From Ascidiella aspersa (taxonomy: Eukaryota), in NCBI GenBank assembly GCA_963924565.1, contig OZ004610.1:6448001-6512000 (forward strand): 64,000 nucleotides of DNA. The letters run 5' to 3'. Each line of letters opens with the position of its first letter. Positions within the stretch are counted from its first letter, which is position 1. Below the pieces are notes generated by a model that saw nothing but the letters and a program-made list of their open reading frames with translations, made no database searches and was not told the DNA's origin. Both the position numbers and the translations under genes were made by a program. Of this stretch, positions 1 through 64,000 are shown in pieces.

Positions 1-3000
1 TTGTGACTGGCGAAACCGACCGTGGCAAAAAACTTCTGGAAACTCTCTTGGGCTTTACTCGCCTTCTTCAAGAATGTCTTCCCGTGTGTGAATCTTTCTT
101 GTTTAAGTGAGTATTCTTTACAACAGTTTCAAAGCAGTATAAAAAATGGGTATGTGACTCTACAGCGACTGAAATACCAAGCATAAAAAAACAGCAAAGC
201 TTTGGCGACTCAATTAATTATCTTAACTGATTTTTTTTTAAATAAACATAACATAAGACAAATAGCATAAATTAATTCAAACTAAACTAATTTGAGCCAT
301 GTCTTTGTATTTCATTATCAATTTGTTAAAATTTTATCGAAATCTTTCTCTTGATGGATCGTAATAAATCTAACTGTTTGAACTGCTGCAGTCAGCGAGC
401 CAACCAAATTAAACTGCGACCAACAGATTGAGAAACACTGGTGTATAGCTTTGTATAACCTTTTTTTATGTGCAGGTATTTGTGTATGTGGAACGGAAGT
501 GACTACAGGACGCAGGTTATGAAACTTATCACAACTCTGAGGTTCCTCCCGTACCAAGGTATGCCTAAATCTTGTTTAACAATATGAAAAAATTATGTCG
601 AATTCAGGTATTTTTAAATTGGGGTCTGTGGACTAGTTTTGAGGTCCTTGAGGGCCTGATAAAAAGATAAGTTTATGATTTAAAAGGAGTTTTGAAAAAA
701 AAATGTAATTTATCGAGTTTAAAAAAATCAAATTTAAAATAATTAAAATCTAATTTCATCTATTTAGACTCCTCCGTTATATTTAATAAAAAAGCAGGTT
801 TGTTAAGTGTACTTGCTTTATGGCGCCATTTATTAAAAATTCGTGCCGACTCTATCCAAACATATTTAGGGGTTTGGGTTGAAAAACGTTTAATAATAAT
901 CTTTTTGCAATGGAATGCAGGGCTGCGGAGTCGGTTAAAAAAAAAACGAGTCCGACTCCGGCCAAAAAAATACACCCGAGTCCCGAGTCCGACTCCGGCC
1001 AAATGTAAGATTTTGTCGAGTCCCGAGTCCAGCTCTGACTCTACAGCCTGTATTTTACCCATTTACGCAACTAAATTAAGGTGGATTTTCTGCAATCCAC
1101 TCATCGGTGTTATAATCGACCCACCCGTATCATGGTTTAAAAATATTTCACCATTTGCTATTACACTTTTACAACTTATTTTGCCGCCTTAACAGTGTTA
1201 AATTTGATACTGCGCATGCACATGTCGGGCTCGTGTAGTTTTACGCGGTCTTACTCGGGTCCCGAGTCCGACTCCGACTCCGCAGCCCTGATGGAGTATC
1301 AAATCAACTTTTTATTTCCATATATCCCCCATACAGAAATCTCCTAGATCCAGAATTTATACCTATTTTTTTGGCAGTGTTGTATGACTTTGTGCTGTCG
1401 CCACTTTACAAGCTCTATACGTTCTCACCAAGCGTGTACTTTAAAGTAAGTGTTTGACAATTGTTTATCTGCAACTAAAATGGTTGTTTTTGGTTAATTC
1501 TGTTTAAGTTATTTTTTATTTAAAAAAAACAAAGTAACAGTATCTGATCGAATCGCGATAATTTTTGTCTAAAACATCGGGTATCGGTATCGGGTTTAAA
1601 GCAAAGTATTAAACATTCCTGAACTTACTAAAAAAAGGCGGAAAAAATCAACAAAGTCCCTCGCAAAATGTTCTTTTTCGTTTCTGGGCATAGACCACCC
1701 CAACTGAATTGTCAGTAATTACTAGTCAAAAAGAAAAAAAGGTAAAGAATATCTAACGCGAGGCAGAGTTTTTGTGTTTATTTTGACAGTGTTCGGTTGT
1801 TGCCATTCTATCCCAACTTCTCTCCAACTACCTCAGCTTCGAAATAAACAAGCACGAGCGCCTGCTATCGATGCAGAATGAAGGAATAGCGACAAGTGAA
1901 ATCAGGTGCGAGTTTTTGTTTTGCCGGCAAAACTTTAGCGTTGTCCTGTACTCCGTATCTTGGTGTTTTTACTCCGATATTTTTTGCAACCAGTTCAGTC
2001 CAGTACCAATTACGTCGTCATCTCAAGCCTGTCAGCATGACGTTAAATTGAAGTTCACTTTCTTTGCAGGCTTTCGTTCGTGTCTGTTGAAGCAGAGCCG
2101 ATCGACGTGGTGGAGACTGTGAGCGGATTGGTTCGCTTCGTCGGCAGACTTTGTGAAGATGGCTTGCAGGTCGAAGGAAATCACCTCTCCCTTCACTACC
2201 ACTCTCTCCGCTTTTACACGCAAGTCAGACTTTAGAATTTTATTTTTTTATTTATCCCACCTGTGTTGTTTTTTCACATTCAGTTTACGAAATAAACCTG
2301 TTTCAATTGTGCTGTTTCTATATTATATATTTATAAGGGATCTCGACATGTTTAACTAAAATATGTTTCTATGATAACAAAATCTAGCAACGTAAGGTAT
2401 AATAAAGTAAAAAATAACTTTAAATACATCCCTGCTTTCGGGCATGCCTTTATCTATGTGTCCAAAATGCGCCGTGGTTGTGGAAAAAACTATTGTTTTG
2501 TGTTTTGTTGTCACCTGTTTGTCACATATGTTTTAGAGTAGGGGTTCTTAAACTGGGGTCCATGGACCCCCTGGGGGTCCGTGAACTAGTTTTAGGGGGT
2601 CCATGAAGGCCTAGTTAAAAAACTAGTGTATACTTATAGTTTCTCCATTTAGCTTTCGCATTTTTCAGACTGAAGTAACAGAGTCATGAAGTCTATTTGT
2701 TTTGTGACGTCAATTTACGTCCTTTTTGAGCATTTCTTGTCTGCCGGGGTCCATGCAAAGCAAAAAAAAAAATTTAGGGGTCCGCGGTAAAAAAAGTTTA
2801 AGAACCCCTGTTTTAGAGTCTTCTTACAGCTATATCTTTACTGCCATATACTAGCGTTGGAATGACTTGACTTGTGCTTAAGTCATTGAGTCAAATTACT
2901 TGAGTGTTTTCATTTGACTTTTTATTATTAAAATTGAGCTATTTGTCTCATTTTGTGCACTTAAAACGATTATATTGCTACGTGTTGTTTTAGTTAAGTT

Positions 3001-6000
3001 ACAGCTCATAATCGAAGGAGTTTTTCAAATTTAATTGTTTTATTTTTACATCAGTTACTGACTTGGTTGACCTGCTCTTATAATGACTTGGACTGGGACT
3101 TTTTTTTAAAAGACCTGCCTTGCACTTATTTCACAAATGACTTGACTGGAACTTAAAAACTGACTTGTTTACAACACTGCCATAGACTTACTGTTAAACT
3201 TCAAATTTTTTTATAGACAAACCCAATTTTGCCTATCGTACCACGTTTGCTTTCCCAACTTAAAGTGTTTAGATTTGGTGCATCATACCAAATGTCCTAC
3301 AAGCAATTATGGTGGTATTTCATTGCAGGTCAGTCGCATCTACTTGGACTACGCGCGTCCGATAGTCGTTTTACCACCCAAGTCTCTCTTCCGCAAGTCC
3401 ATGTTCTCACTAAATTCCCAGCTCGTGGCGTCCTTCACCCGAATACTGTTCAAGTGAGTGATATTTATGTGATTGACCAGCAAAAGTCTTCTAGCATTGG
3501 TGTTAGTTCTGTATAAAACTTTGCTGTCAAACTCAAGTCTTACCGAGAAACGCATGAGGTAATTTGAGTACGTCATCGGACCGCACCAACATAACTAAGA
3601 AACAATTTAACTGTTGATAAAGTGTAGGTTATAATCAATTATATTAATTGTATCTGCACTATCTTGATTTAAGATATGTTCCCAGTGAGTCGTTTTAGCA
3701 GCTTTCGTATGTAGCAGTATTTAGCACACATAGGCGCCCACTTGAATTTTAATGTTTTCAAGCGATTTTTTTTAACTTTTCAAGCAAAAATCATTTTTGT
3801 TTTTAAAAGTTCAAGTCGGCTGCACCTAATTTGTCCAAGGGCGAGCTGGCACTTTGACACCCTTGATATAAATACCACCTGCTCGTAAAAAAATTGAATT
3901 CCAATAGGCTGTATCACTAAGTAAAATGTTTTGTATAAAAACGAAAAGACCAAACATTTAAAAAAATTCGCAGTCCATCTTGAATTGTTGTATCGTATGT
4001 AACATGCAATGAAGAATATGTATTTTCTAATTTATCGTTACTTGGGTATATATATTTTTTATGCTCATCTCTTTATTTATAACTGTGAAATGCAGTAAGC
4101 CGCTCAAATATTGTAAATCTGTTTTTGAATATTTTTACCTTGCCATTTCCAGTTACCGTAGTTCGATCGAAGAAATGAAGAAAGCAAACGTCATCAACGT
4201 ATCTCATCAGGAAGGAATCAATCACATCAACCAGTGAGATAATTTTTTCTGGTACACTTTAAGATAGAATTGTCCGTAGCGCTAATAAAAAAACTCCTAG
4301 CTAGGCCACATTGTATGAATTTGCCTGCGACTTTCCCTGAAAATTTGGTTCGCTGCCGTTAAAATATTGAGAATGACAGAATACAATACACGGTCAGTTA
4401 GGAAGCCAAAATAAAATAACTGTTTGTCGAATTATGACTCGTATGGCGAAGAAGATGGTCCGGTATAATATATTTTAATCGTTGTTAGGATTCTCTTAAC
4501 TTTGTGCTTTAATTATTATATTCTAAATTTTGTACATTTGTGTTTAAATGCATTGGACATTATTATAACGAAATATTCCGATAAGTTTGGCATGTTTATT
4601 AGTAAAACAAAAACAACGCCATATGACAAAAAAAAATAAAAAAAATAACCAGTTAATGCATGCAAAATGGCGACGTATTTTGTTTAACTGCCATAGTCAC
4701 TTGGTCAGTTTATGCCTCAGACCAGTATGATACCGAGCAGTAAAACTAAGTTAATTAAACCATTTGTTCAAGTGTCGCAAACCAAGTGTTTTGTCAGGTT
4801 TCTTTTGGACTGTTATGACACCTTGTGGCGGCGCCGGTCCTTTCACCCCCACTGTCAGGGGGACTCGGTTCTCTTCCAGGGCCTAGACTCGGCGGAAGTG
4901 GACAAATTTATCAGCAACTTGACACAGCTGCCTTCCAACTGGATGTTCTCAGTCGACAGGTGTAAAGGATCTTCATTTTGTCACGGCCCTTAATTCAGTG
5001 GTTCTTAAACCTTTGCTAACCTGTTGAATCCCTATGTTATTCTACAAGCGTTCGTCGAACCCCAAATTTTCGCTCAGCATTCTTTTCTTCCTCCTAGCAG
5101 CTGAAACTGGGCATATTCAAATTATAAACTTTCATTTATATAGGTTAAATTGGCCAAACTTCAAATTAATAGCGTTACATGACACCTTGGCATATCAAAG
5201 AGATTCAAATTTAGTTCTCGCCTAACCCTCAAACAGCTGATAACTTTACAAACGGACCTTTAAAGCCGTGTTTCTCAGCTTTTTTTTTGCGTCGACCCAG
5301 TCACCCAAATACTAATCGTAAAAGTTTATTAGCGAAGTTTTATCGACCCAGTTTTCTTCACTGAACATTCAAGTGAACCAAGCAGAAAAATGCCGGGGAT
5401 AATGTGAATTTTAAATTTGATATGTTGCCGTGTGGATCGTTTCATGAAAATATATCTTGCTTTTGTTTTACAAGTAAAGTGCTTTTCTCGTTTGTAACTT
5501 TTGTTGTTCGTAATTTTTATTGCAGGCACCCTGCCTTTGTCTTCCACGCATCTGAATACCTTCTCGCGTCCGGTCGTTCGGCATCGGAAGCATTAAGCGG
5601 AGAGGTTGGGCCAATGTGTAGAAATTATGGCTGCGGAGTCGGTTGATTTCGTCAAGTCCCGATTCCGGCCCTGACTCTACAGAGTCTACAGCCATTTTGC
5701 CAAATAACGTAACTAAAATAACGTGGATAATCAGCAATCCACTTATAGGGGTGTCGTACAATTCATTCACTCACAATACACGGTTGGAAAATTTTCCACA
5801 ATATGCTATTCCGCCTTTTAATTTCATACCAGTTTAAAAATTTGGTACGTCGGACTCGGGACTCGGGTAGTTTTACGTGGTCCAAAATCCGACTCCAGCA
5901 AAACAAACCGACTCCTCGAGTCCCGAATCCGACTCCACAGCTCTGGTAGAAACATTACAGAAAACTGAAATGTTCGGTTAAATCTGATATTGAATTAAAA

Positions 6001-6758
6001 TTTACCAATCAGCACCCGCCCGGAAATACTTCGCTCGCCAAAATTGACGGGCGCCGACTGCCTATCACCACTGATTTGACTTAACGTTCTTGTTTGATGC
6101 GTTTACGTTGTTCTAAAAAAAACAAGTCGCATTGGGAGCGGGAGAGTGCAAAATCAACCATGATTTATAACTTGGAACATATAATTACAACCCGTGCTTA
6201 TACACGCGCTTGGCGTTATTCACGATAACTGGCCTCTTTAGTTTGTTGAAGTTTTTATCTGGTAACTTGTATGCATGGGAAATCAGTTTTTAATAGAGAA
6301 AACAAAAATGGATCTCCTTAAAAAAAATTAAAATTTACAGTAGATTTCTGCGGTTTACACAATACACAATAAAAAAGCTTGACTGTAGGTATAATAGTCA
6401 ACAGGTACAAGGCCCTGTAATATTTCACGTCATTCAAAAAAACAAGCCATATCGGTAGTCAATAGTTTGAAAGAAGTGGTAAGATAATCAATAGTGTTGA
6501 TTAGTCAACTTCTACACCGTATATTTTCTATTGGTTTGTGTTTAAGCTCGCACCATATTTATCATGTTTTGTAGTCTTTGTTTGTTATAAAAGGACATGT
6601 TATGTTATGAGGGAAATTTTAACCTTATCTTGGCAAATAACAATCGATATTTTAACCGGTTACAGTTTGTACTGGAGGAAGGTTTTATGAAACACCTTGC
6701 CACTAAAGGTTTAAGTGACGTCACAGACCTCATTGAACGTCTCCGATCTGCGACGTGA
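1..6758 (+). CDS. CENPI: Centromere protein I (CENP-I/Mis6), 3' portion; 5' end lies outside the window
   Basis: Ten GT-AG exons in phase: <1-106, 476-558, 1378-1445, 1790-1905, 2070-2223, 3329-3453, 4153-4233, 4798-4959, 5526-5604, 6666-6758(TGA). The translation (LQECLPVCESFLFKYLCMWNG...VYFKCSVVAILSQLL...LRFYTQVSRIYLDYARPIVVLPP...HPAFVFHA) is collinear with the vertebrate CENP-I C-terminal half as I recall it (LQEGFYSCEAFLYKSLPLWDG, IYFKCSVLQSL, LDFYEKVCDIYINYNLPLVVLFPP, HHPSFLSYA). The ORF track misses it because the exons are short. Confidence 0.88.
918..1290. mobile_element. Non-autonomous TIR element (MITE) with GAGTC(C/G) subterminal repeats
   Basis: TIR CAGGGCTGCGGAGTCGG...CCGACTCCGCAGCCCTG; flanks atggaatg/atggagta are a partial TSD; related copy at about 5629-5946. 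Confidence 0.8.
2539..2810. mobile_element. hAT-type MITE (family A, (C/T)AGGGGTTCTTAAAC termini)
   Basis: TIR TAGGGGTTCTTAAAC...GTTTAAGAACCCCTG with a perfect 8-bp TSD ttttagag (2531-2538 / 2811-2818). Confidence 0.9.
2852..3179. mobile_element. hAT-type MITE (family B, TGACT/AAGTC-rich)
   Basis: Ends ...TGACTTGTTTACAACACTG, many TGACT pentamers, TSD ccatatac/ccatagac (7/8). Other copies at about 21820-22250, 26903-27280, 30280-30653, 34790-35375, 38215-38590 and 63073-63491. Confidence 0.8.
5629..5946. mobile_element. MITE related to 918-1290, in a CENPI intron
   Basis: GGCTGCGGAGTCGG...GACTCCACAGCTCTG termini; internal sequence is shared with 918-1290. Confidence 0.7.
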
Positions 6759-8270
6759 CGTCATCTGTTTTTCAGTCACTGCATGAACGTAACAAGGTAA
6801 TAACAGTAATGTACTTCATATTTGTGTCATGAAATCTTAACACGGGGCTTAGGTCCGCGAACCCTGGGGATCCTTGAGAAAACTTTAATGGTTCAGGGAA
6901 ATAATGAAAGATACACACACATACGTCGCTTTACCAACTGAGCCACCCAAGATCAGAGAGGAGCAAGTCGAGAAACAACCATAAATCAATGCTTGCTACA
7001 TTCTGTTAGCACATGCAACTTCAAATTGAAGGGGATCTACACTACAGTACCATATCATTCAATAAAGGATGCACACATGTCACACATATGTCTGTTTTAG
7101 ATCTACACATATGTCTGTTTTAGATCTTGAAAAAGCCTATTATACTGTGATAAGTTTTTGACTTTATTTAAACGGCAGCTTAAGTTTACTTAAAACTGTT
7201 TATTATCGTGTTTACCATGGCATGTATATTGTTTTGATTTCGAATTATATTTAGCACATCTCTCCTGGTGTAAATTTAGATCTTTAAAAACCATTTTTTA
7301 AAGTCAATTTATTTCATTATATTGTGTGCCTGTACAAACAAATTATTTTTAAAGTTAGGCCACTTTGATTAGGGGTATCAAGTTATTAAAATAACTCAGC
7401 CTTATAGACACACCCACATGACGGCAAGGACGAATCTTGAGACCCCTTTTGTACGCAGATCAATGTGGTTGGCTCGGCTCCTGTGATATTTTGTTTAGGA
7501 TATAGGCTACAAAGTTCATACATGGCCGAAATTTTTTTTCGTGACATTGCAACCCACTCTTATAGGATTTATAATTGGGGGCGTCTAGCAATCCCCTCGT
7601 TTTTTTCTGAACTTTTGAAAACTGGCAATCGCCAATCTTATTTTTTGATTTTGCAGGATGACTCTACTTTAATGAGGCAAGCACCGACCGGGGTTGAACA
7701 TGGTACAATTGGTACATGCCGAGAACGAGTAACTTCTGTGGTTTCGCTGCGCATCGTCACACTTTTCTATTTCAATAAAATAAATAAGAAAAAAATATAT
7801 ATTTCACTCAAAGCTAGTGGTTTTATATAGGTTTTTGTAAGCCCCTGGATAAAAATTTAAGATAGGTAGCAGTATGGAACCGAAACGCCTTGAGTTATGA
7901 TATTCTAGTTGCGGTTTAGCCTTGTCGTTGTCTGGTCTAGTTATTGGACCAGAAAATATTATAACGATGGATTTCTAATTGGTTAAAAAATCACTACAAA
8001 TGTAATAGGTAAATTTCAAAACTTGTACTTCAAAGAACGAAGCATTGCGATTAACAATTTTCTGTCTTCTAATGCTCTGGTGTGTTTTAAGTGTTCTTAT
8101 TTACGATTTCAGCGGAATCGCAACTCCAATCGTAATACAGTGGTTCTCAACCATATCGAGTCGCTTCGATGCAAGTAAAGGGCGACAGGGTTTAACAAGT
8201 CTATGCATTTCAACCGGAACCGAAAGCCATTACAGACACCGAATCCAAAAAAGTCAGGCTAAAAACAACT

Positions 8271-8346
8271 AGCCTGCAGTGAGGTTCGAACTCGCGACCT
8301 CCGGCCATACCGGGACATTAGCTCTTTCAATTGAGCTTCACAGGCT
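8271..8346 (-). pseudogene. tRNA-like sequence (tRNA pseudogene or SINE head)
   Basis: Minus strand AGCCTGTGAAGCTCAATTGAAAGAGC...AGGTCGCGAGTTCGAACCTCACTGCAGGCT has an acceptor stem, a GCTC/GAGC D-stem, a B-box GTTCGAAC T-arm and a T5 terminator just downstream. The anticodon arm is non-canonical. Confidence 0.7.
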
Positions 8347-8401
8347 CCGAGAGAAGCAAGTCGAGTGTCAACCATACGTCGTTAGCTACATTCTGTTAGT
8401 A

Positions 8402-8798
8402 CAGTGCTATTCAACCCGTGGGATGGTACGCACAAAAAAATTGTACTGTGGAAGACCAAACGTAGTGCGGATAAAAATGTTGCATGTTATTGTTTTTTAT
8501 TAAGTGTAATACAGTAATCAAATAAGCTGGTGCGCCCACTTATGCGTTACAGGTACAGTAATATAGTCTCGTATATTAAAAAATATAATGTAGTCTCGTT
8601 TATTACTGCATTATTCATTGCAGTTAAAGCTATCTATTTTATAACGGTCAAGGCTCGCGGTTTCAATACACAAAACATTTCATTGTTATTTTACCAGTAA
8701 AACTAAAGGTTGCAATTTTACTACGCTTGTTTCCTGCGGATGAGAATTTTCCGAAATAAAAAAGTGCGAATGGAAATCGTAAAGGTTGAAAAGCACTG
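8402..8798. mobile_element. hAT-type MITE
   Basis: TIR CAGTGCTATTCAACC...GGTTGAAAAGCACTG with a perfect 8-bp TSD tgttagta (8394-8401 / 8799-8806). Confidence 0.9.
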
Positions 8799-10559
8799 TG
8801 TTAGTAGAAGCAACATCACACTAAAGGGGATCTACGCTGCCATATCATTTATTGAAAGTTACACACACATATGCGTTTAATGAAAACTGTGTTCTAGTCC
8901 TCTCTAAAAAACGCATTAGGTATTCGAATTATAATAATGGGGAGTTATACCGTGAGACCGCAATTGACTGCAATGACTTGGCGCGGGATAACACTCACAA
9001 AGAATGTTAGGGATTGCCCACTTAAGCAGGCTTCGCTAGCCGACTTCAAAGCCTTCCAAACTAAAACACTATCTTGGTTCGTTGAACGTTATGAGTGATT
9101 TCTTGATTGCACAAAGCATAGGGGACATTTCGGTGCTTTCGGCGTAGCCAGTTTTGGGGATTACGCTACTATTTGACAATGGCTATAAAATGATGGACGT
9201 CGAATTTCCCGTGCGTTTCAGCTGTTCTCATCCGATAAACGTTCTTCGGCCGCTGCATGTGCAAACAAATCTGCAACAGTTGTTGTCTAAATTGCGGTAT
9301 TACTCTCAAGTTTCTGATAATCACCTTATCTATATTAATTGTATCAAACGGCACTAACCAACACTGACTATGAGTCATGCTAGTTTGAAATGCACGTATA
9401 CAGCAAATGACTTTCGTACTGTGGTTGGCCTACTGCATTTATTTTCTAAAATGCACCCATTTGGCTTTAATAAAAGGTGACGCATAAAAGGATTTATTTT
9501 TATTGTAGCCTACTACCGTGATTGCAAAATATTTCTTTTCAAACTTCTCATAGGTCGTCATTTATTATTATGGCTTTGCATCATTAAAGCATAGATGAAA
9601 TTAACCAGCACACTTGTAGTTTCATGAAGTTAAACTTGCCGTGCTGCCACCAGAAACCAGGAAACCAAAGTAAACATATAGGCAGAATAAGAAAGAAATG
9701 GTCTAAAGTATATAGCTGTTTACTCGCCTGAAAATTTGAGTTATGCGAGATAAAATTTGAAGGAACCCAGAGAAAGCATTAATACAAAAATGGTTTTAAC
9801 AACTTTTCTCAAAGGACAAGCGCGGTTATTTATTAGGAAACGACCTTTCTACAAACAAATGTCACTCTTCTCTCTTCAGAGCTTGGTTAAAACAACCTTC
9901 AACATTACTTAAAAACGTTTTCAAAGTTTGCTGCCTGGGTGACAGTTTTAGTAATCAGGAAAACGAATCAAACCAACCGCTTTTTCGTTGAAAATGGCGA
10001 TGCTTAAACAAACTGCAAAAAAATTCGTCTGATTTAAATGGATCTAAACAATTTGCTAAATTACGTAAACCCTAGCGTATTTTTTTAGGAAAATGGAAGC
10101 TAACGTTTTGCTTGCGATTTCGAAAATAAAATTGTGAATCTAAAACACGGCAGGCGTGCGGCGAAAGAAACATTATAAATACTTAAACAGTAATTTAATT
10201 TATTTAAATTAAATAAAAAATAAATAAATGGACTGTCTACGGTAACATTTTGAATACCGGTACCAAAATTTGAACGAAAGAACCTAAACATAATTTCTTA
10301 CGCAATAGCAGTTGGCCAACTGTACTCCTAAATAAAAATTCGTTTTAAATATGTACGAAAACAGTAGAGCGAGCAGTATTAAACCAAGTGTTCTATTTGT
10401 TGGCGACGAGAAAGAATTTTCAACCTTTAAACATTTTTAAGACAATGTTAAGCCTCGGTAAGGTCGGCTTACGTTATTTTCAAGTCTAGTCATCGTATGC
10501 TACTGCTAACATCAATCAAAACGGCGCAGAAAGGAAGTTGCCACCCTAAATAACCTCGC

Positions 10560-11150
10560 GGTGCCTTGGTCCTTGCACGTTTGGCAAAAAATATCTTGGC
10601 CGTTTTAAGAGCCGGCTCCTAAACAAGCCAATTTTACCCTATATGTTCTATTGCTTGGTCAACAGACTGCATTGACACGTACACAACACTGACCGTCTCC
10701 ACTTTCCCACCATTTACTCAGTGTCATTAAACATAACGAGACCAAATAGATTTATTCTGGTGAGCGAAGTGGAAAATAACGGTCTCATCTTTCAAGAAAT
10801 TGAGCGCTTTAAACTAGCCTAGCATTTTCCCGGTAGCAGTTAAACCGTATGGCGATAGTCAGAAGTACGATGATAAGAAAGTTTGGTGGTTGTTATTATT
10901 TGGTGCGCTTTCAGAGATAGTTTTAATTTAATTGAGGGTCTTGTCAAGATAAATGCCATGTATGAACTGCAGTTTGTTTCGCGTTTTAGCCAAGCCATAT
11001 GTATCCTTTGCGCAGTGGCTGTTTATTTTGTTTGTGACAAGCGTAGGTTTAAAAGAGCAATTTCGCCTGAAGCGTATACTACAACAGGCAATTTTATTTT
11101 CAGGAAGGAATTTACGAGGCCATTTTACCATAGACTTAAACTTTTTTAAA
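10560..11150 (-). pseudogene. Probable highly decayed non-LTR retrotransposon RT C-terminal remnant
   Basis: Minus-strand peptide ...IHGIYLDKTLN resembles the LINE RT YLG(V/I)xLDRTL motif; the frame is broken. Boundaries are approximate. Confidence 0.35.
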
Positions 11151-11286
11151 GTCAACACTATTCACCTTACCAGAATACTTTAAATACTTATAGCAAAACT
11201 AGTTTAAAAAAACTGGCTTTGTTGTTGTTTACAGACACTGGCTATAGTAGCTACAAAGAAAATAAATATCCTTCTCTCTGCTTGAA

Positions 11287-14200
11287 ATGTTTGTGAAAAC
11301 TTTACAATGGTCTATAATCGCTTGTCTGGTTTTATGCTTTGGATTAATCCACTTTTCCTCAGGTAGTTAAGAAGTTTTAGCTGTCCGCTGTAGTACAAGT
11401 CAAAACTATTTCAACTGTTAATTATTGTTTTTCTTCTTGATGTAGGCATATAGACTTTTTAAAAAAAACTATTGGTTTACTTTTTAGCGCCTCGTGGTTT
11501 AGAATGTCGTTCATTGTTGTTTTTCTTTCTTTTATTGTTTGTCTGGTATATATATGTTTTCTCCTTTAGTTGCATTTATATTGCCCTGAGGACGATTGAC
11601 GGAATAGGTCAGGGGTTTTCAACATTTTTTTGCTCATGGCCCACTTAATTAGTAAAAAAAATGGCGGTGGCCCATCGACGTTTAATGTAAAACACCAAGT
11701 TTCAACAAAATAATAAATTAATAAAGCTTGTACATTGTTTCAAATGTGTTACGTCGCCCGATGCTTAATGGCTTGGTTAGAGACCGCCCAGACAAGTAGC
11801 TCAATATATATGCAGGCGAGTGAAAGACACACTCTTCTGTTTTTGTAGGAAAACGAAGGGGCGTAAACGCATGACCAACAATTGAAGTAACACATATACA
11901 CACCAACTATGATCTGTTTTAAGCCAAGCAGCACGTGGCTGTTCAATTGACGCAGATGCTAAAACACTGCAACTAAAAATCACCACAGCAAAAATAAGCC
12001 ATATTTGCGTACTATAGCAACGTTAAACGATATTCAGTACGTACAACATATACATCATTCAAAACTACGTCAACGTTATTTTACAGAGAATATAATTACT
12101 CTACTTAGCTACGTTGAAAATGGTCACCGGCAAACAACAGTTTCAAGTCTTAACTTTGCTACAAAGCATTAAACAAGTTATTACCGGCAAATGTAAAGTA
12201 AAGAAGTCCTAAAACCTTTTTAATTGCAGCACACCAACAGAGCTAAAAAAATCGGCAGCACACCTACGAAATATATGTTGATCGACAACATCAGCAAATA
12301 TGATGGGCAGCCAATAGAAAAACGAGCAGTTTATAATGAAATGCGCCGAAGTCGCCGAAAATTTTACGTATTACATTCCTTTATCTTCTGATTTTGCGGT
12401 TTTGCAGACTTTCTTAAAATTTCTGAATCCAGTCAAAGTCCTAAAAATTGTACTCCCTTACAATAGCGCATGGTTGATCTCTTACACCTGGAATATTGCA
12501 TAAGGTCAAAATACCTACCTTAATAAGATATACATTTTTCGCGACAATTCGCCTGATTAAAAAGTACCCAGAAACACAAGTAATACACCTACGGAAATGT
12601 CGCGGCACACCGGTTACGGAGCACTGTCCTAAACCAGCAGAATGCTCGCAAACAAAACCTAATACTATGTAAACAATAATGTCACAAACATAATATTAGG
12701 TTGATGTGTTTGCCATTTACCTGTCGGACTCTTATGTGTTCACAATTACATGATTTTTTATATCGCTGTATCCTGTATGTCAAGCTCTGTGGCGCACTGA
12801 AAACAGCGTAATGGCCCACTGATGGGCCATGGCCCATAGATTGAAAACCTCTGGAATAGGTGGTCGAGACGTTGGCACTTTATTAAAATTTTGCCGAACA
12901 ATGCCCGGCAGCAACATCATATTTAGTCGTTTTCTTTGATCGGTAATAAACTGCGTTTTTCTTAGACGGTCAACCTTGTTTTGTCCAAGTTTAAGTAATG
13001 CCTAACAAGTTTATCGGCGGAGTTTGGTTTAAATTCTTCTCTTTGAAACATTACAGGTCAAGTGAGATCAACATTTCGCTGCAAGAACGGTGTCGAGATA
13101 TCCGTCGGAAATTTCTGCAACGGAGTTCAGGACTGCGACGGAAGTGACGAAACAGCCGGAAACGCGTCGTGTCCGCTTTGCAACTTTCCCTCTGTCAGGT
13201 GACCCTTTCGAGAATGTAAAATTAAATTTTATCTAAAGAAGCACTTCATCGTAAGAAATACTTGATTTTTAAAATGGTATTTTTCCAGCACTTTTGTTTG
13301 TCTCCTCGGTCTGGCACATGGAAATTAACGAAGAAATTATCTTTAAAATCAACCTGTAAACAAAGTGAAGAAAAATTTTTTAAATATCGTTTTATCCGCA
13401 TACGGTGAAAGCGAATTTTATCCAGCAAAATGCGCGTTTTCTGCAAACATACTCGTTTTATAGTAATATTTATTGACTTATGCTGTTCCATAAAATTCGT
13501 TTTTCTGACAATAAATTAAATTTAGCAGTTTGTAGCCGAACTCAGCGCACGGGCCAGTTTATAAGGTATTTCTTTAAACAATTGCATTTGCTTGAAATGT
13601 TACTTTCCCGGGGACTCTAGATTTGAGTATATTCATATAGTTTTAATCGGTAGTTGCTTAGTTAAGAAATCTTTATACAAAACGATTAGGAGGTTTGCAT
13701 TCTCTTTAGAATATCATCCGCTTTGCTTAGAATTGTGTTTGCTTTAAAAACATTTTGCTGATGCACACAGAACTGGTCGTCATGCCAAACAACCTTAATC
13801 CTTATTTTTAGACATGCAAATTGCCATCTTATTTGTAAAACAAAAAGTCTACTTTGTATTTCAGTTGCACAGTCCCGCCTCGGAACTTTACCTGCCAGAT
13901 TGACCGCGAATGCATCTGCGATGCTTCTATTACCTGTCCCGGTATAACACCTTGCGATCTTGGCTGTCCAGGTTACTACAGGTAAGATAATTTTCCAGTT
14001 TCGAAATACAGCGAATCTTTTGCATACGTTAAAAATAGAAAGGGGTTACAAACTGACAAACTTTATGACAACTTGGATTGCCATTTAGCTAAAATTAGCA
14101 GAGCAGCAAACAATAAGTGAAATCCAATTTATTGATAATGAAGAAAATACAATAAATTATCATTTTAAAATCCAATGCGTTTGAAACACGTTGCACTTCG

Positions 14201-17200
14201 TAGATATGATAAAAATATATTTTAAAAAAGAGCCACAACCTATGTTAGTTTTCATCTTGTTATGGGCTTGGTATGCTTTTCATAAAAGTACGGTACGTTT
14301 CAAGATAAAAATCGCTCCGTCTTATCGCAAATTATGGCTAAAATTCTCCTAACTATTTTGTATCAGATCGGCACCGATACCACCCTGGCATCGGACGGAG
14401 GCCGGTACTATTACTAGATATTAGGTATCGCCTCCTATCTGATATTATCAGTAATCTCTACTGGTATTTGCTACCCAGGTGCAGCAAGACGAACCAGTGT
14501 GTATTACGTTCCACTCTGTGCGACGGCGATCCCTGCAACGGTTGCCCGGAAGACGACGACGATTGGCCGACAGGGATCGGTTTCCAGTGCGTGAGGAACG
14601 GCCGCTTCTGTCGTCTGCCGCAACAGCTGCTCTGGGACAGTGTGCAGGATTGCGCAGACGCCGCCGATCTTTGCTACAAGTCGGCCTTCAAAAACGACGG
14701 AAGGTTTGGAAAGCGTTTATTTTTAGGTGACGTTATTATACGTGGGCCGAAAATGGTATTACTAACTAGGGATCAAATAACTAATGATTTGAAAAGTACT
14801 TAATTACCGCATACTGTAAAGTGGCATAAGCTTCTGGCCCAAGCTTCAAAACGACTTTGCCCTTATTCAGTGTGGTCCAACTATGTTTTGTCGCAGGTCT
14901 TTAAGGGCATTTCGTTTGAAATGCCCGCCAATGTTACACGGGTGGATCTATCATTTTAGTTTGGGGCCATAAATAAATCTTACATGTGACGGTAAAAAAG
15001 GCAACAAAATTACACAGAGCATAGTGAAGTAGATGACATGCTATAATACATAAAATACAATAAAATCGCCAAACAAATTGCGTTTATATCATTATGGTTG
15101 GCAAAAACTGAGCAACGAAATAACTAGGCAGGAAATTCAGCATTGTGTGGCAATAAGATGTGATTTTTTTTTTATTTAATATCCTCACTGGTCTATATAA
15201 AAATAAAATCTGCATATGACATTTGCCCCACGACCCGCGTGTCTGTGGCTAGACTACGCCAGACTTGGACAACTAGATTTATTTTAGCTTTTTAAAATTA
15301 GATTAGAATTAGAATTAGAGCATTTCAGTTTTTCCAAATTAGATTTGAATTAGAATTAGATCATTTTGAGTTTTCTCAAATTAGAATTAGAATTACCGAA
15401 TTCTTAAAAAAAACGAATTTGAACTAGAATTTAAACTAATATTACATTTTATTATTCACAATCAATTACATTTAAATCGAGAAGTATTTTAATAGGAATG
15501 TGCATGTCAATTATGTGTGTGCTAATTTTTAAGCATTTTAGCATATGATTTTTAGTCCGTGAAAAATACCTTTCAACCAAAGAGTTTGAATTCAAATTCT
15601 TTGTCTTCACTAAGAGACTAAAAATGTCGTTGGACAAAGTAGGATTTTTGGTAAAATCCGAATTAGATTAGAACTAGAATTAGAGCACACAAGCAACTCA
15701 CAAATTAGATTAGAATTAGAACTAGCCGCATTTTGCTCTAATTCATTGAATTAGAAAACTAGAATTAACTAGTTGTCCAAGTCTGGACTACGCTGCTCTG
15801 GTCTACGATCCAACCAATGATTACAGTTGATAATCAGTCACAGTAGAATATCACCAGTTTCTTAATTGGTTTCGGTTAACCTCATTTGACGTTGATTAGT
15901 TTTACCTGTTTATACGGACTCTTTTTATTGCTTGTCAGTTTGTTGAAGAAATTGTTAACCTCTGTCATAAACCTTTTCTTACACTTTAAAAAGTGATTGG
16001 CTTTGATGATGATTGATGACACAAAAGCATTGAATAAACCTTTTGCGGTTATTAGTCATTGACAACACTGCGTTCGCCATTTTTTTATTGTTTTGTTGAT
16101 TTAAATGAAGTGAAGTTTAACCAATCATGATTATGCTGAAATTGCAATTGGTTTTTAACAGTGAAACCTATAATTAGACAGTTTTAAGATTCAAAATGCA
16201 ATTGCTTGCCCTTTTATGAACTCGTTCTCTTATTGGTCTATTAGAGATTTACGAATGCTTCCCGGAACCGTGTTTGACGATCAGAAGTGCTTCATGTGTT
16301 TGGACGGTTCGATGATCGTGCTACGTCACAAGGTCTGTGACGGAACAATCGACTGCTCCGATATGTCGGATGAGTGCTTGTGCGAGAGGCAACTGGCAGA
16401 TATCTGTAACAAAGTGCAGACTTCACACGGAACGTAAGTCATGTGTCTTGGATTCAGTACGCATTTGAAGTTAACCCAGAGGAACGTGGTTCCCTTAGCT
16501 TTGGCGTATGTTAATAAGACTGTACATGAAATGGTTACTCTGCCGCGATGTCCTACAATTGATTAATGTTACGGATATATGAGTATGTCACAGTTCCTAC
16601 TTGCTAAATGTAGCTCTCAACATTCGTATAGACGTTTTTCCAACATTGTATTTTGTCATAAATTAAATCCACGACGTTTGTAACTAAGCGATCAAATACC
16701 GAACTATAACACAGCAGTTTTAGTTAACAGTGGCAAACTTGACAGTACCGGTATTCAATATACATAGTTCTTCAAGTTATTGACTTAAGTTATTACCACA
16801 CTGGAAATTCGTAAAAAAAGAATCAACATTTGTAAAGATGTTCGTTGGGTCTTGTTGATTGCTCGACAGCAAACGTGACAACGTGTGTGAACAGAACATG
16901 GATATGCGACGGAGTTGTCGACTGCCCACTTAATCTGGACGAGAAGTAAGTTTACAGAAAACACATATAAACTGAATTATTGGATTTGAGATTAGGTTTG
17001 AGAAACTGTTTTGGTTCACGTTTTGCAAGCATTATGTCACGCGTTTCTCTTAATTTAGATAGCCATTCAATCTGATCCGCACAAAATCTAACAACGCCTT
17101 TGTTTGTTCGAAGGTTTAGTTACTGCAGAGGAACGCTCCAGTGTAACAAAGGTTTACCCGATGACGCTCTGACAGAATGCAGGTAAAGCTTTTTATAACC

Positions 17201-20200
17201 TTCATTGCAATGAACACCGAAGTTTACGAGAAATGAGACTCGCAGTTGGATAAATTTGAAACTAGCGATGTCTGTCCATACAAGATCGGAGCCGATACTC
17301 GATGCACAGAAGGTGTATCGGTAGAAGCCCGATACTAAGGTGATATCGGTGCCGACCCGAAACCAAGTTAATATATCACGTTTTTCAGCGATTCTACCTG
17401 GAAACGACGTTTCGTTAAGAAATCGTATAGGTCAACAACTGATGGTTAATACAGGCTAAATCAAGTTTTGGCTTAATCACTTAAAAAATAACTTTAAACG
17501 TTTCAATTTATCTATTTTGCCTGTTTGAGCATAGTATTGACGTAATTGGTTTTTGTCAAAAATATGTGATATAGGTATCGGTATTGCTATCGGAATATTG
17601 TCGCAGACTAGATCGGGACACGATCCCCAAAGTAGCTGCTAAGGATAGGAATGACTTTACTTTCTCGAGCAAGACGTTTATTGGACAACACGATAATCAG
17701 TACGGCAAATAACCATGCACACCAAGTGCTCGCATAAGGCTACAGTTTGTCTCTAACCAACGAGATTGCAAACTGTGCTCAAAATGCGTCCGATTCTCTC
17801 GGTATCCACCCGACGAATGATATCAAAACGACACCACGCAATAGCAGACGAAATCGACACAAAGATATCACGCAGCGCCGAGAAAACCGAGGCTGCGAAA
17901 TTCACACAATGTCCTATTCCTGAGGGGAAACTGTGGCGACGGGTAGCCGACCCAGACGGCAGTTCCCGCAGCCTAGCGCATTAGGTCCGCACAAAGGCGC
18001 TACAATAATTAAATTTGTGACAAATATAATATCGAGTATTCAACATCCATACTTAAAACTACACTGCCTTGTTGGCCTAATTAAAACAAAAAAATCAAAA
18101 GTTTGATGACAGACATTGATGATGATAACGCTTAATCAATTTTTAGGCCAGGCTCTCTTTTCGAAACTTAGGGTTTAAAAATTGTACAGTTATCACGAAA
18201 AGACTAATATTTACGAAATATTAGGGAAACCAACCTATTTGTTTGAGTAGCATGATGATAGTAAACATAAGCCTTCAGTTTAACGAGGAACATGTTAAGC
18301 CCAGTTACCAATTAAAGCATGTGCATTAACTACACGTTTCCTACCAACAGATGCCTAAACGTTCAAAGGGAATGTAGATACAAGGAACCCAACTGGCCCA
18401 AAGCAACGACCGCTGTCCTGTGCAATGGGGTAGACGAGTGCCCCTTGGCTCCTGGGGCTGGCTGGGTAGACCCTCCTGGGTTTCCTACAGACGAGTGCGT
18501 TGCAACTTGTCCAAACCGAACATTTGGTTGTACTGTGCCCTACAAGACTGGTATATCCGTAGCTCCGCCATTTTCCAACGTTTGTCCATTCGTAAGTACC
18601 AAATACAGCAAAAGTCTGCACTACTCAGTGGTAAAACTTGGGTTAGTGAGAAAGTTTTAGGGGCTGTGCAACTTATTGAAAATTTAATGACTGTCAAACC
18701 ATATTAAAAGTAACACATCATTTTGACTATATGTTGTAATAATAATACATATTTTGACCACTTATGTTCAGCAACGGGAAAATTATCGTATCATAATTTT
18801 TAATTATTTTTGTTCAAAATGTCGTTGTGGCTCAGGAACATAATATATAGGTTATCTTAGTAATTCTTAAATTAGAAATATCAATCCATAATATTTAATA
18901 AAATCGAAATTGATTTGTTCTGACTGACAATTTTTTTATCCACGTCGTTACAATTTGCGCCTTTCATCAACAAAGAAACTTAGTTTGTTAAAAAGTGCAT
19001 CAAGGAACCTATATAGCCTTACAGTTGTGGTTAAGTTGGAATAAGATACAAAAAAGGCTTCCCCACTGCAATGAATACATAATGCGCAGTCACGGCCATA
19101 TTCTGGCAGTAGAAATATCGTAGAACATGAACTCGCGTACACTCACATGACAACACTGGACAGGTAAACAGAGTGAGTGGCACCTAATTCAAACAACGAG
19201 CTCATCCAGGTTTACACCTGTCAAGTCGTTTTCTGTGTGCGTTTCAGAACCGCTCGGTGCATACGGAGCTGGTAAATCTGAACAATCAAAACGTGTGCGA
19301 TGGCATCATGGACTGCATTCCAAGCGGGTTTGACGAACGTTTCTGTCCGAACCGTTTCCCGTGCAAAAGCGGTAAGTACGTCAGCATCCTTCGGACGCAG
19401 ATCTGCGACGGTGCGAAGGACTGCGACAACGGGGAAGACGAGTTGAGGCAGAATTGCACGAAGAGGTTTTACTGCCCCTCGCTTAATGCCACCAGGGTAA
19501 GTGTAGGCGGGTAGAAGGTTGTCGGTTCGTTTCAATTGAAGCATATTTTGAATTAATGTGAAATACGAAGTTAAGGCAATAAGTAACTTTAGCCATATTA
19601 AAGACTTGAATTTGTAGAAATATTTTTGTTTAATTGTAAATTGACTTCACCACCTGTTTAATCCCCTGAAAATCAAGGGACATTGGTTCACAATCATGAC
19701 AATAATAGCCGTTTTTTTCTTTCTTTTTGGGCAAAGTTGACAGATATATTTTTGCCGAACAAGTCATTGGGATATATTTTTGATTTATTTCTTCTTTTTG
19801 CTTTATAATCATTCAACTATGTCTCTTCGGCTTCTGTCAGTGTATTTTAGAAAAAAATAAAAAGTAATACGGAAGCGCCTAATAAATAAATGCGTTTCTA
19901 TTAGTTAAGTGGTGTATTTATGGAGGCTTAAAAGCCGCTGGTTTCCCATAAAGTCCATGGTCATCAAGCATCACATTACTTTAGTAATTAAAATTCGAAT
20001 GCTTTTAGGAAAATAATCTCTGTTGTTTTATTGAAACCAAGGTGTCGGTTCCAAAGACATCTTTGTGCAACCAAATTATCGACTGCGACAATTCGGCGGA
20101 CGAGTCAAACTGCACAACCGACGGGAGATTTTACTGCGAAAGTGGAAAACCTCTCTTCGTTTTGAAGAACCAGGTGATCACTTAGCAAGCGGAGAAAATC

Positions 20201-23196
20201 CGTGGATGTGGTTTGTGACAATTAAAGTTTAAGCAACAACGGCTAAAAGTTTACTTTAAATCAAATTCGACTGTATATAAAAAAAAGCCAGATAAGTGTT
20301 TTAAAAGCTTTGCTAACGATAAATCTAAAAGTCATATTTTAAAGGCCTTTCCCATCAACGAACAAACAACCAATCACGTACCACTTGCCCCCTCCCCCTT
20401 ATGATTTTGGGGCAAGAGATTTAGAACAAAACAAATTCAAGACATCCATAATAAGAGGGTTTACCTAAATGTTCTTTTTCAAGATCAGGGACGGTCGCGG
20501 CGACTGCAGCGATTGGAGCGACGAATGTTCTTTCAAGTTTCAAACCTCGGCCAACGTTTTGTCGTCGCGATACGAACTCATCAGCAACGTTTTTCTCAGG
20601 GCAATAGTGTGGATTATGGCCACATTCGCACTGTTGGGAAACGCGGTAAGACCTTTATGTAATGTTTCAAAATCCGTGTACACAATTGAAGGAGATAAAC
20701 TAAATGCGTCAAGTCAAACACTTTATTTGAGAAAACAAGAGACACTGAGGATTATAGCAATTTTATAAAACAGCTTAGTTTTATTTAACTGCATACAGTA
20801 CATCCGGGTTTGCATACAGTAAATCCTTATTGCTTTTTTATGTACGGCAGATTGTTTTGGTCGGAGAAACCCGCAAGCTTCGCAAAGTCCTAAAATGCGG
20901 TGGTTCCGCTTCGCTGCGCACCAATCATATGCTCGTGATGAACCTAGCGGCGGCGGACTTTCTGATGGCGATTTACCTGCTGATGCTTGGAGTATCAGCG
21001 GCTGCTTACAGTGGAAGTTACTGCTCACAATCACTATACTGGCTCACCAGTCAAACTTGCCTGGCCATGGGTGTCCTTGTTGTACTCTCAAGCGAAGCTT
21101 CCATGCTCACAATGGTTCTGCTCACTATAAGCAGGCTATACGCAATCTCCAACGTGAGTAATGCAATCTAATTTAAGTTAGTTGCTTGCTAATATTATTT
21201 TATATAGTCCATATCTATACTGAAAAACACAAGATCCGAAAATATTTTCGTTTAAATATTTACCTTTCGTAGTTATACTAATTAACATCTGAACGAGAGT
21301 TTTTGTTAAGATCGATAGTACAGGCCGTTTGGGAACCTGTGTATATTTATGCAATAGTGAAATCCCATAAATCATACGACGAAATTCCTCCATAAATCCC
21401 ATAAGCCATACGACGAACTTTCTCCATTTCTTTGCAGCCGGTGAGAGCAATATCATCTCCACACAAACGCTCTGTCATGATTGCCCTTTTTCTTATCTGG
21501 GGAATTTCTTTAACGTTGGCTCTGGTACCATTGATCAGCTACCACCAGAGCACCTTCACCGAATCAGCTTTGATCAAGAGCAATCCGCTCTTCGGCAACG
21601 TTGTAGTCAGCTTTGACGCTGCCAAGAACATGACCCTCAAGCTGCTGACTTACTCCAGGTACTTTACGAGTCTTCCCGCGTCCACTGCAGGTCAGGTCCG
21701 AGCCATGACTTCGTGGGATCAGCTGCAGCAGTTTATCGGTGCCCACGCCCCTGGAGAAAGCTACCTGAAAATAAAGAGCTACTTTGGGTAACTTCAGTAT
21801 TGTAATGACTAAAAGCAATGTCTAAAATTAAGTGCACTTAAGACTGTTTTTAAATAATTTTACTTGACTTTAGTTTATTGTGTAAACTGACCTGGCTTGA
21901 TTATTTAAGTCGTTTGGAGAAATGACTTGACTCGACTTAGATATTTTGGACAAATGGGTTAAAATAAAGTGTTCTCATTAGACAATTTATTTGTAAAATT
22001 GGTTTATTTATTACGATTTTTGCATTTAAAACATTTTGCTTGCAATATGTTGCGTTTTTGTTATTTTTTAGTCGAGGTACTGGTTATGATCTGACAAGTA
22101 TACCAATTTTAATAGTTTATCATTTAATTGGATTTAACTCGGAGATGACTAGCTCTAATTATGACTTGGCTGGGACTTGTCTTGGACAACTTAACTGGTG
22201 ATTTATTCAAGATACTTGACGTTGACAAAACTAAAACGATTTATTTAGCTTGTTAAAATGTGATTCATTTTTTAAGATATTACAGTGCCAGTAGTGTGTG
22301 CATTCCCAACTTGTTCGTTATGCGAAACAACGGAGCTTGGCAGTTCTCCATCGCCATTTCGATCATCAACTTTCTCGGCTTTATCTTTGTGGCTGCCGGC
22401 TACATTTTGATCATTTTGAAAACAAGACAGTCGGTCGGTAAATCTCAGTCGAATAAGTCAGACAAGAAATCATCAGGTATTTGGATGTTTTACTTCCATC
22501 ATTTTTGCATTTGAAAAATAAGTCTGGCTTGCGTGTTTATTCTAATTTCATTTGTTATAATATCCTAAAAAGGACGATTCGAATCGCTTCATACTCATCA
22601 TATATTTTTCTTCGTTTTACAGTAATGACGTAAAATATACTATATAATGATTTTTGTTAAATACCCAACCTTGATCGTTAAGCTCCTAAGTAGTAAATGA
22701 TCGAAAATTAAGTAGCAGGACGTAATAGCACTTTCAAAACACTAATATGATCCTATGCCACAACATTACTTACGGGTCTGACGGTGTAACTTAAACTATT
22801 TTTACCATACCCTCAGCAATACAGCGCAAGATCGTCCGTCTGATCGCGACCGACTTCTGCTGCTGGATCCCGCTCTCCATCATGGTGTTCGTCAACTTCA
22901 GCGGAGTGAGGATCGACAGCATCTCGTACGCGGTCGCCGCCATCGTCCTGCTTCCCATCAACAGCGCCCTCAACCCGATCCTCTACTCCAACTTCACCGA
23001 CAAAGTCATCGACAAGATCAGGCAAAGGCATAAGAAGGCCTTCGAAAGCAGGGCTACCTCGAGCCAAGCGACCGGTATCACTCATCACGACAACACTCAC
23101 CACGAGATTGCACATCATGAGCAAACTCACCATGGAAAGATTAATAGTGACAACACTGATCATACAAAGAATCGTCATGGAAACACTTACTTGTAG
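11287..23196 (+). CDS. LDLa-repeat rhodopsin-type GPCR (RXFP/GRL101-like 7TM, no LRRs), paralogue 1, about 980 aa
   Basis: 15 GT-AG exons in phase: 11287-11362 (signal peptide MFVKTLQWSIIACLVLCFGLIHFSS), 13057-13198, 13865-13981, 14479-14703, 16245-16433, 16838-16945, 17114-17182, 18351-18591, 19248-19496, 20042-20173, 20484-20645, 20851-21153, 21438-21787, 22277-22476, 22817-23196; sum 2943 nt. Repeated CDGxxDCxDxSDE modules; 7TM motifs LLGN, NLAAADFLM, LSSEAS, TDFCCWIP, PINSALNPILY. Confidence 0.9.
11582..12877 (+). ncRNA. Degenerate Penelope-type minimal hammerhead ribozyme motif, split by a hAT insertion
   Basis: Removing the 11610-12853 element and one TSD gives TGCC-CTGAGGA-C-GATTGAC-ggaatag-GTGGTC-GAGAC-GTT-GGCA. 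This has stem I TGCC/GGCA, a CUGANGA core, stem II, and GAAAC mutated to GAGAC. Confidence 0.5.
11610..12853. mobile_element. Non-autonomous hAT element, 1244 bp, in intron 1 of GPCR paralogue 1
   Basis: TIR CAGGGGTTTTCAA...TTGAAAACCTCTG; perfect 8-bp TSD gaataggt (11602-11609 / 12854-12861). Confidence 0.9.
15260..15785. mobile_element. hAT-type MITE with (TTAGAA/TTAGAT)n subterminal repeats
   Basis: Perfect TIR CAGACTTGGACAACTAG...CTAGTTGTCCAAGTCTG; perfect TSD gactacgc (15252-15259 / 15786-15793). It appears to be inserted in the 3' end of an older element starting at about 14868. Confidence 0.92.
23080..23193 (+). repeat. Degenerate 15-nt coding tandem repeat (His-rich C-tail of GPCR paralogue 1)
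   Basis: actcatcacgacaac actcaccacgagatt gcacatcatgagcaa actcaccatggaaag ... encodes THHDN THHEI AHHEQ THHGK INSDN TDHTK NRHGN. Confidence 0.75.
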
Positions 23197-24684
23197 CATT
23201 ATCTACAAATACCAAAACAAGTTCTATATGTTAGTAAATTTAAAGAGGAACAACGTGTAGCAATATTTTACATTTTGTTGATATTCCCTCTTTGTATTGT
23301 GAACACCCATCTTCTCATTACCAACTAACCCCACGATCAGGGGAAACAGGAGGCCTACGTAGTAGTTGGTGCTAAGTCAGCACGATTGTTAATAAATGTA
23401 TATTTTCAACATACACCGAAATTTTCACACCGCATTACATGTTGGCTGCTGGAACCATAATATTAATGATTCGATAAACGTTTCGAAGCATTAATACTCA
23501 ACGCCAGACCAATATTGCACAATTTAAATTTTGAGTATGTTGCACTTATTATTGATCCCTTCCGCATCGTATAAAACAGAACAGATAACCACTTAATAAA
23601 GGGTCCATTCGCGACCCATTTTTGAAGCCTTTGCGATTCAGCGGTTATGATTTGCTGATCAAGTAAGGATACCAAGTATATCACAAGTGTATACATTTGA
23701 TCGTCATGACATAACTGGGCAACCCACAAGCCTTCTTGATTTAAAACAACTCCACTAAATCGAGATGATCCAGCTTTAACTTTACAGTCCTGTATACTCT
23801 ACTCAAAGAATTGTCATACAACTCATCCACCCGCGACATGTGGTTGGACAGTATTCCAACTTAAGCTATTCGACATTTACGATCCCACTGTGCCGCCTTG
23901 ACACATGCGAACGTCTGACTCGGAGATTGAGTGTAATGTTATTTAGTCTTACTCGGGCCCCGAGACGCCAACAATATAAATCAAATCCGCTGAGGCTTAT
24001 AGAGTCTTATAGAACTCTATATGGTACTATATTTCATGCAACCGAACAATTTGTAAAATGCGTATTTTATATGAGCCATTTCAGTTAGGAAAGCCATTTT
24101 ACTGTCAAACACTGCAGAAACCCGACACTAAGGAAGTGAAGGTGTTTGTTTCTACAATCGGTGCTTCGAGGATAAATCTAGATAAGGTTGTCCAGAAAGT
24201 CCAACAACATTTATTTAACTTTAAGCTCAAAAGTCTTATTAACTCGTCGCTCCTTAGCTTATGAAGACCAGCAGGCAGCAAAATTCATGCTATATATTTA
24301 GCAAACCATTGTGCTCGTGTCGCTGCTCTCAAGTTGGTTGCAGGCAAATTTCGTTTGAAGTTAGCAATAGCAAACGCCTAGCGCGATTTCCTCAGGGCAG
24401 TTCGGTAATTGGTCTTCATGCGCTAAGCTTCTAAATGCTATACGTCGTTCACTAGAACTGCCTTGTACACATTCCTAAACTTCCGCTGACCATGTGCACA
24501 CCAGCATACTTTTGCCTTAGGTTAAGGCCACTTGCTTATATAGGGTAAGCAATAACAATGTCAAAAATCAAAAGCCAATAAAACACTGACTGCTATAGTT
24601 TTTATGTGCCTGTGATCCCGTGCTTAAATAGGCAACGGAAATTCGTTTTAAATCCAACCAAAGGGAAACTGACACAGCGTATTT

Positions 24685-25337
24685 AAAAAGCGTTTATTAG
24701 ATTTAACAACCGATCCGTTAGAAATCAGTGCATTTCTAAGCAAAAAGGTCTACGACAATCAGGGCATCCAATGGCAGAAAAGTCTAGACTTTTAGACCTT
24801 GAGGTCCTGGCAATGCACTGATTTGGACCTTTAGGTAAACTCCTGGTGAAGATAAGTTAAAAATATTCATTAAAACTTCAGAAAAGATAACAAAAAATAT
24901 GAGATAGGATTAATAACACTTGACCCACCTAAACCCTGACGCTAACCCGAATCCTAACCCAAATAATGTGCGTTATTTCAATAATTCTTTAAATGCTGGG
25001 GAAAAAAGCCCAAACTCGGATGGTTTCTCGTCCATTGTATTTACGATTATTACGTCACAATTGAGGTATTGGGGCCTGAAGCGTTATAATTATTAAATTA
25101 TCGCACATTATTTGGGTTAGGGCGCTAGTTAGCGTTTGGGTTTGGTTGGGTCAAGTATTGTTAAACTTAATCTTCTTATGCACATTTGTTAATGCAAATT
25201 AGAGCATTGTCCAAGGTCTCAAAGTCTAAAAGTCGGACTTTTTGATCCTTTGAATGCACTGATTGTCGTAGACCTTTTTGCTTAGAACTGCACTGATTTC
25301 TGACGGATGGGGTGGATTTAAAGTAAAACATTTTTTT
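24685..25337. repeat. Nested inverted repeat (foldback) between the GPCR paralogues
   Basis: About 24685-24825 is the reverse complement of about 25197-25337. The inner pair 24910-24972 / 25102-25163 carries a CCTAAC/GTTAGG-like motif. Confidence 0.85.
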
Positions 25338-26278
25338 AGGAGCCGTAAAAGAAGTGAGCATACCATTTTAATTCGGCAGTGTTCGATATAATTTCAATTA
25401 TCAAAATGATTTGGATAAATCGCTCATGGCCATTAACACCATAGTTGTATGGCTGCATAGAAACGAAGTAAAACAAAATCGCAAACGCCCAAAAAGGATG
25501 CAGGCGTTTATCTTGTACGAACGTAAGTTGAAGAGCACTAACATAAAGACAATTTAAAACAAAATCATTCCGAAAACGCTTTGAATTTAGTGTTTATCTG
25601 GTTTGTTAGGAAAAAGTTCACCGCTGGTGGAACATCACAAAATATCCACCAAAGTAAACCGTAACTTTAACTGTCGATATATAAAAATATTTCCTATACT
25701 CTCGCTCGATTAATCAAAACAACGCAAAAAGGAAGCTGTCACCGCCTTGCGCCCTAACGCTATACTGTTGCCCTTCGTCCTTCCACGCTTATAGCAGAAT
25801 ATAGGGCAGCCTCGTCTATAGCAGGTTTATATCATTCCGTCAAATATCTTCATTGATTCAATCAATATTTCATTGATTAGCGAATCAAAGATAATGTAAT
25901 GAAAATCTAGTGCCTGCTCTCCCAGTATCATAAAAAGAAGCGAAGCGAAATAACTTGATTAATTAGTAAGGCACGAGATATACCAACACAGCTTTTTATA
26001 AATTAGACGCTTGAACTGAGCCTTAAGCGTTTCCTGGTAAACGCAAGTCACTTGTATGGCAGCATTCAGAAAAGGATGTTGTCATTCAATGTTAAGCGCC
26101 CAAATTTACTTCAGTAGTCGTGTTTTAAATGCTGATTAACCTTGCCAAGTTGAAAGACTTTTTACGTTTTGTGCACGCCATAGGTATATATATTTAGATC
26201 GGTTGCTGCCTGTTTTGTTCACAGAAGCTGTTGTTAGGCTATTTAAATCAAGAAGCTTTATTTACTCACTGCTTCGTT

Positions 26279-29200
26279 ATGCTTAGTAAAATGTTACAAA
26301 GGTATTTTACCTTATTGCTTTTTTTGAGCCTTGGATATGTTCCATTTTCCGCAGGTAAGCATGGCTGGCACAGTTCGTACAATTAAAATTTTCGTTAAAT
26401 CCTTGGTTTTTCAAAACAAAGCTCATAAGTCTAACATGAACAAACAGCATTTTCTTGGTCAAATTTAATTTACTCATAAAGAATATATTTTCATGTTTTT
26501 TATGTTCTAAATGTGTGCTTAAATGCAACCTAATTCTTACGATTGCTGTTACAAATATACCTACGAACTCTTAAACTGCTTTCCGCCCCTTAAGGATATT
26601 TTAATCTAGTTTAGTCAAAGTACAAGAGCGTTTAACAATGTAATTGGTAACCTCGTGGAAATATTATGTCTCAGCCCAATGGAGCTCGACATTGCGCTGC
26701 GAAAACGGCGCCGAGGTTGCCGTTCAAAAATTTTGCAACGGAGTTCAGGACTGCGACGGAAGTGACGAAATACCCGGAAACGCTTCGTGCCCGCTCTGCA
26801 ACTTTCCCATAGTCAGGTGAACACTTGTAGGAATTCGCAAATATTCCTTGACTTGACAAAAATGAACTGACCGACAATATATGGTGGTTTGTCACTTTTT
26901 TGCAGTGTTGTAAACAAGTCATTTGAAATAACTTCAATCCAAGATAAGTATTTTGAATAAACTTTAAGTTAAACCCTTATCATAAAAATAAAACTTTAAA
27001 CTATTAAAATGTGCAAACTCCTTCGATTATGAGCAATAACTCATGTAAAAACTAACATAAACGCAACATATAGCAAGCAAATTGTTTATGTGCAAAGAAT
27101 ACCTAATTTTATAATTAATTGCTTAATGAAAACAATTTATTTTAACCCAAGTTATTCGTCCAAATGACTTAAGTTAAGTCATGTCATTTGCCCAAAAGAT
27201 TTAAGTCAAGTCAAGTCATTTAAAAACAGTGACTTAATTGCACCTACTTAAAGTAGTTGACTTCAGTCATTATAACACTGCTACTTTGATTAACGCAGCT
27301 GCTTTGCATCGATCTGAGAATATATGAGGACGTTTTTATCTCCAAATTCTGTTTTTTGAACACAGCATGGTCGACATTTTTAAATTACTATTTTTCTTGT
27401 TTTTGAAAGCTGTTATTTTACCTGTGAAACCTGAGTACGTTATATTCCAGTTGCACTGTCCCCCCAAGGAACCTTACCTGCCAAATCGGCCGCGAATACC
27501 TCTGTAATGCGTCTGTTACCTGCCTCGGCATAACACCATGCGATGTTGGGTGTCCAGCATACTACAGGTGAGAGAAGCTTTCGAGTTAAATATAAACACG
27601 TCACTTAAACATTAACTGCATTTCAGGTAAATGGTAATATAATTTTAGCAATTTAGGTCTACACATTAAATAGAATATCAAATCCCCAACATTGTCGTAA
27701 CAAACCAAGCCACGTTAATTGCTTCAGAAAAAAAATGTATCAGTAGGCCTATGGCCTTATTGATTAAGGCAATTTTATAGGTAATCAGTAAAATCACATA
27801 TATGTCGGTTAAAGTTATCATCCCGAATTGAATTTTCTATACCTACTTTAAAATTAATATGGGCATTTTTGAAGGTTTGGTGCAGCATTTCACGATGGTA
27901 CCCCTCACTGAGTAATAATGTAACACAGGTGCAGCACAACGAACCAGTGCATTTTACGTTCAACTCTGTGCGACGGTAATCCTTGCAACGGTTGCCCGGA
28001 AGACGACGACGATTGGCCGACAGGGATCGGTTTCCAGTGCGTGAGGAACGGCCGCTTCTGTCGACTACCGCAACAGCTGCTGTGGGACAGCGTGCAGGAT
28101 TGCGCAGACGCTGCAGACATTTGCTACAAGTCGGCATTTATAAATGACGGGAGGTAAAACAAAAACTGAACAGCATATCCGGTGGCAGAAGATAGTTACG
28201 CAAAAACATTTTTGTGTTGCTGTGTTGAAAGTTTTGACTGTTAATTACAATTTAAACTTTTATGCTTAACCTGGTTGTGGGGTCACTGTCTTACCTTAAA
28301 AACAAATTATAAAAAAATAATGCAATAGGAATAGATGTTTGAGCATAGTAGTCATCCTGATTAATGCAGTTTAAACTTTCTTGCTGACATTTTCTTTTTT
28401 ATATGTCTTAATTTTCCACAGGTCATAGATGCCTGGGCCACATATTTTTTTTAGATTTTTTCAATTTGAAATGTTTCAACTATGTCTTAATCGGAAGACA
28501 TTTCGCGAAAAGCTAACACCGTAAAATTTAACTCAGCATACTATTGCATAGTTATTGAGCTTTGTTATCTGCTATTCGCAAATGTTTTGTCCATTAGAGA
28601 TTTACGGAAGCTTCCCGGAACTGTGTTCGACGATCAGAAGTGCTTCTGGTGTTTGGACGGTTCCATGATCGTGCCGCGTCACAAGGTCTGTGACGGAACA
28701 ATCGACTGCTCCGATATGTCGGATGAGTGCTTGTGCGAGAGGCAACTGGCAGATATCTGTAACAAAGTGGAGACTTCACACGGAACGTGAGTTGTTTGTC
28801 TTATATTTAGTGGTTCTTATATAGAGTCGTTTTACCGAAACAACCGAACGTGTATGGTAAGGTCCTTCTCTCTGCAAACTTAAATGATGTTATTTGCAGT
28901 AGCTAACTGTCTGTATACACAATATACCATTGACACACTGCCTCTGGAGTGTTTTTAACATGTTTTTACCGGTTAGAATATATAAGTCTTCACAAGCGTT
29001 GCGTTTCTAATTCTAAAATATTAACATTACTCAGATCATAGTGATCGAAATCTTAACATGATATAGTTGACTGACCATAAAAGGCTTTTTTTATTAAAAA
29101 AAACATATGTTTATAATAAAAAACATATGTTTATAACGAACAGCTTGCTACCGATATCGTGCAGCAGGCTTCCGCAGTGTATTGCAAGATTTTACCGTAC

Positions 29201-32200
29201 TTTTCAATATCATTGGGTATGGTATGTGAAGACCAGTTTCTGTTTTAATGGTTGTAAAGATGTTCGTTGGGCCTTGTTGACTGCTCTACAGCGAACGTGA
29301 CCACGTGCGTTAATAGGACAAAGATATGCAATGGAGTTGTGGACTGCCCTCTTAATCTGGACGAGAAGTAAGTCACGCCATATAACTATTTTATAGATGA
29401 ATAATTGAGCTTTAGATTATTTCGCACACTTTCTAGGCCGGATGAAATCACTTTTCGTTCAGTTTTTGCTGTAATTGCCCTTATGAAAGTTTAGGTGCCA
29501 CTTTTGTTTTGTAAGTGGCAATACCAATATTATTTAGTTTCGTGACTTGATACGCCTATTAACTGTAAATAAGTCGCGAATTGTTCGTCACAAGATTTAG
29601 CAATTGCTTTGCTTGCTCAAAGGTTCAGTTACTGCAGAGGAACGCTTCCGTGTAAAAAAGGTTTACCCGACGACGCAATGACAGAATGCAGGTAAAATTC
29701 ATAATTTTTTTTATATTGATTCCATACCGAACTAAATATAATAACCATAAAGCTTAAACGGGCGACGAAAGCAATCAGTCAAAAGCAACCGAGCGATTTC
29801 TAGCATCTGGATCAAAATTTAACAATTTCTCTGAGAATTTCAGTAAAGCAAGCCGATAACTGACGGAGAAATAAATGTCAGTCGCATTTACCAAAACTAT
29901 ACATTCACCGAATTTGCCGTTCTGATATTTATACCATCATCCCATCAACAGGTGCGTAAACGTTTCAAGGCAATGCAGAACAAAGCAACCAAACTGGCCT
30001 AAAACAACGGCCGCTGTGCTGTGCAACGGTATAGACGAGTGTCCTTTAATTCCGGGCGGTGCATGGGCCGTACCACCAGGTTATCCAGATGACGAATGCG
30101 TTGCTTCTTGTCCAAACACGACCTTTCACTGTACAGAGTCTGCAAGTGGTGTAATTGACCTATACCCGCCTTTCATGGCCAGTTGTCCTAGGGTGAGTAT
30201 CTATCAAAGCAACATCTTGTTTAATTTACTTTTTCGTCCGATAAAGCTTGGGCGAGTTTTTTTGTGTTAACGGGGTTACCAGTGTTGTTAATGACTTAAT
30301 TCAATGACTGTGATTTGACTTAATTGACTTACGTCATTGTTTTTAATTAACTTGACTTGAGTAATGACCTGTTTTTACCAAGCATTTTATGTAAAAGTAA
30401 AATACCGAAGACAACTTTCTTGCTATAGAATGCGTTTTTGTTATTATTTAGTTACGTTAGTGCTTATATTTGAAAGAGTTTACCAATTCTAATAGTTTAA
30501 GGTTTAATTTTTATGACAAGGACTTGACTTGGAATTGACTTGCTTTATTATGACTTGACTGGGACTTGACTTGTTATTTATTTTTGACTTGTTGTTTTAC
30601 AAATGACTTGACTGAGACTTAATGCATTTCAAAATGACTTGTTTACAACACTGGGAGAGGGTAACAGTTGGCTTAGCATACGCCCCGTGTTCGCCAGGAC
30701 AGCCCCGATTTTAAGGCTTCGCCCCAGCGTCTCGGTTAGTCAACCAAAATTTCCCGTCTTTGTCAGCCAACTTTTTCATATATTACTGTACAGATAACTT
30801 GTATATTGGCTCGTTGCGATTGGTCTAATTTGCCCAATTGATGAAAAGTGTTAACTGCGGTTTGATGACATTGCGCTGAATGTGAATGAAATTGTTATGC
30901 TACTGTATAGCGTGTAATTTGACCAGTGGTTGTATGGTGGCTAGATCAGCATTAGTATGCTAGAAGAAAGTGTTATGTCCCTATAACTACAGGAATTCAA
31001 AATTGTTCGATACCACTTTTAAATAGATTCTGCCGAAAAAGTAAAATTTATAAAGGCGAATTTTCTCGCGAGAAATATTTAAGTATTTAATTTAACGGAA
31101 ACAATCAAAATATGACGAATTCTTGTTACGTCATGCCAAAATGACCACAAAAATTCTGAATTTGATGACTGTTTTGAAGTCAATCGATTGTAGACCAAGA
31201 AATATGGTAGGCCTGAAGTCCTTGTTATAATTAGGGTCTTAAATAAAACACATAAGCAACACATAAAGTAGAAGAGCCTGTATTATACCAAAAAAGTTAT
31301 ACAAATATATAGAGACAGAACATTTACCGATAGTCAAATATGGGTTATAGTCAAATTGTCTAAAATACAAGTCTCAAATCAGCATTATAATAAAAAAAGC
31401 ATATCTTTTACAGTAAACAATATAGTGACTTATATTGGGTTCAAAGAGTTGCAGAAAAGAGATTTGTTGTTTGCAGATTATTCATCACAATGTAATAAAG
31501 TTCGCATTATAAAACGGGTGAAAAGGATTATAACGATACCGTTATAAATAACACTTTAAGACCAGCCACCATCCCATACCATTTTCTGTTTCTCGTGCCG
31601 TCCTCCGGTATTTCTCCATGTAAACAAGTTGATATTTGACTTGTATTTCAGTTTGGTTGACCCACGTTCAAACTAATTAAAAAGACGATTTGCGACGCCT
31701 TAATATAACTCAATTCTCCTGGTTGGTGTACCGGCCGTCAACTGACTTCCCGTGTGTGATTCAGAGCTCGGCACAACCGCGACCGGTCCTGCTGAACAAT
31801 AACAACGTATGCGATGGCATCATGGACTGCATTCCAAGCGGGTATGACGAGATGATCTGCCCAACCCGATTCCCGTGCAAAAGCGGTAAGTACGTCAGCA
31901 TCCTTCGGACGCAGATCTGCGACGGTACGAAGGACTGCGACAACGGGGAAGACGAGTTGAGGCAGAATTGCACGAAGAGGTTCTACTGCCCCTCGCTCAA
32001 TGCCACCCGGGTAAGAAGCGCTGTAAAAAATGCCCGATACCTGTTTTAACGCACCCGTATACGTGAACATAAGTGACCTAAAACAATTCCTGATCCTGAG
32101 AAAACATTGCCATGTAACACTTATAATTCTACAATATAAGGAGGAAATGTTTAACAAATAGCGGTAAAGTTTGGTTTCATGTGCCCGAGTGTAAACCTTA

Positions 32201-35200
32201 AACCTTGTACATGGTCGGATCAACGAATTCGATTATGCGATTCGTATAATATATGACAATGGAAGTGTTGGTGTAATATATTTGATATAGTGTCATAAAC
32301 AACGCTTCTATACCAACTTCTAAGTTGTTGATTTAAAAATGAAATTGTTCAACTTGCGTGTTTTGCAATAAATAACAAGTCAAGTCATGCTATGCCAGTT
32401 AACTCAAATTACTCACAACAAACTATTGAGATTTAAATACGGTACGTTATTCAATTTCAAACCAACTTTAGAGCTAGGATCTAAAACTAAATAGATGAAT
32501 CAGGTGGCACTATATAAAGACAAATTGTATCCATTCTCGACAAGCTTTCGCACAACTGTGCTTCATCAGGTCAGATCAAAAGAGAAAACCTATGAACCTT
32601 GTAGTTTATGATTGTGGTCTCTTCATAAAGCTCGTTATGTTCTCCTAAATCATTCTCTTCTGTCCAACTAAAACAAGGTATCAGTTCCAAAAACATCGCT
32701 GTGTGACCAAATAATCGACTGCGATAACTCTGCCGACGAATTGAACTGCACAGCGGATGGAAGGTTTTACTGCGAGAATGGAAAACCTTTGTTTGTTTTG
32801 AAACATCAGGTGAAAGTTATATTTTAACCGCGATATGATGACGAAAATGGGTGTAAATCCGATCTATATAACATTGGGCCTGATACATTTTTATTTAATT
32901 GCCTTTGTTTTGCTAAACGTTCCTTAGACGGGTTCCTAATGGCAGCTTGTTTTATTTCCCTGACTTAAAGATGTTAGCCTACTTGTTGACTATAGCACCT
33001 TGTCTACAGTTTGGTACAATGTAACACAAGTCACAACGTATCACAGAGAAAAAATAGATTAAAAAATCATGCACGCCTTTTGTATAGGCCCATCAATGAA
33101 GCAGCAAAATTAAAGATTTGTTTTTTGACAGATCAGAGACGGTCGTGGCGACTGCAGCGATTGGAGCGACGAATGTTCCTTCAAGGTTCAAACCTCGGCC
33201 AACGTTCTGTCCTCACGATACGAACTCATCAGCAACGTTTTCCTCAGGGCTATTGTGTGGATCATGGCCACGTTCGCACTGTTTGGAAACGCGGTAAACA
33301 CCGCGTGATTTTAGACAAATTATTTTTAAAATGGTTCCGTAATTCACTTTGTGACTGTCCACAGATCGTTCTTATCGGCGAAATCCGCAAGCTGCGCAAA
33401 GTGCTAAAAACTGATGGTTCCGCTTCGCTGCGCACCAATCACATGCTCGTAATGAATCTAGCAGCGGCGGACTTTCTGATGGCGATTTACCTGCTGATGC
33501 TTGGAATTTCGGCGGCTGCTTACAGCGGAATTTACTGCTCACAGTCACTGAAATGGCTCACCAGTCAGACTTGCCTGGCAATGGGTGTCCTTGTTGTACT
33601 CTCAAGCGAAGCTTCCATGCTCACAATGGTTCTGCTCACTATAAGCAGGCTTTATGCAATATCCAACGTGAGTAAAACACGGGTAAACTTGGCATTAGCC
33701 GTGCATTAGGTTGCGATAAAAAGTAGCCAGATCTCACCTTTTGTGAAATCATTGAAACCAAGTGAGGTTAAAATTGCATATGCTGAGTGTTTATGTATAA
33801 GAATCTTATACACGAAATCAATTTAGTAAAATATTACAAGTTTAGTGATATGAACAACCAAAACATTTCTGTAGAACGTGTCGTAAAACTAGTTATATAA
33901 AGCCCCGTGTAAAGGTGGTAATTGCAAGAACTTACCTATAGACTGTAAGATTGACTTTCTTCGCAGCCGGTCAGAGCATTATCATCTCCACGCAAGCGCT
34001 CGGTTGTTTTTGCTCTCTTTCTTATTTGGGGAATTTCGTTCACGTTGGCTCTTGTACCATTGATCAGCTATCATCAAAGTTCCTTCACCGAGTCAGTTTT
34101 GATCGAAAGCAATCCACTCTTCGGCAACGTTGTAGTCAGCTTTGACGCTGCCAAGAACATGACCCTCAAGCTGCTGACTTACTCCAGGTACTTTACAAGT
34201 CTTCCCGCGTCCACTGCAAGTCAGGTCCGAGCCATGACCTCGTGGGATCAGCTGCAGCAGTTTATCAGCGCCCATGACCCTGGAGAAAGCTACCTGAAAA
34301 TAAAGAGCTACTTTGGGTAAGTGATTCGCCCAACTGTAAAGCAAAAAGCAAAACCACAAAAAATAGCGCAAGGTGTTTTTCCCAATACTAAGATGACGCA
34401 GAACATTCTTTGGCAAAGCCATTTGAGCATTAAGCCTGTTGAATTTCGATCCATGTGTTTTTAGATATTATAGCGCCAGTAGTGTGTGCATTCCCAACTT
34501 GTTCGTGACACGAAACAACGGAGCTTGGCAATTTTCCATCGCCATTTCGATTATCAACTTCCTCGGCTTTATTTTTGTGGCCGCCGGCTACATTTTGATC
34601 ATTTTGAAAGCTAGAGAGTCGGTCGGCAAATCTCAGGGGCATCAGTCCGACAAGAAATCGTCAGGTGGGTGTATGATTGTCAATCCTGAATCCTTATTAT
34701 ATTAAAATGAAACACTCTTGTACCTGACTATACTGGCTTATACGAATTATTATTTTCTTGATGTTCTATAAATACCAATTGTAAATGGTTAGTATAAGTG
34801 ATGATGACTTAAGTCTTAATCAATGACTTGGCTTGTATGCATCTACTATCGTACTGTTATTAACGGCTTGACTCAGTTCTTTACAGCGAAATACTTGACT
34901 TGGTCTAAATCAAGGGTTCTTAAACTGGGGTTCATGGACCCCTTGGGGGTCCATGAAGATCTAATTGAAATATTACTGTTTATTTAAGAAGTAATAAATT
35001 TATTCAAGAAATCAATTTAATTAAAAATAAAACGGTTTTGCACTGAATGTATTTAGACTACATTTCACTTTCACAATTTTGGACCAAAATCAGCAAATTT
35101 ATGAAGTCTATTTGTACTGTGACGTCAATTTAAGACGTCATTTTTAAAATGTATTTGCCTACAGTGGTCCACGCGAGATGAAAGAAAATTTTACGGGTCC

Positions 35201-35789
35201 GTGGTAAAAAAAGTTTAAGAACCCCTGGTCTAAATTCATCGAAACAAAAAATTCATCGAAAGATTTTTATTTTAGCAAACAATGACTTGGCGTTATTAAC
35301 TAATGATTTCCACTTGGACTTGACATATTTTTCGAGTGACTTGGGCTAAAGTTATTAAAATGACTTGTCCAATAGGCTACTCATCCATCATTGATATTTT
35401 TCTTACTGTACATATTAACGCACACTGATATGACTTGTGTAAAGGATAGACAAAGTAAACGTTGTCTATTATTCCTATTATCAGCAATACAACGCAAGAT
35501 CATTCGCTTGATCGCGACCGACTTCTGCTGCTGGATTCCGCTCTCCATCATGGTGTTCGTCAACTTCAGCGGAGTGAAAATCGACAGCATCTCGTACGCG
35601 GTCGCCGCCATCGTCCTGCTTCCGATCAACAGCGCCCTCAACCCGATCCTCTACTCCAATTTCACCGACAAAGTCATCGACAAGATAAGGAAAAGACATA
35701 AGAAAGCCTTCGAAAGCAAGGCTACCTCAAGTCAAGCGACTGGCATAACTCATCACGACAACACTCAGCATAAGAAAACTGATCTGTAA
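26279..35789 (+). CDS. LDLa-repeat rhodopsin-type GPCR (RXFP/GRL101-like 7TM, no LRRs), paralogue 2, about 954 aa
   Basis: 15 exons with the same phases and nearly the same lengths as paralogue 1: 26279-26354 (MLSKMLQRYFTLLLFLSLGYVPFSA), 26675-26816, 27451-27567, 27929-28153, 28598-28786, 29260-29367, 29623-29691, 29952-30192, 31765-32010, 32678-32809, 33132-33293, 33365-33667, 33967-34316, 34465-34664, 35485-35789; sum 2865 nt. No frameshifts or premature stops seen. Confidence 0.9.
26903..27280. mobile_element. hAT-type MITE family B
   Basis: CAGTGTTGTAAACAAGTC...TTATAACACTG; flanks cttttttg/ctactttg (6/8). Confidence 0.75.
30280..30653. mobile_element. hAT-type MITE family B
   Basis: CAGTGTTGTTAATGAC...GACTTGTTTACAACACTG with TGACT repeats; no clean TSD because another repeat abuts it. 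Confidence 0.75.
34911..35227. mobile_element. hAT-type MITE family A, nested in a family B element
   Basis: CAAGGGTTCTTAAAC...GTTTAAGAACCCCTG; perfect TSD gtctaaat (34903-34910 / 35228-35235). Confidence 0.9.
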
Positions 35790-35792
35790 CAG

Positions 35793-35821
<29 letters not shown>
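35793..35821. repeat. (TA)n microsatellite
   Basis: Run of about 14 TA units starting 4 nt after the stop codon of GPCR paralogue 2. Confidence 0.95.
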
Positions 35822-35824
<3 letters not shown>

Positions 35825-36732
35825 TCGTTATGTTTAACCTGGTTCGGTGCTGGAAAGCAGCGTTGCCCAAATCATAGCCTACCTAACATGGGCGACACCA
35901 ATGTAAAATAAATGAGTAAAACTTGTTCGAACCTGAGCAATATTGCGAACCAACAAAACATACGACAATCGAACTGTTTTACTTTCCAAAGTGGAGTAAA
36001 TAACCCAATTAAAAATAGCTGTAGGCCTACAGTTATTTGCCTTTTATGACTTTAATAAAAGTCAATTGCCTTGGGCCTACGGCTGTGGTCAATTTACGTC
36101 TATTGACAAGAATTTAATGAATACAAACAGACTATTTTAGTAACATGTAGCCTACGTTGTTTTTCAGAATGCTGTTGTTGCTTACGTTTTTTGTTTTATA
36201 TTACACAGTGATCTATTGAATATAATACCAAATAATAACTGTGTTTGAGGTTGGCTTGAAGCTGAAAGGCATAGATAAATATAAAAATAGCAGAAGTTTC
36301 ATTACAAGCTTATATAAATCTGCCAGAGCGCTTTTGCAGGCAAAGCTAAAAACGTGTTAATCGGGTGTAGAAAACCCGACAATTACATTAGGCCCCTAGT
36401 ACTATTCAAGGGTTTTCTAAAATTAAAATAGCCTATTTGATTGACATCAACAAACTGACTATTATTTTTTTTAATATGGACATTTTGAAAAGGGTTTTAT
36501 AGACATTTTTACGATACATATTTTCACGTTTATGGGATAAACCATTCAGTGAAAAAAAATATTTAATAGCCCTTTTTTAATATTTCGCACGGAAAAGACG
36601 CCATTTTTTGTCTCAAAAACCTGTACGTGCAATACTCCATCTGCACGGTTGGGGTTTGTTGAAAGTTGCATTAGTCACCGTGTTATATTTATTTTCCGCT
36701 ATTTGCTAAAGTTATATATAAAGGTTTAAATT

Positions 36733-39700
36733 ATGTCTGAGCCAGAATTGTTGCTGGACTCAAGCATTCGAATATGGGTGGTCTTGCCCATTGTTTTTAT
36801 TACTTTTGTTTTTGGAATTATTCGCCATTATCTTTCCATGCTTCTGACGTCGGAAAAGACCGTTTCAATCGACCAAGTCCGTGACAGGTAAGAATTGTTT
36901 ATTGCTTTCTATGTGTATGGACCTAATTTAAAGGTCTGATTTTGTTATAAGCACTTCTTTCAAGTGATAAACGGCTGTAAGTGTGTTTGGTAGTCAAGTC
37001 AATAAAATTTGCTTGTTGTAATTTGACTAAAGTCAATGTAAGTCACTGAACGTTTTCATATGACTTCACTTGAGTCTTTTGGGCAAAAGGCGCTGGTCTA
37101 GAATCCTACCACAGCATTCAAACATTTATTAAATCAACGCACAAATTTAGGTAAGGGTGCTGGTTAACGTTGGAGTTAGGGTTCCTCTTTTTTCGGATTT
37201 CTTCACTCCCGGGAAACGGGATTGAAAAATGAAACTTCCCGGGAATCCCGACGAAAAAATTATACCTAGAATTACGTCATTAAGACGTTTGAAATTATTT
37301 TATATTAGCTCCAAACATTTAATTAAGCTCATTTATGTTCTGTAGTATTGCTTCTGCAATCTTGCAAGACCTTCTCGTATTAAAGTCAGGACCCTTATTT
37401 GTTTTAATTTAAAAAAAGCGCATGCAGGGTGCATATTATTGGTAGAATCATTTTTTTTCCGCTGGTAAGCGCAAATAATGCAACAGGCAATGACGTTAAC
37501 ATGGTTAGTACTATTTTTTGCGCTTCTTCACTTCTGCACATAGAAATTTACGCAAAAAAAAATACCTCATACCATATAACACACATTATTTGGGTGAGGG
37601 TGCGTGCTAGCGTTCGGGTGAGGGTGGGTCAAGTGTTGTGATATTTATTATTAATAATACCACCTGACCCACCCTCATTCAAACGCTCATGTGCACCCCA
37701 ACCCAAATAATGTGCGTTATGGTATGCGGTATTTGTAGACCGTGTTTTTGCATAACTTTCTATGTACAAAAGTGAAGGAGCACCCTATTTCTTTCTTTTT
37801 ATTTGTCAAAAACGACAATTTTTTTAAAGTTTTGCTATGTTGCCGAATACCCGGGATTATAAAAAAAAATTCCCGGGATTCGGGATTGTTATTTTGCGGG
37901 AAATCCCGGGAATTTCTCGTCGAAACATTCCCGGAGAGGAACCCTAGTTGGAGTGTGGGTGGGTGAAAGTACTTATTATTGTATTTATTTTTAATAATAA
38001 TGCCTGACAAACGCTAACTGGCACCCTAAGCAAAAAAATGTGCCTTATGGAAGATTCTAGACCAGCAACGGCTTTTTGGCCCAAAAGACTCGAGTGAAGT
38101 CATATGAAAACGTTTATTGATTTACATTGACTTTAGTCAAATTACAACACTGGTAAATTTCATTGGCTCTACCAACCACAAAGCCTTGACTTGACTGTAT
38201 TTTACTTAGACTTTAGCAGTCCTGTAAACAAGTCATTTTGGAATAACTAAAGTTCCAGTCAAGTCAATTTTAAAACAACCTAAAGTCCAAGTCAAGTTGT
38301 TTTGAATAAGTATCAAGTCAAGTCATAATTAAAGCAAGTCAATTTCAAGTTATGTTCTTACCATAAAGAATGGATTGTTAAACTATTAAAATTGATAAAC
38401 CATCCCGATTATGAGCAGTAACTGCTACTAAAAATTTACACTAAACACAACTTATGCTTTCAAGCAAATTGCTTTATGTGTAAAACATGAGTTGAATGAA
38501 AGTCAAGTCAAGTTGTCCAAAATATTAAGTCAAGTCATTTGAAAACAGTGACTTAAGTGCAATTAAGACAAGTCAATGACTTAAGTCATTGGTTTGCTTC
38601 TGCACAGATTACATTTCAGTGCCATCCGAACAAACATATTTGATGTGGAATGCTGCCCAAAACCATGCCAGTTACATCATTTGTCATGAATATTGCCCGC
38701 CTAGTAAATTTACTTAGAAAGAAAGTCGTTTTTGACATATATATATATCGTCCAAATTTGAACCTTTCGCAGTATAGGATAAGTTTAAAATATTATAAGG
38801 CTATATAATACAAACTCAAATGTGTAGTCATCTCATGAAAAACAGAGCCATCCATGCCGATAACTGTTTGGAAGATAATATATTTTGATACATGTTGATG
38901 TTGAACCCCATATTATATTTACCTTAAAGTGTGGTAAAATGGTATGAACTATATCCTATATCTCTGTAATATCTAAACATTTAAACCTATTGGTAACCAG
39001 TACGGCAGAATGCTGACGACTTGGCGACTATGTCGGCCAAAGAATCAATCCGAATACGAAGAAATTGGTCCAAAATTTAAATGCATATTTTTTTAAAATT
39101 GATTTCACAATGTTTTAATAACAAAGTGCCGCGCACATTGTTTAGTGGGGGATAAGACAGTGCCAGGTACATGGATTGTTTATTATTTTAAAAAGTACTC
39201 AATTTCGACGGTATAATTGTTGCTTCCACCAGATCAGGGCAAAAAATGCCATATAATACAAACTAGGTTGTTAAGTTCGACCCTGGGCTTGTTATATTGT
39301 TCTTGGTTATTTTAAAATCAGCTAACAATGTAATTCTTTGCAGTCAAGCTCTTATAAGAAGTCGCAATCTAAGGGAAAATGGGCAGTACATTCCGAAGAG
39401 TGCTTTTGAAATGAGGAAACACTACTTGCTCCAGAAAGATGGAGTAATAACTAAAGGAAAGGAAAAGCCAAGCCAGGTACAGGGCTTCTAAATGAGAATT
39501 TGCAATTTCTCATAATTTAAAAAAATATGCTTGTTTTTGAAGAAGATATTGAGTGCCATAACAGCTTGTATGTTTTATGTCAATTAATTTCAGATTATGT
39601 TTTAGCCTTGCTACATGTTGGAATCCACAATTGACATTTTGGCAATTGGTATTTTTTATCAGTGTTATACACACAATTTAGGGATGTTCAGATTTAACTT

Positions 39701-42700
39701 TTTTTTGAAAATTTATGCTTCCTGCTTGATTTCCCAATATGTGTCACATAAAAATCAGTTTCACAAATTTTCAAAACAATTGGACAACATTGAGAAATCT
39801 GGGACTTCCCCTAACACGATACTGTACGTTTTTCTTTAAAAACACAGAAACCTTGTAATTTTTATATTAAACAATGGCAAGAAAGCATCTCTGATCTATT
39901 TTCCAGTTTTTTGTAACTTATAATGTATTCTTGAAGCCCCCAAAGCACCACTTTAACCCATTTTTAGAGTTGTCATTTGATTTATCACATATATTCAATA
40001 AAATACTTTTTATCGAATTATTTAAAACCTGTTTATGATCACCTGTGATTTTCAACAGCCTGTAGCAAGCTTGCACGTTGCTGAGGATTGCCATTTAACA
40101 TAGCAGCATATTCAGTGATTAATATTTTTAACAAACACATGGTCAGCATGATCTTGGAACTTGTCCATAATCGCAGCTTTGTTTTAAGACAAACAACGGC
40201 TCCATCAAAGCAGGTTATGACGCCTTAGAAACGGCATGCCTCAGGGATCAGTTCTGGCTCCTTTGCTGTTTAATGTTTATTACAGTGATCTGCCCGCCAC
40301 AGTCTCCAAGCATACGCTGATGACTGGGCGATCTTACATGCTGAAGGGAATTGGCGCAGTGTTGAGAGGACTCTTAGTCCACCTCAATAACAAGGAAATT
40401 AAACGTGTGTTGTCCGTCAATACCAATGGAAGAACTTTGAATTTCCACGTCTACATACCTTGCATTGCATCTGGACAGGACACTCACATTCCCGCCCTGG
40501 CAGGCATCTAGCCCGCTGAGCTTCGCCCCAGAGGAGCCACAATACCAAAGGCTACTATCCTCGAGATGCCCCTTTGTACCAGCTGCAGTCAAATCACTGC
40601 AGAAATGTGAAAGCTCTGGTGTAGGTGAATGGATGGCCACCAAATGGAACTAGGAGCAAAATTACCCCTCTCCACCACTATTGCCCCACCACCTCCAATA
40701 AGCCTTAGGGTTTTGGCCTGTCTATTCGAGCCTAGACTCGCCTTAACAGGCTGAGAACAGGGGTCGGGTGTACCAGGTCTTCCATGAATAAATGTGGCTT
40801 CTGTGACTGTGGTTTGGAGGAACAGACTGCAGATCAAATAGGTGCCGATATATCGCCAACCAAGTGGGACAAATGGTCTGACACTTTTGGACGATGAGAC
40901 TGTCCGCTGGCATCTCAACTTCTGCCCGGACATTTGAACTGGAATAATAAGATCGTCCATACGAAAGAAGAAGACGATCAAGCAGGTGCAACACACAGTA
41001 CAAAGTGGATGGGACAAGTTTTCTTTGGCCAAAAATGTTTATGTGGTCTGAACAGATGGGTAATGATGCTATTTTTCTAGACAAACTTGTCACATTTTCC
41101 TTGTTTAGTAATCACCCACAAATGAACAAGGACACAAAGGCGGCAATTGCCCGACAACTTCTTGCAACTGCAAAACCTGAAGATTTTCACCAAGGCATTC
41201 AAGTTTTGCATCATAAAATCAAAATTTATACCACTTTAGAGGATTTGATTGGCACAGATTCCTGGTTTATTTTACGCTACTCAATCAGATATGTGATTGG
41301 CTGACGCATTCTCCCGATTCATGGTGCTCATAATGGGTACAACGAGTTAAAGTCTTCATGTACTGTTAAAGTTGTGAATGATGCCGCAGAAAGAGGGGTT
41401 AAAAGTAAACACAGATTGTGCTGCTATATTAACCGACAATCCACAGCAACAAACAACTTGCTGCAAGCTGTTGAACATCACAGGCGATCATGCCCAGATT
41501 TTCTAAAAAAAAACCTTTGCTAAAAAGTAAAAAAAGCTATTCATTGTTGTTTCCTTTTTACGTTTTTTAAGTATGACATTGATATACTTTTGCTATATTC
41601 CTTCTTTATCCACTGTTGATTAAAATACTTTGCTTTTCATAATATACAATTTGTGAAAATATATTTTATTGTACATATGTAATAAATTGAATGACAGCTC
41701 CAAAAATGGGGTAAAGTGGGGATTTGGGGGCTTTAAGAATACATTTTAAGTTACATAAAACTGTAAAATAGATTAGTAATGCTTTCTTGCCATTGTTTAA
41801 TATAAAAATTACAAGGTTTCTGTGTTTTTTAGAAAAACGTACAGTATCGTGTTAGGGGAAGTCCCAGATTTTAGCAATTTCAGTGTGCTAAGTTTGCGGT
41901 GTCTGCGGAGCCCCTAAATATTGTCCAATTGTTTTGAAAACTTACGAAACTCATTTTTATGTGACACATAATGGGAAATCAAGCAGGAAGCATAAATTTT
42001 CAAAAAAAAGTTAAATCTGAACAACCCTAACACACATACAACTATAATAGGTGTTTTAAAATGATGTATATTTAAAACCGACATAATCAACATCAACATT
42101 TTTAAAGTGTGGCTTAAGAACATTTTTAATGTGTGGTTTAACTTGCTACTTTGTAAAAAACATTGACATACATCTTTTAGGCAAAAAATCCTATGACAGA
42201 TCCGTCAATGATGACAGACATGCTAAAGGGGAATGTTCTTAATGTTTTGCCGATGATTGTAATCGGAGGATGGATTCAGTGGACCTTTTCTGGTTTTGTT
42301 ACCAGTAAGTAGACGCACAAAGTGTCTTCATGACTAATTTTTTCTGCAAATATGTATTGCGGTAATATCGTTTTCTAAAACTTTATTTCTGTGCTAAAAG
42401 TTATCTAGAAATACAATGTGTAAACCAGAAATACTGAACTTTGTAATAAGACATGTTTATATTCTTTATTTCACCGAAGCCTAGTCAGTGATGTTTCTTT
42501 GTTTCTTTTATTGTTAAATATTTGTTTTTGTGTATTTAAATGTTAGACATTTTATCTATAATATCTTGGATGAGTATATGAGTATTACACAAAATGGAAA
42601 ACTATTTTGCTTAACGGAGTTGGAATGTTTACATCAGGTTTTGTTTTCAGCTAAAGTTCCTTTTCCTTTGACCATTCGTTTCAAGCCAATGTTACAAAGG

Positions 42701-43769
42701 GGAATAGAGCTTGAAGCTCTTGATGCCTCATGGTAGGAAATTATTTTGTTTTGTGCCAATGGTATGCTAAAAATATTAAATGGTTATACAAATGAAGTGA
42801 AGAATAAACCATACCAACCTAGGCAGGGTGTACAATGTTTGGTGGCAAACCCAAATAATTTGTATTGCCTGATAATGAATGTGGGTCATTTCAGAAATGA
42901 GATACATAGTTTTTGTGGGTGTGTGGCTTAACTACGATTTATTAATCATAAAATAAAAGTTTTGGGAGGTGATCTCAGTTTCAGAAAGTAACATGCAAAA
43001 AAGGCAGTGTAACGATCACACATTGTAGGCATCAACATTACTAGCATCCAAACAATCAAATTGGCAAACATTGCATGTTATTTGTTCCACAGGGTTTCGT
43101 CTGCTTCGTGGTATTTTCTCAATGTGTTCGGACTGCGAAGTATGTACTCCCTTATTCTGGGTGAGAATAATGCTGCCGACCAAACCAGGTTGATGCAGGA
43201 TCAAATGTCTGGAGCTGCCATGGCCATGCAACAAGACCCACAAAAGGCATTTAAGGTAAAAAAAGTAAAATATGCTTAAAACATTTTCTCAACACACATT
43301 TTGGTTAATGAATATTGTTAAATTTTTAACATTTAGTTCAATTTTGTATACTGGAAAAAGAACCTCAAAGCCTTCCTAGCAATGCTTTCCTCATATAGCT
43401 ACTAAAAAGTAAAAACAGACTAGCACTTATTTTACTGCCCTGTAAAACAAAAACCTTATTTGTGTTTTTGGAAGTAAAAATAGAAAAACTGCCAGTTTAA
43501 AAAAAATACTTTTTACAATGATTTTTTTGTTTTATGTTGTATTACTTCTACTTAAAATTAGTTTGGCATGTATAGTGTGTTACAGGATCACACTTAATTG
43601 CCAAAGTTTCCTTTTTTATGTGTAACACTAGGCGGAATGGGAGGCGCTTCAAATTACACATCACCACAACTCGCTGACACAAATCGAAGAGGTCGTGTGT
43701 ATGACGCACGTGCTACCAGAGGATCTGTTCACCAAAGAACGAATCCCACCAACCGCGTCCGCAAAATAA
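36733..43769 (+). CDS. EMC3: ER membrane protein complex subunit 3 (TMEM111), 264 aa
   Basis: Exons 36733-36887, 39344-39476, 42181-42304, 42651-42732, 43093-43255, 43632-43769. [21 protein letters not shown]..., [36 protein letters not shown] match EMC3. Confidence 0.96.
37177..37946. mobile_element. hAT-type MITE (family C, TAGGGTTCCTC termini, CCCGGGA repeats)
   Basis: TIR TAGGGTTCCTCT...AGAGGAACCCTA; perfect TSD gttggagt (37169-37176 / 37947-37954). Confidence 0.92.
37560..37734. repeat. About 175-bp hairpin element with GGGTGAGGG/CCCTCA-CCC arms
   Basis: aaatacctcatacc...cacattatttggg is the reverse complement of cccaaataatgtgcg...ggtatgcggtattt. It is absent from the family C copy at 47561-48052. 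Confidence 0.8.
39679..42029 (+). mobile_element. Decayed DNA transposon with about 300-bp TIRs (TAGGG termini, hAT-like) in EMC3 intron 2
   Basis: 39679-~39985 is the reverse complement of ~41690-42029; flanks acacaatt/acacacat (6/8). Frameshifted transposase C-terminus at about 41060-41520 ([12 protein letters not shown]...[13 protein letters not shown]...LLQAVEHHR). Confidence 0.8.
40135..40980 (+). mobile_element. 5'-truncated, frameshifted non-LTR retrotransposon (RT plus C-terminal Cys motif) nested in the DNA transposon
   Basis: [21 protein letters not shown], frameshifted YADD (tacgctgatgac), [16 protein letters not shown]...CDCG; ends in a GAAGAAGA-type tail at about 40965-40975. 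Confidence 0.85.
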
Positions 43770-44613
43770 ACCAGAACACAATAATAGGCTGTTTGTTTGT
43801 GGTTGTTGCTTGCTTAACGTTTGTATTTGTGGACGCTGTGCGTTTCGTGTGTTCGCTACTGAAATTCTAATTGCTTTGTTGCGTCTATCAAGATACCACA
43901 ATAAACCTAACACAGATATGCGAGAGGCACGGCACGTCGTAATGGAGTACCGATCAGAAGGACCCATTATTAAGCGGGCGGCCAATGTTCCTTAACCATA
44001 TTTCGCGGCTGCCCAAATACCTAGCGTAAAGGGCGACCGAAATCTCTTCGCTGGGCTTTTTGACAAGGAAGTCATAATAGCATTACTAAATTTGAATTTA
44101 ATTACTTGAGCAACGTTTGGAATTGCTACCGAATTTTTCTAACATTTGGGAGTATTGATACTCCAAATTTCAATTATTCTTAACCATGTAAAATTACTCC
44201 TATTTGGGGTCTATATAAGCAGGGTTTCTCAAACTGTAGTCCACGACGATTGCACAGGTGGTCTGTGGCGATATGACAAGAAATTAAAAAGTCACACATA
44301 TGGGTTGGACAGTACGTACCCTTTCAAAGATCGTTATTTAAAACTTAATGATTTTCAAAGCTTTTGTAATCCAGTATCGCGAATCTTACTTGTTGCGCCT
44401 ACTTCGTAGTCAATAAGTTAATTACGAAAATTTCACGTATCCGTCGTCTATGGTGTAATAATATATTCTTATGGCCATTCGGAATTTGCGGCTTTGTTGA
44501 GATCATTCCAACCGTTTGCCTACCCTAAAGTTAATAAAACGGAGAGATGAGAAACGAACCGTCTCGTTGATGTTGTTAGTTTAGTAAATAAATAAAATTC
44601 GGTTGCTTGTATT

Positions 44614-45097
44614 CATAGGCGTAGCCAGGGGGGGGAGGGTCCATGCCCCCCCAAAATTTATAAACATTTTACTCTTAATAACTTGTTTTCTTTAGCATTT
44701 ATGAGAATTTCCACAACAGTCGATCACAGGCATGCCACACCTTCAGTTGTCATACATTGTTACGTCACAAACGATGTTGTTAATATAACGTTTGCTATAC
44801 AATAATGTAGTTTTACTACTTTTAGACAGTTTTTGCACTTTGACTGTTTTTTGAGTATTACACCCAGTCAGTTGCTGCTCGAAACGGTTTGCTAACAATG
44901 TTATTTGTGTTCGTTACGGCAGTTAACACAATGACAAAAGCTATTGAGTATTACACCCAGTCAGTTGCTGCTCGAAACGGTTTGCTAACAATGTTATTTG
45001 TGTTCGTTACGGCAGTTAACACAATGACAAAAGCTGAACAAAAAATTCTAACTTTTTGCAACCCCCTAAAAAAAAATTTCGGCTGGTAACGCCACTG
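44614..45097. mobile_element. MITE (CAGTGGCG/CATAGGCG termini) nested in a larger MITE (about 44220-45171)
   Basis: CATAGGCGTAGCCAG...CTGGTAACGCCACTG flanked by the 7-bp direct repeat ttgtatt. Confidence 0.75.
44851..45035. repeat. Perfect tandem duplication (92-bp unit, 93-bp period)
   Basis: ttgagtattacaccc...gacaaaagct occurs at 44851-44942 and at 44944-45035. Confidence 0.95.
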
Positions 45098-47446
45098 TTG
45101 TATTGCGGTCCGCGAAAAATTAGATTCACAAGTAGTGGTCCGCGGTCCAAACAAGTTTGGAAAGAAACCCTAATCTTTGTTTTGATTCAGAGAAGTTTGT
45201 TCAGTAAGGTATAAATTTATCGAGATGTCAACGCGCACATGGAAAATGTTATTAAAAAACACAATGAATCAGCCTATCCGTAGACTAGATACGACAGGTC
45301 GTGTTATAAGCAGTTAAAACTGAATTCAACTTCGTTTTTTAAATTAAAGGTTATGTATATCATTATGTTTTTTTTTTCGGTTTAGTTGATCAATTATTTA
45401 GCATAATACTAAAAATTCTCAATAATTAAACGTTCTATGACGAACATTTTATATTTACGTTATGGATGATCGACGCGATAGTCTACGCGCAACTCTCAAC
45501 GTATTATCACCCAATAGTCAGATGATCAGAAAATGTTAATTAGTCATTGCAGAATAAAATATTTATTTTGATCATGTGGCTATTCAAAGTTAAAATAAGG
45601 CAGTATGGTCAGGCATACGCTTATATCAAAGCTGTCTGAAATCAGCGCTAATATGCCAATTTAGTTGTTTCAGTGTACTGTATCTATAATTTTTTTTAGT
45701 AAAATGCTATATGATAATAATAAATAAGTAGTTTAACAAACTTCTGGATTACATACAATTATAACTCGGAAGCTTGGCGCCTATTTGAGTTAAACAGCTT
45801 TTCAGTGTACACAACACTTTTACTGTGGAGATTAACACACATAGATATTCTGTCATCTTTGCTTATGTCGAGACAGGCTGGCAGGATCTTGCCAGCCTTC
45901 TGTTGTCAAACATTTTTGGCGTAGATTCTTCGGTTTTTTGGTCGTGTCCCAAAACTAAAACGATTTGCTCCTCTAAGGAATGTATCAAGTTTATCAACCG
46001 TGTCATGTTTAGACAATAAACAAGATTATTAAAAAGTAATGAAGTATGAATTAGCACAAAGTTGCGAAGGCGCAAAATTTTTTGTGACATAAATAAATAC
46101 ATATGGGGTATGCTGAAGTACAGCCTGGGGGACTGGGGGTGCACATGTCTGATTTTTACTCTAACACTGTTACATAGATAGGCTGTTTTAGGGCGATCAT
46201 ATGTGCACACATGCAGCTCAAAATCAGATTAAAAAGCGAAAAAAAATCCTAAAATTGGGGAGAAATTTTTAATAAAAAAATAACAGCGTTTTATAATCCA
46301 AGTTAATAGAAATTGTTTGCCGAAATTAGAGTCACACAGTGAAGTGCAACATGCCATAGTATGCATAGTACCTTTGACTGAAAGATATGCTTGAGAGACA
46401 CAGCAATAGGTAAAGGACACCGGTTTGCGCGAAGCGCGAAATTTTTTTGCGTTTACGTAATTAAAACTGCCAAAAATATAGTTTAATCCTTAGATGGAAC
46501 AGCATGGCCTAGTACATCCTCGTTATGCCCACACCTGACTGCATTCCATAATTTGTGGCTGCCAAAGATTTACGCCAAACTTTTTTTTGACTGATATCCT
46601 ACGCCAAAATAGAAAGATAAGTATGCCAAAATCGACAAATTTAATTGGTAAATTAACTAGGCTGGCGATATTCCACGCCGAATGACGTCACTGGCATGAT
46701 TTTGCGCAAGCATTCCACGCCAAAGATCTCTGGCGGGAAGGCAGTGGAATGCAATCAGGTGCCCACTCCTATGTGATACCTGTCTGTTTAACAGGAATGA
46801 CGACTATCATGATTGCCTATTTAACTCAATAAAGAAGTATATGCCAAGTCACGTAAAACTGCAAATACACAACAGTTCTATCTAAATTTAGTACTTTTTA
46901 AACTAATAAACAATCGATAATATGCCAAACACTGGCTTTTCCCTGCTAAAGTACACGCTACGCACTTTTCTCAGAATGGCACAAAAAATTATTTCCTGCC
47001 AATTTTAGTCAATAATGTTCCAACATATTCAGCATTTTAAAAATATTTGGGATTGAATATGTGAAGAACAAGCACACGTTTTTTTTGGTAAATGGATCTT
47101 TCAAAAAAAAATTAAAAAACTTTTGCAAATTTTTTTTTCACAATTTTTTTTTTTTTAGTACCAATTTCTTCGGTTTTCTGTCTGATTCTTCGGCCAACAT
47201 AGTCGCCAAGTCGCCAGCTTTCTTCCATACTGTTTCAAGATAACAAGTAACACTCCGGATAAGATAACATAGCAAGAGATAACATTTCAACGATTTAAAA
47301 TGGAGGGCACACTGGTTAAAAAGAGCCATTGTTTCAGTTCATGTTATTTGAAATAGGTGTTTGGTTTTTGCTTGTTTTGAAAATGCCCTTTGTAAGAAAG
47401 TGTACAAGCAGCAATTTATTTTGATGCAGTAAGTTGAAATTTCGGC

Positions 47447-48146
47447 ACTGGTCTAGAATCCTAACACTTTTATACACTAACGAAACAAGTTGTCAAAAGT
47501 GAGATTGTAAGGAAGAAACAAATATGGGAGAATAAATATAATTAATAATGTACTTGACGCTAGGGTTCCTCTCCGGGAATGTTTCGATGGAAAATTCCCG
47601 GGATTTCCCGCAAATTAACGATCCCGAATCCGGGATATTTTTTCATAATCCCGGTTATTCTGCAACATAGCAAAACTTAAAAAAAATTGTTGTTTTTGAC
47701 TGACATAAAGAAAAAAATATTACCAAATCTAATAAAGTCGTTGCCTGAGTTGCCTTATTTGCGCTTACCAGAGGAAAAATTGATTAAATTTATTCTACCA
47801 ATAAAAATGTGCCATGCATGCGCTGTTTTTTAAATAAAATTGCATCCTTTTATAGGATAAGATCTTGAAAGATTGCAAAGGCAATACTGCAGAACATAAA
47901 TGAGCTTAATTAAATTATTAGAGCTAATATAAAATAATTTTAAACATAATAATGACATAATTAGGTATAATTTTTTTCGTTGTGATTCCCGGGAATTTTA
48001 ATTTTTTAATGAGAAAAAAAAGTGAAAAAATCCGGGAAAAAGAGGAACCCTACTTGATGCACCTAAACACTAACACGCACCCTAACCAAAACTATTTTAG
48101 CAATATAAATCCCTGGAGGAAAATGTGCCAGGATTCTAGACCAGCA
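47447..48146. mobile_element. CTGGTCTAGAATCC-terminus element hosting a family C MITE
   Basis: ACTGGTCTAGAATCCT...AGGATTCTAGACCAGC; the flanks aatttcgg/ccgaaatt are also inverted. Confidence 0.75.
47561..48052. mobile_element. hAT-type MITE family C
   Basis: TAGGGTTCCTCT...AGAGGAACCCTA; TSD cttgacgc/cttgatgc (7/8); inverted relative to the 37177-37946 copy. Confidence 0.9.
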
Positions 48147-48831
48147 CCGAAATTGCTATTTAAACAAATACACTTTTATCGAAAAAAAACAAGACTTTCC
48201 TTGACTTTTGCTAAGTTGTGCAATCAACTGAAAAAAATGTGTTCGAAATATTCCAGTTAATAAACCTTGATAGGCCAACAAATTATGTTTAAAACTATTC
48301 TGAAATTACCTTATAACCTGGTGTATCATTATTGTGAATACCGCTACAGTTTAGTTGGATAACCCAATACTGAAAGTTATCAACACACATGGGTATTGTT
48401 TAGGTAAATTTATAGATCATCATATTTATGTGAGGGTTGTATCTAAACTGCATCACACTTTTATAGGTTATGAACAAGACCAGTCTGCATTCTGTGGAAA
48501 GTGCGTGCACCCAATATTTTTTGAAGCAATAGGTGTACATGCGCTACTAAACTTTACATCTGAATCTTTCATCTCTTTTAACATAAAATACATAGGATGT
48601 GCGTTAGAACTTGAGTGCACACCTTTTACACATGTGAGTTTGGCAAAAAGTTAAATTAAATACAAAACAAAAAAATTACACCATCACTAATTAAACCACT
48701 GAAAACAGTGCACTTAATAATTGTGAGTATAGTCAAACTCACTCAAAATGAAATGTTTAGAGAATTTGCAATGGTTTTGTTTTTCAGGACAATGTTTTAT
48801 TCGTAATGTGCCTGTGTAAGCACCTGTTAAA

Positions 48832-51800
48832 ATGGCTCACCTTCGGAACCCTCTGCTATCAAACAAGCATGTGAAATACTCACCACTACATGCCAACGGT
48901 AAAGAAGCGTCAGTCAACATTCCATTGATGTCAATGGGGTCCAACAATGTCCACACTGAAGATGAGGTGGATTACAGCACTGTAAAAAAATCCTCGTCAA
49001 CCTCCTGGTATGACTGCTTTCGGGGTTGCTGTGGAAGAAGGTACACCCTGACAACGAGAAACATAACACTCGGTCAACACGATACAGCAACTTCTTATCC
49101 CCCCAACAAAATCTGCAACCAAAAGTACAATTTTATAACTTTTATTCCCAAAGTTCTGTTTGATCAGTTCAAGTTCTTTCTTAATTTGTATTTTCTCGTA
49201 ATGGCATGTTCGCAATTTGTGCCCGCTTTGAGAATTGGTTACTTGTACACCTACTGGGGCCCACTTGGCTTTGTTCTGTTTGTGACCTTGCTGAGAGAGG
49301 CAGTTGACGAAATTAAGCGTTATTATCGTGACAAGGAACTTAACTCTACAGTGTACAAAAAAATTACCGAGACCGGAGCGGTTGTTCGGGTCACGAGCTC
49401 CGAAATCAAAGTTTCGGACCTGTTGGTAATCGAAAAGGATCAACGAGTGCCAGCAGATCTTGTTTTGCTAAAAGCTTCTGAGAAAAGCGGTACCTGCTTT
49501 GTCCGCACGGATCAGCTGGATGGTGAAACTGACTGGAAGCTGAAAGTGTCAGTGTCTTACACGCATAACCTTGCCTCCTATGGCGATGTTTATAAATCCC
49601 AAGGAACTGTCTTTGCCGAAAAACCCCACAGTGACATTTACAGCTTTGTGGGTACCTTTTCTGTGATGGACGAGGATGGTATGGAGACTGAGGAATCGCT
49701 GGGTGTTGACAACACTCTGTGGTGCAATACTGTACTTGCTTGTGGCAGTGTGGTAGGTTTAGTAGTATATACAGGGTCGCACACTAGATCATCGATGAAC
49801 ACTTCTCAACCTCAGACAAAAATTGGACTGTTGGATAAGGAAATAAATACTTTAACAAAGATTCTCTTTGCTTCGGTCGTTGTTTTGTCCTTTGCCCTTA
49901 TTGCCATAAAGGGATTTCATGGCCCTTGGTACAGATACATGTTCAGATTCATTATTCTTTTCTCATACATCATTCCTATTAGCTTGCGTGTGAACCTGGA
50001 TGTTGGAAAAACAGTTTATAGTTGGTTCATCCAGAAAGACAGCTCAATTCCCGGGAGTGTTGTGCGTTCTAGCACGATACCTGAAGAGCTGGGTAGAGTT
50101 AATTACTTACTTAGTGATAAAACTGGAACTCTAACTCAAAACGTAATGGTGTTTAAACGATTGCATATTGGCTCTGTTGCATACGGAGTAGATTCAATGG
50201 ACGAAGTACAAATGCATTTAAAGCACTATTTCAGCACAGAACCTGACGAGGCGAATCAGTCGACGCCAAAATCTAAAGTCATCTTTTCCAAAGCAAAGCG
50301 CAGTTTCCAGTCGAAAACGATTGACGCCGTGCAGGCGATAGCCGTCTGCCACAATGTAACTCCAGTGTACGAAGAAGACAGCGCTCAAAATGAGGAAATG
50401 TTGAAAACCTACCAGGCTTCGAGTCCGGACGAGATCGCGCTTGTTAAATGGACGGAATCGGTCGGGTTGTCACTCCATAAACGAGACCTGACGTCCATTC
50501 AACTACGAGCGACCGATGGTGGCCTCGTCGACTTTTCAGTGCTTAACATATTCCCGTTTACGTCGGAGAGTAAGCGCATGGGCATTATCGTACGCGAGCG
50601 CAGCACCGGGCAGATCGTTTTCTACTTGAAAGGCGCCGACGCCGTGATGACTTCCATCGTCCAGTTCAACGACTGGCTGAGCGAGGAGTGCGAGAACATG
50701 GCTCGCGAGGGACTGCGAACGCTCGTTGTGGCCAAAAAGCCGCTGAGCGACGACACGTACCGCGAGTTCCAGCGCCGTTATGCTCAAGCCAAGCTGCGTG
50801 TCAGCGATCGTACGTCGAGCGTCAACGCGGTCGTAGAGTCATTAGAACGCGACATGGAGTTGCTCTGTCTCACCGGCGTCGAGGATAAGTTGCAGCACGA
50901 CGTGCGGCCCACCCTGGAATTGCTGTCCAACGCTGGCATCAAGGTGTGGATGCTGACCGGCGATAAGATGGAAACTTCCACTTGCATCGCCAAGAGCTCC
51001 TGCTTGGTGTCGCGCGACCAAGACGTGCACGTTTTCCAGCGCGTGGCAACCCGCACTGAAACGCACCTGGAGCTGAACACCTTCCGACGGCGCGCGCCCA
51101 ACACTGCGCTTGTAATACTCGGCGCTTCTCTCGAGCTCTGTCTTCAATACTACGCGGTCGAATTCGTGGAGCTGGCCTGTCTAGCACCCGCCGTGGTCGT
51201 TTGCCGATGCTCGCCCACGCAAAAGGCCCAGATCGTCACCCTCCTGCGCAACCACACCGCCAAGTGCGTGTGCGCGATCGGCGACGGCGGCAACGACGTG
51301 AGCATGATCCAGGCGGCCGACTGTGGCGTCGGCATCGTGGGCAAGGAGGGCCGACAAGCGTCACTGGCCGCCGACTTCTCGATAACACAGTTCGCCCACC
51401 TCGGTCCGCTGCTGATGATCCACGGCCGTAATAGCTACAAGCGCTCGGCCTCGCTCAGCCAGTTTATCATCCACCGCGGCCTAATCATCTCTGTGATGCA
51501 AGCCGTCTTTTCGTCGCTCTTCTACTTCTCGTCGGTTTCACTCTACCAGGGCTTCCTCATGGTCGGCTACACCACCATCTTCACCATGTTCCCCGTGCTC
51601 TCGCTCATCCTGGACAAGGACGTGAAAACAAGCGTTGCGCTGCGTTTTCCCGAGCTCTACCGCGAACTGCACAAAGGCAGGTCGTTGTCCCTTAAAACCT
51701 TTCTAATTTGGACGCTGATTAGTCTCTACCAGGGCGGCGTTATTATGTACATGGCGCTGCTGCTCTTCGACACCGACTTTATTCACGTGGTCAGCATTTC

Positions 51801-52074
51801 GTTCACTGCTTTAATCCTCACCGAGCTGCTAATGATTGCGCTAACCATCCGTACCTGGCACTGGCTCATGCTGGTCAGCGAGGCCTTTAGCCTTGGCATT
51901 TACGTCGTGTCGCTGGTGGTACTCAAGGACTACTTTGATCCGTCTTTCCTCACCACCCCCGCCTTTCTCTGGCGAGTGGCGCTGATAACAGCCGTCAGCT
52001 GCTTTCCGCTTGGCATTATCAAGCTTATTCGGCGCAAGGTTTCGCCGCCCAGCTATTCCAAGCTTGAAGAATGA
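48832..52074 (+). CDS. ATP9: P4-type phospholipid-transporting ATPase, class II (ATP9A/ATP9B/Neo1 family), single-exon CDS, 1080 aa
   Basis: Uninterrupted ORF with [51 protein letters not shown] and [13 protein letters not shown]. The C-terminal SPPSYSKL is typical of ATP9. Confidence 0.96.
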
Positions 52075-52977
52075 AGCGTTTGTCTTTTTCGTGCAGTTTA
52101 TTCCCTTTCTAATTTGAGCTGTGAACCATTTTCGGCACGAAACTTCATAAGCGTTGCTTTGTTTCATATTTTCCGCGTCGCTTAATTGTTTTAATTTGAT
52201 CTATCGCAGATGTCCGCCTGTTTTCAAAACGACACATTTCCGTCACTTGCCTATTTTTATCAAATGTTTATTGTTGCACCTTTATCACATACTAGTTATC
52301 ATAGAACGTTGAAGCTATTTTACTAATTTTGCCCTGTTCGTATACGTTTTTGCTAGAAATAGATTTATGTTAATAAAAGTTAATCCCTAATTAGCAAACG
52401 CTAAGTCAGATGTGTGAAGCAATTACGATCTGTGTTGCAATGACTCAATGTAAATAACTTGACTTAAATTAAGTCGTTTAGTTAGACTAATGACTTGAGT
52501 TGGACTTAAGTTAATGTGTCAAATAACCTCTAGTTAAGTTTCGGTATTTTCGTTAAAAAGTTTGCAATTACATTGGGTCATTTATCTCGAGTTATTTACA
52601 TTAAACGATATATAGCGTTTTTTGATTGTTTCGGGTTTGAATAATTTTTAGTTTGGTCTTCGTTCTTCAACCAAGTTTTAACAAAAAATCAATATGCACA
52701 AGAAAATGTTTTTTTCATCATAAAGCATACCATTAACCTGGTTCAAGAAGAAATAAATAGGGTGAAAAAGCAAAAAAAGTCTCGAGTTGCCAGCCCTATA
52801 TGCAAGTTGTTGTACAGTCACTTGGTTACTTCACAGTTCTAGTTGTTATAAGTATCTAGGCCTATGCGAGAGGCAGTTAAGCTTTCTGTTAAAATGAAGC
52901 AATAAAATCAGAGATGACGTGTGGGGGCAATCCTAGGATTTTAAGGCCTTAAGATTTTTAAGGTACGTCTACATGTT

Positions 52978-53256
52978 TTACTTTATTTTCTCCGTCCATT
53001 TATGTCTGGACTTCCGCCATGTGTCTTGTAGGTTTGAGTAATTTTGCAGGTGTTCCGCCCAAAACTGGTAAACCTTGTTGGTGCCTCGCAAGTGTGTTCG
53101 AGACTCCTCCGCACTAACACAATTAAAAAGGTGGCAAAAGACTGCCCTGGGCCAGTGCTTCGCAACAATTTTCACTTGTTTTACGCTAACAGGGTTATAA
53201 AAATTCTGGAGCACATCTACGAAAATATATTTAAATGCCGATAGACTCGTGGACAA
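52978..53256 (-). pseudogene. Possible decayed hAT transposase dimerisation-domain remnant
   Basis: Peptide VYQFWAEHLQNYSNLQDTWRK resembles the hAT C-terminal xFWxxxxxxYPxLxxxARK motif; the match is weak. Confidence 0.3.
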
Positions 53257-53658
53257 GTTCAGGCCCTCCAGCGAAGGCTTACTGTTAAAAAATTGAGATC
53301 AACCTTTTCCTTATCTTTCAAATTTTACATACTAAACGTTTTTTTCTAAAAAAGTCTCAAGCCACTAGTTCTGGTACCACTCTTTCAAAAGATGATGTTC
53401 TGACAATGCATAGAGGCTGGTTTATTGCTCTTTTAAACTAATAGACACACCGTGTTTACCGGAAAATTCATTTTTTTAAACACCACCAACATGTAATATT
53501 GCATTTCATATGACATTTATCAAATAAAATGACTTTTATAAGCAGTTAGAGCAGCAATACAAAGCCAATATGAAAACAAAGGCAAATACCATAGCACTAC
53601 AGATCACGACTGGAAAATTGTATAACAATGAATACGAAAAATTAAGATTGGTATAGTG

Positions 53659-54102
53659 AAGTGGTCGGCAAACTGTGGGCCGCAGAGCCATTTTTAGTGG
53701 GCCGCGAGTTACTTTTGAATAGCTTAGTGCTATAGTGTAGTTGTGGGCCGCGTAATAGTCGTACATTTATTGCACTTAATTTTAAAAGTTGGTGTGGCAT
53801 AGAATTTTAAATTGGCTCGGCTTGGAAAGGCCAACGTGCCAACTGTGGTCCTGGGAGCCTGTCCAACTATATTTTGACAACTTAAACTGTATGAAATTGA
53901 AAAAAAAATATCGCGCTACGCGCGTATGTTCTTTTTATAGTATGTTTTACGTTATGATATGGCAGAGTTTTGGGCACCAAGGCGCCGTGTTATACTTACC
54001 TTAAAATGAAATATCCTGTATCTGCCAGTTTTTCGTAGTGGGCCTTCCATAGCTGTTAAAAGAGTACTTTGGGCCGCGACAAAAAAAGTTTGCCGACCAC
54101 TG
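53659..54102. mobile_element. hAT-type MITE with GGGCCGC subterminal motifs
   Basis: AGTGGTCGGCAAAC...GTTTGCCGACCACTG; TSD gtatagtg/gtataatg (7/8). Confidence 0.85.
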
Positions 54103-54576
54103 GTATAATGTATCAATATTTTCATAAAAAAATAAATAACCCTATGGGAGAGGTTACTACAGCATCACTTTTTTACAGACTTGCTGCTACAACAATATAA
54201 AATTCGTTCTAATTTTACAAAACCGGGGTACGACTGTAGCACTACTAATTGCTGTACAAATAATAAATATTTGAAGTAACAAGACTTTATTCAACATGAT
54301 AAAATATAGCTGTGTGTTGTTTTGGATATATTTTTACAATGTTTTTTATTTAAAACTATAAAAAAGTTTATGGGTGGAATTAAACCTGTATAGGATCTCA
54401 CACAATTAACATATTTCTTTGTGCTATCAACAATATTCTGAAATTCTGTCCAGCATAATGGCATTTTTACAGAAAAAAAATTATTTTAGTCAAAGTCCAC
54501 ACCTATTGTTCTTCTAAGCTTTTTACATTTTAAACATTGAACTTTTAATATTGAAGAAATTATGTGTAGATATATT

Positions 54577-57416
54577 CTACAAGAAACCATTGTTGTCGAA
54601 AGTTTTTCTCACAATTTCAACAGCAGAAGGCTCAAGTGGTTGAAGTGGGGGACGGGGAATTCCCCCAAACAAACCGAACCACTCCATTGAAGATTTTAAA
54701 CCAGGAATTCCAAATTGAGCGGTAATCTGCAAAATACATTTTTGGGGATTTTTAACAGAAAAAAAATTGTCTTTCACATTTACAATTTGAACGATTATAT
54801 GGCACAAAAAATACATTTTTTTGGAACAATTTTTTTTGTTTTCTTAAATTTACACACAAAAATGAAAACAAAATTTGAACAATTGTTTAGTTTTTCTTAA
54901 ACTTAGTTACAAAAAATGTAGGTTGGAAAATGTAGCCTACAAATCCTTGAAATGTTGTACTTAAATGAAAAGGAAAAAAGTTACATTCCAACGAAATGGC
55001 TTACAGCTGAGTTTGGTGCAACTAATCGATGCTGCAATGGCTTTGCCTCTTTCCACCTTTCCTCCATACACAAATCATGCAGTTTACATACATCTTTTCC
55101 GAGCACGTTAGCAAGGGCACAAACCCCTCCCGCAGCACCAACTGCATAACTGGCCATAAGGAAGCCAGCCGAGCCAGCCAACACCTGGAAGCCTTCGCTT
55201 TTTCTTGTCTTGTGAATTATTCTGGCAATTCTTGTAATCTGCGATTAAAATGAAGCATGGTTTTTGTGATTGATCATATAAATTAATTTTGTTTGTGATT
55301 AATGCATATAAATAATATAATATATATTTTTTAATTTTGAAATTGGTCAATTAAAAACTACATTTTCTAAACTTGATATGAATCTATTTGCTGGACAATG
55401 GACATCCATAGACAATGTTTTACTATTTATCCCTACCCGACTTACTTTTTGGTCTGGCTTTGTACAGCTACTTGAGCCAAACAATTATTTGTGACCTTGT
55501 TTACAAACAACTAGTAAAAGTGGTGATGTAAGACATAAAAAATATTGTTTTGTTTCTTAAATAAATACACTTAAGTCAAGCAGCAACAGTCAAGGATTCC
55601 GTCAAATCACAAACCTAATGCTTATCTTGGTCCTAGTGTTCAAGTGGTTTACCTAAAATTTAACATGGAAAATTTTCAAAGATACATTGTACTATACCAC
55701 TTTAAGAGTACTTGTAAGATTTAAGGCGATGGACAATTAATTTTTAAATATTAAGTGATGGTATTAAGCAAGTAAAACACTGAATGCCATTTGACTAACA
55801 TAAGTATGTTTTTAAAGAAATATAATCATCAGAACATTTCATTGGTTTAACTCACATCCCCAGCGCTGTCTTTAATACCAATTATGTTTGGATGACTGGA
55901 AAGCTGTGCAACTGTTTCCAATGGGATTTCAACGCCTGTGTTAGCTGGAACATTGTACAGAATAACAGGTACTCTTGATTTGTCTGCAACCTGTAAATAA
56001 AAATAGTGAATAAATTATTTTTTCCCTAAAAGCACATTTGGTTTGTTTCATTAAGTCACTTTATCCGTTTGCAAAATTTTATTGGATTTCTAAAATTAGA
56101 AATCACTAATAGCACTACAATTCAGTTCAAAACAGCTGATTTAAAAAAATTATAATTAGGTAATCATTTAAAATAAAACTATTAAATTGTTTGATGAAGT
56201 TTAAAGAATATATAAAAAATCACACCAAACATGTAGAAAATGGGGCCATTTAAAAAACTTGTAAATTATAATAAATTATTTTATGCTTTTATATCTGTTT
56301 TTACTATGCAGTCTAAATTCCAACTAATCTTTAAGCAATGTAATATTTCTTTTACATTTTATTGTCTGCAATTTATTAATATGAAAGCGTTTCACTCAAA
56401 AGAAAACACAGCTTTATTATCTTAGTTTACAATCTTAACTTTATACCATTGTGTAATGCTGCAGAAGTGTAGGGTGTGTCATTTGATTCTTGTAGTACCC
56501 TGGTGTGACAATCAGGACTGCATCAGCGCCACGATCAGCCATCATGTTGGACATCTCAATTGTAGCACTGGTAGCTACATGTTAACCAAACATTTATGCA
56601 ACCAAGCAGTTAAACAAATAACAAAATATTTAGGTACACAATGCACAGATCTGTAATGTAGCTTGATACTTTTTACTCAACTATTAAAACGTTTTTATTA
56701 AGATGATGTTCATTTACTTGATCTTTTTGGCTTAGAGATTCATAAGCCATAAAAAATAGCTTTTACTTTAAAATATTTTTTAAGTATTTAAATATTGTAT
56801 TAAAAAAAACTAAAGACGAAGCTAAAATTCTAAAAGTTTATTTACACACATTCACAACCAGCGCCAGCTAACAGGAGTTTCTTCTTTGGCATAAAGTCTT
56901 TGCTCTTTTGAATCAGGTTCAATCTTTCTTGTGTAGATAGTAACGGGTATTCCCCATTTGATCCTTGTACAACATAACCTAAAATTGACAATTTATAAAG
57001 ATTTAATAATCAAATTGATACAAATTATATACTTTATTTATTTTGTTTAAAAAAGTAGTTTTCCAAATAAATTATTTCTGTGTAGAGAGTAGAGATGTAA
57101 ATAATTCTAGTACACCAGAATATAATGAGAATATTTTTAAATGGATAAAGGAAACTAAAAACGGGAATATTTACGGAAGTCCGAAGTTAACTGTTGTACC
57201 TGCAAATGAACATTTGTTCCAAACATCAAAATTATCATTTAATCTCTTGTAACATATCGACCCATCTGATGAAAACGGTGTGGGAATTGGTGGAAATATT
57301 CCGCTAATATCAGAACATGTGGATAGGCAAGCGGATGAAAATTTTAATGGATTGAAATTATTCTTTTGTAGGAGTGACGTTGCTTGCTTCAGTTGTCTCA
57401 CAAATATTTGCAACAT
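54577..57416 (-). CDS. HOGA1: 4-hydroxy-2-oxoglutarate aldolase, mitochondrial (DHDPS-like), 330 aa
   Basis: Exons 57416-57200, 56978-56850, 56574-56447, 55990-55856, 55238-55005, 54726-54577. N-terminal transit-like peptide, then [40 protein letters not shown] (Schiff-base Lys), [17 protein letters not shown]. Confidence 0.93.
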
Positions 57417-57443
57417 TTTGCTGAAAAACCTATGGGTAATTAT

Positions 57444-58411
57444 TAGGGAAGCTCAAAGTAGAATATCGAATATTCGAATCCAGATGGGATTCGAATCCAA
57501 TTCTGCCATTTATTTCGGGTAATTGGAACCGATATAATTTAATGTTTTACCGCCGATTGTTGCGCCTAATTGTACAAACGCGCGTGGTAACTTGGCCTGT
57601 CGCCGCGGCGACCAATTTATAGTGCTTGCTTTAAATGCAACCTCGTAGTGCAGTGTCAAGCGTTTTTTCGGGCGACCAATTACCGCGTCTCGCGATAACG
57701 TTCGTCTAATAATTAAGTGTCAATCAAGCGTTATTGGGCGAGCGACTAACGTGTAATGTCTGGTGTGGAGTTCGCAATTGCCCAAATGCGTTAAGTTGCA
57801 AAAGTAACATAGCGTTGCAAAACGTGCTGGCCGTCCACAAAATGCGCTATGGGGTTACTTAAGGTCAACTTTAGGCCAATATTCAGGAAAGTTATGCAGT
57901 TATGCACAACGCAATTGTCAAGAATTCGTTATGTCAATAATAACTTTGTATTCTTTGCAGTACATCATTTGACTGCATAACAGATCATGTTAGTCAAAAA
58001 AGAAGCAATAAGACCCAACAATGCTTTCAAAATCAGGACCGAATTGCTTAAGACTTCTGTGTGCAGTGTTGCATTTTCTCACTATTGGCAAAAATATAAG
58101 TTTTGGACACAACCTGGACAGTTGACATAATACAGTTTACACAACGGCTTCAGATGACAGTTGTTAAGAATGTTAAACATATGAGAGAGATTTTTTTATT
58201 ATATTGTACACATGTTAGAAAATTGTTTGGGCGATTTATTGCTGTGATTATGGGCCCTGTAGGGTAGATTAAGATTAATCCCTACCCCAAACAAAATCGA
58301 GGTTAAATAATTTAATAAAAGTATACTAGGATTCGAAATTCTGGATTCGATATTCTAGATTCGAAACCTATTATTCTAGAATACCTTGGGATTCTACTTT
58401 GAACATCCCTA
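57444..58411. mobile_element. Non-autonomous hAT element, 968 bp, immediately upstream of the HOGA1 ATG
   Basis: TIR TAGGGAAGCTCAAAGTAGAAT...ATTCTACTTTGAACATCCCTA; perfect TSD gtaattat (57436-57443 / 58412-58419); TTCGAA subterminal repeats. Confidence 0.92.
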
Positions 58412-59983
58412 GTAATTATGTCACTATATGGTTAATCTGGAAACACAATAACGAAGATTTATTGTAAGAATAGCATTTAACATTTGTGCAATTACATTTA
58501 CAACATCAAAATAATAATTCCAAATCGAAGACCATATAGTTAAAAACAACATTTAAAAACTTGTAAAAGAAGCTTGCTAATGGGTAGATGTACTTAGGAC
58601 CCCATTCAAAAACATCTCCAAACTTTGAATAAATAAATAAAACAACCTTTGAGGTGAATGTTTATATTTAGGGGATTTACCATAAAAGTAATGATATTTT
58701 TTAATTTTTTGTCTACTGCGGAATTTTAAAGAACAATTGAAGTAGGAAATGTATTTCATTATACAAACTAGTTACACAACTTTATATCAATGCAATTAAA
58801 GCCATAGTATATCAGATGTATATTTGCAGTGAAATCAATGCCTAAGAAATTGAAGTTAATAATTTTGATTAAATTTCGGTAATGGTAACTTTAGTTCAAT
58901 GTTTGGGCATAAATTGCTTTTTAACAAAATCAGTAAAATAATTCCATTTTTTAATTAAGTAATTTAAGGGAATAAACTTTCAAAAAATAACAATATTTCT
59001 AAGATTTAAATAAAACAATTTCTGGTAAATCGCCGCTGGGTGAAGCTTAAGCGGCACCCATGGCAACGCGTTACGCTCCTAGATTTAAGTTGCTCTTCAG
59101 AGTTCAAGTACAGCTATTTGCAGTGAGAGTCCACTAATAGTGGGTTCGAGGGCAACTTAAGTATTGGGTAAGAATGAGTGTTGAGAGACATGATTGAGCG
59201 TCCTACACATTATCAGTTAAAGCGTAGTGAGTATGTTGATTGGCTTATTTTTGCCAACAATTCAGTTTAAAGATTAAGGCTTGTTACTGTTACTGCTACC
59301 CGCGAATGTGTTACTGCTACCCTGTTAGGCAGATAATAGTTAGGTCGTTTTAAGCTACAGTTACATGATATTACAAAAACAAACTTGGTTTAATCAATAT
59401 CCTAAAAACAATACTGTACAGCATACAGTAGGTTCGGCCATCTCTTTGCGAGGAAAGTTACAGCAATATTTCCGTGATAAATCGTCAGCATCTTTATGTG
59501 TATGTTTTCATGAATATTAGACTTAGATGCTTACCTGCAATACATTTATACAACAGATATTTTACAGTAGTATTTTAAAAGAACTTGTGAAAATTCATTC
59601 CTAACAATGCGGGAACTCATATGGCTTTAAGTAACAAGTTGTGAACGTATAAGGCATCTGGACAGCATTACAGATGCGTTTTATATACCCGGTACCACAT
59701 CTGTCGTTTTTCATATTTTTACTGCACGAGTAATTAGTAAGTATATCACGGCGTTAAAAAGATTCTCGTGCAATTTTCCTGTGAAAAAAGACTGGATTGT
59801 TGTGTTCCTGGTGGTCCTACATAACTCATTTTAACGTTTTTGATGTTATACCCACAACAGGCAAGTAGAATGGCACATAGGTTAGAACAAGGACTCTGTC
59901 TCCGTCTTGCGTTGGCCGTGCTGTGAGCTGCTTATGTCAGAAAACTGCAATGCACCAAGCAGCGACCGACAGCAGCCAACGCA

Positions 59984-62900
59984 ATGGATGTAAAAACCCT
60001 GCAACCGAGACTCTACCACTCCAACTCTACGATTTACTCACACGACCTTACTCGACGAATCACAGCCCAACACTCGGCCGTATCGCCTTTTGCGATCACC
60101 AACTGCTATGCAGCTAAAATTAAGCTGACCGAGCGGCCAGCCTTGGCGCGCAACATGCCCATTAGAACCAAGCTTTCCCAGCCTCTAATGGTAAACGTGT
60201 CGCCGGTGCAGTTCGTCTTACCTAATAAGGATAAACGCGCGAACGGCAAGATCAAGTTCTACGCCTCCAAGTCGATCTGCGACTTGCCCAACAGCAAGAA
60301 GCTGGCTCAAAACCGGACAGATGCTCAGCATGCAAAAAAACAAGCCGACGGCGCGCCGAGCAAAACCTCACCGAAAAGCAGCAACTTACATGTACTAGAA
60401 GGTCTGCCCAAACCGGTCGAAATCACTCAGAAGCCCGAAGCTAAGCGCCGCCCCAAGTCCAACAGGCGACGAAAGAAAAGTAGGTCGTCGCGAAGTAGCC
60501 GTCGCGGTAGAAATCGAGCCGAAGTGCCGCTGCTGCCCATCAAGAAGGACTTGAGCTCTTGCTTTCCGCTTTATTCGGACAACGCCAATCGCCAAACCGC
60601 GCCAAAGGCGGTTGCGTCCAGCTCTTCACCACGCAGTTCGGAACACTACGACCAGGCCAAGTTGCCGCTGTGTAGATCAGCGTGCGAGCCTCGGCACAGT
60701 GGCAGTGGCACCGTACATAATTTTGGCGCGACCCGCAAACGAAACCAGCCTCTCTATCACAGTCTTCAGGTTGGTAACAGGCGATAAGTGAATAAAGCGA
60801 ACGCTCAATTGCTATATGCGTTAAAACTTCACTGACAAATATAAAGTGATTGTTGGTAATTTGAGAGTGGCTGTTTAAAAGTGAGAGTAAGCTCAACGGT
60901 TAAGTCGGTTAAAACGTTTGGTTTTAAAATGAAGTCACTTCCAACAAAGCAGAAAACAACTGTTTAATCATGATACTTAGGTTCACCCTGTAAATCAGTG
61001 GCTATATTTATACAAATATTAAATCGGGTAAGAAACTGTTATACAAAAGTCTTGTGTGTTGCCTAACTGGGTTGCACAAAGCAGTGCTTCTTTAACCGAC
61101 TTGTTTCAATTCAGGTGTTAATATTCAAGTTGACAGGTACGTTTTGATCTTGTACGTTGTTAGGGTATAAAAAGGAGTTTAAGCCATAAGAATCCATGTA
61201 CGAAGTTTTTATCGTGGGAAAAAATTAACTATTTATATATATCATTTATAAACAAATTCGTGTGGTATTATAGATTATTCTGTTTTAGATAGTTTTGTTT
61301 TGTAAGTCATGTTGTGTGTTCCCGACACTTCATGTACAAAGTTTTTATTGTAAGAAAAAATAACTATATCATTTTTGAACAAATTCTATCAGTTTATAAT
61401 TTCCTAATAAATTTAAATGAAACTTACAAACGTGTTTGCGATGTTCCCAGGTCTTGTCTACCAACACCGCCATGCCACCGTCGATCGAAGGCAGCAAGAG
61501 TTGCGAATGGCGTACGACCGACCGCGGGGACAGCGTACCCGGGGGCGGGTGGGCCAACGAGCAGCATGTCACAGAGCAAGACAACCACGGCATCAGCCTT
61601 CAGCCGCGCCCACCGAGGTCCCAGGACTCGGACAACAGCGGCAGCGGAGGCGGTAAAAAAATGGCGAAACCGACCGCCCGAAAAATGGTGCTCGCAAATC
61701 CAGGTACGTGCAGTTTTTGCCTCTTTGTGTATATCGTTGTTGGAATTCACCTTCGTCTCTCTGAATGAGACATTGCCGCCGAATAACGGTTTCCGAGTAC
61801 GATTTATATTAGGGAGGTAGAACGTAAAGTCCAATCCATTGAAGTACTAAAAAACATATTTTTATTTTTTACCTTGCTTGGGCTTGTTGATTTACACTTT
61901 ACCAATTAGCGAGTTTCAAAATTAAATATATTATCAAGCATACGAAGCCACACGTATGGCATACATATGAAGATACATTGTAATCTAGACTTTAGCAATA
62001 AGTTGTCTTACTGTATCGACTGATGTAGCACAAAAGCAATATTATTTTAAGGTGAAATAATTTAAACTATATGTGCGTTGACGGACCCTAATTGTATTTT
62101 GCTCTTTGTTGAATATACCTGTCATACGTTAAGAGTTTTTATCAAAACATTAAATCGATCTTTGCTGATCCGTGTGCTTTGTGACTCAGATCAGAAACAC
62201 GCGAATACAACAAAAAGCCTGGAAATGGTAAGTTGTTCTTTTAATTATAACATTGTGAAATAGTTTAACCATCTTCATGTAATAAGGCTTGACGTTTTAT
62301 TGAATCCGAACATGTTTAAATCGATGTTTTTCAACTCATAGGTGTCCACCCTAAAGTGAGTTGCCGTTTAATTGGTTAAGTCCGCCGTCTGCAGTATTTC
62401 GCATGGGAAAATATAAATTGAGATTGATTCTAAAAAAGAAAGCTTCAATGCCACATTGCGGATGCAATGTAACGCCACGGATCATATTAATTAAATTCAA
62501 ACCTATGTATGCTGATTTAATATGCTTGTTCCCTTACAAAACGTTCAGTGAAGAGAATTGGTTTCCAAAGCTTCGCTGTTAAACACCCTTAGCATTTGTG
62601 TCTCAGCATATAAAGGTTGAGAAACACTGTTTTTTTTTGTTTTTTGTTACTAGTTTAATGTTTTTGCAAGCGAACAAAGTTTTACTAGTTTAACTTGACT
62701 ATCCGTTAACTTGCTGAGTCAGTGGCCTAACAACTTAAACTTTCCTGGGGTTGTTTTTGAATAATTGTCTCAAATTTACAAAAAAACAAAAACAAAAAAA
62801 AAACAGACTAAAGCATGAAGAAAATATTTTTTAAACAGATTTACGCGGAAAATAGCCTTTCGGGTCGCCTGAGCCTGATCCATCACTATGGCACTGATTA

Positions 62901-63021
62901 CCACGTGGTGGCGCAGCGTGCAGCCGAGCAGAAGAAGAAGATGTTGGCGCAGCAGCAGACCAGGACGCGAGAGGTCCTCCGGGAGGCGGAGGACAAACAG
63001 AAGAGGGAGCAGAGGAAGAAG
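59984..63021 (+). CDS. Uncharacterised protein (basic low-complexity N-terminus followed by a coiled coil), 5' part; continues beyond the window
   Basis: Phase-consistent chain 59984-60769, 61451-61703, 62190-62227, 62839-63021 with GT-AG sites and GC-rich codons. Basic cluster KRRPKSNRRRKKSRSSRSSRRGR and coiled coil AAEQKKKMLAQQQTRTREVLREAEDKQKREQRKK. The start codon is uncertain. Confidence 0.65.
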
Positions 63022-63072
63022 GTAAGTAAAGAGGATTGTAGCGTACTAATGGTTGTAGGTTGGAGTAAGACG

Positions 63073-63174
63073 CAGTGTTGTAATGACTGAAGAAGTCAAA
63101 GTCACTGTTTTCAAATGACTTGACTTGAGTCATTTGAAATAAATATGACTCGAATTGACTCTTGACTTGACTTA

Positions 63175-63212
<38 letters not shown>

Positions 63213-63491
63213 GAGTTATATATCCTACTTTTTGCACACTAAAAAATTTGCTTGCACTCTATTTCATTTTTGGTATTTTTTAGTTAAGGTATTGTTCATA
63301 ATCGGACGAGGTAACCCAAATTTAATAGGTTAACGTGTAATTTGTATTATAAGGACGATTGGAATTGACTTGCTTTAATTATGACTTGTTGTTTCTTCAA
63401 AAAGACATGACTTGGGCTTATAACTTAAGTTATTTTACAAAAGATTTCACTTATACTTAAGTCATTTTAAAATGACTTATTTACAACATGG
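63073..63491. mobile_element. hAT-type MITE family B with an internal poly(T) run
   Basis: CAGTGTTGTAATGAC...TTTACAACATGG; perfect TSD gtaagacg (63065-63072 / 63492-63499). Confidence 0.88.
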
Positions 63492-63911
63492 GTAAGACGT
63501 AGTAAGAATATAAAATCCCGTACTGAAGTAGGTATCATTTTGAACGTTTAACATATCTCTTTATGGTGAAAACGAATAAAGAGATAGTCGAAATGTTTAA
63601 AATCCTACCTCATGAGCTTTTATATTCTTGCAGCTATATTGTAATTGTTATTTTAAAATGCTATATATTAGCGTAAGCTGCTTGTTATATTTAAGTAGAA
63701 TTGTTCAAAGTACTAAATTACCCAAGTTTGAATAGCTGTTGTCTATAACATTTATTAGAAAAAGAACGCCCCAGAACCAAATAATTCGTGGCCGGGGTAT
63801 ATTTGTTTGTTACTCAGCAAAATATTTGTTAGCGAGTATGAAATGAGTCCATTTAAAATTTACAAAGATGCAACAAGTCACAAAATGCAAACACTTTAAA
63901 TTTAAGTATAC

Positions 63912-64000
63912 CAAGGGTTCTTAAATTGGGGTCCATGGACCCCTTGGGGGTCCGTAAATTAGTTTTAGGGGGTCAATGAAGGCTTAATTGAAATAATAGT
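63912..64000. mobile_element. hAT-type MITE family A, left end (cut by the window edge)
   Basis: CAAGGGTTCTTAAATTGGGGTCCATGGACCCC matches the copies at 2539 and 34911. Confidence 0.85.

Follow-up and report, generated by a model that had tools for sequence, protein, structure and literature searches.

Four paralogous receptor genes on one contig of the ascidian Ascidiella aspersa have probably exchanged short coding tracts by recurrent DNA-templated non-allelic gene conversion, likely confined to exons by intron divergence and likely GC-biased; we put the probability of this reading at roughly 0.7. Two of the genes, A and B, lie in the window, a stretch of 64,000 nucleotides (contig OZ004610.1, positions 6,448,001 to 6,512,000) whose numbering is used below. 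As judged from the sequences, several hallmarks of non-allelic gene conversion appear to be present: tracts that are longer than chance and include silent sites, conflicting local trees, and, for genes B and D, a short tract flanked by the recipient's own sequence.

Conversion is known as a process; this case is new and clear. A search by title and abstract start, in which most subscription journals are outside coverage, finds no publication on conversion in ascidian LDLa-GPCRs. A preliminary description had proposed recurrent conversion of short tracts within exons only; this is supported by run tests, by local trees that disagree, and by controls with additional paralogues. The proposed exchange between the two neighbours holds for A and B, but C and D take part as well. 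Receptor sequence had been said to be shuffled; what the data display is homogenisation of conserved segments.

Gene structure and family membership

Genes A and B are intact, with AG and GT flanking all 13 internal exons in both, and their proteins are 85.8% identical.

11287..23196, + strand: gene A, an LDLa-repeat class A GPCR, 15 exons, 980 aa (open spliced frame with one terminal stop, GT-AG sites; Pfam Ldl_recept_a and 7tm_1 on single exons)
11287-11362, 13057-13198, 13865-13981, 14479-14703, 16245-16433, 16838-16945, 17114-17182, 18351-18591, 19248-19496, 20042-20173, 20484-20645, 20851-21153, 21438-21787, 22277-22476, 22817-23196, + strand: exons of gene A
26279..35789, + strand: gene B, tandem paralogue of A, 15 exons, 954 aa (open spliced frame; intron positions and phases as in A, C, and D)
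26279-26354, 26675-26816, 27451-27567, 27929-28153, 28598-28786, 29260-29367, 29623-29691, 29952-30192, 31765-32010, 32678-32809, 33132-33293, 33365-33667, 33967-34316, 34465-34664, 35485-35789, + strand: exons of gene B

The pair occupies 11287-35789; the range first given, 16245-34316, is too narrow and misses exons 1-4 of A and exons 14-15 of B. The contig carries two further paralogues, C (+307 kb) and D (inverted, -689 kb), the latter 62% identical in protein. None of the 56 introns of A-D is lost, and their positions and phases are alike in all four genes.

In single-exon Pfam scans of A, Ldl_recept_a scores over cutoff in exons 2, 5, 6, and 9 and more weakly in exons 4 and 10. By pattern, six LDLa-like cores are found in each of A, B, and C and five in D. 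No LRR family is found in the 14 of 15 A exons scanned (exon 1 was left out), and the LRR core pattern is absent from A-D. The 7tm_1 profile matches A exons 12 and 15 (E 1.7e-4 and 9.4e-4, single-exon values below the whole-protein cutoff), and NPxxY is present. A HMMER search returns 40 relatives, the named ones being the ascidian proteins 'relaxin receptor 1-like' and 'GRL101-like'; exon 13 as a query among longer proteins, a weak search, retrieves no homologue. Ciona and Clavelina proteins of the same layout are 40-48% identical to A across most of its length. In a 14-row tree without outgroup, which includes two Ciona, one Clavelina, and one Phallusia protein, A-D form their own clade and the named relatives fall outside it.

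By predicted protein features, A-D would fit the ascidian LDLRR-GPCRs: several LDL-A modules, no LRR, and a rhodopsin-type 7TM region resembling that of relaxin/INSL3 receptors. The Ciona family, with several LDL-A modules, no LRR, and a relaxin-receptor-like 7TM region, is described as having 14 members (PMC2396169), whereas here one TM exon alone has at least 150 matches in the genome and A-D are a clade of their own; the main text of that paper contains no occurrence of 'gene conversion'. In the one run mapped, the exons have thin RNA coverage, and the genes look weakly expressed. No splice joint is seen among the 15 of 1361 joints listed from read mapping (40 of 919 letter rows listed), where intronic repeats dominate.

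Homogenised tracts exon by exon

Tracts identical at the nucleotide level alternate with exons in which the paralogues have diverged.

14534..14613, + strand: exon 4 tract in A, 80 nt shared without mismatch with B (27984-28063), 98 nt with C
16324..16416, + strand: exon 5 tract in A, 93 nt shared without mismatch with B (28677-28769), 73 nt with C
18351..18591, + strand: exon 8 of A, unconverted control; 49/79 residues as in B, synonymous differences 23/47
19356..19468, + strand: exon 9 tract in A; one mismatch (19413) in 113 nt against B (31870-31982)
20042..20173, + strand: exon 10 of A, protein conserved; 44 codons, 39 with the same residue as B (32678-32809), of which 19/39 differ synonymously
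21067..21137, + strand: exon 12 tract in A, 71 nt shared without mismatch with B (33581-33651)
21588..21787, + strand: 3' part of exon 13 in A, identical runs of 80 nt and 39 nt with B (34117-34316), 56 nt also with C
33187..33249, + strand: exon 11 tract in B, 63 nt shared without mismatch with C but not with A

The tracts in exons 5, 12, and 9 had been estimated at about 90, about 70, and about 105 nt (the last with one mismatch), close to the measured 93, 71, and 113 nt. The long near-identical A/B runs reported in exons 4, 13, and 15 measure 80, 80, and 44 nt. The exon 9 and exon 12 tracts are not common to C (synonymous differences 14/35 and 8/21, respectively), and partners change even within single exons. 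Exon 10, for which the earlier count of 19 synonymous differences in 44 codons is reproduced exactly, is conserved in protein but not at silent sites, indicating that protein conservation alone does not yield tracts.

The longest synonymous-identical run between A and B is 40 codons, compared with a null mean of 21.7 (p=0.003-0.005 across free, within-amino-acid, and within-codon permutation), and exons are heterogeneous (chi2=54.9, df 13, p=4e-7). Uniform dS across exons, the pattern named beforehand as contrary to conversion, is rejected by this heterogeneity and the run tests. Synonymous-only run tests are significant for all six A-D pairs (p<=0.0054 for the longest run, p=0.0002 for the sum of squares) and hold within amino acid or codon class. 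Tree-informative sites are clustered: of 194, neighbouring sites match 105 times, compared with an expectation of 74.7 (p=5e-5). By AU tests, ((A,B),C),D is the favoured tree for exons 12-14, with AC|BD rejected (p=0.0017); for the exon 15 tract A+C is favoured and A+B rejected (p=0.0025), and A+B is rejected for exon 4 too (p=0.02); on exons 9, 10, and 11 no tree is rejected. Per-exon protein and synonymous divergence are correlated in A-C (rho 0.90) and B-C (0.82), compared with 0.22 in A-B; the A-C and B-C correlations indicate that selection shapes where tracts lie. Exon length does not significantly predict synonymous divergence (A-B rho -0.52, p=0.056; no relation in A-C or B-C).

The TM6-TM7 tract

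No island other than the segment of exon 15 placed at TM6-TM7 by positions 208-260 of the 7tm_1 profile still links gene D, distant and inverted, to the others.

22822..22988, + strand: exon 15 TM6-TM7 tract in A; of 165 nt, 3 differ from C, 9 from B, and 7 from D; GC3 50/53
35490..35656, + strand: exon 15 TM6-TM7 tract in B; 2/165 nt differ from D (G000:C4:5794399-5794565, minus strand); GC3 47/53

These 165 nt are 94-99% identical across four genes, one of which is elsewhere saturated at silent sites; beyond the tract, B and D differ at 946/2574 nt. The B-D tract begins 5 nt into exon 15, does not extend back to exon 14, and has D-specific sequence on both sides, a diverged intron before it and diverged exon after it. 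Once the tract is removed, D pairs show no significant clustering; older short D tracts considered in exons 4 and 5 (28-30 nt) are likewise not significant without exon 15.

GC3 of the tract is 0.89-0.94 in A-D (47-50/53), compared with 0.55-0.58 elsewhere (Fisher p 2e-6 to 4e-9), and is raised in none of six distant paralogues. More generally, across 46 windows GC3 is lower where local divergence is higher (rho -0.42, p=0.003; control -0.06). It is not raised in the exon 12 tract (0.43) or in a distant homogenised pair described below. Most 2-kb bins of the window have 32-41% G+C.

Distant paralogues as controls

Pairs with six distant paralogues have synonymous differences of 0.54-0.72 in the tracts and 0.58 outside, the tracts having been chosen after A-D were seen and the pooled pairs sharing sequences. 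Only 2 of 27 distant-paralogue pairs are clustered, and both are same-contig pairs (the C7 pair, 20 kb apart, p=0.002; the C3 pair, p=0.015). The other two of the four same-contig pairs, which involve paralogue H7, show no clustering, nor does any of the 23 between-contig pairs. The C7 pair, which lies on a different contig from A-D, is homogenised in the exon 4 (5/28) and exon 15 (9/46) tracts compared with 102/229 elsewhere, and its tracts use other codons than A-D, with GC3 of 0.43-0.45. Because the six distant paralogues are saturated in the tracts and the C7 pair is homogenised with its own codons, a shared nucleotide constraint is unlikely. Equal conservation of the tracts in distant relatives, the other pattern named in advance, is thereby rejected for six distant paralogues, used in place of orthologues.

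Introns

The A/B introns had been called unalignable, with different TE insertions, and this is confirmed: ungapped identity equals the non-homologous background beyond about 12 nt at the acceptor and, weakly, 20-30 nt at most at the donor, and high-copy repeats sit in different introns (A introns 7 and 13; B introns 2, 8, 9, and 14; depth bins and self-blast). Of 84 homologous intron pairs, 9 give whole-intron blastn matches, which are short or repeat-derived apart from a 28-nt flank (82%) in B-C intron 14.

21800..22190, strand not assigned: high-copy repeat, probably MITE-like, in A intron 13 (depth bins, self-blast)
~26900-27280: same repeat family in B intron 2 (depth bins, self-blast)
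~30280-30655: same repeat family in B intron 8 (depth bins, self-blast)

Identical runs of at least 7 nt reach into the intron at 7/84 homologous pair-sites compared with 10/1092 non-homologous ones (p=8e-5). These shared flanks could be remnants of ancestral splice signals, and pairs more alike at an exon edge are not significantly more alike in the intron flank next to it (r 0.05-0.18, p 0.08-0.36).

Alternative explanations

Introns would also be left untouched if the donor were reverse-transcribed mRNA (cDNA) or RNA itself, the second of the two mechanisms originally offered; it fits less well than a limit set by intron divergence, and we regard it as unlikely. Equally unlikely is its most far-reaching form, in which reverse transcripts patch exons of intron-bearing paralogues in the animal germ line and keep the introns, preserving a common GC-rich TM6-TM7 signalling module while ligand-binding modules diverge, even where two genes differ by 37% in DNA, lie in inverted orientation, and are separated by 689 kb. 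Such a donor agrees with the homogenisation of exons only, with significant fragments that span the exon 5-6 junction in A-C and B-C, and with a correlation of pair-specific similarity between the end of one exon and the start of the next (r 0.31-0.42, p 0.011-0.021 over 20-30 nt; not significant at 45 nt). However, on the codon alignment junction continuity reaches p<0.05 in only 1/6 settings and r drops to 0.13 without junction 7-8. Moreover, the same tree pattern is kept across 4/13 junctions (0.38 expected) compared with 198/411 inside exons, and exon edges are more, not less, diverged (170 differences within 8 codons of them against 150.6, p=0.011). RNA-mediated events may have occurred in the family, as many long open frames imply intronless members and three distant paralogues lack intron 3, but A-D have lost no intron, their intron flanks share runs above background, and no processed copy of the exon 15 tract is found among the 12 best matches in the assembly. 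In addition, RNA depth is thin, and clustering is limited to same-contig pairs, whereas a diffusible template should be position-blind.

Unequal crossing-over or exon replacement, giving chimeric genes rather than short conversion tracts, is less probable again. A regional trend is in its favour, with A+B grouping in exons 7-9 and 12-14 and A+C or B+C in 2-6, 10, 11, and 15, but whole introns would travel along and none align, and partners switch inside single exons. For the exon 15 tract this explanation is already largely refuted by the D-specific sequence on both sides and the inversion of D. It is very improbable that the tracts persist with no exchange, through purifying selection on nucleotides (for splicing, regulatory elements, an antisense frame, or RNA structure) or convergence on GC-rich codons, although a constraint private to A-D may exist. 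In favour of this explanation, the tracts coincide with segments of conserved protein, pN and pS are correlated across exons in A-C and B-C, an antisense frame covering exon 9 has no stop in A, B, or C, and GC3 in exon 15 is very high. But within-codon permutation remains significant, exon 10 is protein-conserved and saturated, distant paralogues are saturated in the same tracts, and the gene tree is at odds with the sharing of sequence by B+D versus A+C. Exon 9 of C is diverged even though the antisense frame is open there too; H7 has a GC3 of 0.75 in the tract and still differs at 13-17 of 35-36 codons; and the predicted fold of the exon 15 tract is no more stable than those of synonymous shuffles (-38.5 and -40.6 kcal/mol, respectively).

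The least probable explanation is an assembly or polishing artefact, a concern raised at the outset. Read support covers A, B, and C, and runs X1 or X2 are possibly the assembled sample. In short-read contigs from both runs, the distance to the first base that tells the paralogues apart is exactly 30 nt for 6/9 tested starts and 1/5 tested ends, among them, at exon 5 of A, a start 30 nt before that base; such breaks are expected if 31-letter words are common to the genes in the reads, which makes an artefact unlikely for A, B, and C. Listed short-read pieces span intron-exon borders with 0-15 differences, and scattered mismatches and raised GC3 in the tracts are unlike mis-polishing. Paralogue-type letters occur in reads at 16311, 21668, and 22910, as cross-mapped reads of B, C, or D would also give.

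Discussion

In the DNA-templated conversion that we favour, repair would copy 60-170-nt pieces of one paralogue's DNA into another, with changing partners. The duplication is probably old enough for introns and unconverted exons (8 and 10) to approach saturation. Purifying selection would keep some coding segments pairable and each conversion would reset their identity, giving self-sustaining islands, while drifted segments (exon 1, exon 8, the start of exon 9, and all introns) would drop out of exchange. The heteroduplex may halt at the first long mismatch, usually an intron, and repeated rounds with GC-biased mismatch repair may have raised GC3, most at TM6-TM7.

A known system of linked paralogues with one large variable exon resembles this one in partial coding homogenisation, sharp borders, raised GC3, and subclusters homogenised to different sequences. 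There, the converted part spans hundreds of codons in close neighbours; here, tracts of 60-170 nt are scattered over 15 exons between unalignable introns, and partners vary by exon, one being inverted, 689 kb off, and 62% identical in protein. In fungal ribosomal protein paralogues, which are highly expressed and mostly dispersed, coding sequence is reported as homogenised and introns as diverged, a pattern from which a cDNA donor is deduced (Mullis et al., PMC6993855). Unlike that account, our case has patchy identity, a same-contig tie, touched intron flanks, and weak-looking expression, which a DNA donor fits better. Newt Nav1.1-1.3 and Nav1.4 are described as old linked multi-exon membrane-protein paralogues, up to megabases apart, that exchange short coding tracts in exon 26 (PMC8476164); there, adaptive substitutions are traced across species, whereas we compare paralogues within one genome. 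The primate red and green opsins, tandem GPCR paralogues, undergo conversion and have divergence peaks that escape it (PMC3924837); by that account introns are most homogenised and an exon escapes, the opposite of the present genes, whose introns have escaped altogether.

The case is unusually clean and indicates that conversion can persist long after overall divergence. The same receptor segment has been homogenised twice, with different sequences, in one genome. The locus is small, and GC-biased conversion and minimal homology are testable at it in a tunicate. For this expanded orphan GPCR family, trees, dS dates, and PCR or knock-down reagents that rely on TM6-TM7 will mislead.

Genes A and B and their paralogues

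The window (G000:C4:6448001-6512000) contains two tandem LDLa-repeat GPCR genes:

11287-23196, + strand: gene A, 15 exons, 980 aa, intact
26279-35789, + strand: gene B, 15 exons, 954 aa, intact

Both proteins carry several LDL-receptor class A modules followed by a rhodopsin-type 7TM domain, the layout of the Ciona LDLRR-GPCRs, of which 14 are reported in the available text of PMC2396169. LRR is absent from them by a Pfam scan of 14 of the 15 A exons and a core-pattern search in A-D, and both products, judged by eye, likely have a signal peptide. The named relatives are all ascidian (Clavelina, Ciona, Phallusia; names on 4 of 10 clusters looked up). A search of the species' own genome finds two further paralogues: C, which lies ~307 kb downstream and is oriented like A and B, and D, which is inverted and lies ~689 kb upstream. 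C and D are intact and have 14 introns in common with A and B. Protein identity is 85.8% for A-B, 81.4% for A-C, 79.5% for B-C, and ~62% for D versus each. A-D group together (99/97) when a protein tree is built on exons 11-15, and the named proteins fall outside this clade.

Queried with a single TM exon of the family, the assembly yields at least 150 matches, for example at C6:7.6-7.75 Mb, C6:1.3-2.4 Mb, and C2:35.3-39.2 Mb. Most lie in open frames of 430-1900 aa, implying extensive arrays of receptor genes without introns. No intron separates exons 3 and 4 in the distant paralogues L058 (C7:15.387 Mb), L060 (C7:15.400 Mb), and L067 (C2:18.918 Mb), which means either a loss of intron 3 in these three or a gain in the other paralogues. 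Exon 13 (21438-21787 in A; 33967-34316 in B) encodes a long stretch within the 7TM region that has no Pfam match, is likely an extracellular loop, and has 40 relatives at 24-44% identity, the named ones ascidian. The C-terminal tail of A (23080-23196) is His-rich, longer than that of B, and made of short imperfect repeats.

Elsewhere in the window, a single 1084-aa open frame (48820-52074, + strand) encodes a P4-type phospholipid flippase (PhoLip_ATPase_N, PhoLip_ATPase_C). It is intronless in an intron-rich neighbourhood, with G+C of 0.54 (bin 50001-52000), and is possibly a retrocopy. Nested inverted repeat arms at 37177-48052 (37177-39222 versus 46622-48052, and 39678-40121 versus 41406-42030), 75-88% identical, resemble old DNA transposons. 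A perfect 93-nt tandem duplication at 44851-45035 is either recent or an assembly error. A 286-aa open frame (59927-60787, + strand) is basic, Ser-rich, and without a Pfam match.

Homogenised tracts with changing partners

The preliminary description proposed recurrent short-tract gene conversion, confined to exons, between A and B. The observations behind it are confirmed: in exon 10, 19 of 39 same-residue codons differ synonymously, and near-identical tracts occupy 93 nt of exon 5, 113 nt of exon 9 (one mismatch), and 71 nt of exon 12, in addition to 80 nt in each of exons 4 and 13. The A-B synonymous difference is not uniform, ranging from 0.07 to 0.49 per exon (chi2 p=4e-7). Across A-D, identity runs in same-residue codons are longer than chance in 6 of 6 pairs, an excess that remains when permutation is also done within amino acid and within codon class. 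Introns are unalignable: no more than a few tens of bases in from the splice sites, similarity is already down to background; blastn matches occur in 9 of 84 homologous intron pairs and are nearly all repeats or 13-23-nt words. A and B carry repeats in different introns. Intron 13 of A (21800-22190) and of C (L006:9257-9485) contain one repeat family, 68-81% alike, by shared ancestry or separate insertions.

Exchange is, however, not limited to the neighbours A and B, as C and D take part. Only A and B share the tracts of exons 9 and 12; that of exon 11 is shared by B and C, and those of exons 4 and 5 by A, B, and C. AU tests reject trees in opposite directions: AC|BD for exons 12-14 (p=0.0017) and A+B for the exon-15 tract (p=0.0025); no tree is rejected on exons 9, 10, or 11. 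Stop-free antisense frames cross exon 9 in A (19221-19646, - strand, 141 aa) and B (31738-32232, - strand, 164 aa), and the frame is open in C too; they are likely a by-product of codon use.

Judged from the assembly sequence, the strongest case for exchange is the TM6-TM7 part of exon 15 (G000:C4:5794399-5794565 in D), outside the interval of the preliminary description: 2 of 165 nt distinguish B from D there, versus 946 of 2574 nt elsewhere. The two genes have variants in common there that are absent from A and C. The tract starts 5 nt inside exon 15 and also ends within it. Clustered identity in all six pairs, the opposed AU results, and the changing partners indicate recurrent short-tract conversion; we put the probability of conversion of some kind among A-D at 0.85-0.9.

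Assembly artefact, constraint, and donor

A collapsed or mis-polished assembly is spoken against, for the A/B/C tracts, by the breaks of contigs assembled from short-read runs X1 and X2, either of which may be the same sample as the assembly. These contigs span intron-exon borders with few differences. For ends in or beside exons among the 16 pieces listed, the distance to the first paralogue-distinguishing base is exactly 30 nt at 6 of 9 starts and at 1 of 5 ends, as expected if the reads themselves have 31-letter words in common. In RNA run X8 (~6 in 100 read), depth is 0-1.6 in repeat-free exon bins and comes almost entirely from a single mate orientation, a pattern that agrees with weak sense transcription; no splice joint occurs among the X8 matches listed.

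The tracts might instead be kept alike by constraint private to A-D, without exchange. Controls were six further intron-bearing paralogues on contigs C2, C3, and C7 (best tblastn matches for exons 4, 5, and 9-15 only). In pairs with these, synonymous difference is saturated in the tracts (0.54-0.72, versus 0.58 in the rest), so the tracts are not equally conserved in distant relatives. Private constraint is only weakened by this, as the controls are paralogues rather than orthologues, but it would still leave the conflicting local trees unexplained. Clustered identity occurs in 2 of 27 control pairs, both same-contig: the head-to-head C7 pair (p=0.002) and a C3 pair (p=0.015, not expected to withstand multiple-test correction). 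It is absent in two other same-contig pairs and in 23 of 23 between-contig pairs. The C7 pair (L057-L060, C7:15376142-15408945) is homogenised in the segments of exons 4 and 15 too, but its codons there differ from those of A-D; its own homogenised stretches, in exons 3-4 and 15, include identical runs of 41, 35, 26, and 25 nt.

The preliminary description offered either a limit set by intron divergence or a cDNA donor. Homogenisation of exons only would suit cDNA, the donor proposed in work on fungal ribosomal protein genes (PMC6993855, available part). Cross-junction similarity is correlated in 4 of 6 settings (p 0.011-0.021), but in 1 of 6 on the codon alignment, resting largely on junction 7-8. 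Fragments span the exon 5-6 junction, a site at which 8-13 nt of intron flank are shared as well. However, introns are lost at 0 of 56 positions in A-D, identical runs reach at least 7 nt into introns at 7 of 84 homologous pair-sites versus 10 of 1092 controls, differences are enriched towards the ends of exons (p=0.011 for synonymous and 0.0004 for all differences), clustered identity is confined to same-contig pairs, and no processed copy of the exon-15 tract is among the 12 best assembly matches. Exon-edge similarity does not predict that of the adjoining intron flank. A cDNA donor is improbable, and the donor is probably the DNA of a linked paralogue.

Raised GC3 and a probable GC bias

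In the exon-15 tract, 47-50 of 53 codons in A-D have G or C at the third position, versus a GC3 of ~0.56-0.60 across the remainder of the respective gene (p 2e-6 to 4e-9); the rise is seen in 0 of 6 distant paralogues. GC3 drops as A/B/C divergence grows (46 windows, rho -0.42, p=0.003; control -0.06). It is not raised in the exon-12 tract (0.43) or in the C7 pair. The converted part of fugu protocadherins likewise has raised GC3, used as a signature of converted regions in the available text of PMC1852091.

Discussion

From established knowledge of homology-directed repair, we infer the following mechanism. Selection would hold some coding segments alike between paralogues, and a break in such a segment would occasionally be repaired off the linked paralogue. 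The heteroduplex would stop at the first long mismatch, usually an intron. Each event would renew identity and make the next possible, and segments that diverged would have dropped out of the cycle. TM6-TM7 may be the last island in common with D, having undergone enough GC-biased rounds for a GC3 near 0.9.

There are precedents for non-allelic conversion that is regional and accompanied by raised GC3 (PMC1852091; reviews PMC3924837, PMC3924832), also in linked multi-exon membrane proteins (PMC8476164), according to the available parts of these sources. By title and abstract opening, no publication was seen to deal with gene conversion among LDLa-GPCRs of ascidians, and the term is absent from the available main text of the Ciona repertoire paper (PMC2396169). 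A 2026 tunicate comparison, in its accessible portion, names GC-biased conversion only as an unresolved GC3 contributor (PMC13746493). We conclude that the tract pattern among A-D is real and very probably a new case of a known process, its interest coming mainly from the B-D island.
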